A stretch of DNA of 64,000 nucleotides from an uncultured virus (IMG/VR IMGVR_UViG_3300017971_006749) (taxonomy: Duplodnaviria > Heunggongvirae > Uroviricota > Caudoviricetes): IMG/VR virus record IMGVR_UViG_3300017971_006749; one strand, 5' to 3'. Below the pieces are notes generated by a model. It saw only the letters and a list, made by a program, of their open reading frames with translations, was not told the DNA's origin and ran no database searches. The position numbers and the translations under genes were made by a program. Position 1 is the first letter of the stretch, and each line of letters begins with the position of its first letter. Of this stretch, positions 1 to 64,000 are shown piece by piece.

Positions 1-665
1 GAACTGCTAGACGATGAACTTGGAGACTGGCTGCTTGATGACGATGAACTACTGGAACTTGATGATGACGAACTGCTAGACGATGAACTTGGAGACTGGC
101 TGCTTGATGATGATGAAGAACTAGAGCTTGATGATGACGAGCTACTCGATGATGAACTTGGAGATTGACTACTAGACGATGACGAGCTACTAGAACTTGA
201 TGATGACGAGCTACTCGATGATGAACTTGGAGATTGACTGCTCGATGATGAACTACTGCTGGAACTTGATGGTGATCGAGAACTAGAACTAGACGAACTA
301 CTGCTACTAGAACTTGATGGAGACTGACTAGATGACGAACTGCTCGATGAAGAAGAACTTGAACTGCTACTGGATGAGGAACTGCTAGAGCTAGATGGAG
401 ATTGTGAGCTAGATGACGAGCTACTGGAAGATGAAGAAGAACTTGACGAACTCGAACTACTACTACTCGATGAACTGCTAGAGTTAGATGGAGACTGAGA
501 ACTAGAACATGATGACGAACTGCTGCTTGAGCTTGATGGACTTTGTGAACTTGAACTGGAACTAGAACTTGACGAACTTGGAGATTGGCTGCTGGATGAT
601 GATGAACTCGAAGAACTAGAACTGCTGCTTGAGCTACTACTGCTAGATGATGAACTTGATGATGA
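1..665 (-). repeat. Low-complexity Ser-codon repeat, (Ser)n punctuated by Gln-Ser-Pro
   Basis: Plus strand gatga/gaact/gctgct/ggagactg units read as TCA/AGT/AGC/TCT Ser codons with periodic CAG TCT CCA. Confidence 0.9.
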
Positions 666-1403
666 TCCCGCCGCCACAAAGCCGTATACCCGACGCTTTA
701 ACGTTAATGGACTTGCGCCGCCATACATAGCCTGTATTTCGTTAAGCGATATAGCTCTATTATACATAAACACACTCGACAACCAACCACTAAAATTATA
801 ATAATGGGTATCATTATAAAGTAAATATCCTATCTGAAGGTTTTTAGATGCAGACCGTATCGCATTGCCACTATCACCAGTCTTTACCAAACTGCCGTTC
901 ACATACAATCTCGCAGTGCCATCATAAGTTCCAACAACATGATATTGCTTGTAGGTTTCTAAAGTGAGTACAGACTCCAAAGCGGCGCGATTGGCTGTCC
1001 CATCATTTATGATCATTCTGAAATGGTCAGTAGAGAGTTTTTGCAAACCATACGTTTCATTACCACTACCGTTCCAGCGTATTACTAACTCTTGCTCGCC
1101 ACTTAGAGTGTAAAACATAACGGAACAAACCAGCGAAATATATTCAACATTCAGCAACGGACTGTACGCAACATTTATTTCGTCCGGGGAATCAAGACGC
1201 AGAGACCCAGCCTCCCATGAATGATTGGTCATTGCTCCGTTAAGTTTATTCCCCGACCAATCATACAAGGTGCTGCCAGTAGCCCCCAACGCGGGCGACC
1301 AGCAGCCCGCCAGCCCGCGCCATAGTTCTGGATACTCCGACTCTGCGGCACATCTAGCGAAGCCTTGACCGTAAGTGGGCTTTGGGAGAATAATACTCGG
1401 CAT
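1..1403 (-). CDS. LamG/concanavalin A-like domain protein with a >200-residue poly-Ser tract (runs off the left edge; probable virion/adhesin protein)
   Basis: Not in the ORF track. ATG at 1403 overlaps the upstream stop (TAATG). Translation MPSIILPKPTYGQGFAR...YHVVGTYDGTARLYVNG...FSGWLSSVFMYNRAISLNEI has LamG motifs, then (S)n-QSP repeats from ~665 to the edge. Confidence 0.8.
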   Translation of the reverse strand, partial: MPSIILPKPTYGQGFARCAAESEYPELWRGLAGCWSPALGATGSTLYDWSGNKLNGAMTNHSWEAGSLRLDSPDEINVAYSPLLNVEYISLVCSVMFYTLSGEQELVIRWNGSGNETYGLQKLSTDHFRMIINDGTANRAALESVLTLETYKQYHVVGTYDGTARLYVNGSLVKTGDSGNAIRSASKNLQIGYLLYNDTHYYNFSGWLSSVFMYNRAISLNEIQAMYGGASPLTLKRRVYGFVAAGSSSSSSSSSSSSSSSSSSSSSSSSSSQSPSSSSSSSSSSSQSPSSSSSSSSSCSSSQSPSNSSSSSSSSSSSSSSSSSSSSSSSSSSQSPSSSSSSSSSSSSSSSSSSSSSSSQSPSSSSSSSSSSSSSRSPSSSSSSSSSSSQSPSSSSSSSSSSSSSSSSSSSSQSPSSSSSSSSSSSSSSSSSSSSQSPSSSSSSSSSSSSSSSSSSSSQSPSSSSSS

Positions 1404-1942
1404 TATTGCACCTCGTCAACCAATGGCATCATAGTTATTGACATCTCAACAGCGTCGGCAACGAAAGCAGGTGTGGCGCTGTTTACTACAACAGGAGAGA
1501 CATATCGTAGAGGCGGTGAATATACCCACGTCTGCTGCAAGACGACTGTAGTCCCGTCATTCGTACACGTCAGAGTGCCTATATAGTCTAGTTGCAACAA
1601 ACTCTCGGCTAAAGTACTTCCTGCTGTTCCTGTATAGGCGGCGTCTGCCCCCGTAAGTCCGCCAGGGTTGGCTGTGGCTGCTGTAGCAGACAATGACGGC
1701 CCCATATATATCTCCACCGTATCGAGGTCTGTGGGAGCAGAAGCAAACTCTATGCGTGCTGTCACCGCATAACGAGGCGCTCTAGTAGCTCCCAGGTCGG
1801 CCTTTGCCCCCTGTCTCGCCGCTGCCGCCGCTAATCCCGTTAAGTCAATCTGGTGCGTTCTCGTCCCACCATCGCCATTATAGTCGGTAGTATCTGCCCA
1901 CACTGTGGGAGTGAGTTCTTTTAATAGAATTTCATTCGCCAT
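1403..1942 (-). CDS. Hypothetical, probable virion structural protein
   Basis: 179 aa, Ala/Thr/Gly-rich, AAGGGG RBS, translationally coupled to the LamG gene. Confidence 0.5.
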   Translation of the reverse strand: MANEILLKELTPTVWADTTDYNGDGGTRTHQIDLTGLAAAAARQGAKADLGATRAPRYAVTARIEFASAPTDLDTVEIYMGPSLSATAATANPGGLTGADAAYTGTAGSTLAESLLQLDYIGTLTCTNDGTTVVLQQTWVYSPPLRYVSPVVVNSATPAFVADAVEMSITMMPLVDEVQ

Positions 1943-1954
1943 CTATATCACCCC

Positions 1955-2428
1955 TTATGGCAATTGCCTTGCTTCGGCTACGTCAGCGGCAGTGACGTTT
2001 ATGTTAGCCCCAAACAATATCTCAGCACGTGTCGCTGATCTTGTCCCTAATGCTATCAAAGCCGCCCGCGTTACCGGTGCATCTCCTACCGTAAAGACTC
2101 CCAGTATTTGGTTGACAACATCGGTATTGGTAATATCTATGGAAGTATCGCCGTTACTGAATATAAGCATAATAAGGTCGCGCTTTCCCTGCGATAATGC
2201 TTCCCATTCAGCTATACCCGCAAAAGTTGCCCCGTCTTTCTGTGAACCTATGACATCTCGCACAGCATGTATGGGGACGCTGGCATTCGGGATGGTTTCT
2301 CCAGACAGGCCGACGGTATTTAACAATGCCGCTGCTTCTGGATGACTCGTCCCTGCGTATCCTAAAGTCATAGGATCGGTATCCAGTTCGGTTTTCAGGA
2401 CTGCCAATTGGTCATTATCTAAAGCCAT
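1955..2428 (-). CDS. Hypothetical phage protein
   Basis: 157 aa, AAGGAG RBS, in operon. Confidence 0.55.
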   Translation of the reverse strand: MALDNDQLAVLKTELDTDPMTLGYAGTSHPEAAALLNTVGLSGETIPNASVPIHAVRDVIGSQKDGATFAGIAEWEALSQGKRDLIMLIFSNGDTSIDITNTDVVNQILGVFTVGDAPVTRAALIALGTRSATRAEILFGANINVTAADVAEARQLP

Positions 2429-2440
2429 CTTCTTTCTCCT

Positions 2441-3385
2441 TTATGCTACACTCCTTATAAGAGCTATACTGTTATTGTATCTATCACACAAAACCATTAT
2501 ATCATCTATTCGTGCTAAACTATCAATCCATTCTGAAGGTATACTTCCTAAGCCATAATAGACACCGGCTAATCCTCCAATAACTGCTCCTGTAGTATCT
2601 GTATCACCCCCAAGATTTATAGCAGCCAATACTGATTCTTTATATGTATCATATTTCAGAAATGTCCATAATGCTGCTTCCAAAGTATGTATGACATAAC
2701 CGTCAGACTGAATTTCGTCTATGTCTATATTAGATATATTACCATCCAGAATTCTATTAAAATGTGGTAATTCATCATACAGCTGATTATCGATATAAAA
2801 TCTATAGCCTAATTCCACCATAGAATGATATGCCGCTAATCTATCCTTACCTGATAGCAATTCGGAAAGCATAATGATATATAACCCACAGGCTATCTTT
2901 GATCGTGGATGAGCATGAGTAATGCTGGATATATCATGTACCATAAACAGTTTATCGGCTAAATATTCATTTGGATAATATACTGCTGGTAAAATACACA
3001 TTAACGAACCATTACCATTGCTTGCAACATCTCTACCTCCCGAATCCGCTGGACTAACACCATTGTTAAGACTGGCTATAGCCGTTCTGGTAGTATTGCC
3101 TATATCGAATACTCTGCCGTATGATGTCCATAGAGCTTCATTATACCATTTGGTATAGGCTTCAGCTATTAAATTAAGATCATATCCTACACAAAGCTGC
3201 TCAGTTAAACATAAAGCTAAAGAGCTATCGTCTGACCACGTTCCTGCTGGCTGATTATGTGTGCCATAAGCCATCATATCAGATACTGGCTTCCTGTTCC
3301 TTGTAGCCCTATCTTGGAACTCTACAGGCACTCCTAAAGCATCGCCTACTATTAAACCTATTATACCATCTTTACAATTCACCAA
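2441..3385 (-). CDS. ADP-ribosylglycohydrolase (ARH/DraG family)
   Basis: Motifs GLIVGDALG, GTWSDDS, GNGSLM, THAHP, GGDTDT. Confidence 0.93.
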   Translation of the reverse strand: MVNCKDGIIGLIVGDALGVPVEFQDRATRNRKPVSDMMAYGTHNQPAGTWSDDSSLALCLTEQLCVGYDLNLIAEAYTKWYNEALWTSYGRVFDIGNTTRTAIASLNNGVSPADSGGRDVASNGNGSLMCILPAVYYPNEYLADKLFMVHDISSITHAHPRSKIACGLYIIMLSELLSGKDRLAAYHSMVELGYRFYIDNQLYDELPHFNRILDGNISNIDIDEIQSDGYVIHTLEAALWTFLKYDTYKESVLAAINLGGDTDTTGAVIGGLAGVYYGLGSIPSEWIDSLARIDDIMVLCDRYNNSIALIRSVA

Positions 3386-3708
3386 GTATACATCCTTCCC
3401 GGTACTGCTCTGAAAAATTCAATCATCTCTTCTCTGGTACGAAATTCCGGTTCTCCATCAATCTTACTCTTGACGTTTTTATTATATTCATTTAATGTTA
3501 ATGGAATGAATTTATAAACCCTGCCATCTTCACCTTTAGCTATTATAGCCTCACCTTCTTGACTTATCTTTGCTCGGTCTATCATACGTTGATGGTTCAT
3601 ATCAAACCACGATATATTTCCGGTTACTTCTTCAACATTGATACCGATTAAAGCAGTTCTGTCCTGCCGTGATGTTATTCTGTACATATCTTCTATATCA
3701 AATATCAT
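3379..3708 (-). CDS. Hypothetical 109 aa protein, candidate immunity protein of the MuF toxin
   Basis: Overlaps the MuF stop and the ARH start; position typical of polymorphic-toxin immunity genes. Confidence 0.5.
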   Translation of the reverse strand: MIFDIEDMYRITSRQDRTALIGINVEEVTGNISWFDMNHQRMIDRAKISQEGEAIIAKGEDGRVYKFIPLTLNEYNKNVKSKIDGEPEFRTREEMIEFFRAVPGRMYTW

Positions 3709-6700
3709 TCCATTAAATCTCCCATTTCCCTTGCTACTCGTACAAAATCCTCAACTCTTTTCCCATTTATCTCTTCCATACCAGCAGCCCTTAAAGCATC
3801 AATCGCTCTATCAGCCTCCTGTCGTGTCCTAACAATTACATTATCTATAGCATCAGGGCCTATAGCCTTTCTAAACATTACTTCATTACCAGACCTCAAA
3901 AAATCATTCAACTCTGTCGTCAATTCAAGTGGATTAGGAGCTTGACTTAGTGAATAAGGCCTTGTAGTACCATAATTATCAGATAAATATCCATAATGAT
4001 CAAGTCGTCCTAACTCTTTTGGGCTAATCTTAAAAGTATGTCCATAACTTATCCCAAACCTCCGGCCGTCATCACTCTTCGGTATGAGTCTGGTAAAGAC
4101 ACTATCTGCTCCGCCTGTGCCAAAATCTGAACTTGTAGACATACCATCTACCAAAAGGCCTCTATCATATCTTTCTTTTGATGACATAAGTCCATTTTTA
4201 ACCACATTTACCAAAGCATCATTATCTAACGTACTACTATGATGTATGAGGGATTCTGCACCATTATCACTAAAAGTTTTAATAACTGAATCAGGCATAC
4301 GATATGTGCCATAGCCATTGGTGATTTCATTATATGATGTTTTGTTTATTATGGCAGATGCTTGGTTAGGCTTGAATCCTGCATTTATCAAGGTTTCCTT
4401 TACTTCTTTTCGTAATTCTGGCAGTTTCATTGTCTGGAATTCTTGTCGCTGAGCCAAGGCTCTTGGCTTATCATATTGCCACATAAGTTTATTGTAAATC
4501 AATCGCTTCTCATCTGTTCCTGTTGGAATTTTCAAGAAATCTCTGTTTAATTTCAAGTCGCCAAAAGCCTTCCTAACAACACTTCGCATTTCATCTATAT
4601 CACCGGCATCCACCGTCAAACGTACACTACCTGTTAGAGCATGAATCCCCTGACCAGCAGCATCATCCACTACCTCGAAGAGATAATTATCACCCTTGAA
4701 TCTTGCTCCCTTAGCCATAGTCTTAGTAAAACTATCGGCATGTGGCCCAAGGATATGATTTCCATCTTTATCTATCACAGGAAATCGCTTTTTATATTCC
4801 CAAGGTGCTTTATTACCTCTAGCAATTACCTTTTTAGTAATATCATCACCAGTTTCCTTGAACTGTAACAAAAATTTTTGTTTACCTTCTTCAGATATTC
4901 GTAATATTTCAACATCATGATTTTCTATTCGCCGTCTATCCATTCGTAGATGTTGTGCAGGACCATCCTCAAATATTCCAATATCCACATTATCTAAAGC
5001 ATCTTCTGCTATAGGAGCAGGAGTTGATATAACAGGTTCAGGTAATACTCTTGGTGTTCTTAATATTATACCAGTATCAAAGCCTTTATCCGGCTGTAAC
5101 GTAGTAGGATTAGATACAGTATATGTCATATTAGATGTAACTGGAATGAGCAAACACCTGCAATTATGCGATACTATCTGATTAGCAATATAACTTTCAT
5201 CATCTTGGACACTAAGGTTATAGACGTAGCCTTCGTAATGTTCTTGTTTGATACCCGGATTAGTACAGATACCTACTCCCGGTAATATAGATTGTACTTC
5301 ATTCTCATTAGCAATCTGAGATAATTGCTTTGCTCTTTCTTCAACGTCATAATAATGTACCTTTGGATGACAACTAACACATAAAGTAATAAGATTCTCC
5401 ATCCTAGAATTCATCTTATCATTATCAATATGATGAACAACTTTAATACCTCGATATGTGCCACATAACTGACAGATATTACCATCTCTTCGTCTTATTT
5501 CTTTTTTTAGTTTGTCTGTAAAACCATCATCATAAGGCTTCTTTTTTATACCACCTTTCCATGCTAGATTATTCTCTAGCTTATGACTATATACTCCAGC
5601 TTCAGCAGCACACCTAGTCGAACAATGTTCTTTATAATTTCCGGCAGTAGCATATACCCATGTCCCGCATATAGGACACTCATGGCTTCGTTGCACTTCA
5701 GGCTTAACGATCATTTCTTTAGGGTGTGATAAATTTTGTTTAGCCCATATTCGTGCTATTTCTCGTCTTAATGGATTATTTGTCCATTGCATCTTACTCT
5801 TAATAATTTGCAATGTGATAACTCTATCATCTAATTTGAGTTTTTCTGCTTCTTTCCATCCATCATCAGTCAATATCCTATGATTAGGAGTACATTTAAC
5901 ATGCTCACCATTCTCTAATTTTAAACTAATTATCTCACCATTATACCATTTCTTATGTAAACCTATAACAGGTTTCCAATTCCCTAAATGAGTAAGAACC
6001 AAAGTTCCCTTCTTTATCTTCTCAATAGGAATTGGTCTGTTATTTCTTGGCCTTACTTTATTGGTTATCATCGTACCGGGCAAAAAACAATTAAATCCGT
6101 TCGGAGGTGTCCAAAGCCCCCATATAGGGTCATCTCTGGGATATATTCTACCATCCATAGCTGCATGAGTTTCTCGTGTTCTCTCATCCAGTATAGCACT
6201 ATACTCATAAGCTGGCACAAAGTCCATTACATCAGGGTCGTTCATCATATTCCATCTACCACGATTATATATGGTAGAGAAATTCGTCCTGAGTATAGTC
6301 TCTGTATGAAATGGTGTTAATGGCTGTCCTTTTCTAGCTTGTGTGCCAAAGACTGTGCCTGTATACTTGACATTGGCTTCTTTCAACCCACGTTGAAACT
6401 GCTGTAATGTCCATCCTTCATCTACTGCCTTGCTCACTAGCTGTCGTGTACTATTGAGCATATCTTTATCGACTATACCTGCCACAGTAAATGCTCTGGC
6501 TCTTTCCCTAGCTACCATCTTATTGAATTCGGCTTTACTTACTAATTGCCGTCTGCCAAACTCTGCCAATGCCTCTCTTGGCACTAAGTCTACAGGCTCT
6601 TGGAATATGCTAACCCCGCGCACTTTTATTCTATGCCCTAATGAATTCTCTATCTCTTTACGAGCATCATATTTACCCTTGAAGTATGTATAACCAAAGG

Positions 6701-7007
6701 CATTTAGTAGATGCGCCCGCAATTTAGCACTATTAACTGTGATTTTCTTTAAGTTGGTTAATCTGCCTGTCTTGAGTATCTTATGTCGTTTAACCTGATT
6801 GACTATGTTTTGTTCAATATCCTGTATATCTTTTACAACTGTCTTGGTAGCAGACTGAACTCTATTCTCTTGCTCTTCTGCTCTCTTCAGGAAATCTATC
6901 TTGGTAGCTTCCTCGAATTTACTTAATGGCCTTAATAATAACTTCTCAGGTATTATTGCTACTGACATAATATATACCTTTATATAACACTTGTTATTGT
7001 CAACCAA
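3705..7007 (-). CDS. Phage Mu F / SPP1 gp7-like head morphogenesis protein with an intein and a C-terminal ADP-ribosyltransferase-like domain (likely start 6968)
   Basis: MuF motifs AFTVAG, TILRTN, YSAILDERTRETHAAMDG, PPNGFN|CRC. C-terminus has LIHH..L..VVKNGLMS, SVFTR and NEVMFRKAIGPDAIDNVIV. Confidence 0.85.
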   Translation of the reverse strand: MVDNNKCYIKVYIMSVAIIPEKLLLRPLSKFEEATKIDFLKRAEEQENRVQSATKTVVKDIQDIEQNIVNQVKRHKILKTGRLTNLKKITVNSAKLRAHLLNAFGYTYFKGKYDARKEIENSLGHRIKVRGVSIFQEPVDLVPREALAEFGRRQLVSKAEFNKMVARERARAFTVAGIVDKDMLNSTRQLVSKAVDEGWTLQQFQRGLKEANVKYTGTVFGTQARKGQPLTPFHTETILRTNFSTIYNRGRWNMMNDPDVMDFVPAYEYSAILDERTRETHAAMDGRIYPRDDPIWGLWTPPNGFNCFLPGTMITNKVRPRNNRPIPIEKIKKGTLVLTHLGNWKPVIGLHKKWYNGEIISLKLENGEHVKCTPNHRILTDDGWKEAEKLKLDDRVITLQIIKSKMQWTNNPLRREIARIWAKQNLSHPKEMIVKPEVQRSHECPICGTWVYATAGNYKEHCSTRCAAEAGVYSHKLENNLAWKGGIKKKPYDDGFTDKLKKEIRRRDGNICQLCGTYRGIKVVHHIDNDKMNSRMENLITLCVSCHPKVHYYDVEERAKQLSQIANENEVQSILPGVGICTNPGIKQEHYEGYVYNLSVQDDESYIANQIVSHNCRCLLIPVTSNMTYTVSNPTTLQPDKGFDTGIILRTPRVLPEPVISTPAPIAEDALDNVDIGIFEDGPAQHLRMDRRRIENHDVEILRISEEGKQKFLLQFKETGDDITKKVIARGNKAPWEYKKRFPVIDKDGNHILGPHADSFTKTMAKGARFKGDNYLFEVVDDAAGQGIHALTGSVRLTVDAGDIDEMRSVVRKAFGDLKLNRDFLKIPTGTDEKRLIYNKLMWQYDKPRALAQRQEFQTMKLPELRKEVKETLINAGFKPNQASAIINKTSYNEITNGYGTYRMPDSVIKTFSDNGAESLIHHSSTLDNDALVNVVKNGLMSSKERYDRGLLVDGMSTSSDFGTGGADSVFTRLIPKSDDGRRFGISYGHTFKISPKELGRLDHYGYLSDNYGTTRPYSLSQAPNPLELTTELNDFLRSGNEVMFRKAIGPDAIDNVIVRTRQEADRAIDALRAAGMEEINGKRVEDFVRVAREMGDLME
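5163..6089 (-). mobile_element. Intein (~309 aa) with HNH endonuclease inserted in the MuF PPNGFN/CRC motif
   Basis: Begins CFLPGT, block B CTPNHRIL, ends VYNLSVQDDESYIANQIVSHN followed by Cys. Internal CQLCG...VHHIDNDKMNSRMENLITLCVSCH. Confidence 0.9.
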
Positions 7008-7145
7008 ACTTTAGTAAAGAAAATACGTCTTTTTATTCACAACTGTTAATAGGACTTAAAATTCCCTGTATGCTATTTCATCATCTGAATGATATATATA
7101 TAACCTACCCGACTAGAATCTCGTTAGAGACGAACTACGACCGTT

Positions 7146-8564
7146 TTAAGTGGTCTTCTGTAAGGCATCATTAAGCAGTTCACATCTAGCCGCTGTTTCA
7201 AGCATCTCTACTTCTATATCATTACTACCATCAGGGCTATAGAATTTATATGGTTCATCGAAAGTTATAGCATCTTGAGCCATCTCCGAAGCTACTGTCT
7301 TCGTGAATGGCATTATATTGAGATAATCGCCTATCCATTTTCGTATATCAGGATCGTTAGGGTCAATGAATCCAGCAGTAGATAAGGTAGCAGCTATCTT
7401 TGCTTTTACCTCGTTGCTCTCTTCAGTCAATGGATAGAATTGGAATTCAGGAAATGTATTAACAGGAAAATTCCATCGAATGAGTGGTGTGGTAAGCTGT
7501 TCATGCATGATCTCTTCTAACATCCTGCCTAAATGCCATAATATACCTATAAAGAGGTCAAATTGTTTCTTACCTAAAGCATAACTGCCTGTAGAGCCTT
7601 TATCCGTGAAGCCTAATAGTTCAGGCACTAACAATGCTCTGGCTATCATCGTATCACGTTTATCAATAGCTTTTGTGTATATATCAGAGCCAGTCCTGTC
7701 CATAGTGACTGTATCTATCTCCACACCTTCTGGCTTGATAGCTTCTGTATGTATCTGTAAATCTTCTAATATTTCTAATAGTTTAGCTTTCGTATCTTCA
7801 TCAGTACCGGCAGGATATGTACCAATAAGGAATGGACTTGGATAACGTTCCAGCCATATAGCCTGAAATCTCATTATAACATCTTTCTGCCACCATGGGA
7901 TATAAGCCGCTTTCAAGTCCGATATACCATAAGGATTTTCCCACTCAGGCATCCATGACGATATTAGAAATTTATCGACTGGTAGTATAACATCTTCTCC
8001 ACCCTGTTTTTGTGTTAGAGACTCTATATTATTGAATTTATCCATATTAAAGGTGAAATCATGTGGTTTCTTGCTCTTAATACTCGCTAAGCCTATCTTA
8101 CCAGCAAATTCACCTTCGGTAATAGGATAATAGTTTTCTTCCAGTATGGAATAGCCATAATCTAAACACGTCATCATACCCAATAGAAACTTAATGACTG
8201 TACCCGGTATCTGTGTCAACTGCTGGTCGTAATATTTAGCGATTAATACGTCTTGTTGAGAATCGCTGGCTGGCTTGATAAACCATTGAGTAGATAGTCT
8301 GGTAAACTTCTTTACAAATAATGTCGCCTTAACTGTGGAGTCCTGTTTCATGGTATCAAATATACTTAAGCCTTTTTTCTCCACTAAGGTATCGGGATTA
8401 TGCTGTAAGCCTAAAGCATCCACGATCATAGTATTTCTACCAGTGGCTAACTCCTTACCTACCCAATCGGGATTTATCTTCCCATCGTCTTTAGGGTCAT
8501 CTACCTCGTCAAATACGGAGTTATGTCTAAGACTAAGGTCATACCTATCGTCTCGGTTATTCAT
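7146..8564 (-). CDS. Phage portal protein (Mu gp29/DUF935-like)
   Basis: 472 aa between terminase and MuF; CLDYGYSILE, NPYGISDL, WLERYPSP, GSYALG motifs. Confidence 0.85.
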   Translation of the reverse strand: MNNRDDRYDLSLRHNSVFDEVDDPKDDGKINPDWVGKELATGRNTMIVDALGLQHNPDTLVEKKGLSIFDTMKQDSTVKATLFVKKFTRLSTQWFIKPASDSQQDVLIAKYYDQQLTQIPGTVIKFLLGMMTCLDYGYSILEENYYPITEGEFAGKIGLASIKSKKPHDFTFNMDKFNNIESLTQKQGGEDVILPVDKFLISSWMPEWENPYGISDLKAAYIPWWQKDVIMRFQAIWLERYPSPFLIGTYPAGTDEDTKAKLLEILEDLQIHTEAIKPEGVEIDTVTMDRTGSDIYTKAIDKRDTMIARALLVPELLGFTDKGSTGSYALGKKQFDLFIGILWHLGRMLEEIMHEQLTTPLIRWNFPVNTFPEFQFYPLTEESNEVKAKIAATLSTAGFIDPNDPDIRKWIGDYLNIMPFTKTVASEMAQDAITFDEPYKFYSPDGSNDIEVEMLETAARCELLNDALQKTT

Positions 8565-8576
8565 CGCTTACTCTCC

Positions 8577-10277
8577 TTATAGATAATCAGAAACTCCGCG
8601 AGGCCGTTCTCTCCGACCACTTCTGCCTTTACGAATACCAATAGCAGCTTTTTTCACTTCATCATAAGTCCTATCTGTGCCAGTATTTAGATGTGACTTA
8701 TCCTTTACTACGACAACACCTTCTAATAATTTATTTAATGATTCTATCTGCCCTCTTAGCCATGCCACCACTCCACGTCTGGCAGCCTCTACACAATGGT
8801 CGTCTTTCTTTATAGGCTTCTCACTTAAGCCGTTCTCAGGATAGGATAGTTTTTTTATCTCACTGATAAATACAGGGCAAGCACTGCTTATTATAAATTG
8901 TGGCTTTCCATCTACATTCTGCCTTAATAGATGCGATATAGCCATAATACCTTCTTGTATTTCACTTACTACAGGCTTAATAGGTATTCCTGCTTTCCTT
9001 ATCGTATCTATCTCCGTAGCACCAGCAGGGTCGCCAAATGTCATAAGAAATGCCGTATGCCGTCTGCCTTCCTTTAGATGTTCGATAATATCCGGCATAG
9101 ACATACCCGCTTGAACTAATTCATAATAGAATATAATCTGATCTCTTGGTGTGATAGCAAAATATAGGTCTACAAAAGGAGCAGAGAAACCAAAGTCTGT
9201 TGTTCTTGCCTTCTTCCATCCTGTCTCTATATGTATTTCCTGTGCAGGTACTATATGGAAATTTTCATTGAAATCAGGAAAGACTAAACCTGTCCGTGAA
9301 GGTCGTTTACAGAATAATTCCGCAGCTACATCCAGAATCTTTACCTGCCCTGTTGTCTCATCTGTCTCATAACCCTGTCGTATCTTCCGTTGGATATTCT
9401 CTACTGTATTATGACCCATCTTAGGATGTTCGCTAGGTAAGATAAGTCCCATAGATACCTGCCGCTTATGCTCTTCCCGTGCTATTGGCTGTAATTTTCT
9501 CTCACAGTAAGGGTCTATATTACAGTTATCGCAACGATAATCAAGGCAGGATTCCAATACTTCTAAAATACACGATATATAAAGTTTATAACCCTTGATC
9601 TCGGCATTATCTACCCAATAGGACATCAATTGCCCTACTTTGTGCATGGTAGACATTAACGAATTAGTTCCTTTATGTCCATGCTGGTCTGTAGTCTGCT
9701 CTAATGCTGAATTGAGTATATCTACTTCCATCTCGTCTATCTCATCGGCAAATAAAGCATTTGGATGTGGCCCTCTCTGAGCTTTGGTAGACGATGTGGT
9801 AATCTCATACATAGAGCCATTAAGAAATTCTGTATAAGTCTTTAATGGCTCTTTTCTTAATACAGCCCTACCACTTATATCATCAGTAGCTCGCCAGAAC
9901 ATATCAGCAGCCTTATATACTCTCCCTGCTTGAGCGGCAGAGCCAGCACATATATTAGCCTCCCATACCTGCTTGTATCTAGCCTTTAGCCAACATAATA
10001 GAGCAGCATCGAAACTCTTACCCCAGATACGGGCAGCCCATAATAATGAATCCAGTACATGCTCATAATAATTATCTGTGACATACTCTAAAGGACTGCA
10101 ATGCCCCGAACATACCGACCTATTAGGCAGCCATACTCCCAGAACTACCCATAGCCATTCCTGAAAGTCCTTCTCAGATGGTGGCCCGGCTATCAATAGC
10201 TCTGTTCTATTCTGCTTTATTTCCATCGCCTTCATCTGTTTTTCCGATAAGACGACTGGTTCTACGGAGGATGTCAT
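8577..10277 (-). CDS. Terminase large subunit
   Basis: Walker A-like AARIWGKS, RG..LFADEIDE Walker B, nuclease TDFGFSAP and KKDDHCVEA. Confidence 0.88.
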   Translation of the reverse strand: MTSSVEPVVLSEKQMKAMEIKQNRTELLIAGPPSEKDFQEWLWVVLGVWLPNRSVCSGHCSPLEYVTDNYYEHVLDSLLWAARIWGKSFDAALLCWLKARYKQVWEANICAGSAAQAGRVYKAADMFWRATDDISGRAVLRKEPLKTYTEFLNGSMYEITTSSTKAQRGPHPNALFADEIDEMEVDILNSALEQTTDQHGHKGTNSLMSTMHKVGQLMSYWVDNAEIKGYKLYISCILEVLESCLDYRCDNCNIDPYCERKLQPIAREEHKRQVSMGLILPSEHPKMGHNTVENIQRKIRQGYETDETTGQVKILDVAAELFCKRPSRTGLVFPDFNENFHIVPAQEIHIETGWKKARTTDFGFSAPFVDLYFAITPRDQIIFYYELVQAGMSMPDIIEHLKEGRRHTAFLMTFGDPAGATEIDTIRKAGIPIKPVVSEIQEGIMAISHLLRQNVDGKPQFIISSACPVFISEIKKLSYPENGLSEKPIKKDDHCVEAARRGVVAWLRGQIESLNKLLEGVVVVKDKSHLNTGTDRTYDEVKKAAIGIRKGRSGRRERPRGVSDYL

Positions 10278-10752
10278 GTGGTCGTTTAACCTCTAACGTT
10301 ACCTTCATATCAGGCTCTTCTTCAGGCTGCTGTTCTCGGATGCCAAATAGTATATTGTATTCATCTATGGTAAATTCACTGGCTCGTAAAGCATCTACAG
10401 GCTTGACATCCACTTCTCCAGTATCAAGCTGCTGGTTATACTTAGCAATAGTTCCAAGCTGTGACTTCAATACCATCTTTCTCATTTCTACTATAGATGG
10501 TATATCAATTTTTCGTAAAGTTTCTCTGATAGTTTGCTTGTGTTTTTCTAAGTATGCCTCTCTTTTAGCCTTCCAATTACCTTTATCTGCATGTTCTTTT
10601 ACCGTTACTCGATTCTTTACCTTGAATTTTTTACCAAGCTCAGCATAACTCCACTCTATATTCTCGCCAGTGGCAGGATTCACCTTCCCTGCTATATACA
10701 ATTCTTCTATCAGTACCCAATCATATTTACTTCGACTGGACATGTTGTCCAC
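10207..10752 (-). CDS. Probable terminase small subunit
   Basis: N-terminal KYDW..IEELY...SYAELGKKF HTH and W..KR motif, directly upstream of terL. Confidence 0.7.
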   Translation of the reverse strand: MDNMSSRSKYDWVLIEELYIAGKVNPATGENIEWSYAELGKKFKVKNRVTVKEHADKGNWKAKREAYLEKHKQTIRETLRKIDIPSIVEMRKMVLKSQLGTIAKYNQQLDTGEVDVKPVDALRASEFTIDEYNILFGIREQQPEEEPDMKVTLEVKRPHDILRRTSRLIGKTDEGDGNKAE

Positions 10753-10819
10753 CTCTCATTTGTGTTTCTTTTCTCCATTTTAACTTTGGTGCTATCATTG
10801 AGAAAAATGCTCCCCATTA

Positions 10820-11479
10820 CTATTCAAGACTTTCAGTGGGTGTTAGAGACGATAAGACACATATTTTTTCTAGTATAAGCCCATTTTGGACTTCCTTGTG
10901 TACCTTAGGGTCGATCTCCAGCAGACCGCCAATACGGGCAAACTCTTCATCAATCACGTCCTTAGCCTCTATAGGGTATCGCAATGTCAACGTCTCCCAT
11001 TCTTCCGGTGGTTTATCTTCGCCAGTATCGCTAACATAATGGCCTTCCCAATCAAATTCAAGGCTGGCTATTATATCACTTATCTCATCATCAGGAATTG
11101 GCAGTTGTAGATCATCATATTGCTCAACCATATCCCGCAGCAATTCAGCATATCCGACAGAATTAAAAGGCACCTGTTGCTGATAAGCTATGGTAAGCTC
11201 TTTCGCTCTTTGCTCTGATACGTCTGGTCCTTCATTATATATTAAGAGTTTATGTTGACCTAACTCCTTCCAGCCCCGCCATCGCTGCTCGCCATCTATA
11301 ATCTCATAATGGCTATCCACCTCTCGAACAACGATAGGCTGCCGCAGTCCATTCTTTCTTAACGAGCTTACCACCTTCTGATATTCTGCTGTATCAATAT
11401 CTTTTGGATTCCATGAATTAGGCTCCACCTTCTCTATATCCACAACTCCTAAATTTTCGGGGTCAAATATTATCTCCAT
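10820..11479 (-). CDS. ParB/Srx N-terminal domain protein
   Basis: PNSWNP, SLRKNGLRQPIVVR, YEIIDGEQRW. Confidence 0.88.
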   Translation of the reverse strand: MEIIFDPENLGVVDIEKVEPNSWNPKDIDTAEYQKVVSSLRKNGLRQPIVVREVDSHYEIIDGEQRWRGWKELGQHKLLIYNEGPDVSEQRAKELTIAYQQQVPFNSVGYAELLRDMVEQYDDLQLPIPDDEISDIIASLEFDWEGHYVSDTGEDKPPEEWETLTLRYPIEAKDVIDEEFARIGGLLEIDPKVHKEVQNGLILEKICVLSSLTPTESLE

Positions 11480-12008
11480 TATTCACTCCACTATAGCATC
11501 CCAATCAATACCTCTTGCCTTCCATAATTGTGTATAATACTCTTCCATCTTACGATAGGCTATAATTGCAGCCTTTAGGCGGCTGTTTCTCGAAGAAGGG
11601 CCTGAGTCTAAACATCCATACACAGGCTCTCCTGATGCAGAGACTTGCAGTATTCGTGGAATAGCTCTTTTATTCACTTCGTCATGGCCGCCTTCACGTT
11701 TCAGAGGAAGCTGCCTGAGAGTATCATCTTGCCATGCTGTTAAATTACCATACTGAACTCCGGCTTTCCATGATGTGCTATCCACAGAATAGAATGGGTA
11801 TCTATCCAACATCCGCTTCTTAACACATCCGAACCCATGCAATCGAACCTTCTTCCGATAGGCCTGATGTATAATTGGCATATAGTTTAGCCGTTGCCTG
11901 TATATCCTATCCCCCTCAACAGCTACATATCGGCTTTCAGTCTCATCAAGCAATCTATCATAATCCAAAGATGTCATAACCTTTGGATGGTAGACAGTGA
12001 TACACTTA

Positions 12009-13078
12009 GAGCGTGTCTGAAAAGGTTGAAGAAACGAAAATAATGGTGTAAACTAATGGGTTATGGAAAGGAAACCATATCCCAGCGATCTGAACGATGC
12101 CGAATGGCAGATTATTAAGCCGTTGATACCACCGGCAAAACCAGGTGGTAGACCTCGCAAAACAGATATGCGAGAAGTGCTCAACGGCATATTCTATGAA
12201 TTGCGTGGCGGCTGTGCTTGGCGAATGCTTCCCCACGACTTGCCACCTTGGCAAACAGTCTATCACTACTTCCGTCAATGGAAAGGAGACGGAACCTGGG
12301 AACGCATGAATCAAACACTCCGTATAAAGTTGCGCATGGCCGATGGCCGAGAAGCTGAACCCAGCGCAGCAATAATGGACAGTCAGTCGGTAAAGACCAC
12401 TGATGTAAAAGGAATCCGGGGTTATGACGCAGCTAAACAAGTCAAAGGACGCAAGCGTCACATTCTGGTAGATACCATGGGATTGCTTCTGATGGTTCTT
12501 GTTCATGCCGGCAACATCCAGGAGCGAGATGGAGCCAAACTCCTTCTGAATAAGGCCAAAGGTTGCTTCACCCGTCTTTGTTTGATCTGGGCAGATGCTG
12601 GCTACAACGGTAAAGCGATGATAGACTGGGTCCGTAATACCCATGGCTGGATACTTGAGATTGTGAAGCGTGATAAAGGCGTCAAAGGCTTTCAAGTGTT
12701 ACCTCGTCGTTGGGTTGTGGAACGCACGTTCGCCTGGTTTGGTGACTATCGCCGATTGAGCAAGGATTACGAAGTACTGACTGAGACCAGCGAGGCTATG
12801 ATTTATGCTGCTATGGTCCGCTTGATGGTGCGTCGTCTGGCACTTAAGTCTGTTGAACCAAGAGCTAATTCACAGACAACATCTAAGGCAGCTGCATAGC
12901 TTTTCGCAATCTCAAACTTACTGCGTATTTATGACAGGACCAGTGTATTCCTATGTTGGGATACACTTCCATATGATGAGTATATAAGGATTCATCATCG
13001 GCAATATATCTTGACTCTTTAGAATTTAGCCAGTATATACTCGACTATTAGACCTCTACGGACTTCTCAAACACGCTC
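12009..13078 (+). mobile_element. IS5-family element (IS1031-like), 1070 bp
   Basis: Terminal IRs GAGCGTGTCTGAAAAG / CTTCTCAAACACGCTC; TTA target duplication at 12006-12008 and 13079-13081. Confidence 0.93.
12063..12899 (+). CDS. IS5 family transposase
   Basis: [48 protein letters not shown]. Confidence 0.96.
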
Positions 13079-13486
13079 TTAGCAAAATATCCCTTCTCTT
13101 TTAATACTTCCCGCCACTTTCTCACAACTTCCTGCCCGACTAACTCACCGATATCAAGCTCTATATAATAATCTATTATTTCATAAACCTTATGCAGCCA
13201 TTGAAGAAACAGGCCAAAATAGCTCTCCGGGTCGTTATCTTCTTTTTTCTTTTTCACCCGGCCTGTGGTAGCTAATAAGGAATTATGCTCAGTAAAAAAA
13301 CTATGCGCGCCACTATCAACAATAAGGTGTGTGTCCGCTTTATCAAGCTCTTTGAGAAACAACTGCTGCTTATCACTGCTGCCATAGTAGTAACTCCAAA
13401 AGCCATGCCTGATCATCTTATCATCCAAAATCTCTTGATGGAGTGATGCCTTGGTAGTTTCTAAACCTGCAAGGTATATCCTCATA

Positions 13487-14518
13487 TCAAGCACCCATTA
13501 TATCAAGCATCTTATCAATATTCTCAGAATATCTGGCTGTATAAGACAAAAAAGTTTCAGTCATATCTAAAGCCCTTATGACCTTCTGAACTGCCTCATT
13601 AAACGTCTGGTACAAAAGCCGCCTATCGTTAACCAAAACATCCACATAGCTCAATTTGGCAGGGCATATCGGTATACAGCCTAATGCTAATCCTTCATTA
13701 AGAGCATATCCAAATGTCTCTTGATCTGCTGAAGAGAATAATACCTTTGCCCTTGCCAGTTCATCGTAATATTCTTGCTTGGTAAGTCCTGTCTTAGCTA
13801 CGATATGAGCAGGAAAGGTGAACCCAGGAATATTACTGGCTAATCGTTGTCTCGAAGTGGTCACTATACCTTCTACTGCTCTTCGTTTCTGTACTTCTTC
13901 TACAAGGTCAAAGAATATCTGTGGATTTTTCTCCTTATCTATCCTGTGTGGGAAAATTATTACCTGCTCTTTCTTGGTAACATTAGATTGGATGCTCTTA
14001 TGATCCCACACTAGCCCGGTATCATAAATATGGCTTAATCCTGTCCAGCCTTGAAGAAGCTCTTTATGGTATCTACTACCAACAAATACATAGTCAGCTA
14101 GAGTAAGCCAGCCCATTTCATTATGCCGCGCCCATTGCCTCATCTTATGGGTGAAATCATTAGGGTCAAAGACTCCCGCATAATGGACACCGGCAATTAC
14201 AATGCTAAGACCAAGCTGACTTTCCATATATCGCAACATCTCAATTCCGGGAAACCAGAGGTCAGCTATAAAGAATATGTCGCCATCGGATACCTTGTCA
14301 TCATGGAATAGTTGGCACAATTTCTGTAACTGTATCGCCTTATAGTAATTCGTACCTACGGCATCCAAAACTTCGCCATGTGTTATGCCCTTAGTCAATG
14401 GCTCGCCAGCTACCACAGTGTAAGGCACATCACATCGCTGGAATCCATCTATGACCCACTTATACATCTGGGCAGTATATCTCTCTTCTAGCGGCTCTAA
14501 TGGCACATACCACAACAT
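13487..14518 (-). CDS. GT-B (GT4-like) glycosyltransferase within the deazaguanine cluster
   Basis: FPHRIDKEKNP and QETFGYALNE (EX7E); PLEPLEERYT N-terminus. Confidence 0.8.
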   Translation of the reverse strand: MLWYVPLEPLEERYTAQMYKWVIDGFQRCDVPYTVVAGEPLTKGITHGEVLDAVGTNYYKAIQLQKLCQLFHDDKVSDGDIFFIADLWFPGIEMLRYMESQLGLSIVIAGVHYAGVFDPNDFTHKMRQWARHNEMGWLTLADYVFVGSRYHKELLQGWTGLSHIYDTGLVWDHKSIQSNVTKKEQVIIFPHRIDKEKNPQIFFDLVEEVQKRRAVEGIVTTSRQRLASNIPGFTFPAHIVAKTGLTKQEYYDELARAKVLFSSADQETFGYALNEGLALGCIPICPAKLSYVDVLVNDRRLLYQTFNEAVQKVIRALDMTETFLSYTARYSENIDKMLDIMGA

Positions 14519-14528
14519 TTTTCTTCTC

Positions 14529-15587
14529 CTATGACCATGGATCTATCAGCACTTTGCCACACTGTTTCGATGATTGTAATTCCCATGCTCGCTCAACCTG
14601 ACTCATAGGCAAAATATGAGTGACCATTTCATCAATCTCCGAGCGATTCTCCCGCATAATCTGCATCAGATGTTCATATCCTTTAAGGTTGTAATGCCAG
14701 ATACCATGTATTGATATACCTTTTAGATTTATCTGTGGAGTAACAACCGCTTCGATACTTCCGCCTTGTCCTATCAATGCTATCTCAGTCTGGATGCCAG
14801 CACAAGCTAAGGCTAAAGCTCTGCCACTCTCACTGCCCGAACATTCCAAAATATATCCCGGCCCTCCTGAGCTATCTATGACAACTTCTTTCACTTTAGA
14901 TTCTATATCAGCCTCGCCTGTCATAAAGACAATATCAGCACCAACACTCTTGGCTATCTCCCCCCGATATTCATGCTTCGCAATCGCTATGACGTTCTCA
15001 CCATAATGCTTGCCTAGGATTATAGCCCCTAATCCAACAGGCCCACAGCCAACGACCAAAGTGTACCCATTACCTGCTTTTAACATCCGCTGATATGCCC
15101 CATAAGCCGGGCCAAAACCGCATAAAGCCATCATAGCATACTTGAAATCAATATCATCGGGGATTCCTGTTAGAAGCCATGACGGCTTTAATAGATATTG
15201 AGCATAAGAGCCTGTGCCTATACTCGACCCTATCACATCTTCATACGAAAACCCATGAGGGCAAAAGATATAATCACCCGATTGACAAAATCTGCATTTA
15301 CCACATGATAATAACGGCTGTACAACGACCCTATCGCCTACCTCATAACCTTCCGAATGACTCTCTTCGATATAGCCAACTGCTTCATGTCCTAAAGAAC
15401 AACAATCTCCGCTAATGACACCACGATAAGGATATGTGAACTGCTCATTATTTATATACCCCTTATATTCAGTACATGCCCCCGCATATACAACTCGTAT
15501 CACCACGAGAGGCTCTTTAGGAACTGGCATAGCTTGATTGATTATCGTTACCTTATGATCAATAACTGCCGCTACCTTCATTGTCAC
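14529..15587 (-). CDS. Zn-dependent alcohol dehydrogenase (MDR family)
   Basis: GHEAVG, CGKCRFCQSGDYIFC, GCGPVG. Confidence 0.92.
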   Translation of the reverse strand: MTMKVAAVIDHKVTIINQAMPVPKEPLVVIRVVYAGACTEYKGYINNEQFTYPYRGVISGDCCSLGHEAVGYIEESHSEGYEVGDRVVVQPLLSCGKCRFCQSGDYIFCPHGFSYEDVIGSSIGTGSYAQYLLKPSWLLTGIPDDIDFKYAMMALCGFGPAYGAYQRMLKAGNGYTLVVGCGPVGLGAIILGKHYGENVIAIAKHEYRGEIAKSVGADIVFMTGEADIESKVKEVVIDSSGGPGYILECSGSESGRALALACAGIQTEIALIGQGGSIEAVVTPQINLKGISIHGIWHYNLKGYEHLMQIMRENRSEIDEMVTHILPMSQVERAWELQSSKQCGKVLIDPWS

Positions 15588-15814
15588 ATGACCTCATGTT
15601 CACCAAAATATACTTCTACCGGTCTATCGTAGCTACGATTCGCCCATATTATAGCATTAGATATTATTTTCATCACTATAGGGTTATCGTAGATACGATA
15701 TGACCTCATGTTCACCAAAATATACTTCTGCCGGTCTATCGTAGCTACGATTCGCCCATATTATAGCATTAGATATTATTTTCATCACTATAGGGTTATC
15801 GTAGATACGATATG
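15588..15814. repeat. 112 bp tandem duplication of the thuA 3' end
   Basis: Copies start at 15588 and 15700; one mismatch seen (ctacc/ctgcc); ATG microhomology at the junctions. Confidence 0.93.
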
Positions 15815-16418
15815 TGCCATGTCCCGGCCTGAAGTAAAAAATTCGCCCCCGACCCCTATTATAGGCACAACCACTACGGAATATCTCGCCTCCTGCAAAC
15901 CAGCTTATAAAAACTAGTTCATCAGGAGTGGGAATATCAAACCGTTCGCCATACATCTCGGCTTCAGGAATTTCTATATACTCAGGCAAATCTTGAGCTA
16001 CTGGATGAGCGGGATTGACAACCCAAATTCGCTCCATCTCAGCCCCATGCCGCCATTTAAGGTTACAGGTTGTACCCATTAACTGCTTGAATACCATAGA
16101 AAAATGTGACGAATGCAAAGCTACGAAGCCCATGCCATCTTCTAAAATTCTTCGTACTATTTTATCTACAATAACACGGTCAACCAATTCATGATCCATG
16201 TGCGCCCACCATACCAATACATCAACATCATCTAAAACGTGGTCAGGCAACCCATGATATGGCTGTTCCATAGTAGCCGTACTGACCAAGAGCCGGGCAT
16301 CAGGTAATAATTTCTCTGCTAAGGTGGTATGAACACCATCCGGGTAGACAGTAAGCATTTCTTTCGTACCTTCATCAACCCTGTTATCACACCATATCAT
16401 CGTCTTTATCGGCTGCAC
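15684..16418 (-). CDS. ThuA-like protein (class I GATase-like fold)
   Basis: VYPDG.H, DVLVWWAH, GFVALHSSHFS, EMYGERFDIP, IFYFRPGH. Confidence 0.88.
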   Translation of the reverse strand: MQPIKTMIWCDNRVDEGTKEMLTVYPDGVHTTLAEKLLPDARLLVSTATMEQPYHGLPDHVLDDVDVLVWWAHMDHELVDRVIVDKIVRRILEDGMGFVALHSSHFSMVFKQLMGTTCNLKWRHGAEMERIWVVNPAHPVAQDLPEYIEIPEAEMYGERFDIPTPDELVFISWFAGGEIFRSGCAYNRGRGRIFYFRPGHGTYRIYDNPIVMKIISNAIIWANRSYDRPAEVYFGEHEVISYLR

Positions 16419-16430
16419 ATCTAACTCCTT

Positions 16431-16763
16431 TCATGATTCAAGTAATGCTCCATTCTCTCCATCCTCGCTCACGTCAACCTTATATAGCCTATCGGTATAT
16501 CGTAGCTGAATTTCTTTCCCTATTGCCTCAGCTATCATCTCACAACTGCCTAAATCCTCCCTGTCTAAACGAGCTACCACGTCGCCTATAAGCCAATGAC
16601 GACATAATATATATTCAATATCCCTATCGTGGTGTAGCTGCTCAATATGAACCTTACAATGGAAGATATGCCTATGCTTAAAACGTAAGAATGCCACTTC
16701 ATCAGGAGCATTTAGCCATCTGTGATAGCCCTCAAACTGAAATGTGGTATATGCCCATAGCAT
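16431..16763 (-). CDS. dpdL: QueD paralog (T-fold), DpdL-like candidate CDG decarboxylase
   Basis: LRFKHRHIF fits the LxxxHRHxF signature recalled for DpdL; also SCEMIAE and VSEDGENGA. Confidence 0.65.
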   Translation of the reverse strand: MLWAYTTFQFEGYHRWLNAPDEVAFLRFKHRHIFHCKVHIEQLHHDRDIEYILCRHWLIGDVVARLDREDLGSCEMIAEAIGKEIQLRYTDRLYKVDVSEDGENGALLES

Positions 16764-16767
16764 AAGT

Positions 16768-17406
16768 CTAACCTATTAGGTGCATTAGTTCCTGACGAGC
16801 ATTAAGGTCATTAAAGAAAGCCCCCAATAACTTGCTCGTCTTAGTAATAGCTCCCGGTTTCCTTACTCCTCTTAATGTCATGCAAAGATGTTCTGCCTCG
16901 ATGATAACTGCCACTCCCTGAGGACTGGTCTTTTTCCATATATAATCAGCTATCTTACAGGTTAAGTCTTCCTGTATGGATAAGCCTAATGAAAAATGAT
17001 CAACAATTCTAGCCAGCTTCGATAATCCTAATAAATACTGGTTAGGGATGTAGGCCACATGAGCCTTACCAATATAGGGTAAAATGTGATGTTCGCATAT
17101 CGAAACCAAAGGAATATCCTTGCACAATATCAACTGGTCATACGATTCTCCATTACTAAAGAATGCCATAGAGAAAGCCTGTCTTTGTCTGAATTCTTCC
17201 CACATTCTAGCTACTCTATCAGGAGTATTCTTTAGTCCTTCCCTATCAGGATTCTCGCCAATACCTTCAAGAAATAAACGTATACTTCTTCTTATCTTAT
17301 CCTTATCAATATCCTGATCGGATGGCTGTACTATCTTAGGCCTAGTATCTTGTGTAGCTGTAGGCTCAGTCGCCAGCCCGGATGTTTTAATATCTTCTGC
17401 ACACAT
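16768..17406 (-). CDS. folE: GTP cyclohydrolase I
   Basis: [37 protein letters not shown]. Confidence 0.95.
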
Positions 17407-17891
17407 AATCTGGCTATCTCCAAATCGTTATCACATGGCTGTAAGTAAACTCCTGCTTCATACTCAATTCTATTAAAGTCTGATTCATTTTGTATGATGT
17501 ATTTCCACTCGTTTGCTATAGCTCTATTACCTATCTCTATCTCATGGCCTTTCTTAGGGCTTACTGTGATATGGTCAAATCCATCAGGTATAGGTAGTAT
17601 ACCATTAGTTTCTATAGATAATAAAAAATGACTGGCCTTTAGTTCGCTTATCAAAGGCTCAATCATCTGTATGGTAGGCTCTCCACCCGTTAGGCATATC
17701 CATGGTAGCTCGTATGATAGACACTGTTCGACTATTTGGCTTTCTGTCATTAAATTATAATTGGTATGATATTTGGTATCACACCACTCGCATTTTAGAT
17801 TGCAGCCCGATAGCCTTACGAAAATCATCGCCTGTCCTGCTTTAGCTCCTTCTCCCTGTATACTGGCAAATATTTCGTTTACCTTCAGCAT
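17331..17891 (-). CDS. queE: 7-carboxy-7-deazaguanine synthase (radical SAM)
   Basis: [36 protein letters not shown]. Confidence 0.95.
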
Positions 17892-18274
17892 GGCCGTTGT
17901 CCTCTTATATCACAATGGAATCCCCATGAATATCGTAATATCAACGGGAATTCATCATGAGCTATCTCGTATAATATATCCAAACCATTCATGTCCTGTG
18001 GAGCTATATCTACAGCATGACCATTGAGATGATATGAATCCCGTTTCCCACCTACAGCTATATTATGAGGTATACACCTAGTCCAAGACTTGATTATAAT
18101 AGGCCTTCCATATCGGACTCTAACACGAAAAATACATTCTAGCAATTCAGGTACTAATATTACAAGGCCACAGTCATGCCATACTTTGTAATCATCCTTC
18201 TGTTCCCATCCATGACACCGTATCTCAGCTAAGGAAAAATTGTCTATAGGTTTAGCTATCCAGTTTATAGCCAT
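17885..18274 (-). CDS. Peptidase M15 family protein (candidate endolysin)
   Basis: PIIIKSWTRC..HN.AVGG..DSYHL.GHAVDI...FHCDIR. Confidence 0.85.
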   Translation of the reverse strand: MAINWIAKPIDNFSLAEIRCHGWEQKDDYKVWHDCGLVILVPELLECIFRVRVRYGRPIIIKSWTRCIPHNIAVGGKRDSYHLNGHAVDIAPQDMNGLDILYEIAHDEFPLILRYSWGFHCDIRGQRPC

Positions 18275-18842
18275 ATCTTACTGCCATTTCCTTGATATAT
18301 TTAGTTAATTCATTATCACGAAATTCTAACTCATGCCATGATAAAGCTCTGAAATGACCCTTACGAGTATGAGTATTTCTGGGTATATTCGGTATTGGTT
18401 GATTCTTAATGCCTATCATATTACACAGCTTAGGCCATTCTGTATCTATATCCTCTACACGATAACGATAATCAGCATATTGTTCTATATGGCTATTTAA
18501 CACCAGCCAGAGTTTCATTACTGAATAGAGCTTGCCATATATTCTTGGATTGATGCCTGTATAATCTACCAGATAAGGCCATGACTTATCTATGACCTGC
18601 ATGGAAGCTATTGTTTTGAGCGGATCACGTATCTGATGAATAAGAAGCCCCTGTTTACATATAGCTGAATGAGGTATGATATGAAATGCTGATATACCTC
18701 GCTCTCCAAAAGCTTCATGCTTTACGTCTATCCCTACAGCTTGCAGGACATGAGCTATATACTGAGTTCCTGATCGTGGAGTCGCTGCTATGAATATATA
18801 CCCCTTCTTATCATAAGGCTGTATATTGAAATCATTTCTCAT
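18252..18842 (-). CDS. Sulfotransferase-like P-loop protein
   Basis: ATPRSGT PAPS-binding motif, IRDPLKTIAS, YRVED. Confidence 0.75.
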   Translation of the reverse strand: MRNDFNIQPYDKKGYIFIAATPRSGTQYIAHVLQAVGIDVKHEAFGERGISAFHIIPHSAICKQGLLIHQIRDPLKTIASMQVIDKSWPYLVDYTGINPRIYGKLYSVMKLWLVLNSHIEQYADYRYRVEDIDTEWPKLCNMIGIKNQPIPNIPRNTHTRKGHFRALSWHELEFRDNELTKYIKEMAVRYGYKLDS

Positions 18843-19338
18843 AATATATATCTAACAGATGTCTGTCTCTCCCTTTATTATCCAGCCCATAGCCATAGAC
18901 AAAATGGTCGTCAATATCTATTCCAACATAAGGACAGAATATAGAGAATTGCCTGTTGACTATCTTACTAAGTAAAACACACCACGTTATTGATTTAGCC
19001 TTCTTCATTCTTAATGCAGCACTGATAAATTTAGCAGTAGCTCCTGTATCTATAATATCATCTACTACTATTACATGCCTACCTGTAACATCAATACGAG
19101 CTTGCCATATCCACTGAACTTCATCGGCTGTCTGTCTGTCTCCATAACTACTTACCTTCACAAAATCTAGCTGATGAAGAATACCAAGCTGCCTCACTAA
19201 ATCACTGAAAAACATGAAGCCGCCATTTAATACACATAAGATAATAGGATCGGTATCGGCATAATCCTCATTGATAGATTGTGCTAATCTTGTTACGGCT
19301 CTTGCTATCTCATCATGCGCTATCAGTAAATTCGGCAT
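18832..19338 (-). CDS. hpt: Hypoxanthine/guanine phosphoribosyltransferase
   Basis: CVLNGGFMF, VSSY, VVDDIIDTG, FVYGYGLD. Confidence 0.92.
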   Translation of the reverse strand: MPNLLIAHDEIARAVTRLAQSINEDYADTDPIILCVLNGGFMFFSDLVRQLGILHQLDFVKVSSYGDRQTADEVQWIWQARIDVTGRHVIVVDDIIDTGATAKFISAALRMKKAKSITWCVLLSKIVNRQFSIFCPYVGIDIDDHFVYGYGLDNKGRDRHLLDIYYEK

Positions 19339-19660
19339 AACAGTCTGGACTCTCCCATATTCTGACCTTCTCGGTATTCTTAAATTTAGTTTTTATTTCA
19401 TAATAGAGATAACAGGCAAGGTTCTCAGCAGTAGGATTAAAATCACATATACCATTAAGATATTTGTGATCTGGTAATATGTCTCGAAGATAGGCTTTCA
19501 CATCCTTGAAATCTATAGCCAATCCAATTTCATTTAGCTTATCGAACAATAAAAACACTTCAACTATCCAGCGATGACCATGAAGTCTGCCGCAATCACC
19601 ATTATAGCCATCCAGAGAATGTGCTGCATCAAAATGTTCTTTAATACATATTCGGTACAT
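19313..19660 (-). CDS. queD: 6-carboxytetrahydropterin synthase
   Basis: FDAAH, CGRLHGH, DFKD, DHKYLN, PTAENLA, WESP; start moved to ATG 19660 with GGAG RBS. Confidence 0.93.
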   Translation of the reverse strand: MYRICIKEHFDAAHSLDGYNGDCGRLHGHRWIVEVFLLFDKLNEIGLAIDFKDVKAYLRDILPDHKYLNGICDFNPTAENLACYLYYEIKTKFKNTEKVRIWESPDCYAEFTDSA

Positions 19661-19998
19661 TACTCTCCTTTTGTGAGTCGTTGAAAAAAACCTATTGTTT
19701 GGAGGAAAGTTAATAGTGCTATTACGGCAAGTCCAATCTTTACCCACCAATCATGACTGGAACGTGCCTCATTCTTTGCTTGTGTCTCCTTTGCTAGAAC
19801 TCTCGCAACTTCTTCTTCATGTAATTTACCTTTTACTTCTAATTTGGTTAATCTTACAGCAATTTCGGCACAAGGAAATTTATCTATAATTTTCTTTATT
19901 TCGTTGACGTTATCAATGATAGGGTTTATCTTGGCATCCAATAATTCAGCAAATTTTCTCCAATCACCATTTTCCATCTCAATAATAGCTCCTGACAA
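19660..19998 (-). CDS. Coiled-coil protein with a C-terminal TM helix (holin-like candidate)
   Basis: WWVKIGLAVIALLTFLQTIGFF; same operon as the M15 peptidase. Confidence 0.4.
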   Translation of the reverse strand: MSGAIIEMENGDWRKFAELLDAKINPIIDNVNEIKKIIDKFPCAEIAVRLTKLEVKGKLHEEEVARVLAKETQAKNEARSSHDWWVKIGLAVIALLTFLQTIGFFQRLTKGE

Positions 19999-20090
19999 AT
20001 TTTAACACCTCCTCTTAATGGCATTTTTTTTTCGGCAACACCACCCTTTAGAAGGTGTTTATAATAATTTATAATTTAGAAGCTATCTAC

Positions 20091-20119
20091 AATTTACCAT
20101 ATAAAAACCAAACTGTCAA
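20091..20119 (-). promoter_or_regulatory. Sigma70-like promoter for the modification/packaging operon
   Basis: TTGACA-17 bp-TAAATT with TG extension. Confidence 0.55.
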
Positions 20120-20244
20120 GAAGTATTGTCTATTTGCTGCTCTAATAGCATCTTTATATATGAATATATAAGGATAGGCCATAGAATCGTTGTAGGCAGT
20201 AACCTCGTCGGTTTAATCGCTATCCTTACGATATGTATAAATAC

Positions 20245-20284
20245 AAAAAGCCCCCCAGACTCCTAAAGGAATCCAGAGGGCTTT
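20245..20284 (-). terminator. Intrinsic terminator
   Basis: AAAGCCCTCTGGATTCC..GGAGTCTGGGGGGCTTTTT downstream of the 20297 ORF. Confidence 0.75.
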
Positions 20285-20296
20285 AATTATACAATA

Positions 20297-21322
20297 CTAC
20301 TTCATTTCCTTTCTGACTTTCTCCAAATCTATAGTAGTCTTAACATGCCTCTCTATAGCCTTCCTATATGCTGCCTGTTGTTCAGTTACTTTGTCACGGA
20401 AAAGCTGTGTTCCTTCTTTAAGTTTCTCAACCATCTCTGCTAATCGTTCTATTTTCTTATCCTGTCTAGACAACAAATTATCAATAGCCGTTTCATATCT
20501 ACTTATAGCTGTTTCCCGCTTTTCAAGCAACTGTTCCAGCCTTACTATTTCAAGTTTCTGTGTTTCTTTCTTTTTAGCCTCTTTCTCTAATTGCTCTTCG
20601 CTAATAACACTCCCTTCTCGTTTCTGATAATTCTTTACTTCCTGAACGATGCCGGGACTTTCTTCTGTTACTTCATTGCTCTTATAAAACGTGCCAGATA
20701 CCAATGGATTCTTACGTTTCTTGTACTCTCCTGCTCGTATCTTCCTATCCTCTTCTGCAACAGCCTCCCAGAACTTATCACGATTTATAGACCTGAAACC
20801 TCTAAACCGTTTTAGGTTTCTAATTCGTGGATATGGCTCTGGAATATATATCACTTCTTCAGGATAACAGCCTACCATTATCTTGCCTATATCTATCTCC
20901 TTAGATAATTCTTTCAGCCTGTGCGCTATAGCCGATAAGGAAGTATCAATACTATATGAAGCTCCCTGTTCGTAACTACCACATTCTCGTTCCACTACTG
21001 GCTCTTCAGGAGCTTCTATGGTAAGCTGTACCTCGAACTCTTCCGCTAACCTCTTCTGTGCCTCTTCACTTATACCTACCAGCTTGGTAATTGGAAATTC
21101 TATAAAAGCCGAAAAAGGCTCTATTCCCGGCTCTGGCTGTACACATAGCACCATATCTCCCCATGACATACCTCTTAACAATAATGGTGCTACTCGTCTG
21201 GTGATACCATATTTCTTAGCTTCTTCTATAAACTTTGGTATCGTATAATTATTCTGTCCTATGAAATTCATCCAATCTGACATTTTTGTCTCCTTCCTAT
21301 ACTGTAAATATAACCAATCCAA
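20297..21322 (-). CDS. Hypothetical protein with C-terminal coiled coil
   Basis: 341 aa ORF; likely start MSDWMNF. Confidence 0.6.
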   Translation of the reverse strand: MDWLYLQYRKETKMSDWMNFIGQNNYTIPKFIEEAKKYGITRRVAPLLLRGMSWGDMVLCVQPEPGIEPFSAFIEFPITKLVGISEEAQKRLAEEFEVQLTIEAPEEPVVERECGSYEQGASYSIDTSLSAIAHRLKELSKEIDIGKIMVGCYPEEVIYIPEPYPRIRNLKRFRGFRSINRDKFWEAVAEEDRKIRAGEYKKRKNPLVSGTFYKSNEVTEESPGIVQEVKNYQKREGSVISEEQLEKEAKKKETQKLEIVRLEQLLEKRETAISRYETAIDNLLSRQDKKIERLAEMVEKLKEGTQLFRDKVTEQQAAYRKAIERHVKTTIDLEKVRKEMK

Positions 21323-21516
21323 TTTGGTTTTACATGGTACTATAACCGTCTCGATATATCATCATCTGATATTTTTTTATCCACTTCGTCCCACTGGCAA
21401 TAAGGACACTGAAATGAATCATCAATACAATACCATTGCTTACATGAGGGGCATCTAAGAAATGCCCCCCGTTTAATTTCAAATTTCTTATTCATTATCT
21501 ATTTCCTTTCTGCCTA

Positions 21517-22326
21517 TTAAGCCACCTCTTCTATTGCCATCTTGCTTTCAATAGCTGTTATGATCTGTTTAGCCCCTTCTGAGATATTACCTAAACTGGC
21601 TTCCAATAGTTTCTTATCAAGATTATGGAAAGCTAGATATTCAGGAGCTTTCGTCTCTATACCGTAATGCCTTAATACGATATAGGAGATTGATTCAGCT
21701 TCCGTCTCCATCCTTCGTTTGGTATCTTTCTTTCCATCCCAATGCAATAACTCATGAGCCATCTCATGTACTGCAGTGGCAAATTTGGTATTAAATGTAC
21801 CATCTTCAGCTATTATTATCTCACCATTTTGCGATGCGCCATAATGCCCGAAGCCCATTGACTCATATTTCACATCAGCTCCGTTCTCTCGACAATGTGC
21901 TACCAAAGCATCAAAGTATTTCCTAGCTCCATCTCCTTCTATATCACTGTTAATCACATCCAATTCATCGCCCTCAGTCTGTGATATATCGAATACTGAG
22001 ACTGCAAAGAAATACCGGATAATCCTTACGTCAGGATCATCGCTATCCTCATCCTTCTTGAATCCCGGAGCAAGTATCTTTAATCCTCTCTCTCCTCTCT
22101 TTACCTGCCTACCCATCTGTAACCATTTCTGGTAGCCAGCTACTAATGAAGCCTCTGGCATCTGTAACATTATCAATATCTGGTTATATTGACTATAATG
22201 CCAGAATTTAGACATAGTATCTAAATGTCTCTTGAATATCTCCGAAGCTCTAACGTCATCCGTCTCGTTGGTCAACTGCTCTAAATAAGAATCCACTTTT
22301 TTAAGCCACTGTGTTGATTTTGCCAT
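21517..22326 (-). CDS. ArdC-like ssDNA-binding domain plus zincin (antirestriction-like)
   Basis: FWHYSQYNQILI..Q.P.A..VAGYQKW..GRQVKRGE, VFDISQT, HEMAH, EAES. Confidence 0.85.
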   Translation of the reverse strand: MAKSTQWLKKVDSYLEQLTNETDDVRASEIFKRHLDTMSKFWHYSQYNQILIMLQMPEASLVAGYQKWLQMGRQVKRGERGLKILAPGFKKDEDSDDPDVRIIRYFFAVSVFDISQTEGDELDVINSDIEGDGARKYFDALVAHCRENGADVKYESMGFGHYGASQNGEIIIAEDGTFNTKFATAVHEMAHELLHWDGKKDTKRRMETEAESISYIVLRHYGIETKAPEYLAFHNLDKKLLEASLGNISEGAKQIITAIESKMAIEEVA

Positions 22327-22546
22327 GACTGGTTCTCCTATTCTGGTTCAGATATTGGACAATATTCCCTTCACTATCGTACTTTGATCTCCACTCGATA
22401 TTACATCCAATATAGTCGGCTATAATCTTTGCCTTACCATAAGCCCCCTCTCCATTGATAGCCCATGCCGATTTCTCAAGTTCGTGATTTTCCAATCTTA
22501 TATTCCATCCATTGCCAATATACTTAATTGCTACCACTGGTTTCAT
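22301..22546 (-). CDS. Hypothetical protein
   Basis: 81 aa, GGAG RBS. Confidence 0.5.
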   Translation of the reverse strand: MKPVVAIKYIGNGWNIRLENHELEKSAWAINGEGAYGKAKIIADYIGCNIEWRSKYDSEGNIVQYLNQNRRTSHGKINTVA

Positions 22547-22664
22547 TATCTATCTCCATAATTCACGCTTAGTTCCATTTCTATCACCCCCCATTCCTGG
22601 CGTGCTCTTCAGTGTGGACCCGCCACAGTCCACAGACGCGGGTCAATGCCCGCGTTTCGCTGTG

Positions 22665-22892
22665 TTATAACCAGGATGGACGTTGACCGCCATATCGTGC
22701 ATAATGGGACAATCGCTCCGCCTGGTATTGCATGGATTGGTAATCTGCTTGCCGCTGTTCGTATTCCCTGTCCCAGCCCTCGTCTTCTGCCTGTTGCCGC
22801 CGTTTGGCAAGATCGATGCGCCTGGCGTGCTCTTTGGCGTCAAAAGGTAACCACTTAGTCTTGATATGTTTCATCGTCTTTTCCCCCTTCAT
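22665..22892 (-). CDS. Hypothetical protein
   Basis: 75 aa in a run of small early genes. Confidence 0.45.
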   Translation of the reverse strand: MKGEKTMKHIKTKWLPFDAKEHARRIDLAKRRQQAEDEGWDREYEQRQADYQSMQYQAERLSHYARYGGQRPSWL

Positions 22893-22901
22893 TTACTGAT
22901 A

Positions 22902-23108
22902 CTATTCCTGTATATCCGGTAGTACATCACTATTATATCGTATCAATTCTTTAGCCAACTCTTCTAATTGTTCCTGACTCAACAACAGCTCTACCTCTCC
23001 ATGATTGGTTCTAAAACTTACCACATGATCCGCATAGGCATCATCTTCTGTTGCCTCAATAAATATATCCAGCTTTTTAGCCGATAGGTCTAATGATATT
23101 TCTGACAT
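22902..23108 (-). CDS. Hypothetical protein
   Basis: 68 aa, coupled to the upstream gene (TAATG). Confidence 0.55.
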   Translation of the reverse strand: MSEISLDLSAKKLDIFIEATEDDAYADHVVSFRTNHGEVELLLSQEQLEELAKELIRYNSDVLPDIQE

Positions 23109-23698
23109 TATTCTTCATCTCCTCCTGGTGCTACTACCTCGTAACCAAATACTCGCTTCACTAAGTCTACTCCATCAGCCCAATTCTCAGGAGTACCATC
23201 ACTGGATAGCATTATATCATCACCTAAATGATGTTTGGCTATCAACAAGCAACTGATAACAGCTAGGTCGTAAGGCTTATAGGCTGTCTTGCAACAGTCG
23301 AAATACCTACCATGCTCATCAGGTTCAGACCATTCTCTCAACCGAAATACTCTCGGCAATACAAAACTTTCATGTGAGCAATCCCCACCACATGATCGCT
23401 TCGTAAGTAATGCCCCTGCAAACCATTGCCCTTCTATCTCTATATCTTCCCCTATTCCATTGGCATGATCTGAAGGCCATGTTATACCCAACTCTCTTCG
23501 AGTATGACCACAATCCTCAACACCATTAAAGGCTATAAAATCCTGCCCTAATTCAGGTTTGCCATCTCCATGTGGCCCGGCTAACGATAGACCACCTTTC
23601 TCTAATCCTACAATCAATCTACAGGTATCTTGTACCACTTTCTGGAAGGCTTCATTTCGTAATTCTTTAATTCTTGTCCAATAGTGTGTATATCCCAT
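23108..23698 (-). CDS. Conserved-looking hypothetical phage protein
   Basis: MGYTHYW...FNG...HESF...CKTAYKPYD; AAGGAG RBS. Confidence 0.7.
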   Translation of the reverse strand: MGYTHYWTRIKELRNEAFQKVVQDTCRLIVGLEKGGLSLAGPHGDGKPELGQDFIAFNGVEDCGHTRRELGITWPSDHANGIGEDIEIEGQWFAGALLTKRSCGGDCSHESFVLPRVFRLREWSEPDEHGRYFDCCKTAYKPYDLAVISCLLIAKHHLGDDIMLSSDGTPENWADGVDLVKRVFGYEVVAPGGDEE

Positions 23699-23711
23699 TT
23701 TTCAATCTCCT

Positions 23712-23906
23712 TTATTCGGTTATTTCTGCTACATACTCATCTATCATAGCCATTATATGATCGACTATTTCTATTCGATCCTTAGATACTTGGTTCATTG
23801 CCTCAACCATGTTAGAATAATCACCATATTTTCTATTAACAATAGTCAGCATTATATAAAGCATCTCTTCTGACAACTGCTCTACAAATACCTGTCGATG
23901 ATCCAT
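23712..23906 (-). CDS. Hypothetical protein
   Basis: 64 aa, AAGGAG RBS. Confidence 0.5.
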   Translation of the reverse strand: MDHRQVFVEQLSEEMLYIMLTIVNRKYGDYSNMVEAMNQVSKDRIEIVDHIMAMIDEYVAEITE

Positions 23907-24216
23907 TTCGTCTCCTTTATTCGGTTATTTACTCAACACAACTTCACTATAATGAGAATTCTTATCTGGTGTTCTGAAATCGTCGATAGGCCAATCCTCC
24001 CAATTTATATCATCTTTCATCTGAGAACAATGAAATTGACATTTATCACATCCATTATTAAAACACATCTTCCGCAACTTCCAAACTCGCCAATCTACTC
24101 CCATTTTATATCTCCTTATATAGCCCTCTAAGCGATTACCAAGCTAAGTATATATCTTTGGTAAGGCCAACAGTTGGAATCGCTGTAGAGGGCTAATATG
24201 TTCGTTTAATACTGTA

Positions 24217-24498
24217 TTAGAAGTTTGGTATATAACCATATTCTCCAACAGCTTCTTTAATCTTCCGACACACTTCAATCGCTCCTTCATTCTGAACCAT
24301 AGGCTCTTGCTCTGCCATTACCCATATCCATTTCAGAAACAGTAATAGCTCATTCCTCTGCAATAAAGCATGATCGTGAGCTAAAGTCTCAATAAAGCCT
24401 TCAGGATTTAATGAGCAACTATTAACAAATTTACTTACTTCTATAGCTGCCTGTTCACCTAAGATATAGGATTGACTGGTCTTATTTACTTTATCCAT
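24217..24498 (-). CDS. Hypothetical protein
   Basis: 93 aa, GGAGG RBS. Confidence 0.6.
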   Translation of the reverse strand: MDKVNKTSQSYILGEQAAIEVSKFVNSCSLNPEGFIETLAHDHALLQRNELLLFLKWIWVMAEQEPMVQNEGAIEVCRKIKEAVGEYGYIPNF

Positions 24499-24506
24499 TT
24501 TACCTC

Positions 24507-24689
24507 CTAATATGTTCTCCTGAATCTCAACTTACTCCTGATAAGCCAGTTATACACAAACCACGTTTTGTCATTTTCAAGAGAATATGCCTTAGCTATT
24601 ATCTCAGCAAATTCATGAGCAGAATAACTAATATTTCTCTTGAGAAGAAAACTAAACCCCAATAAATCCTGTGGCTCAAATTCATCCAT
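24507..24689 (-). CDS. Hypothetical protein
   Basis: 60 aa, GGAGG RBS. Confidence 0.5.
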   Translation of the reverse strand: MDEFEPQDLLGFSFLLKRNISYSAHEFAEIIAKAYSLENDKTWFVYNWLIRSKLRFRRTY

Positions 24690-24941
24690 ATATTTCCTCC
24701 TATCTGATTCAGACGACTGACCTGTAATAGGTCTTACTCTGCCCCTCTATCTCTGAATCATGTGCAGAATTGGTCAGGAATGTTCACATGAGCTACTCGA
24801 TATATACCATATCTTTTGCGGCTATCTCTAGCACTCTCTCTCCTGACCTTTGGTTGTTTAGACCGTATACATATTATCACCATCCATATTTCCGTTAATA
24901 TTTACTGCAATTTCGACTCTCAGGAGCTTGTCTCCTGTGTC

Positions 24942-25697
24942 TTATTCCGTTCCTTTGGTCAATTCTACTGCTATCAATGAACTACCATCAGCATTAAACC
25001 TCAATACTTCACGACCCTCTTCCCAAGCCAATGCCTTACCATGTCTATTAGCCAATCCATAACATACATCTACATTAGCCCAATCGGCATTGTCATTCGA
25101 GCTTGATATATTGATTCTACATAATAGTTCACCATTACGAGCAAGAACATCAACCGATGTAGGATGGTCAGTAAGCTGGATAGCCGTCCTGCGAAAACCC
25201 TCATCAACTCTGGTAGTCAAAGTAGCTTGAGCATCATTTTGACAAAACACAAATTCTCTTTTGCCATGTATTGGCATTTGACCTAGAATTTGGTTTTCTT
25301 GATCCTCTGTCCATATCATCTCTGTTCTCTTTAACAATTCCAAAAATCCCCGTGTTCCTTCACCTATATACCCAAAACTGAAGCCATATAATATCAAGTC
25401 ATTCTGTTTGGCTTCTACCCTTACTTCCCATTCACATTCATCTGTCTCTCTTATAGTCACTGATTGAATCGTACCAATCATCTCTTGATAATAATTAAAC
25501 GTTTCAAGACTATGACGTGTTATACCATTCTCTTTTTCAATAATCACCATCTTCTTCTCACCAATTGTAAATGCCAATTCGTTCTCGTATACCATATTCA
25601 TGACTATCTCCAATCCCCTTGTTAGGGTGTCTAGCTGCTCCTGTATGCTGTTTCTAGGAGCAGCCCTATTATAATATATCACTACTGTATCTACCAA
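24942..25697 (-). CDS. Hypothetical protein
   Basis: 251 aa ORF in operon. Confidence 0.55.
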   Translation of the reverse strand: MVDTVVIYYNRAAPRNSIQEQLDTLTRGLEIVMNMVYENELAFTIGEKKMVIIEKENGITRHSLETFNYYQEMIGTIQSVTIRETDECEWEVRVEAKQNDLILYGFSFGYIGEGTRGFLELLKRTEMIWTEDQENQILGQMPIHGKREFVFCQNDAQATLTTRVDEGFRRTAIQLTDHPTSVDVLARNGELLCRINISSSNDNADWANVDVCYGLANRHGKALAWEEGREVLRFNADGSSLIAVELTKGTE

Positions 25698-25876
25698 TCA
25701 ACCACTGCTGATTCCAACAATGCAGCCCTAATACCTTCTGCATCTTTATATTTATTCTCATGATAGAAGCTATAAGGCTTAGAAGCTATCATTGCCGGAT
25801 TCACCTTAATTACTACCTCCCATCGAATACCCGTCCACAACATCCTTGCCAATTCCAAAGCTATCCACCTATCCAT
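25691..25876 (-). CDS. Hypothetical protein
   Basis: 61 aa, AAGGAGGT RBS. Confidence 0.5.
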   Translation of the reverse strand: MDRWIALELARMLWTGIRWEVVIKVNPAMIASKPYSFYHENKYKDAEGIRAALLESAVVDW

Positions 25877-26205
25877 TACCTACCTCCTTATGCTATGAAT
25901 TAAGCGGCTGTCTCAATTATTGAGTCTTGCCTCACCCTACCACCCTTAATTCCTGTGTGAGATTGGAGGCTTATGCCTCCATTAGTCCTAAGATAATTCT
26001 CATCTCTGTAATAGTCATCTCAGGCTCGCCATCCAATAACTGCTCATTGTAAACTATGACCAATAATTCAATTTCTTCTTCTATCATTTCTTCTCCTTTA
26101 CCTTTCCTGTGCCATTACATCTCAAACACTTATGTTCCTTATGCCTCATATATACATATACACCAGTTCCGAAACATCTTGGACAAGTCATTTGTGCCTC
26201 CTATG

Positions 26206-26823
26206 TTATTCTACCTCTTCTTCAAGAATAATAAATCCTGTTATCTTCTCAATATCTCTAAACATAAATACCAAATCTTGTCGGGCATTTACCTTATCCT
26301 TTAGTCTCACAATCATTTCTTCTAAGTCTCTTGCTCTGCTAAAGGTATGAGAGGTATATATATAATCAGTAGGACTATCAAGCGAAATATCTATTCTTGC
26401 AATCAATTCTTCCATATCTCGTTTGATATGCTCTGCTTCTTTACGAACCGCAACCTTTATCTCTCGTATATCGGAATTTGCTTTATTCCATATATACCGG
26501 GTTTCCTCTTTCGCTCTAGCCATATCCTGCTTAGCGACTTCTTCATCAGTGAGAATTATAGCAGCCATTGAAGCATGAATAGCATCCTGGCCAATACCCT
26601 TATCTATGCCTTGCTCTTTCAACCAATTAAATAATTCGGTTACATCTTCTTTAGCCTGTTTCGCCGTACAGGACTTCCACGTTCTATATACGGCTCTTGC
26701 TTCAGTTATTCCCGATTCGCTGTAAGCCTCAAAAATTTCTTGATACATAGCCACATCCTTGCTGTCTTTCTTTATCTTCCTCATTATTCTCTCCTTAGTT
26801 ATCGAACCACCACCTGCTTCCAT
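26206..26823 (-). CDS. Hypothetical helical protein
   Basis: 205 aa; likely start MRKIKK with AAGGAG RBS. Confidence 0.55.
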   Translation of the reverse strand: MEAGGGSITKERIMRKIKKDSKDVAMYQEIFEAYSESGITEARAVYRTWKSCTAKQAKEDVTELFNWLKEQGIDKGIGQDAIHASMAAIILTDEEVAKQDMARAKEETRYIWNKANSDIREIKVAVRKEAEHIKRDMEELIARIDISLDSPTDYIYTSHTFSRARDLEEMIVRLKDKVNARQDLVFMFRDIEKITGFIILEEEVE

Positions 26824-27114
26824 TATGAAAGCTTACCCAACCCCTCAAGTGTGATTCATGTGTTGGATTTTTACGAGTCTGGAATGTCAAGTTGCTCTAA
26901 AGGAAGGCCTCAAGTTCTTCCCCCTGCAACTTCTTGTAACTTAACCAGCCCTCTTAATTCCGCCATTGAACTATCTAGCTTTATCTAGCCAGTGCCTTTA
27001 CCTGCTTTGGAAGGTGTCCAACTTTTTACTTTTGGGCTTCCTCAATTCAGGATTGGTTGCTGTTTCAACCATTTGCTTCTCTAACCAACTTCCTTATTTC
27101 CTCTTCCATCTAAG

Positions 27115-27143
27115 ATTATAACAGATTATAATATAAAAGTCAA
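27115..27143 (-). promoter_or_regulatory. Sigma70-like promoter (shared motif, copy 1)
   Basis: TTGACT-tttatattataatctgt-TATAAT, 17 bp spacer. Confidence 0.8.
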
Positions 27144-27306
27144 GAGAAAAATACAAAAAAATAGACTTTTTTAGGCTTTTTTATTATAATTTATTATAAT
27201 ATTCCGCTAAACCTACTAATAGCAAGGGTTTATAGGTAGGTAAAATAATTCACTTAAACGTTGAAATTTCTGTATTTTAGCAAGTTTAGCAGAAATAAGG
27301 ATGGTA

Positions 27307-27636
27307 TTATGTTTTTTTTATACTGAGGTTAAGATAGAATAATCTATCTTTTATGTACTGCTGATTTATCTTTAGCATCTGGGCTAACTCCTGAACCGTC
27401 TTAGTCTGATGATAAGTTATCAATACTCGGTCTTGTGTGCTAGTCCATTTGTTCTCTGTCAGATTCAAGACTCTCAATCTACGATTTATAACACTTTCAC
27501 TACAGCCAAATCGTCGAGCTATATCTGGCACAGGCATATCTACTGCCCTTAAAGCTCTAAGTTTCACATCATTTTTATCATTCCATTTAACTCCTCGCGA
27601 TTTGATTTTATATTCTTTACCCTTATATTTTAACAT
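27307..27636 (-). CDS. Small HTH/Myb-like DNA-binding protein
   Basis: Two W...D..L repeats with HTH-like IARRFGCSES and LAQMLK. Confidence 0.55.
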   Translation of the reverse strand: MLKYKGKEYKIKSRGVKWNDKNDVKLRALRAVDMPVPDIARRFGCSESVINRRLRVLNLTENKWTSTQDRVLITYHQTKTVQELAQMLKINQQYIKDRLFYLNLSIKKT

Positions 27637-28052
27637 ATTATTTCTTCCTCCTCCTCAATTGAAGCTGCCATATTGTGTAAGGCATATACTGTATCACATC
27701 GTGGACATTGCCATACCTGATATTCATATATTGTCAAATCTACTTTATCTGATAAAGAATGCCTATTACAACAATATATATGAATATATCCATATTTACC
27801 AAGATTAAACGGAACAGTAACCTGTGTAACTCCATCCTCAATAGCTCTATCATATTCTTCTTTAGCCTTGATTTCACCATCAAGATATGTCCAGACTCCT
27901 AACAATATATTATCTTTTCGTGGTAATTCTATCCCATAATTCTTGGCCTTATCTAACAGTTGTTGAGCAGTAATACCCTGCTGTCTAAATATATAATCAA
28001 TGGCATGTCTTAATTCATCTGCTGTTTCTATAAAACTGATTTCTTTCATCAT
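27630..28052 (-). CDS. Hypothetical protein with Zn-ribbon-like motif
   Basis: CC...CPRC. Confidence 0.5.
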   Translation of the reverse strand: MMKEISFIETADELRHAIDYIFRQQGITAQQLLDKAKNYGIELPRKDNILLGVWTYLDGEIKAKEEYDRAIEDGVTQVTVPFNLGKYGYIHIYCCNRHSLSDKVDLTIYEYQVWQCPRCDTVYALHNMAASIEEEEEIIC

Positions 28053-28131
28053 TCCACCTCTATAGTATCATCTCTTTTCCAATTAGGATTATATCGTACA
28101 TTTATTACTTTGGTCATATTTCTCCTTTTCA

Positions 28132-28632
28132 CTATCTAGGAATAACATCAATACCATAATATTTCCTGATCTTTGCAATAGCTTCCTTTCGAATTTTACT
28201 TATCAATGGTCTACTCAATTTATATATATCAGCGATCTCCCTATCCAGCCACCCTTCGCAATAATAAAGTCTGAGCATTTCTTTCTCCCTATCCTTAAGA
28301 ATTGCTAAAAACGTTTCAACATCATTAATAGCATTAACACCAGCCTCGAAACTTGGCACTACAAAATTTTCTGGATAAAGTACAGGCATCGTTTCATGCA
28401 AAGGTATTTCCACATCAGAATACGATATTTCCCGTATATTTGTTTTTGGATCATGTTTATATCTAGAACTTCTATATTCATCCATAGCACCATACTTGGC
28501 AGCCCAGAAAGGATTTCCCTGCCACATTGAGATGTCGATCTCCTGCTGCATATCTTGAGCATTGTGATAATCGCCATGAGCAATAGCTATAGCAGCAGGA
28601 GAAGGACGTTTATATTTTGATCTATCTACCAT
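28132..28632 (-). CDS. Sigma-70 region 4 domain protein
   Basis: LKDREKEMLRLYYCEGWLDREIADIYKLSRPLISKIRKEAIAKIR. Confidence 0.8.
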   Translation of the reverse strand: MVDRSKYKRPSPAAIAIAHGDYHNAQDMQQEIDISMWQGNPFWAAKYGAMDEYRSSRYKHDPKTNIREISYSDVEIPLHETMPVLYPENFVVPSFEAGVNAINDVETFLAILKDREKEMLRLYYCEGWLDREIADIYKLSRPLISKIRKEAIAKIRKYYGIDVIPR

Positions 28633-28642
28633 AATCCATCAA

Positions 28643-29083
28643 CTATTTATTATGAGACAGCTTATTAGGTTTCCCAATCACCTTATCAATATCAGATAAT
28701 TCTGACCAATCACTAGGATCATCATCACCAGGATATCTATTCCGTATTCTCATAACGAAATCCCTACTCTCAATATTATATATCGTCATCATTACAATGA
28801 CTTTTCTAAATGGTTCACCGGGTGGTTGCCATAAAGCAGCTTCCCACGTCTCGGAAACTTCCAACTTGGTAGTATGAGTTATATTGGTCGAAACTGGCTC
28901 TGGTGAATACGTTATTGAATCAATCGTAAAATACTGTTGTACTGCATCCCCACCACTGATCCACGTTGGAGTAGCTGCACCAACAAACATGAGCTCTATG
29001 TCCTCTGCCAATACCTCAGGCTCTTGTGCAAATGCTAATGATACAAAACACATCAAAAACACAATACAAATAAAATACTTCAT
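28643..29083 (-). CDS. Secreted hypothetical protein
   Basis: Signal peptide MKYFICIVFLMCFVSLAFA. Confidence 0.6.
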   Translation of the reverse strand: MKYFICIVFLMCFVSLAFAQEPEVLAEDIELMFVGAATPTWISGGDAVQQYFTIDSITYSPEPVSTNITHTTKLEVSETWEAALWQPPGEPFRKVIVMMTIYNIESRDFVMRIRNRYPGDDDPSDWSELSDIDKVIGKPNKLSHNK

Positions 29084-29367
29084 TTTACCTTACCTCCCTA
29101 TATTATTTCATCTGGAAATAATAATAACACTCGTTCAGTCGTCTTATCTACATCTTCTGGATAAACCTGATATTCTCCATCGCCATCATCACCTCCCTAA
29201 TTTAGCCCAGAATAGATATACTGCACAATCAGACCAACGACACAGACATAAGATGCCCCTTCTATGTGGCAAATCCTTATTAGACAATGGAGCAAGACTA
29301 TCTCCTATATGTCCACATACAGGACAGATGCGATATTCTTTAGGTATTACTTTATTATCTGTTCTCA

Positions 29368-30132
29368 TTATATCCTCTCTGGAAATTCTCTAATCATTAA
29401 ATCATCTGGAATAGGCTCTTTGTTGCTCATGTGTTTCATAAAAAAAGCCACTCCATGCTCTCGACACATATCTCTAATCTCTCTAGCCCAATCAGGATTC
29501 ATATAACGTGCACCCGGCCCCGTCTCAGCCCCTACAATACACCAGCTTATCCCGGATAAAGCTAAATGTTTTAATGATTCAAGTAATGGCTCACATGATA
29601 GGAACTTAGTCTGGGCATCTATGGCTCGCAAATCGTCTATACGATACAAATTCTGCTCATTCTCTACAGTAACACCCATCCATATATTTGATGTGAAATG
29701 AAGTCCTAAGCCCCGATGGTTACACAAGTCCTCCATCCTCTTCGATCTCTTAGTAAGTACCTGCCATATATGTTGATCATATCTATTCATATTCTCAAAT
29801 AACCAGTCTATATACCAGTATGGCACATCTTGATGAAAAGTGTCGGACATAGAGTTTAGGAACACACTTCTTGGCTTCTTCCAATCCGACACTTCCTGCC
29901 ATGTTTTAGGGTGAATCTTTATTTTATCAAAACCAAATTTATATTTATCCAATCCTTTACCCGGATTCTCACCTTTAGCTATCTTAGCATAATACATAGC
30001 CTGTAATCGTTTAGTCATTCGTCTGGCATAGCAGGAACGACATCCACTGCTGATAGCAGTACAGCCCGTGATACAATTTAATGTTTCGCCCTTCCAGCCC
30101 GGAATATGTGTCCACTCAATCTTAGTCATCAT
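29368..30132 (-). CDS. Phage Gp37/Gp68 (DUF5131) family protein
   Basis: TKIEWT, GCTAISSGCRSCYA, NSMSDTFH, LTKR, FLSCEPLL, GAETG. Confidence 0.92.
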   Translation of the reverse strand: MMTKIEWTHIPGWKGETLNCITGCTAISSGCRSCYARRMTKRLQAMYYAKIAKGENPGKGLDKYKFGFDKIKIHPKTWQEVSDWKKPRSVFLNSMSDTFHQDVPYWYIDWLFENMNRYDQHIWQVLTKRSKRMEDLCNHRGLGLHFTSNIWMGVTVENEQNLYRIDDLRAIDAQTKFLSCEPLLESLKHLALSGISWCIVGAETGPGARYMNPDWAREIRDMCREHGVAFFMKHMSNKEPIPDDLMIREFPERI

Positions 30133-30826
30133 CTTCCTCTTTTTTTAATTTTTCCCACTCTTCATTAAGGTATCTCACTTCTAACGGAAAATCTATCTCA
30201 TATTCTTCCTGAAACGTTACCTTCCCCATATCGTGAACTTCTCTATGATGTAACCTACATAAAGGCACAGCAGAATAATCAGACCCCTTAAGACCTGTTC
30301 CACCAGTCTCAGTATGATGTGCATGTGAAGGCGAACCAAAACATACTATACATTTCTTGGCACGAATCCAGTTCAGATACTCTTCCGAACGTGGTATCTT
30401 AACCTTTTGCGCCTCCATAATCTTCTCCTGTAGCTCATCAATAAAGTTCATATCCATAAATAATACTTCTAATGTTAAACTATATATTCTATCAAGTCTC
30501 TGTTTTTTACTTCCCTTCTTAGCAAGAATAATATCAATGATTTTTAATAATGCTTCTAATTCATTAGACATCATTCCTGCTTTTTTCAAGAGTCTATGAT
30601 ACATCTGTAACCAATCAATCTCGTCATCCAGTACAGTCTCAATCCTTTGCGATAATACCCATGCAAGATACGATATACGTTTAATCGTTATTGTTCTTTT
30701 ACCAGTCTCAACATCTGACCAGTATGCAGGACTACAGCCCATCACATCTCTGGCAAAGGTATTAAGTGATATATCAAGCTGCTCTCTTTGTTCTCTTACA
30801 TACTTTCCAAAAGCTTCGTTAATCAT
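30122..30826 (-). CDS. XRE HTH fused to DUF968/HNH-like domain
   Basis: N-terminal HTH (SDVETGKR); C-terminal YLNWIR..CIVC...AHH...VPLCRLHHREVH. Confidence 0.75.
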   Translation of the reverse strand: MINEAFGKYVREQREQLDISLNTFARDVMGCSPAYWSDVETGKRTITIKRISYLAWVLSQRIETVLDDEIDWLQMYHRLLKKAGMMSNELEALLKIIDIILAKKGSKKQRLDRIYSLTLEVLFMDMNFIDELQEKIMEAQKVKIPRSEEYLNWIRAKKCIVCFGSPSHAHHTETGGTGLKGSDYSAVPLCRLHHREVHDMGKVTFQEEYEIDFPLEVRYLNEEWEKLKKEEDDD

Positions 30827-31280
30827 GATCTCTCCTTCTTTCCTGTTGTTTTACAGCTACATATTTCCTCATCTGTGATTCCACTGTATCAAGCCGCTGT
30901 TTAAGACTAACCACCTCCTTTTGTAATTTCTCCAACAGTTCGATAGCTCCAGGTATATGACCTAAATCTTTCTCTATGACTTCTTTCTTAGCTGGTTTCT
31001 GAAGATTAGCAATAAATTTTTTGCCTTTACGATTATTTGGTACTTGTATCATATCCCTGCCTCTTTCATTCTTTCATGTATTGAGCTAATACAGTATTCA
31101 ACCGTATCTGCTCTGCCCTGACTTCATGTAATTGCTGGCTAATAAGCTCATCTCTTTCTTTGGAATATTCATTTACATTTCTTAACCCAAATGTTAAAAA
31201 AATTATAGCTATAGAAATGGATAAAATTATAATTGCTAATAATATCCATATCTTATTCGATATAATCATTATCCTATCTC

Positions 31281-32660
31281 CTATATCGGAAATGGTTCTC
31301 TCATATATCCTTTAGCCAAATTCTCAAATCGTAACTTACTCATATTAAACATTAACTTAATCGTTCCAGTAGGCCCATTTCGTTGCTTACGAATAATCAC
31401 TTCAGTAGTATGATCGGCTAAATCTTTATCATAATAGCTCTCTCTATATAAGAACATAATCACATCAGCATCTTGCTCTATAGAACCACTGCCTCGTAAA
31501 TCAGACATCCCAGGTCGCTTGTCAGGCGCACCTTCCACACGTCTACTTAACTGAGAAGCTACAAGAATAGGTATATTCAATTCTCTAGCCAATTTCTTCA
31601 AGCCTTTTGATACATTGCTTAATTCCTGCTCTCGATTACCATATCTTAAAGTAGGATCGCTAATCTCTTGAATATAATCTACAGCTATTAACTGAATATC
31701 ATATTGCATTTTGGCTTGGTAAGCCTTCGTTCTCAAATCGCCAATACTGATACCGGCAGTATCATCTATAACGATAGGAGCTTCTGATAACTGTCCTGCT
31801 CCTATTGCCAACTTCCGCCAGTCCATTTCTCTCACTGTTCCATCCCGCAATGATTGACATGCCACATCACTTATAGAGCCTAGCATCCTGATTACTACCA
31901 TCTCTCTGTGCATCTCTGGTGAAAATAATAATACAGGCTGCTTATTCTTCACAGCAATATGCTCAATAATTCTTTGTATTATAGCAGATTTTCCCATCGA
32001 CGGCCTTGCTCCAATCACAATATATTCTGCTTTATGTAATCCCGCTATCATAGCATCTAAATCACTAAATCCGGTCGCCATCCCTGTGATACCATCCTTA
32101 CTCTGATATGCCTCATTGATATGATTAAAAGCCTCCTTTATAGTAGACTTAAATGAGACTAAATCATTGGATTCCTTACTGGTTATATCCATCACCTTAA
32201 GTTGGCTGGTAGACATTAAATCTTGAGCAGTAACCCCATCATCAAAAGCATTATTATATATTTCAGCAGATACACTAATTATTTTCCTTCGTATAGCCTC
32301 ATCTCTAACTAGCTTGACATAATATTCTACATTCTGAATGGTAGGTATTGATTCTATCATCTCGTCTAGATATGGCACACCACCAACGGCTTCTAAATCA
32401 GATGTACTTTCTAACTGCTCGGTAATCGTAAGTAAATCTACCGGTGAGGCATTATTGAATAATGTCTCTATAGCCTTATATATCAACCTATGAGATTCCT
32501 TGTAGAAATCACCAGCATCCATTTTAGATAATACCAAAGGTACTACCTGTTTACTATCCTCTGCCATCATCATAGCACCTAAAATGGCTCTTTCCGCATC
32601 GACATTCTGCGGTGCTACCCTATCAGGCCATCTAGCTACATTAAGATTCTTGTTATCCAA
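31281..32660 (-). CDS. dnaB: Replicative DNA helicase
   Basis: AERAILGA, GARPSMGKS, VDYIQ, SQLSR, DLRGSGSIEQDAD, KQRNGPTG; probable TTG start at 32660. Confidence 0.96.
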   Translation of the reverse strand: MDNKNLNVARWPDRVAPQNVDAERAILGAMMMAEDSKQVVPLVLSKMDAGDFYKESHRLIYKAIETLFNNASPVDLLTITEQLESTSDLEAVGGVPYLDEMIESIPTIQNVEYYVKLVRDEAIRRKIISVSAEIYNNAFDDGVTAQDLMSTSQLKVMDITSKESNDLVSFKSTIKEAFNHINEAYQSKDGITGMATGFSDLDAMIAGLHKAEYIVIGARPSMGKSAIIQRIIEHIAVKNKQPVLLFSPEMHREMVVIRMLGSISDVACQSLRDGTVREMDWRKLAIGAGQLSEAPIVIDDTAGISIGDLRTKAYQAKMQYDIQLIAVDYIQEISDPTLRYGNREQELSNVSKGLKKLARELNIPILVASQLSRRVEGAPDKRPGMSDLRGSGSIEQDADVIMFLYRESYYDKDLADHTTEVIIRKQRNGPTGTIKLMFNMSKLRFENLAKGYMREPFPI

Positions 32661-33309
32661 CTTTAGCCCCCTCCCCCATCCATGCCAAAGCATTATCTAT
32701 ATTGGCTTTCTGTGCCTGTTTTGCCAATTCTAATACCTGCTGAGGAGTCTTATATCTAAATAATTCATACAGTAGCTCGGTATCTTGTGAGCTAGGAGTA
32801 TAATATCTTTTATCGAGCTGCCGTAAAAATCTGAGGCCAAAGCTATCCAATTTTTCTAGTTGATTTTGCGATATACCACCTCCCTCAGCTAGTGATGGCT
32901 TATTCTGGAATGGAATCGTTTTCCATGCCTTCTTTTTTACCTCTCTAGCTGTCTCTTCTACCTTTATCTCTTCTTCGATATTTACCTCATTTACCTCAGG
33001 AACAATAATCGAATTGACCTTATAAGTTCCCGGTCGTGACCTGCCAGCACTCTTATATGTCCATATAGCCTTATTGTCAAGTGTACATTCCTTGAATACC
33101 CTCTCCCTCAACTTTGGAATATTAGGAGAAGCTACTCCACATTTTTCAGATAGCTCACTATTACCAACCTTGAAATCTGCTGGATAGTCACGTTCTTTCC
33201 ATACCGACATTACTGCTATGAAAAAGAAATGCCCCGGTTCGCCAAGTACCTTGGGATAATCAGCCTTATTATATCGTTCCATAATGTAATCATACAATTC
33301 TTGACCCAT
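32653..33309 (-). CDS. Hypothetical, possible replication initiator
   Basis: Directly upstream of dnaB; winged-helix-like N-terminus. Confidence 0.4.
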   Translation of the reverse strand: MGQELYDYIMERYNKADYPKVLGEPGHFFFIAVMSVWKERDYPADFKVGNSELSEKCGVASPNIPKLRERVFKECTLDNKAIWTYKSAGRSRPGTYKVNSIIVPEVNEVNIEEEIKVEETAREVKKKAWKTIPFQNKPSLAEGGGISQNQLEKLDSFGLRFLRQLDKRYYTPSSQDTELLYELFRYKTPQQVLELAKQAQKANIDNALAWMGEGAKVG

Positions 33310-33313
33310 AAAC

Positions 33314-33556
33314 TCACCTCCTTTGATCTAAAATCTTTTTCACTTTAACATGCCATTTGGCAGATATCCAATGCTCAGGAATCCATCCACGTCCTCTATA
33401 TCTTCTGACCAATTTTTCAACACAACTATCGCAATAATATCGTTTATCTGGTATTTCACTAGCTAAAGCTCCACCAAAAGGTACTGAAAAATCAGCATCA
33501 TGTTTTACAAATCGACCACATTCATAACAACGTAAATCATAATAATATCTGGTCAC
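33314..33556 (-). CDS. Hypothetical Zn-finger protein
   Basis: CYEC...CDSC. Confidence 0.5.
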   Translation of the reverse strand: MTRYYYDLRCYECGRFVKHDADFSVPFGGALASEIPDKRYYCDSCVEKLVRRYRGRGWIPEHWISAKWHVKVKKILDQRR

Positions 33557-33669
33557 CTAACTACCTCCTTACAGGGCAGAACCATCACTCATTCATGATC
33601 ACCCCTCTGAAAGCTACCGGCAAGTTGGCCTGAGTAAGCGGCCAATTTGACCATCAACCTTTTTTCAAC

Positions 33670-34521
33670 TTATTCGTCTATACCAAGCATGAGTTCAATC
33701 GCCTGCCTGACGGCAGGAATATAATGCTCATATCCTAAGAGTTCCTCTCGAACGTTTCTGGCCTCTGCCAAAATAGCGTCCCAACAATTGCTATCATCCT
33801 TGATAAGCTCTTTTAGTTTATCAATCCCTGCGACAGGTTCTAATATGGCAAGCCAAAAATGCCGCTCATGATAAAACGACGGCGTAAAGGTTATTCGCTT
33901 TACCGTAATTTTTTCTGACAATAACTGCATCGAGGGGTTATTATACTCGCCGACTTTCTGATACCAGCCGACTTTCTGATACTCGCCGACTTTCTGAAAC
34001 CCGCCGACTGTCTGAGACCAGCCGACTTCCTGATACCTGCCGACTTCCTGATACCTGCCGACTTTCTGATACCTGCCGACTGTCTGAAACCCGCCGACTT
34101 CCTGATACCTGCCGACTTTCTGATACTCGCCGACTTCCTGAAACCCGCCGACTGTCTGAGACCAGCCGACTTCCTGATACCTGCCGACTTTCTGATACCT
34201 GCCGACTTTCTGATACCTGCCGACTGTCTGAAACCCGCCGACTTCCTGAAACCCGCCGACTTTCTGATACCTGCCGACTTTCTGATACCTGCCGACTTTC
34301 TGAAACCCGCCGACTGTCTGAGACCAGCCGACTGTCTGAGTACCGGCAACTATATCATGTTTTGCTACATGGTAATTGTTATGCACATAAATGCTTCCTT
34401 TTGCGTCGACCGCTCCAGCAGAAAGCGATCCCGTAATTTCGCAATCATTTGCAAATATCACTATACCATCGAACTCAATATCCCCCTCGATTTTCCTATC
34501 TTCTATCAACCGTGTTTCCAT
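33670..34521 (-). CDS. Hexapeptide-repeat beta-helix protein
   Basis: About 22 VGxxQx repeats. Confidence 0.75.
   Translation of the reverse strand: METRLIEDRKIEGDIEFDGIVIFANDCEITGSLSAGAVDAKGSIYVHNNYHVAKHDIVAGTQTVGWSQTVGGFQKVGRYQKVGRYQKVGGFQEVGGFQTVGRYQKVGRYQKVGRYQEVGWSQTVGGFQEVGEYQKVGRYQEVGGFQTVGRYQKVGRYQEVGRYQEVGWSQTVGGFQKVGEYQKVGWYQKVGEYNNPSMQLLSEKITVKRITFTPSFYHERHFWLAILEPVAGIDKLKELIKDDSNCWDAILAEARNVREELLGYEHYIPAVRQAIELMLGIDE
33945..34350. repeat. 18 bp tandem repeat, about 22 copies
   Basis: Unit variants of GCCGACTTTCTGATACCT. Confidence 0.95.
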
Positions 34522-34523
34522 TA

Positions 34524-35438
34524 TTACTCATCCTCTACTGTGATATTCTTAGACTTAGCAGCAACACCTAACAATGTCAAGAGATTATTGGCTTGCTGTC
34601 TGGAAAGTTCACCTAATCCCGATTCGGTAATATCTTTACCCATCTTAGCCTTTACAAAAGCTATGAAGTCAGGATTATCAACCCGTATATATTCCAGAGC
34701 TATAATATACTTATTGATATAATCTTCCTGATAACCAGTAAGAATATGATCATCCATGTATTTCAAGTATTCAGGCCATTCTTCTGCCTCAACTTCAGTT
34801 CTGGATGTATAATTCTTACCTTTAGAATGGAAGTACCTCAGGCATTCATCCTTCCACTCTTCATCAGTTAAGCCATATAAACTAGCTTTACCATAGGCAG
34901 TTTTCATCGCCCCTTTAGGCTTATTAGCTGACTTATCTTTGATAACAGGTGGTGTCTTAGGCTGTGGTTCATTCGCCTGTCGTCTCTCAGGAGACTTTCG
35001 CTCTATGTCGCGAGGCTCACTATCATCCTCACCAATCCTGCCTGTCAACATCCAGTAATTATAACGACGTGCATAAGTTATATTAGCTCCCAAATCTTTC
35101 ATATCATTACTGGCTACCGTAACTTCTAATTCAGTAATTAAATTATCCTCACTATATGCATGTTCCATGACAGTTATCAAGAACTCTTTATCTTCACGTC
35201 TATCCAACTTATCATATACTACTAAACCATGTCTGAGTAAATGAGGATCGGTCACTCGTCTGGTAGCTGCAAGGTCAGCATAATTATACTTCACACGGAA
35301 GCCCTGCTTCGTTGTGAAGTCCACTGCCATGTTTTTTTCCAATGGCTCGTATTCCATCATTGCAGAACACAAAGCCTCCCTTAACGATTCATGTTTAATT
35401 ATCTCCATCTGTTCTTTTTCTTTCTTCGCTTCTTCCAT
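34524..35438 (-). CDS. ERF-family ssDNA annealing protein
   Basis: KYNYADL, HGLVV, LGANITYARRY, GEDD. Confidence 0.85.
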   Translation of the reverse strand: MEEAKKEKEQMEIIKHESLREALCSAMMEYEPLEKNMAVDFTTKQGFRVKYNYADLAATRRVTDPHLLRHGLVVYDKLDRREDKEFLITVMEHAYSEDNLITELEVTVASNDMKDLGANITYARRYNYWMLTGRIGEDDSEPRDIERKSPERRQANEPQPKTPPVIKDKSANKPKGAMKTAYGKASLYGLTDEEWKDECLRYFHSKGKNYTSRTEVEAEEWPEYLKYMDDHILTGYQEDYINKYIIALEYIRVDNPDFIAFVKAKMGKDITESGLGELSRQQANNLLTLLGVAAKSKNITVEDE

Positions 35439-35701
35439 TATACGTTTTCCTCCATTTTTTCTTGTAGGTGAATCCCTACAGTCGCAGACTTCAGCACAGC
35501 CTTAGCACGTTCATCAGCCAGAAACTCACTTAGGCTATCGTATAAAGCCTCCATCTGCTCTTTAGTCATAAATACTGATATATCACTTCCATCCGATTCG
35601 ATACTCAATGTATCATAGCTGGAATTACCAGCAATGCCTTCCCATCTTTGCATCTTAAACTTAGCCTCTTCATCACGATTGATGTGTAAAATTGTAGTCA
35701 T
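35438..35701 (-). CDS. Hypothetical protein
   Basis: 87 aa, first gene after a promoter. Confidence 0.55.
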   Translation of the reverse strand: MTTILHINRDEEAKFKMQRWEGIAGNSSYDTLSIESDGSDISVFMTKEQMEALYDSLSEFLADERAKAVLKSATVGIHLQEKMEENV

Positions 35702-35753
35702 CTATCTCACCATCCTTTCTTATATCTAATAACCTAATCTATACTACTATTAT

Positions 35754-35782
35754 AGTATAACAAATTATAATTAAAAAGTCAA
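35754..35782 (-). promoter_or_regulatory. Sigma70-like promoter (shared motif, copy 2)
   Basis: TTGACT-ttttaattataatttgt-TATACT. Confidence 0.78.
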
Positions 35783-35799
35783 GAGAAAAATAAAAAGAC

Positions 35800-36459
35800 C
35801 TAGTCATCTATATGAAATATCCATTTTAATATCGCTGGCACAGCATCTTGTAAACTGCTGGCAGTATTATCAGAATACTCACTATGTTTAAACTCTTCAT
35901 CTGCTCCGTCAAGTATAATGTGTATCTTCTTACCACAACCAGCCCTATGAGCAGCTTCCATATCTGAAGGATTATCACCTATAAATACCATCTGACTCAA
36001 ATCTGCTCCCATATCTCTAAGTTCATAAAACATACCCGGCTTAGGCTTCCTGCAATTACATCCTTCATCAGGAAAATGCGGACACCAGAACCACATATCT
36101 ATATTACCATCAAATTTATGAATCTCTAAGTCCATCACTTCGTAAATAATTTGCCAATCTTCTTCATCCATTATCTCTAAACCAATAGCCTCCTGATTGG
36201 TCAATACATATTGATTGATCTCTAATTCATGAAATAATTTTAGAGTCTCTAATACACCATCTATGAATACTATATCTTTAGGCTTCGTAATATAATAACA
36301 AAGAGGTAATAGACCATCTCGATATAATTGTTGTAGCTTTTCTCTGTTTCTCCATTCTATAGGAATATCACCAGTTCCTAATGATTTGTTATTATGCCTT
36401 ATAACTCCATCTAAGTCCAATCCTATAAATCTGTCTATCATCAATTCTCCTTTTATCAA
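35800..36459 (-). CDS. gmhB: D,D-heptose 1,7-bisphosphate phosphatase-like HAD-IIIA enzyme
   Basis: LDLDGVI, TNQ, CPHFPDEGCNCRKPKPGM, IGD..SD. Confidence 0.85.
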   Translation of the reverse strand: MIKGELMIDRFIGLDLDGVIRHNNKSLGTGDIPIEWRNREKLQQLYRDGLLPLCYYITKPKDIVFIDGVLETLKLFHELEINQYVLTNQEAIGLEIMDEEDWQIIYEVMDLEIHKFDGNIDMWFWCPHFPDEGCNCRKPKPGMFYELRDMGADLSQMVFIGDNPSDMEAAHRAGCGKKIHIILDGADEEFKHSEYSDNTASSLQDAVPAILKWIFHIDD

Positions 36460-36791
36460 AATAATTTGTTATGTCTATATGGACGTACTTGATTGGTTTC
36501 CAAAACCTTAATAAGCATCTTACCCAAATTTAACTTCCTTGCACCGGCATAATCACAGATACGAACAATACAATCAGCTAATTCATGAGTAACTTGATCT
36601 TTCCGCTGTTGGTCAGTACCACATAATCGTAAGGCCTCCAATGCTTCAGATAATTCACTGTGCATTAAAGCTATTAACTCACCGTCATTTCGTTCTGATT
36701 CCCACCAACCTTTACTCTCAGCCGTTCCATGAGCAATTGCAACTAAATGATTTATTCCATCTTCTATAACCATTTTTATAGTATTATTCAC
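36456..36791 (-). CDS. MazG-like NTP pyrophosphohydrolase
   Basis: LMHSELSEALE...ELADCIVRICD...N..RPYRH. Confidence 0.85.
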   Translation of the reverse strand: MNNTIKMVIEDGINHLVAIAHGTAESKGWWESERNDGELIALMHSELSEALEALRLCGTDQQRKDQVTHELADCIVRICDYAGARKLNLGKMLIKVLETNQVRPYRHNKLF

Positions 36792-38179
36792 TTTGCCTCC
36801 TTTCGTTGTCCAACTCGTAATACATTATCATCAATATCAAACCACACCTCACCTACTTCTGCCATAGCATGTTCTTGTGTGACACCCTCTTTCAGAATAA
36901 AGAATACCTTTCTAGTAGCAGGAGCTTCTGATGGCTCTATTGGAAAAGTAGCCTCTCCTACCTTATAGATACTCCCTGAATGTTCGGTTCTATATCCAAC
37001 ACCCACAAACCATGTACCATCTATCATCTCAAAAGAATATGGCTTGTCCAGCAGAGTAAATTGTAATAAGCCAGTCCATTTTATTAAATCTGTAGATGCT
37101 GAAATCACAGCGATATGCGCTGTCCCAACTTCTGTGGAAGTCAATACATAACAAACACCATTTCTGATAAACATATCTCTGACAGATTTATCCTTGAAAT
37201 AATCTACAAGCTGAGGCTGGTCGCCAAACTTTTTCAATACTACAAGTTTAGGATTGGCTAATGATGCAACTCCTCCTAAGTTTACCATATAGACAAGTTC
37301 ATCATTCCATATATCAACCTTGCTATGTGTGATAGCCTGTCCTGTACCCCAACGATAATCTACCAACATCTTATCAACCGTAGTATCATAACGATATATA
37401 CATGGCTTGCTATTCTGATCTGCGCCAAAGACATATAGCACACCATTATTGACAATAGCCTCACGATAATAGCTGGCATCAGTATCAGTTAATCCATCTA
37501 TTCCGCTCCATATCTTACCACCATCGACAGATTTTAGAACAGCACTAGACCTATTAGCACCTGACATCGTGATATAGATTGTAGAAGCATCAAAAGCTAT
37601 ATCGAACAGATGATATGCTCGAGGGATTGTCTGTAATTGTTTCCATCCAACATTCTTGCCACGTTTATATAAAGTTCCTTTATACACAGCACCATGTGGG
37701 TCAATACCCGGAGTATATAGAATATCTGCATATTCCCTGAAAATATGTAGCTCTTCCTCTATCGTATTGAATTCTCGTATAAAATTACCATTTATATCAA
37801 ATGAAATGATAGGTACATAACTTGCCCCGCCAATATAGTCACCAGTCCCGACATATATTTTTCCATTATAGGCATACATATCCCACGAAACACGTTTAAT
37901 CCTATTACTAATTGTCGCTGGCTCTGAATATCGGTAAAGCATAGGATTACCAATTATCTCAACTTCTGCTTGAACATTGTAGACCATTATTATCATTATT
38001 AAAATTGGTAATATCTTTTGTATTTTATTCATAACCCTTTCTCTCCAATTTAATTTTCTAGGTACGATCATACATCTACAGTTAATAGGAGTAAAACGTA
38101 CTCCACTGCCTTGTGAGATATATATCATATCAAATAACTCCAATAATTCTTCCACTGTTAATCCTTCAGGTATTCTCAA
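36788..38179 (-). CDS. Secreted beta-propeller-like protein (likely start 38032)
   Basis: Signal peptide MNKIQKILPILIMII..VQA; YNGKIYVGTG and Asp-box KSVDGGKIW. Confidence 0.65.
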   Translation of the reverse strand: MRIPEGLTVEELLELFDMIYISQGSGVRFTPINCRCMIVPRKLNWRERVMNKIQKILPILIMIIMVYNVQAEVEIIGNPMLYRYSEPATISNRIKRVSWDMYAYNGKIYVGTGDYIGGASYVPIISFDINGNFIREFNTIEEELHIFREYADILYTPGIDPHGAVYKGTLYKRGKNVGWKQLQTIPRAYHLFDIAFDASTIYITMSGANRSSAVLKSVDGGKIWSGIDGLTDTDASYYREAIVNNGVLYVFGADQNSKPCIYRYDTTVDKMLVDYRWGTGQAITHSKVDIWNDELVYMVNLGGVASLANPKLVVLKKFGDQPQLVDYFKDKSVRDMFIRNGVCYVLTSTEVGTAHIAVISASTDLIKWTGLLQFTLLDKPYSFEMIDGTWFVGVGYRTEHSGSIYKVGEATFPIEPSEAPATRKVFFILKEGVTQEHAMAEVGEVWFDIDDNVLRVGQRKEAK

Positions 38180-38601
38180 TATAATGCCTCCGAAGGTTTA
38201 GCTTTATTAGTCAATTCATCCTCGAAAGTAGAGACTTCCAACAATAATACAAATTGTCTGGTAGCTGTCTCGAAATGATGATATTGACCTGCTGGAATTA
38301 AAGTTTGCTGCCCTGCTTGCATATCAAGAACTTCATCGACGACATCTGGAATGTCCATCTCAAACTTCGTTAATCGTAATTCACCTGACAAGACTTGGAA
38401 ATATTCTGACTTAGTATCGTGATTATGTTTAGATGATCTGAAGCCCGGGAAGATTACTAACAGTTTACAACACAAGCCCAATTCCCGATCATTCACCAGC
38501 CACTTTTCATAGCCCCAGATATGTCCTTCGTCCGTATGAACAGCCTCTAAATCATCAATGTTTAATGCAAATATATGTGGAAACTTAATCAATCCCATCA
38601 A
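38176..38601 (-). CDS. Cupin protein (sugar isomerase-like)
   Basis: WGYEKW, SSKHNHDTKSEYF, IPAGQYHHF, EVST. Confidence 0.8.
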   Translation of the reverse strand: MMGLIKFPHIFALNIDDLEAVHTDEGHIWGYEKWLVNDRELGLCCKLLVIFPGFRSSKHNHDTKSEYFQVLSGELRLTKFEMDIPDVVDEVLDMQAGQQTLIPAGQYHHFETATRQFVLLLEVSTFEDELTNKAKPSEALY

Positions 38602-38717
38602 TACCTCCTAAAACGTCCATATTTGGCTTGTATGCTGTTTCCAGTCAAGCACTAATAAATACCCACATACGATACCGAATCGCCGACAAGCCCCGTTTCT
38701 GTCCGTTTAACAGCATA

Positions 38718-38990
38718 TTACTCGAAGCCAGCCAACTCCATTAACTCATCCATGTCCTTATCGCTATTATCAGAAACTAGATGATCCAGTAATCCTTCTT
38801 TATACTGTTTAGCAATCTCCACCAATCCACCCAGAACCTTATCCTTTGGAAAACCACCACTAATATTGAATGTGGTCTTTTGTTTTCCATCTTTATCAAG
38901 ATATATAGCACAGGCAAATTGTGGAATTATACTACTTTCTGGCATTTCTTTCTTGGAACTCGATGACTTCATCTGTACTATCTTTGGCAT
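38718..38990 (-). CDS. Hypothetical protein
   Basis: 90 aa, coupled to the upstream gene. Confidence 0.5.
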   Translation of the reverse strand: MPKIVQMKSSSSKKEMPESSIIPQFACAIYLDKDGKQKTTFNISGGFPKDKVLGGLVEIAKQYKEGLLDHLVSDNSDKDMDELMELAGFE

Positions 38991-40003
38991 TATTTCTCCT
39001 CTCCATACAATAGATTATATTCTGAATCCCATTCTTGATTACTAATAACTCTAGCACCATTCGTTTTATAACACTGTACTCTGGCAGCCGCATTAGCTCT
39101 CTTAATAGCCGAAATACTATCCATGCCTGATGAATAACAAATAGTATAAGCCGCTACGAAAGTATCACCACAGCCACAGGTATTGATCTCACCTCCTGCC
39201 TCTTGTGACCTGACTAAAGTTTCTTTAATATCAGAATAATGAGTGTTATCTATATGATTAGGCTTATTGTATAAAGCCGCTCCAACTCCTCTTAATGTCA
39301 AGAGAATTTCTTTTGCTTTAGTCATCATAAATAAACTGTAAATTCTCGATATTCTATCTAAAGTAAGTTTAGAACCAGTATGATTTATAAGTTCCTCTTC
39401 ATCCAGAATGATAGTACCATTTAAACCTTTCAATAAAGATATACGTTGTCGGCTCATCCCTATAATAGGACAGGTAATATACTCCCGTATAGCATTAAGA
39501 ATTAAAGGTGTTAATATGCCCTCACCATTCTCATCATAATCAGCCACAATCAATATATCTACTTCTTCTGATAAACACTGTATATGACGTACTAGCTCAT
39601 GCTGTACTTTCATAATAGGAGGCTCAATTACTTCATTAGCTCTGAATATATGCTCACCGATATCGGTATAATACTTTACATAAGCAGGAGTTCCATTACC
39701 TAATATCATGTGTTTGCTATTTACGAAACCCTCCATCCAGATATTATATAATTTTTTGCTATTATCATCCTCTAATGGATTCCACACACCACAGGGCAAC
39801 ACCCTGACACCCCACTCCTGAAGCAAGTCTACTATATTACCTGCTCCGCCGCCAGTATAAGACGTTTCTTTGGTGTCAAATATGCCCATACCATCTTTCT
39901 CTCTGGACATCGCTATACCATAACTGCCAATATAGTCTTTATCAAGTGAATGGTCGCCTAAGACACCTACTATGGTATCACACTTTCTCCAATTCATTAT
40001 CAT
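38990..40003 (-). CDS. PfkB-family kinase, HldA/RfaE domain I-like (heptose-7-P kinase)
   Basis: VLGD..LDK, GGAGNI, VADYD, NTCGCGDTF. Confidence 0.78.
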   Translation of the reverse strand: MIMNWRKCDTIVGVLGDHSLDKDYIGSYGIAMSREKDGMGIFDTKETSYTGGGAGNIVDLLQEWGVRVLPCGVWNPLEDDNSKKLYNIWMEGFVNSKHMILGNGTPAYVKYYTDIGEHIFRANEVIEPPIMKVQHELVRHIQCLSEEVDILIVADYDENGEGILTPLILNAIREYITCPIIGMSRQRISLLKGLNGTIILDEEELINHTGSKLTLDRISRIYSLFMMTKAKEILLTLRGVGAALYNKPNHIDNTHYSDIKETLVRSQEAGGEINTCGCGDTFVAAYTICYSSGMDSISAIKRANAAARVQCYKTNGARVISNQEWDSEYNLLYGEEK

Positions 40004-40286
40004 TCCTTTCTGTCCAATAATATAACAAGTCCATAGACTTAAGATAGTCTTTAATCATCTCGCCATTAGGAAAAGTATCAAATGATTTTATCAACATTTT
40101 CGTTGATTCTTCCATACCTTCTGCTGGTATACGAAGAATCTCAGCAAGGGTAATCATCTCTTCAGAAGCCACAGTCTTTCCCAAATCAGTCATACGATTT
40201 GCCAATCGTCTATAAGTCTCAACTAAATTTGTTTGTAACTTTGCTATTGTCGCATAATCTAATTGTATATCCGATAATTCAACCAT
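39978..40286 (-). CDS. Hypothetical protein
   Basis: 102 aa, GGAGG RBS. Confidence 0.55.
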   Translation of the reverse strand: MVELSDIQLDYATIAKLQTNLVETYRRLANRMTDLGKTVASEEMITLAEILRIPAEGMEESTKMLIKSFDTFPNGEMIKDYLKSMDLLYYWTERNDNELEKV

Positions 40287-40549
40287 TATCTTACCTCCTC
40301 TATCCAGCCCTTTTTCTTAGCTACATTAAATAATGACCCCTTATCAAACATAATAATACTACCGACAATCCACCAAGTAACTTTACCAGCAACCTTAGCG
40401 CCTGGATTCTCAGCCTTTAGATTGCTTACTGTTGCAAAGGTTACCTTGAACAGTAATGAAGCCTCTTTGATAGAAATCAAGTCACGTCCCATTGGTAATC
40501 CTTTATCCTGTATTTCTTTGTATCTTTCAATCTCTTCTGTTGTGAGCAT
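40286..40549 (-). CDS. Small HTH protein (excisionase/MerR-like)
   Basis: LISIKEASLLFKVTFATVSNL; AGGAGGT RBS. Confidence 0.45.
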   Translation of the reverse strand: MLTTEEIERYKEIQDKGLPMGRDLISIKEASLLFKVTFATVSNLKAENPGAKVAGKVTWWIVGSIIMFDKGSLFNVAKKKGWIEEVR

Positions 40550-40566
40550 TTAATCACCTCCTGACA

Positions 40567-40600
40567 TAAAAAAAGTAGAGACAAATTCCTTCATCTCTAC
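40567..40600 (-). terminator. Intrinsic terminator
   Basis: AGTAGAGA...TCTCTACT followed by a T run. Confidence 0.65.
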
Positions 40601-40601
40601 T

Positions 40602-40630
40602 ATTATAACAAAGTATAATGAAAAAGTCAA
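40602..40630 (-). promoter_or_regulatory. Sigma70-like promoter (shared motif, copy 3)
   Basis: TTGACT-ttttcattatactttgt-TATAAT. Confidence 0.8.
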
Positions 40631-40670
40631 ATGTTTTTTAGGCTATCCCCCTCCCCATCCACCCTTTTAA

Positions 40671-41057
40671 TCATATTCGTAACCAACCATTTCCTGTAAG
40701 AATTGCCAAAAGAACAATTCCCCAAAAAACTGCCATGACCGCATGTGATATATATTGGTGTAAATGCTCAATATAGCCATAATTTCGATATTCTGTGTAA
40801 GAAAAGAACCAACAGATAACAGATAAGAAAAGAAGAACCGCACTTATACACAACTGTATACGTTTATACATCATCATCTTGATTACATAACTTATCAATA
40901 ATAATACTGAAAAACTGCCGACTGCCTTTAATTGAATCAGCATAGAAACAATGCCAAAACAGACCATCAATACCGCAATCCCGCCTACATGCCACAGAAT
41001 AATATGATGTAAAGTCTTTGTCCAACCTTCACGCCTCGCTTCATACATATCCGTCAC
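40671..41057 (-). CDS. Membrane protein (about 4 TM helices)
   Basis: Four hydrophobic segments. Confidence 0.65.
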   Translation of the reverse strand: MTDMYEARREGWTKTLHHIILWHVGGIAVLMVCFGIVSMLIQLKAVGSFSVLLLISYVIKMMMYKRIQLCISAVLLFLSVICWFFSYTEYRNYGYIEHLHQYISHAVMAVFWGIVLLAILTGNGWLRI

Positions 41058-41087
41058 TCACCATCACCCCCAACAGTTAAATGCTTT

Positions 41088-41675
41088 TTAGGCTATCGAC
41101 CTCAGTTCCGTTATCGTACCATATAGATATACATCCGAAGTACCACCACTGGTTGTAATTTTTATTTCGATACCACCGGTATTAAGTGATCGCATATCTA
41201 CCGATGCCAACACCCCGTAAGGATCGCTAAAAATATCAACATCCGTCAACACTCTTTGATATGTGGTAGTCAAATGCACCAACATACGAGTAAAATATTC
41301 GGTAGTAAGGCTCATTGGTACTGATGAGCTAAACGTTAAAGCGCGATAATATAATCGAAAATTTATCTCGATATAAGTCCCGGAATTGCTATAATCTCGG
41401 GCTGAATCAAATGTAAAAACCACACCATCAGAATCAACATTCGCAAAAGCCTGTCCTTCTATTACCATATTTTGGTCAGAATGTCGATAATTATAAGCTG
41501 TATTCCCTGCAAGTCTAGCTCCCCATTGCCGTGTGCCAGGGTCTTTATATCCGGGTACAATATTCAAGGCCGTGAATGTCGCAGTATTTACATCCTCGTC
41601 TCCAAAACCTAGAGCTTGTTTAACAGTTAATAACCATCCTGCTAATATAGCGCATATAGCTATTAATATCTTCAT
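41088..41675 (-). CDS. Hypothetical beta-rich protein with signal peptide
   Basis: MKILIAICAILAGWLLTVKQALG. Confidence 0.55.
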   Translation of the reverse strand: MKILIAICAILAGWLLTVKQALGFGDEDVNTATFTALNIVPGYKDPGTRQWGARLAGNTAYNYRHSDQNMVIEGQAFANVDSDGVVFTFDSARDYSNSGTYIEINFRLYYRALTFSSSVPMSLTTEYFTRMLVHLTTTYQRVLTDVDIFSDPYGVLASVDMRSLNTGGIEIKITTSGGTSDVYLYGTITELRSIA

Positions 41676-41693
41676 ACCACACTCCTCTTATTT

Positions 41694-43139
41694 TTACCAG
41701 AAAATAAATGAAGATTCCACCCCATTTCCCCAATCATCTATCGGAGCAATGGTAGATTCAACAACCCCATTACTATTCCCTTCCTGATCGAATTGAGGTT
41801 TATTATCGAGATCATTATTACTAAAGAATAAAAACCGTTCTAACCAATTCACATCAAAGTTTCCACCAGTTATTCCAAGTCCATCTCCTTCATCTATCTC
41901 ACTACTAAACCACCAGAATTTACCCTGTAAAGCAGAAGCATCATATAGCACAGCTTGAGTCATCTGTTGATCTAAATTTGTCTGTAGGCGATGAACTTCA
42001 ACATATTCATCAGTAGCAAATAAAGCCGGGTCGGTAATATCCACTATATTACCTAAATCCATCGCCAGCCCTTCGCCATTTCTTAACCACGAAATCTTAG
42101 CATCATAAGTTGAAATTGGCTCTGCAAACCTACCTAATAATCGCGAAGCTACTATATCCAAATCGTAGGTATTGATAATCTCCCATTTAGTCGTAAGCTC
42201 TAATGTCTTTCGTCCATGTTTATTTACACTGGCAGTATCTTGCTCTGACGAATGACTGACCTGACTCTGACCATATTTCCACGAAACATTATTTACAATG
42301 GCATCCAAATCCGCACCATTACTTGATAGGATGATTTCAGGCTCTTTAACTGTTACATCGCCGACGAAGCTATAAAGACCTCTGGCTGAACTTCTTTCCT
42401 GAGAAGGAGCATAAACGTAGACATTAACCTTACCATCCTTACCACTATACAGGAAACCACCTATCTGTTTCATCAGGTCTGTAGCCATATCAAGAAACTT
42501 ACTACCAACAGGCCATGTCGTATCACCTATTATCGTCCCTTCAGTAACAGCCCTAGCAGCCGCTTTACTCGTTGCATCAAATAACGATTCAGTATCTTCT
42601 AACGTATCCATATTGAACCATGTCAATTGAAAATAATCGTCAAATAAATATTCCAAAATGTCGATAGGATTCATGCCATCAACAACATCATTATCAATAG
42701 TTAAACTCTCATTACCAGTAATAGCAGTATCTTTCATGTCCTGTAAGGCATCATATATTATCATGTTGGCAGTCCAGCTACTAGCATCACTTAGATGTTT
42801 TATACGTCCCTGAAACTGTACTGCTGGCTCATTAGACCACGTTGACCCCCATCCAGAAGTAATACGAACCCAATCTTTGATATACTGCTTGCCGTAAAAT
42901 ATCGAGTCTGGATTCAATCTACTGTACTGATTATCTTCATTCTTTAGAGTCATGGTAACATCAGCTATTTTACTAATACCATGTTCTTTATCAAGCTGCC
43001 GCCTGATAGCTGTGGTAGACAATCTATCTTCGGTCAAGCTGTACTTCTGATCTCCCGGTACATATACCTCTATAATATAGCTAGGTATATCGCCAAGTAT
43101 ATATACTTCAACATCTGTGTCAGTCGTATGTATTGCCAT
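41694..43139 (-). CDS. Probable tail hub/baseplate-like protein
   Basis: Acidic 481 aa; QFQGRI, NP.DIL, YSGKDGKV, SVNKHGRK..EL, MDLGNIVDITDP resemble tail-tip proteins. Confidence 0.5.
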   Translation of the reverse strand: MAIHTTDTDVEVYILGDIPSYIIEVYVPGDQKYSLTEDRLSTTAIRRQLDKEHGISKIADVTMTLKNEDNQYSRLNPDSIFYGKQYIKDWVRITSGWGSTWSNEPAVQFQGRIKHLSDASSWTANMIIYDALQDMKDTAITGNESLTIDNDVVDGMNPIDILEYLFDDYFQLTWFNMDTLEDTESLFDATSKAAARAVTEGTIIGDTTWPVGSKFLDMATDLMKQIGGFLYSGKDGKVNVYVYAPSQERSSARGLYSFVGDVTVKEPEIILSSNGADLDAIVNNVSWKYGQSQVSHSSEQDTASVNKHGRKTLELTTKWEIINTYDLDIVASRLLGRFAEPISTYDAKISWLRNGEGLAMDLGNIVDITDPALFATDEYVEVHRLQTNLDQQMTQAVLYDASALQGKFWWFSSEIDEGDGLGITGGNFDVNWLERFLFFSNNDLDNKPQFDQEGNSNGVVESTIAPIDDWGNGVESSFIFW

Positions 43140-43147
43140 ATCAATAC

Positions 43148-43609
43148 CTATACATCAATAATTCGACGTGAATGTAAGACCGTATCAATATCTAAATCTC
43201 CATCGTCGTCTCTGTCTATTCTCGCTATAATAGCAATAGTGAGAATATCGCCCCAAAACCTTTCCAGCGGATGGTCTACCTCGAATAGATGCAATGCCCG
43301 ATCAAACTTTGGTATTTCCTCCAATAGCTCTGTTGCTAATATACCGTCTGGATTCTCAATTATGGTAGCAGCTTCAGCTTCTAATGCCTCTTTATTTTTC
43401 TGTAGCTTCTCTAAGGCCTGTTTAATCTCCAACAGTCGGGGATTATTCACAGCATTAGCCTGATGATTCCTTAACCATAGAAGAATATCATCTTTAGCTC
43501 CCTGCAAAGTAGAAGCTCTGCCAATAGTTTCAGTCTCAGTAATTTCATATAAATATGATCCATCCTTCTCCTGCTGTACCCTTACCAATTCATCACTCCA
43601 TCCAGCCAT
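43148..43609 (-). CDS. Hypothetical protein
   Basis: 153 aa, GGAGG RBS. Confidence 0.55.
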   Translation of the reverse strand: MAGWSDELVRVQQEKDGSYLYEITETETIGRASTLQGAKDDILLWLRNHQANAVNNPRLLEIKQALEKLQKNKEALEAEAATIIENPDGILATELLEEIPKFDRALHLFEVDHPLERFWGDILTIAIIARIDRDDDGDLDIDTVLHSRRIIDV

Positions 43610-43618
43610 ATTAACCTC

Positions 43619-44605
43619 CTATCTATCCCATAAGACTTTCACAATCTCAAAACCTTGATCATAATATGCTTGCTCTAATTGTTGATACTGTGCTTCATCC
43701 TTATACAACCCTATTACTGCTCCGCCGCTTCCCGGCAACTTAACAGGACAATCTAATTCAGTAGCAATCTCAATCATTTTAATATTATCCTGACCTATAT
43801 CGCCATATAAACCCAATCTGGTAGTAAAATTCCATTTCATAAGATGACCGAAATCATCCATTTTACCTTTACCTAATACTGACTTAGCTCCCTGAGCTAT
43901 CTTAGCCAGTTTAGCCATAGTCTCTATTACTTCTCTATCGCCTTGCTCAAATCTATACCGTATAGGATTATGTATCTGCCCTGATTCTTTACATGGATGA
44001 TTGGTATAAGCTATAAAGGCTGGTGGTAACTCATAATATAACTGTTCATATTTACCATTATCAGGATCGGCTAAATCCATGTATACCAGGCCGCCATAAG
44101 CCTGTGCTACCCTATCCTGAAGGCCAGCAGTAATCCCTAATTCTTTATTCTCCACAGACCATGCTAAATGAGCTTTCTCAGCCTTCGTAATCTCTACCTG
44201 ATAATATTCCAGTAGGCAGTTTAGAAGAGCCATTACCAAAGCACTAGAGCCTCCTAAGCCTACCTGTCGTGGTATTGTGGAATTATATTTAATACTGAAG
44301 CCATACCCGGACTTCATCTCTGGCTGATACTGTTTCTGGAATAATGAACAGGTGGCCTTGATAAGCCGTAATGTACCATAATAGCCGTATTTTTCTGTAT
44401 GGTTAGCTAAATCCTGTAATGACTTATAAGTCAACGTATCCATAGCAGTATTAGGCATTATAATTATACCTTCACGTCCTCGTGGCTCTATAGATACAAA
44501 TGCTTGCCAATTCTTTACACAAGCTGATAACGTCTTGCCGTAGAAGCCATCTGAAGGATTCCCGGCTAATCCTACCCTTGCATATACTGACGAAGAAATA
44601 ATCAT
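43619..44605 (-). CDS. GHMP sugar kinase, glucuronokinase-like
   Basis: ARVGLAGNPSDG, IPRQVGLGGSSA, AGLQDR, KLPGSGGA. Confidence 0.85.
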   Translation of the reverse strand: MIISSSVYARVGLAGNPSDGFYGKTLSACVKNWQAFVSIEPRGREGIIIMPNTAMDTLTYKSLQDLANHTEKYGYYGTLRLIKATCSLFQKQYQPEMKSGYGFSIKYNSTIPRQVGLGGSSALVMALLNCLLEYYQVEITKAEKAHLAWSVENKELGITAGLQDRVAQAYGGLVYMDLADPDNGKYEQLYYELPPAFIAYTNHPCKESGQIHNPIRYRFEQGDREVIETMAKLAKIAQGAKSVLGKGKMDDFGHLMKWNFTTRLGLYGDIGQDNIKMIEIATELDCPVKLPGSGGAVIGLYKDEAQYQQLEQAYYDQGFEIVKVLWDR

Positions 44606-44658
44606 CGGTTGCCTCCTACTGGCAATTATACCATACTGTTATCAAATGGTCAAATAGT

Positions 44659-45735
44659 TTATATATCAAACCCACATTTAGGAACTGGTTTAGGCTCAAT
44701 AGGCTCTTGAATAATATATATCTCTTCCAATTCATGTACCCGTTCAGTCAATTCTAAATTCTTCTCACTCAATATTCTATTCTCTTCTTCTAAACTGTCC
44801 GTCTCGGTGAAGTATGTGTCCATTTCATGCTGTATATTAGCCAGTGTAGCATCCTTTACCGACTTATCATAAGGCCAATCGCAATACTTATCAAATTCAG
44901 CTTGTAATAAATCACGGCTTTCTAATGCGCCTTGAAAGGCTTTTGACTTGCTGGAACGAATACCCATACGAGCTAGATGTTTAGGCATTGGTTTCATCAG
45001 ATTAGCTGTCCAATTCCCCTCCCAGAATCTACCATGTACCATTAACAATTCTAAGCCATTCATGGTCATGAGCTTTCCAGCTTTCCAATAAGCCCTAGTC
45101 TCAGGTTTCACCTGAAGATGATGGACTCCAGTAACACATTCACAAGGTATAGTCATAATATCATTAAGTCTGCCGGTTTTCATCAGAAAGATATTTACCA
45201 AATCAAAGTCTGCCCCTGCGCCAGTCCTCTTCTTATGTTCATATAACCCACCCCAGACATCCTTACCATGCCTCTCTATATCCATGATTGTTGGCACTGA
45301 AGTTATAGTTTTATAATCAAAAATGTCTGGTATATCATTCATCTTAAATTTTTCATGCCAATGTGGACCATAACGATTATTGCTGGCATTGCTTCCACCG
45401 ACCACAAGTCCTGCATCAGCCACTTTGTACCAGTTGAGCATAGAAGCTGTGAAGAACATATCTGAATCATAGACCCCCACAACTCCATCAATCTCACAGG
45501 CTACTCTAAATCTTTCGAGTTTACAAGCATGAACATGACCTTTAGGATGTGTAATCTTTAGCCACTCATCTACCATGCTATCATGCTTTTCTCGAAACTC
45601 TGGCTCAAGATCATAGTCAAGACAATAAAGCTTGATTTCGTCATTAGGATGATGTGTCCTAAAACTTCGGATGAAAGCCGACATGCCCGGTTGATAACCT
45701 TTATTCGCCGCCACGACTGCTGAAAATTGTGTCAT
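44659..45735 (-). CDS. GT-A glycosyltransferase-like protein (GT8-like), paralog 1
   Basis: AANKGYQPG, KLERF, YDSDMF, MVHGRFW. Confidence 0.65.
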   Translation of the reverse strand: MTQFSAVVAANKGYQPGMSAFIRSFRTHHPNDEIKLYCLDYDLEPEFREKHDSMVDEWLKITHPKGHVHACKLERFRVACEIDGVVGVYDSDMFFTASMLNWYKVADAGLVVGGSNASNNRYGPHWHEKFKMNDIPDIFDYKTITSVPTIMDIERHGKDVWGGLYEHKKRTGAGADFDLVNIFLMKTGRLNDIMTIPCECVTGVHHLQVKPETRAYWKAGKLMTMNGLELLMVHGRFWEGNWTANLMKPMPKHLARMGIRSSKSKAFQGALESRDLLQAEFDKYCDWPYDKSVKDATLANIQHEMDTYFTETDSLEEENRILSEKNLELTERVHELEEIYIIQEPIEPKPVPKCGFDI

Positions 45736-45739
45736 TATT

Positions 45740-46687
45740 TCACCTCATATTTAATTCCATTAATTTATCTGGATCAATTATACTTTGATCTAAAAAAGGT
45801 GGATATATACACTCAAAACCTGCTGCCTGTTTATGACCACCTCCACGTTTACCATGATACTTATATTCTTTTGCTATCTCCGAAACATCAATATCCTTAT
45901 CCGTGTATAGGCTAATCATCCAGTAGCCATCTTTCATATATCTAAACGTTAGCCATATATCTGCTTCTGGAACAACGGCCTCAAAAGGGTGAGAATCAAA
46001 ACGTCCATTTGCAGCATAGCATTTATAATCATGAAAATCTATCCAGAAGCCATTAGTCCTGATATATTCTTGTTGTGTTCTATCCTTATAACATTGGATA
46101 GTTCTGCCTTCAAGTATCACATGATTCACATAGGCATGTTCATAACGTAAAGAGTTCCAAACTGATGCTAAAGGAGAAGTATCATAGGCTTGTAGACCGG
46201 TACAGAAATGTTTGGCCTTTTTCCCATATTTCCATGTCCATGTATCTCTATCTCCAATCAGTCGTATATATTCAGGACTATCTTCTTGCTTATGCTCTCC
46301 CTTCTTTAATATATTCCACCATACCCATCTGTAAGTAAGCTCACAACCAGCCATAGGCGCAGGGAAATCATCAGGCTTGGTACTTATTTGTCTGAGTCCT
46401 TGTATCTCAACAGGGAAATCCTTATATTTTTCTATAGCCGTCTTGTGATGATCAATCCATATTATGTTCTCAGTTATTGCCAGAAGTCTTAACATTTCTT
46501 CAGGCTCTATGGAATAATCAAGGATATAAACCCTCTCATCAACATCTATATCATCAAAAGGAAATTCAATACCGTAGTTAATAGGCCTTATATCTCTCTC
46601 TTCTGTAGGCCAATTATCATAATTATTGATTATATGAGCAGCACATCTACCATCTAAATCATCGTGATAAAATACTTTCATAGTCAT
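45740..46687 (-). CDS. DHH/DHHA1 phosphoesterase
   Basis: YHDDLDG, WIDHHKTA, DRDTW, GGGHKQAAGF. Confidence 0.9.
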   Translation of the reverse strand: MTMKVFYHDDLDGRCAAHIINNYDNWPTEERDIRPINYGIEFPFDDIDVDERVYILDYSIEPEEMLRLLAITENIIWIDHHKTAIEKYKDFPVEIQGLRQISTKPDDFPAPMAGCELTYRWVWWNILKKGEHKQEDSPEYIRLIGDRDTWTWKYGKKAKHFCTGLQAYDTSPLASVWNSLRYEHAYVNHVILEGRTIQCYKDRTQQEYIRTNGFWIDFHDYKCYAANGRFDSHPFEAVVPEADIWLTFRYMKDGYWMISLYTDKDIDVSEIAKEYKYHGKRGGGHKQAAGFECIYPPFLDQSIIDPDKLMELNMR

Positions 46688-46798
46688 CTCCAGCTAATAA
46701 TGATTCTTCAATAGTAAGAGAAAGAACCATTTTATTTTGCCCCTTCTCCTCCACTCTAGCATACCATTCATCAAAAGCATGTCTCGCTGTAGTTTGTT

Positions 46799-47761
46799 TC
46801 ACTTAAGATTTCTCCATTGTATATCAGGATCGGGTATAGCTAGATTAGTATGTATTTTCTTAATCCAATCTTTGCAATCTTGATTGAATTTCTTTAAGTC
46901 TCTATACATCCATAAAAATTCCTCAATAGTTCTTTCCCATTCCATCCAATGTGCTATTACACGATAACCAACTCTGGTATGATCTACAGCATAATAATAA
47001 CCTGCTGGAAAGGTCATTTTATCTCCCTGCACACAGTGGCCTGATTCTGCCGTTATTACTATAACATTCTGACCAGCAAGTAAGGATAACAATGTTGTAC
47101 CTGTAGCAGTTCCAATCCTCATCTTAGCCTTAGCTATAGCCCATAAAGTACAATCCAATATCTCAACAGGATCATCAACTAAATCCCATACAGCAGGACA
47201 TTCAAGATGTGCTGTACTATCCGGCTGACCTGCTACCAAACATCTAATACCTTCCGTTTCTAAAGCCTGTTGAAATTCATGCCAATATGGAAATGACCTC
47301 ATCGCTGCATAACCCTGACATCTAGCAAAAAGCAATACATCAAAATCACAATCATATTCCTTGTTGTATTCTGGTATGAAATATTTATTTGCCCATTTGA
47401 AAGGCTCTACCGGCCCTATATACTTCCTTCGCCATTGTGGAGGCCTACCTGTCTTGATATGTTCATCCCAGACTTCAGGCTCAAAATGTTTTCTTATTTG
47501 ATCATGATAAGGTATAAATCCTTTAGGTACATTTTTACCGGCTTGTTGATAGATATTACCTCCTGCCTTCCGTTGAATAGCTGGTGGTCGTTCATAGGTA
47601 TATCGTTCGACACATCTTGGATATAAAGCTTCCATGCCTTTCTCATGACAGACAATCAAATCTCCTTTATATCCATATATACCCGGTACATGCTTCATTA
47701 TAGTACCTGATCCAAACTCTCCCATAAAAGGAAGGCATATAGGTATATCTTTATTTTTCAT
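46799..47761 (-). CDS. Putative GT-B (GT9-like) glycosyltransferase
   Basis: PFMGEFG, RSFPYW, AIAKAKMRIGTATGTTLLS resembles the GT9 C-terminus. Confidence 0.5.
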   Translation of the reverse strand: MKNKDIPICLPFMGEFGSGTIMKHVPGIYGYKGDLIVCHEKGMEALYPRCVERYTYERPPAIQRKAGGNIYQQAGKNVPKGFIPYHDQIRKHFEPEVWDEHIKTGRPPQWRRKYIGPVEPFKWANKYFIPEYNKEYDCDFDVLLFARCQGYAAMRSFPYWHEFQQALETEGIRCLVAGQPDSTAHLECPAVWDLVDDPVEILDCTLWAIAKAKMRIGTATGTTLLSLLAGQNVIVITAESGHCVQGDKMTFPAGYYYAVDHTRVGYRVIAHWMEWERTIEEFLWMYRDLKKFNQDCKDWIKKIHTNLAIPDPDIQWRNLK

Positions 47762-47881
47762 CTAAATCCCACCTCATATATTTCACCACATTCAGGACAT
47801 TCGATAAACTTAATATGCCAATTAAATAATACGATAAACGTTTTACCACATTCATCGCAGATATGCTCCTGTAGAATAAAA

Positions 47882-48307
47882 TTATATTCCATTATATTCA
47901 CTAGAACTATTTTCATAATCAGCTTCTTCCTTTAGCATCTCATAAATTTTCTGAATATCATATCCTATCTTATTCAATATCTTATTGGTATCTCTAACAC
48001 CTCTTAGTTTGCCATTTCGTTTTAGATATGGACATGGCAACTTCTTAATCTTACCATATAGCCTACATACTTTAGGCCGCTGCTCATAGATACTACATTG
48101 ATTTATCTCTCTATCCAAGAAAGCACATAAACCATCATCGGTATAAAGCAGCTTGAATTGTTCATCCATATCCTGTATTCTAGTAATTTCCACAGCTATC
48201 AAGTCTTTATTTTCTTCATACAAGGCTGATTCGATAGGTACTATACCGCAACATTCTGCTCCTTTGCATTTTCCTGCTGCTATTGCTTTAGAACATCGGA
48301 AGCCCAT
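47882..48307 (-). CDS. YkgJ-family cysteine-cluster protein
   Basis: C..C..CC, CAFLD....CSIYEQRPKVCRLY. Confidence 0.85.
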   Translation of the reverse strand: MGFRCSKAIAAGKCKGAECCGIVPIESALYEENKDLIAVEITRIQDMDEQFKLLYTDDGLCAFLDREINQCSIYEQRPKVCRLYGKIKKLPCPYLKRNGKLRGVRDTNKILNKIGYDIQKIYEMLKEEADYENSSSEYNGI

Positions 48308-48425
48308 CCTTTAATCCTCCTTAGATTCGGCTCTATGCGACTTCAACATCGGTTGTTATATATATATCATAAAGTTATTTAATATCGTTTAGAAACGAAC
48401 CTCGTCAGTTTAATCGGCATGTCTG

Positions 48426-49505
48426 CTATATTATTACCTCCTGACTTTCATCCTTCAATAACAATCCACTCTCAACATCTATATACTCGTTAGGAGAACC
48501 CCATTCTGACCTCCAATCCAGCCGTGTATAACAACAGAAATTGAAATACTTAAATGCTTTCCATATATTAGCTATATTCTGATTCTGCTCTAAGGCTCTA
48601 TGTCGTTGTAACATCTTACCACGACAGGTTTTTTTCTGTAGTGTAGCTCTGAAATGCCACCTACCATGTATAGATAGCATACGATTTAATCTCCATTGGT
48701 CTATATTCCAATCATATAATTCTGACCAATTTATCTCAGTCTTATCGTGAAATTTACATAGATACTTATCATCAGGTAATTTAGGCTCAAGAATATCTAT
48801 ACCAACATTATCATAATTATTATCCCATTCTGTGGTAATATCTCCCCATCGTCTACAAGTCCATCGTATTGAAGGTAACCTGATTATCTCTTCTAATAAT
48901 CCATCCATAATGATCATATAATTCATAGTAGGCATCTCAGACCGCTTAACTACATTCATGCCTAATTTGTGTATCTTGATAAAATGCTCTCCCCAAGTTT
49001 TAGGAGTAAAGAATGTGGCGCATGGATCGTAAGGACAACCGGAGGTAGCATGTATCTCGTATTTCTTATACCAGCCTGAATCAACACGACTTTGATTATA
49101 TTTCCAGTCTACCATAAGAATTCTATCACTCTGCTCTGCTAGCTTGAAATATGAACTTATATCGCCTACTATACACATATCGGCATCCATAAAACCTACA
49201 GCATCATAATCTGTCAGTCTGCCAGCATATAATGACCGATAGAACTTGAGATAATATACAGGCTTATGTCCCTGCTCTTCTAATCCTTCCTTGTTTCTGT
49301 AGTCCAGTAGATTTACAGGAATGAAATTAGGATAATGACCCGATGTTTGCATGTCATCTATGAACTTAACCATCTCTGCACCCGGCCAATAGAGTAGGTG
49401 AAACTCTATATCATCAAAGCCATAATACTTACTGGCATTGAGCATAGCATGGACACCGGGAAGGAGTCTACTATCGGCTGTCATTACTAAGGCATATTTA
49501 GACAT
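48426..49505 (-). CDS. GT-A glycosyltransferase-like protein (GT8-like), paralog 2
   Basis: TADSRLLPG, KFYRS, MDADMC, SIHGRWH. Confidence 0.65.
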   Translation of the reverse strand: MSKYALVMTADSRLLPGVHAMLNASKYYGFDDIEFHLLYWPGAEMVKFIDDMQTSGHYPNFIPVNLLDYRNKEGLEEQGHKPVYYLKFYRSLYAGRLTDYDAVGFMDADMCIVGDISSYFKLAEQSDRILMVDWKYNQSRVDSGWYKKYEIHATSGCPYDPCATFFTPKTWGEHFIKIHKLGMNVVKRSEMPTMNYMIIMDGLLEEIIRLPSIRWTCRRWGDITTEWDNNYDNVGIDILEPKLPDDKYLCKFHDKTEINWSELYDWNIDQWRLNRMLSIHGRWHFRATLQKKTCRGKMLQRHRALEQNQNIANIWKAFKYFNFCCYTRLDWRSEWGSPNEYIDVESGLLLKDESQEVII

Positions 49506-49519
49506 CTTTTCTCCATTGA

Positions 49520-49717
49520 CTAATCGTGTTTAGGACAACCCCCCATGATTACTTTTCCATAAGGTGCTTGATAATGACACTCACATCTCCAAGTACGAAA
49601 ATCTATCTTATTCATTACAAAACATTGCCACGATTTCCATTGATAAGCTGAATATGGTAATGCTCGACGTGCTTTTCTTGCCTTTATTATCCAATAAAAA
49701 GTCCCTTTATTCATCAT
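49520..49717 (-). CDS. Hypothetical protein
   Basis: 65 aa, GAAGGA RBS. Confidence 0.45.
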   Translation of the reverse strand: MMNKGTFYWIIKARKARRALPYSAYQWKSWQCFVMNKIDFRTWRCECHYQAPYGKVIMGGCPKHD

Positions 49718-49850
49718 CTATCCTTCTATTATATATTACTTCTTCTGTTCTTTAATAGGTTATTTAAGAACCTTTCTTTTGTATATTGGATATTCCAATA
49801 AGTTCATGGATTAGCTTGTTGGATTTTCCCACAAGCTAACATTCCTTCTA

Positions 49851-50341
49851 AACTCATTCCGCTGGCTGAGTACCGACTGATACTCCTGAAGAGCATGTAA
49901 ATAAGAAGGGCTGATACGGGAAATCAATATATCCAGAAATCTGCGTCGCTCAGATGGCGCTCCCTTTACCAGAGACAGATCTTCAGGGGAAAACATCACG
50001 ACGTTTATCTTGCCTATTACACTGGATATTCTATCCTGTGGCCTGCCATCTATTTTAACTCGCTTCTTCTCTCCGCAGGCGTTGATTATCTCCACCACGG
50101 TGGACAGGTTTCTGGATGAGACCTGTCCTTTCAGGTAGAACCACTCCTTCTCTTGCTGAATCAACTCGTCATCCCGGTTCGTTCGATGCGATTTTACTGT
50201 GGATAGAAAGTATATTCCCTCCAGAATATTGGTCTTCCCCTGGGCATTTTCACCGGTTATCAGGTTCACTCCGGTAGAGAACTGGAGATGCAGCGATTCA
50301 TAATTGCGAAAGTTGCGAAAAGTAATATTTCCAAGAAACAC
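49851..50341 (-). pseudogene. recF: recF 5' fragment (~163 codons), truncated
   Basis: NFRNY, GENAQGKTNILE, KSHRT, FSPEDL, ERRRFLD, QRN; then runs into unrelated AT-rich DNA and stops at 49811. Confidence 0.93.
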
Positions 50342-50354
50342 GGTAGAAATACTT

Positions 50355-50485
50355 TTGATTTTAGATTTTCGATTCTTGATTATCTAAGAAATTATAATTC
50401 GTACTATCCACTCCTGTCCCTTCTAACGCGAACATGAGCCATCTGATTCCCTGCAATCGAAAATCCAAAATCAGAAATCGAAAAT
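50355..50485. repeat. Inverted array of 7-mer repeats between dnaN and recF
   Basis: TTTTGATTTTAGATTTTCGATT ... AATCGAAAATCCAAAATCAGAAATCGAAAAT. Confidence 0.6.
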
Positions 50486-50492
50486 ACAACCT

Positions 50493-51650
50493 CTACACTC
50501 TCATGGGCATAATAACACACATATAATCCTGCTGGTCCTGATCTTCTTCCTGCGGCATTACAAGGACAGGACTCAGGGAATCTCTAAGCTTGAGAAGAAC
50601 CTCATCCGATTCGATGTTTCGCAGTACATCCATGACAAAACGGGCATTGAAGGCTATCTCAACACTGCTCCCTATGTTCTTCACTTCCATTTGCTCCTGC
50701 GCTTCGCCCAGTTCTGGCGTGCTGGCGGATACATTAAGCTCAGTTTCTTTGGCTTCCATTCTTACAGAAGGAGTCTTGGGATTCGCCAGTAGCGATACTC
50801 GTCTGATAACGGACAAAAGCTGTTCCGTCCCGGCTACCAGATCTATCTCATTGCTTATGGCCGGAGCCATTACCGCTTCGTAGTCCGGGTATTCACCCTC
50901 AATCAATCTGGAGATAAGCGTTATGTTTTCTGTAGCGAATGCAATTTGGTTCTCCAGAATAGCGATCTTCACATCCTCATCAGCCGTAAAGGTTCTGGAT
51001 ATGTTATTGATGGCTTTGGTGGGGATAATGACACCTATTTCTTCCTCTACGGAGTTTGGCTGATTCTGAGTCACAACAGCCAACCTTCTACCATCTGTGG
51101 CTACCATCTTTATGAAATCAGAATTCATACGTAGATAAATCCCATTCAGAAAATGCCGAGTTTCTTCTGTAGAGACCGCAAATTCCGTCTTCCTAATCAT
51201 ACGACGCAGGACACCGGAGTTCACCACCAGGAAATCATCTCCGATTTCAGGTAAAGAAGGGAATTCCTCATCAGTCAGGCCCACAATTCTGAATCTAGTG
51301 CTTTCGCAGTTGAGTTCTACCCTGTCATTGGCCAGAGTCGTCAGCTTAACTTTGGCCGCCTCGCCTGAATTTGAAGTGGAAGGAAGCTCTCGTACTATGT
51401 CAACCAACTTCTTAGCGGGAACGGTTATGGACCCGGCTTCCACAATCTCACCTTTAACAGCGGCTTTCACGCCAACTTCCAGATCTGTTGCAGCTAATTG
51501 AATGTGATCATCCACTGCTCTGATCAGAACGTTTGACAAAATTGGTAATGTGTTTCTACTTGCTGCTACGTTACCGGCTATCTGCATAGCTTCCCATAAA
51601 TCTTCCCTCTCAAATATTAATTCCATAGCAAATCTCCCAGTGATTGACAA
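50493..51650 (-). CDS. dnaN: DNA polymerase III beta sliding clamp (likely start MELIF)
   Basis: LPILSNVLI, ATDLE, LNGIY, VATDGRRLA, SRLIEGEYPDY, IAFNARF, VIMPMR; full length. Confidence 0.97.
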   Translation of the reverse strand: MSITGRFAMELIFEREDLWEAMQIAGNVAASRNTLPILSNVLIRAVDDHIQLAATDLEVGVKAAVKGEIVEAGSITVPAKKLVDIVRELPSTSNSGEAAKVKLTTLANDRVELNCESTRFRIVGLTDEEFPSLPEIGDDFLVVNSGVLRRMIRKTEFAVSTEETRHFLNGIYLRMNSDFIKMVATDGRRLAVVTQNQPNSVEEEIGVIIPTKAINNISRTFTADEDVKIAILENQIAFATENITLISRLIEGEYPDYEAVMAPAISNEIDLVAGTEQLLSVIRRVSLLANPKTPSVRMEAKETELNVSASTPELGEAQEQMEVKNIGSSVEIAFNARFVMDVLRNIESDEVLLKLRDSLSPVLVMPQEEDQDQQDYMCVIMPMRV

Positions 51651-51734
51651 AGATCTTGCCAGATTGCATTATCCATAGAAAATAGTTTTTTTCCCTCCGG
51701 TTATAGTACCGGATCCGGTTACTCTATTACTACT

Positions 51735-51985
51735 CCTAATAAGTTTAAAATATAGTAGTAGTAGTAGTAGGCGATGTGGAAATGTGGATAACTCAACCGG
51801 ACGTAGACACTGTCTAGTCCGGACGTTGTGGATAACCAGTGGAAAGTTTTCCACAATTTTTCCACATTTCCACAGTGTGGAAAAGTTATCCACAACATTG
51901 CTCAAGTTATCCACCGGTTATCCACCGGTTGTCCACCGGTTATCCACCGGTTGTCCACCGGTTATCCACCGGTTATCCACCGGTT
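51735..51985. promoter_or_regulatory. Bacterial chromosomal replication origin (oriC)
   Basis: Between dnaA and dnaN. Perfect DnaA boxes at 51783-91, 51827-35 and 51886-94 plus several near-matches; six TAG DnaA-trios at 51753-70; GC spacer and AT-rich tract. Confidence 0.9.
51906..51982 (+). repeat. Seven tandem 11 bp DnaA-box-like repeats
   Basis: GTT(A/G)TCCACCG x7. Confidence 0.93.
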
Positions 51986-52044
51986 TCTTGTCTTCACCAG
52001 TATTGTCAGCAAAAATGGCTATTATAGCCTTATGTCATCAGCCT

Positions 52045-52247
52045 CTAGCTCTCTTTGACTTCCTCCATGAGTTGATCTATCGTCTTTGCAAATCCCGGAT
52101 CATTTTGCATGGCTTCGTCGATCTTATTGCAGGCATGCATAACCGTTGTATGATCCTTTCTGCCAAAATCCCTTCCTACGTCTATCAGAGACAGGTTTGT
52201 AAGACGACGACAGAGATACATAGCCACGTGTCTTGGCAGAGTCAGAA
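52045..52247 (-). pseudogene. dnaA: dnaA 3' fragment (domain IV)
   Basis: [40 protein letters not shown]; in-frame TAG immediately upstream, rest of dnaA absent. Confidence 0.92.
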
Positions 52248-52317
52248 TCTATAATTGAAACCGACCCCGAAATAACCTTATTATCTAAATCCATTTTACA
52301 TTCCTCCATAATTATAT

Positions 52318-52887
52318 CTAATCTGAACTATAGTTATACCCTGCTGTATAACCACGTTCATATATCTCTCGATATATTTCACTGGTAGACTCGCCTTTAG
52401 TATATGGTGCTAACAGTACTTTTCCACCATAGCTCTCAACAGCTTTTTTCTCATCTTCATCTAGTCTCTCTATAGTATAGTCTCCACCTTTGATATAGTA
52501 ATCTGGCTTTATGGTTTTTATACAGTTCGTTGCTGTAGATTCATTATAGATTATTACATGATCAACATCCCTAAAAGAAGCTAACATGGTCGCTCTGTTC
52601 ATTTCAGTATTGATTAGTGGATGAAGTTTATCAAGATTCTTCGTTGATTCATCACTATTGATTCCAACTATGGTATGACCATGCTTTCGACAATAACTAA
52701 GCAATTCTAAATGACCTAAATGTAAAATATCAAAAACTCCATTTGTCCATACTCGTTTATGACTATCTGAATCCATACTCAACATCATCAATAAAGCCCA
52801 ATTCTCTAATCTAGTAGAAGTCATTTCTTCACATACTATTTTACCTGACTTCTCATTCGATTTCACATAGTGTATCAATTTATACAT
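52318..52887 (-). CDS. HldC/RfaE domain II-like nucleotidyltransferase
   Basis: WTNGVFDILHLGH, VGINSDES, KPDYYIKGGDY, STSEI. Confidence 0.88.
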   Translation of the reverse strand: MYKLIHYVKSNEKSGKIVCEEMTSTRLENWALLMMLSMDSDSHKRVWTNGVFDILHLGHLELLSYCRKHGHTIVGINSDESTKNLDKLHPLINTEMNRATMLASFRDVDHVIIYNESTATNCIKTIKPDYYIKGGDYTIERLDEDEKKAVESYGGKVLLAPYTKGESTSEIYREIYERGYTAGYNYSSD

Positions 52888-52892
52888 TTTTA

Positions 52893-53849
52893 TTATACCT
52901 TTGGTATTGATGGAAATTCTCCCCATATCCAATCTATTTTCAGATAAAGTTCTGTATTGAAATACTTGAAGAAATCCCATATTAGCTTCGTATTATGTAT
53001 ACCATTCCGTTTGCTCTGCTGGTCATGACCATTCATCAGCCGTTCACACATCCTCTGCCCCCAATAACGTCTATGGATGGTATGAAGTATATCACCATTT
53101 TGATGTATACCTATATGTTTCTTTTTACCTATCATACGTTCCTGTAGCTTTACATGATTATTCTGTACAAATACCCATTGAGTCGATGGCAACGGATATA
53201 CGTCTTTAATCATGCCTGTCTGAAGTAATGTAAGATTTACCGGATGCATATCGCCTGTAGTTTCACGTCCATAGGTAGGATGGTATTTCTTAGGATTCAT
53301 AGCATATTCAGGTATCAATGGAAATAGCTCTTTAGCTCGTCTGCCTGTAATAAAATAGGGATTACTGTATAGTGGTGGATTCTTACTCATAGCTCTATCA
53401 TCATCATAATTAAACCACATAGCATCTGACCAGTCATTACCTGCCAGTCCTATCATATCAGACCTAGCTATCATATCGAACCATCTGGTGAAATTACTGA
53501 CTATAATTCTATCAGCATCAAGTATACAAATAGCATCATAATCTGATAATTTATCTACAGGATACCACCATCTGGCAAACTTCATGCTGGATTTGCTATG
53601 CTTCTTCTGCTCTTGCCAATATTCATTACGACATTCTTCGTAATACTCATTGATATTCACAGGATGAAAAAACGACCCAAAAGCTATCCTAGCCTCCTGA
53701 ATATATCTACTATTTTCAGGAATAGAATGCACTAAATGAAATTCTACATTATCAGAAAGACCATAATATTTCATGCCATTTAACATTGCATTATAACCCG
53801 CTAGGAATCTTTCATCAGCAGTTACCACTATAGCAAATTTACCATTCAT
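52893..53849 (-). CDS. GT-A glycosyltransferase-like protein (GT8-like), paralog 3
   Basis: TADERFLAG, KFARW, LDADR, TIHRRYW. Confidence 0.65.
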   Translation of the reverse strand: MNGKFAIVVTADERFLAGYNAMLNGMKYYGLSDNVEFHLVHSIPENSRYIQEARIAFGSFFHPVNINEYYEECRNEYWQEQKKHSKSSMKFARWWYPVDKLSDYDAICILDADRIIVSNFTRWFDMIARSDMIGLAGNDWSDAMWFNYDDDRAMSKNPPLYSNPYFITGRRAKELFPLIPEYAMNPKKYHPTYGRETTGDMHPVNLTLLQTGMIKDVYPLPSTQWVFVQNNHVKLQERMIGKKKHIGIHQNGDILHTIHRRYWGQRMCERLMNGHDQQSKRNGIHNTKLIWDFFKYFNTELYLKIDWIWGEFPSIPKV

Positions 53850-54130
53850 GTCGTTTTCCTCTCTTCTTTATTTTTGGAGTATTAGACCAGATAGCTGCTA
53901 TACAGGTCATAATAAGTGGTATTCCAATAACTGTGAATATTACAGCCAATATTCCAAATAAATGTTCATACCATGTCATCCTATCATCATCACCTTTAAT
54001 TTGCGCTCTATGCGATTTGTTCTTCCGTATGTATAATATATCACAAAACTATATGAAACCCCTTAGAAACGAAATTTGCCCTACTCAACAGCTTATTAAA
54101 CATAATATTACCACAGCTATTCTTTAATTA

Positions 54131-54616
54131 CTATCTCCTAACTATCCACATTTTACATGCCCGTACAGGAGCAGTCTCAACATTCATCTCATCATAATAC
54201 CTATCCACTGCTTTCTTCACACCCGGAAACCTTCTATTTTGATAATCATGACCACAGATAATTCCACCTTTTCTAACTTTAGGTGTCCATAGATGTATAT
54301 CTCTATCAACTGATTCTTCATCATGTAAACCGTCTATAAATATCAAGTCAAATTTATTGGTATTACTGTAGAAATATACAGCCGCTTCTTTAGATGTCAT
54401 CTCGTAAAGTTTAGCTTCTGGATGTCTGGAACAGAAGTCGTATATACCATACTGATTATTCAATGCAGGATCGACTAAGACATAACTATCAAGGTCGCAA
54501 TTCTCCATTACAGGAATAGCTGTCTCACCCTTGCAAACACCTATCTCTCCTATTTTCTTATAGCCATATTTGTTGATTAAATCTATAATGACCTGCGCCC
54601 GTTGCGTTATTCTCAT
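54131..54616 (-). CDS. Class I SAM methyltransferase (Methyltransf_24-like)
   Basis: EIGVCKG, FDLIFIDGLH, GGIICGHDY, GVKKAVD. Confidence 0.88.
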   Translation of the reverse strand: MRITQRAQVIIDLINKYGYKKIGEIGVCKGETAIPVMENCDLDSYVLVDPALNNQYGIYDFCSRHPEAKLYEMTSKEAAVYFYSNTNKFDLIFIDGLHDEESVDRDIHLWTPKVRKGGIICGHDYQNRRFPGVKKAVDRYYDEMNVETAPVRACKMWIVRR

Positions 54617-54624
54617 ATCCCCTC

Positions 54625-55098
54625 CTAACCCAATATATTATGATCATCATGATATGTTTCAGTGTCATTAGTGACATTCATATAATCTTTAGTATTGATG
54701 CCATACTTCTTAACCAGTTGATAAAATTTCGTCTGACCATAAGGGCTGGCCTGTATAGCAGACACAACAGTAGGATTTTCAATAAGACAATTGATAATCA
54801 CTTCCTTCTCTGATTTCAATCGCTGCTTCATTTTTTCAACTAATGGTGAGATAATATCAGGTTTTTTATTCTCTTTCTTCTCCAATGGTTCGGTCATATC
54901 TCTGAGAATAGTCTTAGCTGTACGACTGGCTATCAATTCCTTCTCAGGATGTGCTATTAAAATCCTAGTTCTTTGAAGTTTAGTCCGAATATACCTACCA
55001 TTACTCTCAATAGGCTCTACTGCTATGATAGCATCTGCATTTACCCACCTATCATGTCCCAACGAAATCATACGTCTTATACCAATTCGTTTAGCCAT
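54625..55098 (-). CDS. Hypothetical, RemA/LytTR-like N-terminus with C-terminal HTH
   Basis: MISLGHDRWVNADAIIAV...LIASRTAKTI. Confidence 0.4.
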   Translation of the reverse strand: MAKRIGIRRMISLGHDRWVNADAIIAVEPIESNGRYIRTKLQRTRILIAHPEKELIASRTAKTILRDMTEPLEKKENKKPDIISPLVEKMKQRLKSEKEVIINCLIENPTVVSAIQASPYGQTKFYQLVKKYGINTKDYMNVTNDTETYHDDHNILG

Positions 55099-55109
55099 TA
55101 TACACCTCC

Positions 55110-56141
55110 CTAATCAAACATGATTCCATGATCATTTTTTAATATCTCATACTCACTCTTAAACCAATTCACCGTCTTATGTATACCATCTTCCAAAGAC
55201 CATTGTGGTATCCAGCTCAATAACGTTCCTGCCTTATTTATATCTGCATAAGTAGCCCACACATCACCAGCTTGCGACTCTACATTATTAACCTCAATAC
55301 TTTTTTTAGCTAAATGATACATAATACAATTTATCAAAGTATTTAATGATAAAGGATTGCCCGACCCCAAGTTAATGATCTCATAACCTTCAATATCTCG
55401 TAAAGCTAAAAGACCATCTATTATATCATCAATATAAGTAAAGTCTCTAAGTTGTTTCCCATCTCCATATACGTCAATACTCTTACCATTCATCAGTCTT
55501 TGTATGAATTTGAAATAAGCCATATCAGGCCTTCCTGCTGGTCCATACACAGTAAAGAATCTGGGAATTATCACATCATATCCATATAATTGTTGATAAG
55601 TATATCCAGCTAATTCCATAGCTATCTTGGTCATTGCATAAGGCGATGATGGCCTATCTGTCTTGTCTGATTCCGAACATGGAATAGGATCAACCATAGA
55701 AGGAGATTTATTCATAGCACCTTCGCCATAAATACTTGAAGAACTTGCTAAGATAACTTTCTTTATTCCATGCTCTCCTCCTTGCCTTAAAACAGTGATA
55801 CTGCCTACGATATTATTGTGTATATATTTATATGGGTCTTCAATACTCTTTCTGACCCCCGGTATGGCTGCTAAATGATATATAGCATCAACATCTAAAG
55901 GAATATATAGCCATGTTTGGAGGTTACATATATCAGCATCCACCCACCATAACGAGCCATCTAAAACCCATTTCTTCAATTTATTATGTCTATATTGCTT
56001 TAACCTGCTATCATAATAATCATTAAAATTATCTACTCCTACTACTTCATGACCTTCTTCCAGTAATCGTTTAGTTAGATGATAGCCTATGAATCCTGTA
56101 TAACCTGTTACTAAATATCTTGACATAATCCCTCCAACCAC
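55110..56141 (-). CDS. NAD-dependent epimerase, UDP-glucuronate 4-epimerase-like
   Basis: TGYTGFIG, HLAA.PGVR.S, ASSSSIYG, YAMTK, RFFTVYGPAGRPDMA. Confidence 0.9.
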   Translation of the reverse strand: MVGGIMSRYLVTGYTGFIGYHLTKRLLEEGHEVVGVDNFNDYYDSRLKQYRHNKLKKWVLDGSLWWVDADICNLQTWLYIPLDVDAIYHLAAIPGVRKSIEDPYKYIHNNIVGSITVLRQGGEHGIKKVILASSSSIYGEGAMNKSPSMVDPIPCSESDKTDRPSSPYAMTKIAMELAGYTYQQLYGYDVIIPRFFTVYGPAGRPDMAYFKFIQRLMNGKSIDVYGDGKQLRDFTYIDDIIDGLLALRDIEGYEIINLGSGNPLSLNTLINCIMYHLAKKSIEVNNVESQAGDVWATYADINKAGTLLSWIPQWSLEDGIHKTVNWFKSEYEILKNDHGIMFD

Positions 56142-56908
56142 TTCAATATACTACCACACTCATAATCCATCACATCAACTGATTGAATACGTTCATCAGT
56201 CGTATACGTCCTCAGGGGATGACTTCTCTCTAAATACATGGTTCTCTCTGGCATAATAGACATAGCTGCTACCAGTGGTCCCGAAGCTACTCCTATGAAA
56301 GCATGACACCGTTGAATTAAGCCAAATAGATTCTGTAATGTAGCTCTATAATTCCTCACTGATAAATCTATCCAATTAAACTTAACATTGGCTTTATTGT
56401 GGAAAACATGCTGAAAGTGTACCTCAATAGGTATTAACCCAAAATCCTTTACTTCTTGCCATACCTGTTTAGCTATCTTCTCTGGACAATTTACCGAATT
56501 AGGTAATGCTGTACCATGAAAGTGTAAAGCTACTAAGGGAGATGGTAATTGAGGCAATATAACAAGTTCTGGTATTCCTATAAGACACTCAAATGGTATA
56601 CCTATCTCATCCAATCCACACTTATGTTGTTTAAGTAAATCAGTGCCTTCAGACATAGGAAAATGAATTATAAAAATTATATCATATCCAGATGGTTCTA
56701 ATTCATCCACTGAGTCCCATATTTCTTCTTGTCCACATTCAACATATAGGTCAAAAATGGATTTTGGATAAGAACTCCTAAGCCAATCAAGTAATGGCAT
56801 AAACATTATACTATCACCTGCGCCATGGCCGAAACGTAATAAATATCTGCCATTTGGCTGTATATAGTCAAGTAATTTCTTATCTTTATACTGGTCAACA
56901 ATTATCAT
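56111..56908 (-). CDS. GT9-like glycosyltransferase
   Basis: HGAGDSIMFMP; LIQRCHAFIGVASGP. Confidence 0.7.
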   Translation of the reverse strand: MIIVDQYKDKKLLDYIQPNGRYLLRFGHGAGDSIMFMPLLDWLRSSYPKSIFDLYVECGQEEIWDSVDELEPSGYDIIFIIHFPMSEGTDLLKQHKCGLDEIGIPFECLIGIPELVILPQLPSPLVALHFHGTALPNSVNCPEKIAKQVWQEVKDFGLIPIEVHFQHVFHNKANVKFNWIDLSVRNYRATLQNLFGLIQRCHAFIGVASGPLVAAMSIMPERTMYLERSHPLRTYTTDERIQSVDVMDYECGSILKWLEGLCQDI

Positions 56909-57138
56909 TTTTCATATCCAATCTTTGGCTTCCAGTTCTTATCCAATATAGGCTCTAAAACTCTCTGCCAATCATCACTAGCAGCACACTTGATATAGGT
57001 ACATCGCCAATGCCAATTATCGCCATCTAACATCTCAACATATATATATCGTTTCCAACCTCTTTTGAGACATAGAGGACATAAATATTTAGTTTCTAAT
57101 TCATCATTCCTTATCTTCATAATATCCATCCAATTCAT
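56905..57138 (-). CDS. Hypothetical Zn-finger protein
   Basis: CPLC...C....C. Confidence 0.45.
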   Translation of the reverse strand: MNWMDIMKIRNDELETKYLCPLCLKRGWKRYIYVEMLDGDNWHWRCTYIKCAASDDWQRVLEPILDKNWKPKIGYEK

Positions 57139-57239
57139 GTATTCCTAACATACGAAACATCTGTTCATTAAACTTATCCAATTGTTTTCCTGCCTGATAG
57201 CCCTGTATTAAATGCCCTATACTGACTAGTACCAAAAGG

Positions 57240-57464
57240 CTATTTTTTCTTTTTCAGATCCGGTTCTTGATCGCCGTAGAGTAATTCATATGTAGAGACA
57301 CCTAAAACTAAGCTGAGCTTGACACCGAGTTCCAGCGATATGCCTCGACGGTTTTTTTCCATCTCGCAGATTCTCGGCTGTGGTATATCCACCGCTGCCG
57401 CCAATTCTTTCTGAGTAAATCCGGCCGCCAACCGCGCCTCTTTCAAATTATAATTGTAGTGCAT
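57240..57464 (-). CDS. XRE-family HTH regulator
   Basis: LKEARLAAGFTQKELA...ICEMEKN. Confidence 0.85.
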   Translation of the reverse strand: MHYNYNLKEARLAAGFTQKELAAAVDIPQPRICEMEKNRRGISLELGVKLSLVLGVSTYELLYGDQEPDLKKKK

Positions 57465-57465
57465 T

Positions 57466-57939
57466 TCATATCTCCAATATATCTATATTATACAATACAT
57501 CTCCTATAGTCATTATCTGTTCAGTAGTCAATGGCTCTATATCATATTTATTGAGAAAAAAGTCTGTTAATTCATCCATATCTAAATGCCTATTATTGAT
57601 ACTGCATCGTGGTGGACTCCATCGCATCAGGTAAAATCCTTCGTAATGATAACTATCAGGATCACCTTTTCTTAACAAGCCATCTATCAGAGCATATATC
57701 CTACGTTGACCATAATCCATCTGAGCATTGCCTTGTTTGATCTCAATTATCTTGAACTTACCATTTGCTCGTGGATTTCTATCTATATGCTTGCCGAATA
57801 ATGTCGTGACCAAATCAATATCCTCTACTGATAAACCAGCTACTTGTGGAAACGGCATCTCTGGAAATTCACCTCTAAACCACCGTCTCCAAGGTAACTC
57901 TTGATATAGGTCTGGATTTCTAAATATATATTTATTCAT
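57466..57939 (-). CDS. Hypothetical, PD-(D/E)xK nuclease-like
   Basis: DIDL...IIEIK...GQ. Confidence 0.5.
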   Translation of the reverse strand: MNKYIFRNPDLYQELPWRRWFRGEFPEMPFPQVAGLSVEDIDLVTTLFGKHIDRNPRANGKFKIIEIKQGNAQMDYGQRRIYALIDGLLRKGDPDSYHYEGFYLMRWSPPRCSINNRHLDMDELTDFFLNKYDIEPLTTEQIMTIGDVLYNIDILEI

Positions 57940-58681
57940 GCCACCATTTTAATTCTGCTATACCATTATGTAACTTTATAAAAGGATAGCCATTTACGAA
58001 ACATTTAGTCCAAGTACCACAATTCATCACCACAATATTATCTATCAACCATGTTCCTGCTAAATGATGATGTCCATATATCACTATAGAACAGTTATGT
58101 TCCTTAGCTAATAAGGCCATCTCCTGATTGTAGTCTGCTACTCGTTTCTGTATCAGGTTATAAAGATATTCTAACCAAGTATCCATATCTTTATGTATGT
58201 ATTTCTCCATCAAGCCAACAACTTGAGTCACTATCCTGCCTAAACTAGTACCACACCTATTATATTTATCACACTGATGTCCATGTAATACTAAGATTCT
58301 TACTGAATTGCTAACGATTATATTGATATCAGGCTTTACCTGCCAATCAATAGTATCATCATGATTACCACGAACGAAATTAAATTTATCCCCTAATTTC
58401 CGCCATCGTCTGAATATGTCTTGATGCGCTTCCTTAATATCTTCTTGCTTACCTTGCCATAATTCAAGACCATCGCCTACTACCCAATGATTTCCCGACT
58501 GCTCCAAGAATGACAGATATGCTCTATCCGCATGAAAGTCCTCTGACTTATCATAGCCCAGGTGTAGATCACTTACGAAGTAATGAGGTAACTCGTTTAA
58601 TTGTTCAAGTCTGTCTAACGTTTCTCGTGATAGCATTGGATTCTCACATGATAATGTGGAGGCCTCTCTTAAGACCTCCAC
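57932..58681 (-). CDS. Calcineurin-like metallophosphoesterase (LpxH-like)
   Basis: SDLHLG, VGDGLELW, RGNHD, HGHQ, YGHHH, NCGTW. Confidence 0.85.
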   Translation of the reverse strand: MEVLREASTLSCENPMLSRETLDRLEQLNELPHYFVSDLHLGYDKSEDFHADRAYLSFLEQSGNHWVVGDGLELWQGKQEDIKEAHQDIFRRWRKLGDKFNFVRGNHDDTIDWQVKPDINIIVSNSVRILVLHGHQCDKYNRCGTSLGRIVTQVVGLMEKYIHKDMDTWLEYLYNLIQKRVADYNQEMALLAKEHNCSIVIYGHHHLAGTWLIDNIVVMNCGTWTKCFVNGYPFIKLHNGIAELKWWHE

Positions 58682-58807
58682 TGTGATGAAGCAAATAGTG
58701 TACTAGGTATTATATACAAATCTAATCCATCGGAATCATCTCCTATCTTTTGGAATAAGCGACTGACTCATCCATGCTTCGTTATAAGGACTTGCCACAC
58801 GTCGCTC

Positions 58808-59329
58808 CTAAAATCTTACTACCCATATCTTACACTCTTTCCTGCCAACAGGTATCAATTCAATATTATTACCAAATACCTCATCTACAGCTTCTTTAAC
58901 TCCTTCGCAATGAATTTGTCCATAATCATCGCCACATAGTATGCCACCATTCCTAACCTTTGGCTTCCACGACTCTATATCTGCTTTAACATTATCATAA
59001 TCGTGTAAAGCATCTATAAACACTAAATCTAATGATTGATTATCTATAACCTTTACTGCCATATCAGACCTTACAATCCAATACTGAATGTCTGTCTTAA
59101 TTTGCTTTCGTCTCTCAATTAACCATTCTGCAAAAGGATAATACTGAACAGGATCAATACAATAATATTCGTCTAATTCACAAGCCTCTAAAATATGTCT
59201 GGCTGTCTTGCCATGATAGACCCCTATCTCTGCTATTTTTCTATAATTATTAGTTTTAATTAAGTCTATCAATACCTGCCAACGATTCATGTCTAATTCC
59301 ATAAAAATAGGAGCATCGCCCAAAATCAA
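58808..59329 (-). CDS. Class I SAM methyltransferase (Methyltransf_24-like), paralog of 54131-54616
   Basis: EIGVYHG, DLVFIDALH, GGILCGDDY, GVKEAVD. Confidence 0.88.
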   Translation of the reverse strand: MILGDAPIFMELDMNRWQVLIDLIKTNNYRKIAEIGVYHGKTARHILEACELDEYYCIDPVQYYPFAEWLIERRKQIKTDIQYWIVRSDMAVKVIDNQSLDLVFIDALHDYDNVKADIESWKPKVRNGGILCGDDYGQIHCEGVKEAVDEVFGNNIELIPVGRKECKIWVVRF

Positions 59330-59380
59330 GTCCCACCTCCGCAGATAAAACTCGAAATCTACGACGATGCTCCTTGTAGT

Positions 59381-60721
59381 TTATCCAAAGGTAACTATCT
59401 CTGGTATTATTCCTTCCCTATAACAGTTCTCATACTTTTCTATGTGTCTCTCTGGATTCTCACCTTCAGGTATATGCCATTCCTGTTCCTCAGGTAATTC
59501 TAACCTTGAACCGTTATAATGATCTAATACAGCTTGCGCTATCTCTTCAGGAGTGGTAAGCTCGAAACACAATGGCACTGTTTCATCCATATCATCAGGT
59601 TTTATCAAATTCCTGCATTTACCTTTCTTACCACCTAACCAACAGCCATCTGATTCAGCACACGGTAAACAGCCATTCTTATTTAACCATCTGACATGAT
59701 TATAAACATGCCACCTAAGACCCTCTTTACCACCAGCTACTACCACGTTAGGTTTATAACGTCTCAATACTTCTTCTTTGGTATTCTTAAACTCAGAAGC
59801 ACCTATCACAAATTGGAACGAAATCGGCCCTATAAGGCCATCAGACCAATAAGCTAACCTAAGTAACTCTCTGGTCGTCGTTTGTCCCACAAGGCTAAAT
59901 ACACCCCTTAATGGCCTATGTATGTGAGACATACCACCAGCACTCTTACTCCCTATCTGTACTATCCTGACTCTACCTTGCCAAACATCATTCAGTATAT
60001 CTACCACTTCCTGCCATCTATGATACTGCTTTAATTCATTATCGCTCTTCATGCCAGCATTTAATAACCAAAAAGGGCCATCCCAATAATAAGTACAATG
60101 CACTTGATTATACCACGATAACTCCTCATCTGAAAAGAATAACTCAGGATATAAGCCAGTCTTAGGTATCTGAACAGGATCGGATTGCCTGTCATCATGT
60201 ATATATACTTCTATATTTACTTTCTTATTATCAGCTTTGCCTACCAAGCTATATAACGTATCACCTTGAAATAAATGCCATACATAATCATCGCCTTCTC
60301 GCGGCTTTACCTGTAATATATCATCTTCAACTAAAGGATGCCACTGTTTCTGAAATGCTGATTTGACGTATTCTTTAACCTTGCCTAAATCATCAACTCT
60401 TGGTAATGGAATACTGAATGAGAATATATGTAGATCATTTAACTTTCGCTCTATATCATTACGAAAAGCATCACTGAAATGTAAACCATCCCATCCAGAT
60501 TTATTTATATCGTCATAAGTTATCGTATATACTTCAACATCAGATTCAGACTGCTCTAGTTTGGTAATAAATGGACTGTTCTCAAATAGGTCAGGACATG
60601 CACTATGAACATCTATCTGCCAATCAGGATATGCTCTACATAGGTCATATACTGCTCTACTCATCGTTAGTATATCGCCAGGACTTTGTTCCTCTCTTAA
60701 GATTATTTTTCGTTCATTCAT
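59381..60721 (-). CDS. GT9 heptosyltransferase-like protein
   Basis: SPGDIL, LFENSPFI, WQEVV, SLVGQTTTRELL, CLPC..DGCW. Confidence 0.75.
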   Translation of the reverse strand: MNERKIILREEQSPGDILTMSRAVYDLCRAYPDWQIDVHSACPDLFENSPFITKLEQSESDVEVYTITYDDINKSGWDGLHFSDAFRNDIERKLNDLHIFSFSIPLPRVDDLGKVKEYVKSAFQKQWHPLVEDDILQVKPREGDDYVWHLFQGDTLYSLVGKADNKKVNIEVYIHDDRQSDPVQIPKTGLYPELFFSDEELSWYNQVHCTYYWDGPFWLLNAGMKSDNELKQYHRWQEVVDILNDVWQGRVRIVQIGSKSAGGMSHIHRPLRGVFSLVGQTTTRELLRLAYWSDGLIGPISFQFVIGASEFKNTKEEVLRRYKPNVVVAGGKEGLRWHVYNHVRWLNKNGCLPCAESDGCWLGGKKGKCRNLIKPDDMDETVPLCFELTTPEEIAQAVLDHYNGSRLELPEEQEWHIPEGENPERHIEKYENCYREGIIPEIVTFG

Positions 60722-60724
60722 ATG

Positions 60725-60928
60725 TTATTTCTCTTCCTTAGTTCCATTTATTAAATCATCCACTTTAACACCTAACACTTTAGCCAACCTATTAGCTATT
60801 CTTAACCCAGGTATTCTGCTGCCATTTTCAATAGCTGTAATCATAGAATAACTTACCTCAGCTTTATAAGCTAATTCTTCTTTAGTCATTCCACGTTCTT
60901 TTCTTAGTTTATCAAGAATAATATTCAT
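60725..60928 (-). CDS. XRE-family HTH regulator
   Basis: LRKERGMTKEELA...IENGSRIP. Confidence 0.9.
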   Translation of the reverse strand: MNIILDKLRKERGMTKEELAYKAEVSYSMITAIENGSRIPGLRIANRLAKVLGVKVDDLINGTKEEK

Positions 60929-60949
60929 TCATAATTACCTCCTGTTTAT

Positions 60950-60978
60950 ATAATACTAAATTAAACTACTTCTGTCAA
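60950..60978 (-). promoter_or_regulatory. Sigma70-like promoter heading the glycosylation operon
   Basis: TTGACA-17 bp-TATTAT followed by AGGAGG. Confidence 0.65.
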
Positions 60979-61123
60979 GTACAAAATGGGCTGTATTCAA
61001 TTCCACCGCCTAAAATGATATATTACCCAGACCACCATATAGAATCTCGTTAGAGACGAAGTATGAAAGTTTAACAGGTATATTAGACATTATCTTAATT
61101 CCAAAAATTACAGGTGAGAAAGA

Positions 61124-61165
61124 ATGGATATATAATAATATCTTATATTATTATTATATATCCAT
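61124..61165. repeat. Perfect 17 bp inverted repeat with 8 nt loop
   Basis: ATGGATATATAATAATA / TATTATTATATATCCAT. Confidence 0.9.
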
Positions 61166-61211
61166 CTTCCTTATCACCATGATTTGTATATTAGAGCCAT
61201 ATTAGAGTATA

Positions 61212-61406
61212 TTACACCAACTTAGATGGATCAATATCTAATGCCAATGCTATCGACCGTAATGTTGATACAGTGATGCCTTTTCCATCTAATACATTTC
61301 GTATTGTGCCTATTGATAATTTGCTTTCTTCGGCAAGTTGACATATCTTTTTATTGTTATCTTTCATCAGTTGTCTGAATACATTACTTCGTTCTTGATT
61401 CGTCAT
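61212..61406 (-). CDS. XRE-family HTH regulator
   Basis: LAEESKLSIGTIRNVLDG...TLRSIALAL. Confidence 0.8.
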   Translation of the reverse strand: MTNQERSNVFRQLMKDNNKKICQLAEESKLSIGTIRNVLDGKGITVSTLRSIALALDIDPSKLV

Positions 61407-61695
61407 TTATCTTCTCCTTGCTTTTCACTCCTATCAATTACCCTTCGCGTTTTTTCAGCAGTATCACCTGTTCGTTTACCTGATACCAATATTGAAATTA
61501 TCACAAGCTCAAATAAAACAACTATACCCGCTGCAATAAATACTGTAATCATGACGGTCTCCTCGTTACTGGTCTGTAGTTGATAAACTGTAAATGTTTA
61601 TGCAATTTCCTGGCCTCTCGTTTGTTAATTGCCCGTTTTACGTTCATTCTAAATCTTTCTCTAAGTGTCCATTTGTGATTGAACTCCATGCTATA

Positions 61696-61938
61696 TCACC
61701 TCCCCCTTAATCTCTTCCAATTATCTCTATGCGCCGGTTCAAGTATTTTTAAGCTGCTCTTCCATTCGGCAGAAGAGCTCCTACGACTTGGATCGTAGGG
61801 TAGATACCAGCAGACCTCTACTGTAAAGCTGTTCTCTCCACCATAGATTATACCTTCATATTGCGATAATTCTGGATTGGTATAACCTACTATTTCACCT
61901 ACGTTGAACATTTTAACTCCTCTCTTAATACACCTCAT
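61696..61938 (-). CDS. Hypothetical protein
   Basis: 80 aa; likely start MFNVGE. Confidence 0.5.
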   Translation of the reverse strand: MRCIKRGVKMFNVGEIVGYTNPELSQYEGIIYGGENSFTVEVCWYLPYDPSRRSSSAEWKSSLKILEPAHRDNWKRLRGR

Positions 61939-63004
61939 AATAACAGCCAGTATTGGCTATTGCTTCCTGACTCTCTTTAACTCCATGATAGTCAGTTAGG
62001 TCTTTGTCAAATACCATCCTATGAACTATATCACACCATCTCAAAGCACCCATATCAGAACTAATTATCTGTGTCTTATCCATGCTGTAAATACCTGCCA
62101 TCTCAACACCTAAGACCTCAGCTAAGTCTGTCGCTATTCTGGTCATCATATCCTCAGTGATAGTCCTTGAAGCTGAAACGTAGTCACTGCCATATTGGTA
62201 TAGTTTATCATCCTTTTCATGTTCGATAAAACTGGCTAAGTCTATCATGCCATCGAAAGTTTTACCTTCATACTGTCTCAACATTTCTTCTACAGCTTTC
62301 TGACTAGCTCCGTCTGTCCACTCAACATATATCGAACTGCCACCTGAATACCTGTCTGACCTCACCTTAAATTTCTGGCCGGGAAACTTGGTTTTCAAGT
62401 TCTTACGAACTATCTTAGCCACGTCTACTACGTCAATATATACTCTCTCTAGCTCTGGTTTTGGCTCAACTAATACTGTATCATCATCTGCTCTAGCTTC
62501 ACCTAACTGTCTGAGAAGTTTATCAACATAAGTTTCTTCAAGTATGCCAGTATCTAAGTCATAAGTATCAAGAAATTCTTGCGCATCCTCCTTATCTTTC
62601 TGATCTGTATCAATTATCCATTGCAGGAAGTTCCTGATATGCTGTGCTATACAAAATTCAGCATCTTTATATGACCAATGCTGTACGTCAAAACGGCCTT
62701 CATAAATATAGCCATCCTCAAAGATAACCTTGAAATCGTGTTTATCATAAGCTCCACCTTTGGGAGCGGTCGTGCTATTCTCAATTATCTGTCTACTGGC
62801 ACTAGCGAAGTCTTTAAAGAACCATGATAAACATAGGTTACTCGGCCCCTCTGCTCTATCAAGCATTATGCCTTTGACCTGTATCTTTTTCTTTGTCGTT
62901 AGTTGCCTATCTACACATTCTTTACAAATAACAAACTTTCCATTAACTGTTATTGATTCCATATCTTCTATTGGTTTTTCTGTGTGGCAAATATAACAAG
63001 TCAT
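61925..63004 (-). CDS. LPD29-like (large polyvalent protein-associated) domain protein
   Basis: VAKIVRKNLKTKFPGQKFKVRSDRYSGGSSIYVEWTDG...FDGMID. Confidence 0.75.
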   Translation of the reverse strand: MTCYICHTEKPIEDMESITVNGKFVICKECVDRQLTTKKKIQVKGIMLDRAEGPSNLCLSWFFKDFASASRQIIENSTTAPKGGAYDKHDFKVIFEDGYIYEGRFDVQHWSYKDAEFCIAQHIRNFLQWIIDTDQKDKEDAQEFLDTYDLDTGILEETYVDKLLRQLGEARADDDTVLVEPKPELERVYIDVVDVAKIVRKNLKTKFPGQKFKVRSDRYSGGSSIYVEWTDGASQKAVEEMLRQYEGKTFDGMIDLASFIEHEKDDKLYQYGSDYVSASRTITEDMMTRIATDLAEVLGVEMAGIYSMDKTQIISSDMGALRWCDIVHRMVFDKDLTDYHGVKESQEAIANTGCYYEVY

Positions 63005-63005
63005 T

Positions 63006-63191
63006 TTATATCTCCTTTAGATTATCAATAATCTGCATCGCTCTTGCAATAGCATTATTCTTGAATTTATAGATGTCAGTAGAATCAATATCCTTACCAT
63101 TACGACCAATGATAAAGCAATAATAACCACCATCATCAGGACTGTAGGTAACTTCGATAAAATAATCTCTATATTCAAGCAAATTAAACAT
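63006..63191 (-). CDS. Hypothetical protein
   Basis: 61 aa, AAGGAG RBS. Confidence 0.5.
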   Translation of the reverse strand: MFNLLEYRDYFIEVTYSPDDGGYYCFIIGRNGKDIDSTDIYKFKNNAIARAMQIIDNLKEI

Positions 63192-63208
63192 TGTCTATCT
63201 CCTTTTGG

Positions 63209-63409
63209 TTATTTGACTTCTTCTATCTGTAGTCCAAAGTATTTTGCTAAACTCTCCATTACCACCTTGCTGTGTGTTATATAGCCACCGGGATTACCTC
63301 TTGACCATTCCCAACCACACATCTCCAATGACTTCCTCTTCTTATGAATACCCTCAAGTATCCATGTATCTTTGTAACCGTCAAATTGATGCCTGATTAC
63401 CATGTTCAT
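63209..63409 (-). CDS. Hypothetical protein
   Basis: 66 aa, coupled to the upstream gene. Confidence 0.5.
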   Translation of the reverse strand: MNMVIRHQFDGYKDTWILEGIHKKRKSLEMCGWEWSRGNPGGYITHSKVVMESLAKYFGLQIEEVK

Positions 63410-63618
63410 AATATCCCTTTCATTTTCAATAATCTTTCAACCTCTTTCCATCCATCATGACAACAGATAGACGTTGCTTCATCTTCTGGGAAATCCACCA
63501 TCTGTTCATTAGTATAAAAAACCTCTACCGATTTATACTGTCCACGAACTATCCAAGATTCTTCCCACTCCATCCCCAATTTATCTAACACTCCCTTTAA
63601 GTCTTTTACCTTCATCAC
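63406..63618 (-). CDS. Hypothetical protein
   Basis: 70 aa, AAGGAGG RBS. Confidence 0.5.
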   Translation of the reverse strand: MMKVKDLKGVLDKLGMEWEESWIVRGQYKSVEVFYTNEQMVDFPEDEATSICCHDGWKEVERLLKMKGIL

Positions 63619-63625
63619 TGCCTCC

Positions 63626-63904
63626 TTATTTATATTGCGCCCTATACCGTTGATAGATAGGAACTAACTCATCGACACATTCATTGCAGTAATATGTATG
63701 CCCCTTGAACTCTGTATGAGCATCTTCGTAAATTGGATGACTTGAATATCTACCAAATGTCATTACTGAATTATGCTCAGGACATATCGGACTACTGTTT
63801 TCTAATGCCGCTCTCCTGCATGTTCTGGTCAATCGTTCACCCCAACGATAATCAACTTGATTCATCGGCCCTTCCACCCTTGCAACCCATCCTTCATCAG
63901 CCAA
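63626..63904 (-). CDS. Hypothetical Zn-ribbon protein
   Basis: CPEH...CNEC. Confidence 0.45.
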   Translation of the reverse strand: MADEGWVARVEGPMNQVDYRWGERLTRTCRRAALENSSPICPEHNSVMTFGRYSSHPIYEDAHTEFKGHTYYCNECVDELVPIYQRYRAQYK

Positions 63905-64000
63905 TTCTTCAAGAGCTTGCCACCACTCGTAATCTCCATAATCTCCATATCGTTCCCGATCATTCTCTTCTGTTGGAAATTTATAGAGATAAGTTATCTT

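Follow-up and report, generated by a model that had tools for sequence, protein, structure and literature searches.

Whether a bacterial replication origin, together with the genes that surround it, has truly become part of a phage genome, and if so from which bacterium, by which route and with what consequence, is the question raised by this locus. The window analyzed here is a stretch of 64,000 nucleotides from an uncultured tailed virus. The preliminary description had placed in it a captured piece of host chromosome, cut within dnaA at one end and within recF at the other. The comparisons made in this work confirm positions 49851-52247 (minus strand) as a captured dnaA'-oriC-dnaN-recF' piece of host chromosome in a marine phage: all described parts were found on the minus strand (Table 1), and the truncation points hold, with remnants of 67 codons for dnaA and 163 for recF. 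The dnaA remnant matches positions 34-69 of 69 of the Pfam family Bac_DnaA_C (E 4e-16); its translation begins right after an in-frame stop, aligns with the end of the DnaA of the bacterial locus L006 and is out of frame relative to the upstream phage ORF. At the other end, the recF fragment shares 70% identity with the L006 RecF over 168 aa and reads into 12 phage-derived codons, with a stop at 49811-49813. In a BLAST comparison with bacterial homologues, the recF end was reached by 8 loci, of which 5 had alignments terminating at 49851 (L164, L171, L172, and L004) or 49850 (L006), and the ends on the dnaA side fell at 52238-52250. The insert has the same orientation as the phage genes and is richer in GC, as had been noted, with 0.446 compared with 0.378 and 0.360 in the 10 kb on each side. 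GC content is not distinctive by itself in this DNA, since the window contains four further 1-kb stretches with values above 0.45.

Table 1. Features of the captured segment and of the adjoining phage DNA (window coordinates)
Feature	Position	Strand	Details
Phage flank gene	48426..49505	-	Paralogue of 52893-53849; BLASTP 28% identity, E 8e-27
Hairpin in phage flank	49811..49839		13-bp arms; 11 bp from junction; inverted repeat I20
Second copy of TCTA/TAGA 4-mer	49847..49850		First phage bases beyond insert; donor sequence differs here
recF 5' fragment	49851..50341	-	163 codons + 2 nt; Walker A region; Pfam SMC_N, AAA_23
dnaN-recF spacer	50342..50492		7-bp repeats and inverted repeat
dnaN ORF	51650..50493	-	ATG 51626; gene 50493..51626, 377 aa, intact
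DnaA-box-rich intergenic region	51651..52044		dnaA-dnaN interval
DnaA-box cluster	51669..51981		13 boxes with <=1 mismatch, including all 3 perfect ones of the window
AT-rich stretch adjoining trios	51720..51752	-	Candidate duplex-unwinding element; position conserved in alignment A2
Predicted unwinding module	51753..51791	-	Perfect box 51783-51791, second box 51774-51782, 3-bp spacer, (TAG)x6
Tandem array	51906..51985		7.3 units of 11 bp (GTTATCCACCG); TRF score 146; repeat family D1
Terminator-like hairpin	52017..52029	-	Just past dnaA stop; consensus scan, counts not above shuffles
dnaA 3' fragment	52045..52247	-	Last 67 codons + stop; partial domain IV
Phage ORF 5' part, split by insert	52248..52294	-	ATG at 52294; contains TAGA/TCTA 4-mer 52248-52251; from ORF list
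Cytidylyltransferase-like phage gene	52318-52980	-	Pfam CTP_transf_like, E 5.5e-17
Paralogue phage gene	52893-53849	-	Pairs with 48426..49505

An assembly or library chimera of phage and bacterial reads had been named as the main alternative, and the abrupt shift in composition and the truncation of both end genes are compatible with it. In addition, the nearest IMG/VR record (G001) is identical to the window as far as 48359 and does not include the insert region. However, a second assembler bridges both junctions in X2, where Logan contig record 1 (5,696 bp) spans 47500-51939 with 0 differences and record 4 spans 51945-53307, the sole gap being the 11-bp tandem array. X2 is possibly the source sample of the window, and, apart from the assembly of the window itself, it alone bridges the left junction. 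The right junction is also bridged by a separate JGI contig (L173, 1,442 bp), which corresponds to window 52898-51457 at 99.58% and differs at 6 sites, with 3 each in phage flank and tandem array. In X5, from another study, all 30 bins are covered, 19 of 20 pieces are at 99% or above, and flanks and insert occur at similar low depth; wherever a site of difference from the donor is covered, X5 has the phage allele, and a junction-bridging piece is absent among the pieces listed. Furthermore, the exact DnaN sits on 3 contigs from 3 sources, the longest of about 92 kb, and the insert-bearing form was matched or spanned in at least three studies (P1 or P2, P5) and in the JGI contig. Phage and donor share an identity of 3-4 bp at the junctions, too short to mislead a k=31 graph, and runs containing the donor at 10-20x show zero depth on the adjoining phage flanks. 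A chimera is thus extremely improbable.

These donor runs, X3 and X4, also provide the information on the origin of the segment. Both cover 49851-52250 at about 10-20x, and faint cover outside the insert is confined to 47500-47967, 52648-52881, and 53818-54285. Their insert sequence is about 99.6-99.7% identical to the window, with 4 differences in 936 bases in X4 record 14 and 2 in 875 plus one gap in X3 record 13. In both runs the contigs diverge from the window precisely at 49851; manual translation of the X3 overhang in frame with recF gives LLKSIRDKKV, where bacterial RecF homologues have QRNELLKSIRDK, and the X4 donor contig still aligns through 52250. Since X3 and X4 carry the insert without the adjoining phage flanks and with an uninterrupted recF running on past 49851, they represent the bacterial donor form whose identity to the insert had been proposed for comparison, and the identity of about 99.6-99.7% indicates that the capture is very recent. 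The nearest named relatives of the DnaN, found in a profile search of genome contigs, are Candidatus Poribacteria at 65-70% identity, and the named matches at 67-70% belong to this group; a search of the genome contigs with the single DnaN query gave no match. Because the best Poribacteria matches reach just this level, the donor species is not among the representative genomes. The GC content of the donor clade is 0.455-0.468, compared with 0.446 for the insert. Judged by these matches, the donor is a Poribacteria-related bacterium, and thereby the host of the phage.

The surroundings are those of a tailed phage, in line with the earlier claim that phage genes continue on both sides. The window encodes portal, TerL, DnaB, and Erf; the DnaB-like helicase belongs to phrog_19 (E 9e-102), and the ORFs that flank the insert are paralogues of each other. 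Matches to FolE, QueD, QueE, and a transglycosylase-like protein correspond to genes for synthesis of a 7-deazaguanine-type modification. The cytidylyltransferase has 317 distant relatives in IMG/VR, all of which are at most 47% identical. No DNA polymerase was found in the window, and about 28 kb of the contig lies outside it, so that dependence on the host Pol III is assumed. Neither an integrase, among the 69 window ORFs scanned (the same 28 kb being outside the scan), nor tRNAs, in the window, were found. Searches among viral contigs returned no relatives of the DnaN, no relatives of the flank ORF 48426-49505, and no exact matches to either junction-adjoining flank, and phage records contained no megablast match to 49000-53000.

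As to the route of entry, the preliminary description had pointed to a TCTA at both junctions, and the 4-mer is indeed present at 49847-50 and 52248-51. The argument for a duplication is weak, as the donor shares 3 of the 4 bases found at the dnaA junction, according to the X4 alignment through 52250; the 4-mer more closely resembles microhomology than a duplicated target site. The insert contains dnaA', dnaN, and recF' as its only genes, and neither terminal repeats at 49851 and 52247 nor transposon-like repeats were detected. Insertion of a transposon or IS element was rejected given the lack of terminal inverted repeats and of a transposase and the donor-shared bases of the 4-mer. A specialized transducing phage formed by aberrant excision was also rejected, as the insert is enclosed by phage genes, among them the paralogous flanking ORFs, and no integrase occurs among the 69 ORFs scanned. 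Breakpoints that ignore genes, a junction similarity of 3-4 bp, and the absence of transposon or integrase features therefore point to illegitimate recombination. In the proposed sequence of events, 2,397-2,400 bp of the origin locus of a Poribacteria-related bacterium would recently have entered a marine tailed phage, within a cluster of genes for sugar/nucleotide modification, probably by illegitimate recombination of the microhomology or end-joining type during infection. The small ORF that is restored in frame upon removal of the insert was discarded as evidence: each of the three plausible excisions (2397, 2400, and 2401 bp) leaves an open ORF of 27-29 codons, which makes this earlier argument a weak one. 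Relatives with an empty site, which the preliminary description had suggested looking for, were not found, and no empty-site joint was present in the 4 runs examined, in contigs that drop rare variants. The insert appears to be fixed in the sampled phage populations.

Of the captured genes, dnaN is the one that is complete. As had been claimed, it is intact, and its product matches all three clamp domains, PF00712, PF02767, and PF02768 (E 2e-34, 2e-34, and 3e-25), without internal stops; the best bacterial homologues (e.g., P0002-P0004) cover 98% of the query, P0002 being encoded on a contig of 13.7 kb. A single fixed difference separates it from the donor gene, namely, the non-synonymous T110 (phage) versus A110 (donor), at a residue that is A in at least 90% of relatives. 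DnaN homologues were identified in 160 of 50,697 phage records. The captured protein matches the phage clamp family phrog_947 (E 8e-74), shares no more than 35% identity with any phage record, and keeps its host flanks. All four phage dnaN loci inspected are packed between phage genes and have 0 DnaA boxes.

The dnaA-dnaN interval has the features of a bacterial origin. With a DnaA box defined as TTATCCACA with at most one mismatch, 45 boxes were counted in the window, compared with 24.6 +/- 5.3 in shuffled sequences, none of 100 shuffles reaching 45. The densest 400-bp span holds up to 12 boxes, and elsewhere in the window the maximum is 3. The units of the tandem array, which repeat once per helical turn, are all DnaA boxes carrying 1-2 mismatches, and homologous phased arrays occur in bacterial relatives (alignment A2). 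The array of the X3 and X4 contigs is 33 bp shorter than that of the phage; an expansion in the phage was not accepted as an explanation, since the difference may reflect k-mer collapse of the repeat in these contigs. Between the origin and that of the donor the identity is about 99.7%, with substitutions at 51823 and 51838 and a T indel at 51685, all outside boxes. All 9 sequences of alignment A2 show no variation in the box pair or in CTACTACTACTACTA. Six DnaA-trios, (TAG)x6, lie at 51753-51770 (+), 5' of the boxes on that strand, and 12 bp (51771-51782), that is, the second box and 3 bp, separate the perfect box from the first trio. The rule established for the basal unwinding system allows a box up to 2 mismatches and a spacer of 0-16 bp between the best box and the first trio, and it requires at least 3 DnaA-trios (NAN, consensus 3'-GAT-5') located 5' of the boxes on their strand; the box-trio spacer peaks at 10-13 bp in bacterial origins (PMC8287927). 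With its perfect box, 12-bp spacer, and 6 trios, the captured module passes as a predicted instance of this pattern.

The description of oriC as intact was accurate for part of the origin. The dnaA-dnaN sub-origin is present, but 5 of 5 relatives with sequence available there (L006, L166, L167, L169, and L170) possess a second cluster of 4-10 boxes upstream of dnaA, and the phage insert, which begins 67 codons before the dnaA stop, did not capture it. The phage copy is consequently not the complete origin of the bacterial lineage, which comprises both box clusters. In some bacteria, such as B. subtilis, both DnaA-box clusters are needed. As for expression, promoter-like sites numbered 12 compared with 8.1 +/- 3.5 in shuffles, and neither promoter-like nor terminator-like sites exceeded the shuffled counts; the hairpin that follows the dnaA stop could block phage read-through into dnaN.

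What the segment does in the phage is best accounted for by a recent illegitimate capture in which a phage accessory gene has probably been caught at birth, the clamp being the likeliest benefit. The insert supplies an intact, host-identical beta-clamp gene along with a complete dnaA-dnaN origin module, and any benefit would derive mainly from the additional clamp available to the replicating phage. The DnaA-box cluster would then have come along as a passenger able to bind host DnaA, which at high phage copy number may tend to soak up DnaA and need not fire as an origin. It is possible, if doubtful, that the segment is instead a useless hitch-hiker, neutral or slightly harmful and soon to be lost. 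The apparently random breakpoints, the retention of useless gene stubs, and a GC content that has not shifted toward that of the phage are consistent with such a fate, and so is the sole fixed dnaN change, which is non-synonymous at a conserved site; the replacement of A110 by T could equally mean relaxed constraint. Against this, dnaN has remained intact, and the insert-bearing form, which recurs across the studies listed above, is the only form seen, with no empty-site joint in the runs.

An active role of the host origin on phage DNA, with DnaA either starting phage replication or being sequestered so that host initiation halts, is unlikely. As a sink, hundreds of phage copies with about 13-15 boxes each would titrate DnaA, block further host rounds, and free replisome parts, which appears quite improbable here. 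The density of the cluster, with 13 boxes in 313 bp, would suit this role; in E. coli, cloned box clusters are known to titrate DnaA (PMC5835720), and T5-like phages have been described as bearing DnaA-box arrays (bioRxiv 10.1101/866236). Yet the boxes bear no sign of selection beyond inheritance from the donor, and the longer phage array may be the result of contig collapse mentioned above. As a working second origin, the insert would make the phage a phage-minichromosome, in which host DnaA opens the trios and the AT-rich element for theta replication, perhaps with the phage DnaB-like helicase. The conformity with the published unwinding pattern, the invariance of the box pair and trios, the near-identity to the donor origin with all changes outside boxes, and the presence of the helicase argue for it. 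Nevertheless, such replication is very unlikely, because the upstream cluster of the relatives is missing, the phage has replication genes of its own, and a modified G of the 7-deazaguanine type might disturb DnaA binding. The GC skew likewise shows no switch at the site, but so young an insert could not be expected to have one.

The reading as a recent capture has several implications. With the donor sequence in hand, the locus shows a phage acquiring a host replication gene as a raw product, with stubs and origin; established phage clamp genes are trimmed clean, and the captured dnaN would have been caught before trimming. As a link to the host, the DNA identity carries far more weight than the signals on which host prediction usually relies. 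With a host unwinding module placed in a phage genome of lytic type, the locus is also a construct made by nature in which the action of host DnaA on phage DNA could be examined; should the origin be active, the phage would be a naturally occurring virus that replicates with, or sequesters DnaA by, a chromosomal origin stolen from its host, with about 0.3% divergence since the theft. The literature searched contained no natural phage with a homologous copy of host oriC, and one could still exist in print. The nearest public viral record ends 1.5 kb short of the insert, as would happen if a program that calls provirus boundaries had assigned the remainder to the host, and such captures may be systematically cut from viral databases.

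Clear parallels emerge with systems already known. The lambda-asn transducing phage carries oriC, and cloned oriC on minichromosomes can drive DnaA-dependent replication. Lambda-tna (dnaA + dnaN) likewise has host origin-locus DNA in a phage genome, and cloned oriC can also titrate DnaA (PMC5835720). Lambda transducing phages arise by aberrant prophage excision beside the attachment site and were selected in the laboratory, whereas the insert described here lies within a phage gene cluster, in a window in which no integrase or att site was found, and is natural and present in several samples. Between dnaA and dnaN, the captured segment shares with B. subtilis incC and H. pylori oriC2 a box pair, a short spacer, TAG trios, and AT-rich DNA (PMC8287927); in contrast to these bacterial origins, the captured one is phage-borne, lacks the upstream-dnaA cluster, and has an activity predicted from sequence. 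Another example is the injection-stop region of T5-like phages, also a cluster of host-initiator sites on phage DNA, which is a phage-evolved array (bioRxiv 10.1101/866236), whereas the captured array is an approximately 99.7% identical homologous copy of a host origin with flanking genes. In the case of lambda, a small RNA (LPR1/PreS) that enhances translation of host dnaN was reported to affect phage DNA replication and to aid infection (bioRxiv 10.1101/2024.10.31.621285), which suggests that more clamp helps a phage that uses the host replication machinery; there the host gene is regulated at the RNA level, and here a gene copy has been captured. Finally, the beta clamps of phages (phrog_947), such as p081 of Rhizobium phage 16-3, gp102 of Caulobacter phage Sansa, and gp55 of Ralstonia phage GP4, are also bacterial-type, three-domain DnaN proteins. 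These clamps are distant in sequence from the captured protein, and the four loci inspected are without origin DNA and dnaA or recF stubs, whereas the captured dnaN is near-identical to the gene of a living bacterium and retains its chromosomal neighbors.

The capture of a bacterial chromosome segment by this phage is confirmed, and its recency and donor are established. The insert occupies 49851-52247 on the minus strand and comprises the end of dnaA, a non-coding stretch, dnaN and the start of recF (see the table). BLAST alignments of bacterial loci to the window end at 49851 in five of the eight loci reaching the recF end, and at 52238-52250 on the dnaA side, which fixes the junction positions. 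The coordinates and the dnaA and recF truncation points of the preliminary description are right. The recF fragment reads on into 12 phage-derived codons.

Features of the window, of the insert and of related bacterial loci
Feature	Position	Strand	Remarks
Portal	7146-8564	minus	family match
Large terminase	8577-10277	minus	family match
Two transglycosylase-like pieces	11483-11977 and 13048-13494		
GTP cyclohydrolase	16768-17406		
QueE-like	17331-17891		
QueD-like	19313-19750		
DnaB-like helicase	31281-32693	minus	phrog_19, E 9e-102
Sugar/nucleotide enzyme run	38000-60000		PfkB and GHMP kinases, DHH phosphoesterase, cytidylyltransferase, epimerase, two Methyltransf_24 proteins, paralogous unknown ORFs
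Insert: recF 5' part		minus	first 163 codons + 2 nt; 70% identity to Poribacteria-type RecF
Insert: dnaN-recF spacer			151 bp
Insert: dnaN		minus	intact, 377 aa, all three clamp domains
Insert: non-coding stretch rich in DnaA boxes		minus-strand reading	394 bp, dnaA-dnaN
Insert: dnaA 3' part		minus	last 67 codons, in-frame stop directly before
Second DnaA-box cluster, just upstream of dnaA	L006 2001-2250; L169 7751-8250; L170 4501-5000		metagenome/MAG loci

DnaN searches returned metagenomic proteins of up to 99% identity, and Candidatus Poribacteria were the only names among the close matches (P0048, 70%; P0057, 67%). In representative genomes, two MAGs of Candidatus Poribacteria matched best, at 70% and 66%, ahead of another MAG at 65%, and the next match was at 38%. 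In one of these MAGs, L006, dnaA is followed in the canonical order by the origin, dnaN and recF, and then by a small ORF and a long one running off the locus. Metagenome loci nearer to the window were L164 (86% nucleotide identity) and L166-L172 (70-81%), with a GC content of 0.455-0.468, like the insert. The donor chromosome itself was found in two sequencing runs, X3 (marine, 2024) and X4 (estuary, 2023), in which depth is roughly 10-20x over 49851-52250 and zero on the adjoining phage flanks, with no more than faint coverage in the more distant bins 47500-47967, 52648-52881 and 53818-54285. In both runs, position 49851 is exactly where the contigs diverge from the window. Reading the 34-nt X3 overhang by hand in frame with recF gives ...QRNE then LLKSIRDKKV, and the bacterial homologues read QRNELLKSIRDKRT (L164) and QRNELLKNIRDKKA (L004) at this break point. 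X3 and X4 therefore contain a chromosome in which recF is uninterrupted. X4 record 14 differs from the window at 4 of 936 bases, and X3 record 13 at 2 of 875, besides a single-base indel and an array shorter by 33 bp. Judged from this identity, roughly 99.6-99.7% over the covered parts, the capture is very recent. Within dnaN, only one fixed difference separates the phage from both runs, at 51299 (T110 in the phage, A110 in the donor), a single change being too few for inferring selection. Of 28 aligned relatives, at least 90% share A110. P0002, encoded on an ENA contig of 13.7 kb, combines A110 with M257 and probably represents the donor-type protein.

An assembly chimera, joining phage and bacterial reads, had been regarded as the main alternative and is set aside here. 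Of 21 runs listed, 18, from 11 studies, contain part of the stretch, and in 8 of them at least half of its words are found; four (X2-X5) were compared with window 47500-54500. X2, which may be the source sample and whose contigs were produced by a different assembler, has one contig spanning 47500-51939 with no difference and a second spanning 51945-53307; both junctions are therefore bridged, the sole break falling at an 11-bp tandem array. Bridging of the left junction is confined to these data possibly from the source sample, which is the weak point of this argument. The right junction, however, is also crossed by L173, a separate JGI contig of 1,442 bp that corresponds to window 52898-51457 at 99.58%, with six differences, three in the phage flank and three in the array. 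Furthermore, X5, from another study, covers 30 of 30 bins at about 0.2-5x, matches at 99% or more in 19 of 20 pieces and has the allele of the window at covered donor-differing sites, and the exact DnaN is present on three contigs from three sources (longest, 91,804 bp). Phage and donor have only 3-4 bp in common at the junctions, too short to mislead a k-mer graph.

As to the mode of insertion, no terminal inverted repeats, transposase or long direct repeats were found at the insert, nor did the 69 ORFs scanned in the window include an integrase. The TCTA reported at both ends is present at each, but alignment of the X4 donor contig extends to 52250, and three of the four bases there therefore also belong to the donor. 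The in-frame ORF formed upon removal of the insert loses its weight as evidence, since all three candidate excisions leave an open ORF of 27-29 codons. The simplest reading would be that illegitimate recombination took place at microhomology, or that a break took up a fragment of host DNA. In the phage flank, a hairpin (49811-49839; arms of 13 bp) lies 11 bp away from the left junction and may be a site of breakage or stalling, and the phage encodes an Erf-like annealing protein.

All ORFs of at least 100 aa with a family match in the 64-kb window are on the minus strand, and the gene set is that of a tailed phage, with further matches to a head/pilot protein, an endolysin, the Erf-like protein and 7-deazaguanine-type synthesis genes. 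The latter set (11483-19750) suggests modified guanine in the phage DNA. The insert is located in a long series of genes for sugar/nucleotide-modifying enzymes, which may be a cluster for DNA hypermodification or for glycans. The flanking ORFs 48426-49505 and 52893-53849 are paralogous (28% identity, E 8e-27); phage genes continue on both sides, as had been described, and both flanks belong to one phage genome. The insert is indeed more GC-rich than its flanks (0.446 versus 0.36-0.38), but the window has other GC-rich parts, so GC alone is insufficient to pick it out; it is singled out by sequence homology. The segment deviating most in composition is window 1-2400 (GC up to 0.51; tetranucleotide distance 0.48, versus 0.37 for the insert), which codes for a Laminin_G_3/lectin-like protein and might be a tail-fibre module acquired by swapping. 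Among public viral records the nearest, G001, is identical to the window and ends at 48359, about 1.5 kb short of the insert, as would be expected of a provirus-boundary caller taking the dnaN region, and the genes for sugar enzymes that follow it, as host.

The window contains 45 DnaA boxes (TTATCCACA with at most one mismatch), compared with 24.6 +/- 5.3 in shuffles. Thirteen of them, including all three perfect ones, fall within 51669-51981; the densest 400-bp span holds 12, versus at most 3 elsewhere. Seven boxes make up the 11-bp phased tandem array, and beside dnaN a perfect and a second box are followed by a 3-bp spacer, (TAG)x6 and AT-rich DNA. Published search rules for a basal unwinding system allow the box up to 2 mismatches and the spacer up to 16 bp, and require 3 or more trios of consensus 3'-GAT-5' (PMC8287927); the insert conforms to them with a perfect box, a 12-bp spacer and six trios on the correct strand. 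The box pair and trios are invariant in nine of nine aligned sequences (the window and eight bacterial loci), and the two substitutions and one indel relative to the donor are all outside boxes. The description of oriC as intact thus applies to the dnaA-dnaN sub-origin, which is complete at the sequence level, but a second cluster of 4-10 boxes, upstream of dnaA in five of five relatives with sequence there, was not captured. With this cluster, the origin region of the Poribacteria-type lineage looks bipartite. At 51931-51965, the tandem array is three units (33 bp) shorter in the X3 and X4 donor-type contigs, either by true copy-number variation or by repeat collapse.

The captured box cluster would very probably bind host DnaA. 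It may thereby start replication as a working origin, against which stand the missing cluster upstream of dnaA, the phage's own replication genes and the possible 7-deazaguanine modification of its DNA, suggested by the gene set; alternatively, it may soak up host DnaA, or it may have no effect. A benefit through clamp supply is plausible in view of a preprint on lambda (bioRxiv 10.1101/2024.10.31.621285), in which a small RNA is reported to raise dnaN translation, to influence phage DNA replication and to aid the infection cycle.

Literature searches turned up no natural phage bearing a homologous copy of the origin of its host. In the laboratory, oriC was carried on lambda transducing phages. 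Such phages also carried dnaA-dnaN (PMC5835720), and T5-like phages are described as having conserved DnaA-box sets (bioRxiv 10.1101/866236); for phage G, an 'oriC' was predicted by Ori-Finder. Phage-encoded clamps are common: 160 of 50,697 phage records contain a DnaN homologue, none of which reaches 60% identity to the DnaN of the insert (best, 35%). Some of these records (H8, H9, H3 and H6) look like host DNA filed as phage, among them a 'Staphylococcus phage' record of 6.1 kb and some Salmonella contigs about 0.5 Mb long. At the four phage loci inspected (Rhizobium phages 16-3 and RR1-A, Caulobacter phage Sansa and Ralstonia phage GP4), dnaN is packed among phage genes, 2-86 bp away from its neighbours, and 6 kb of sequence contains no DnaA box, whereas the dnaN described here looks like the first step toward such an established phage clamp gene, captured raw and still untrimmed.
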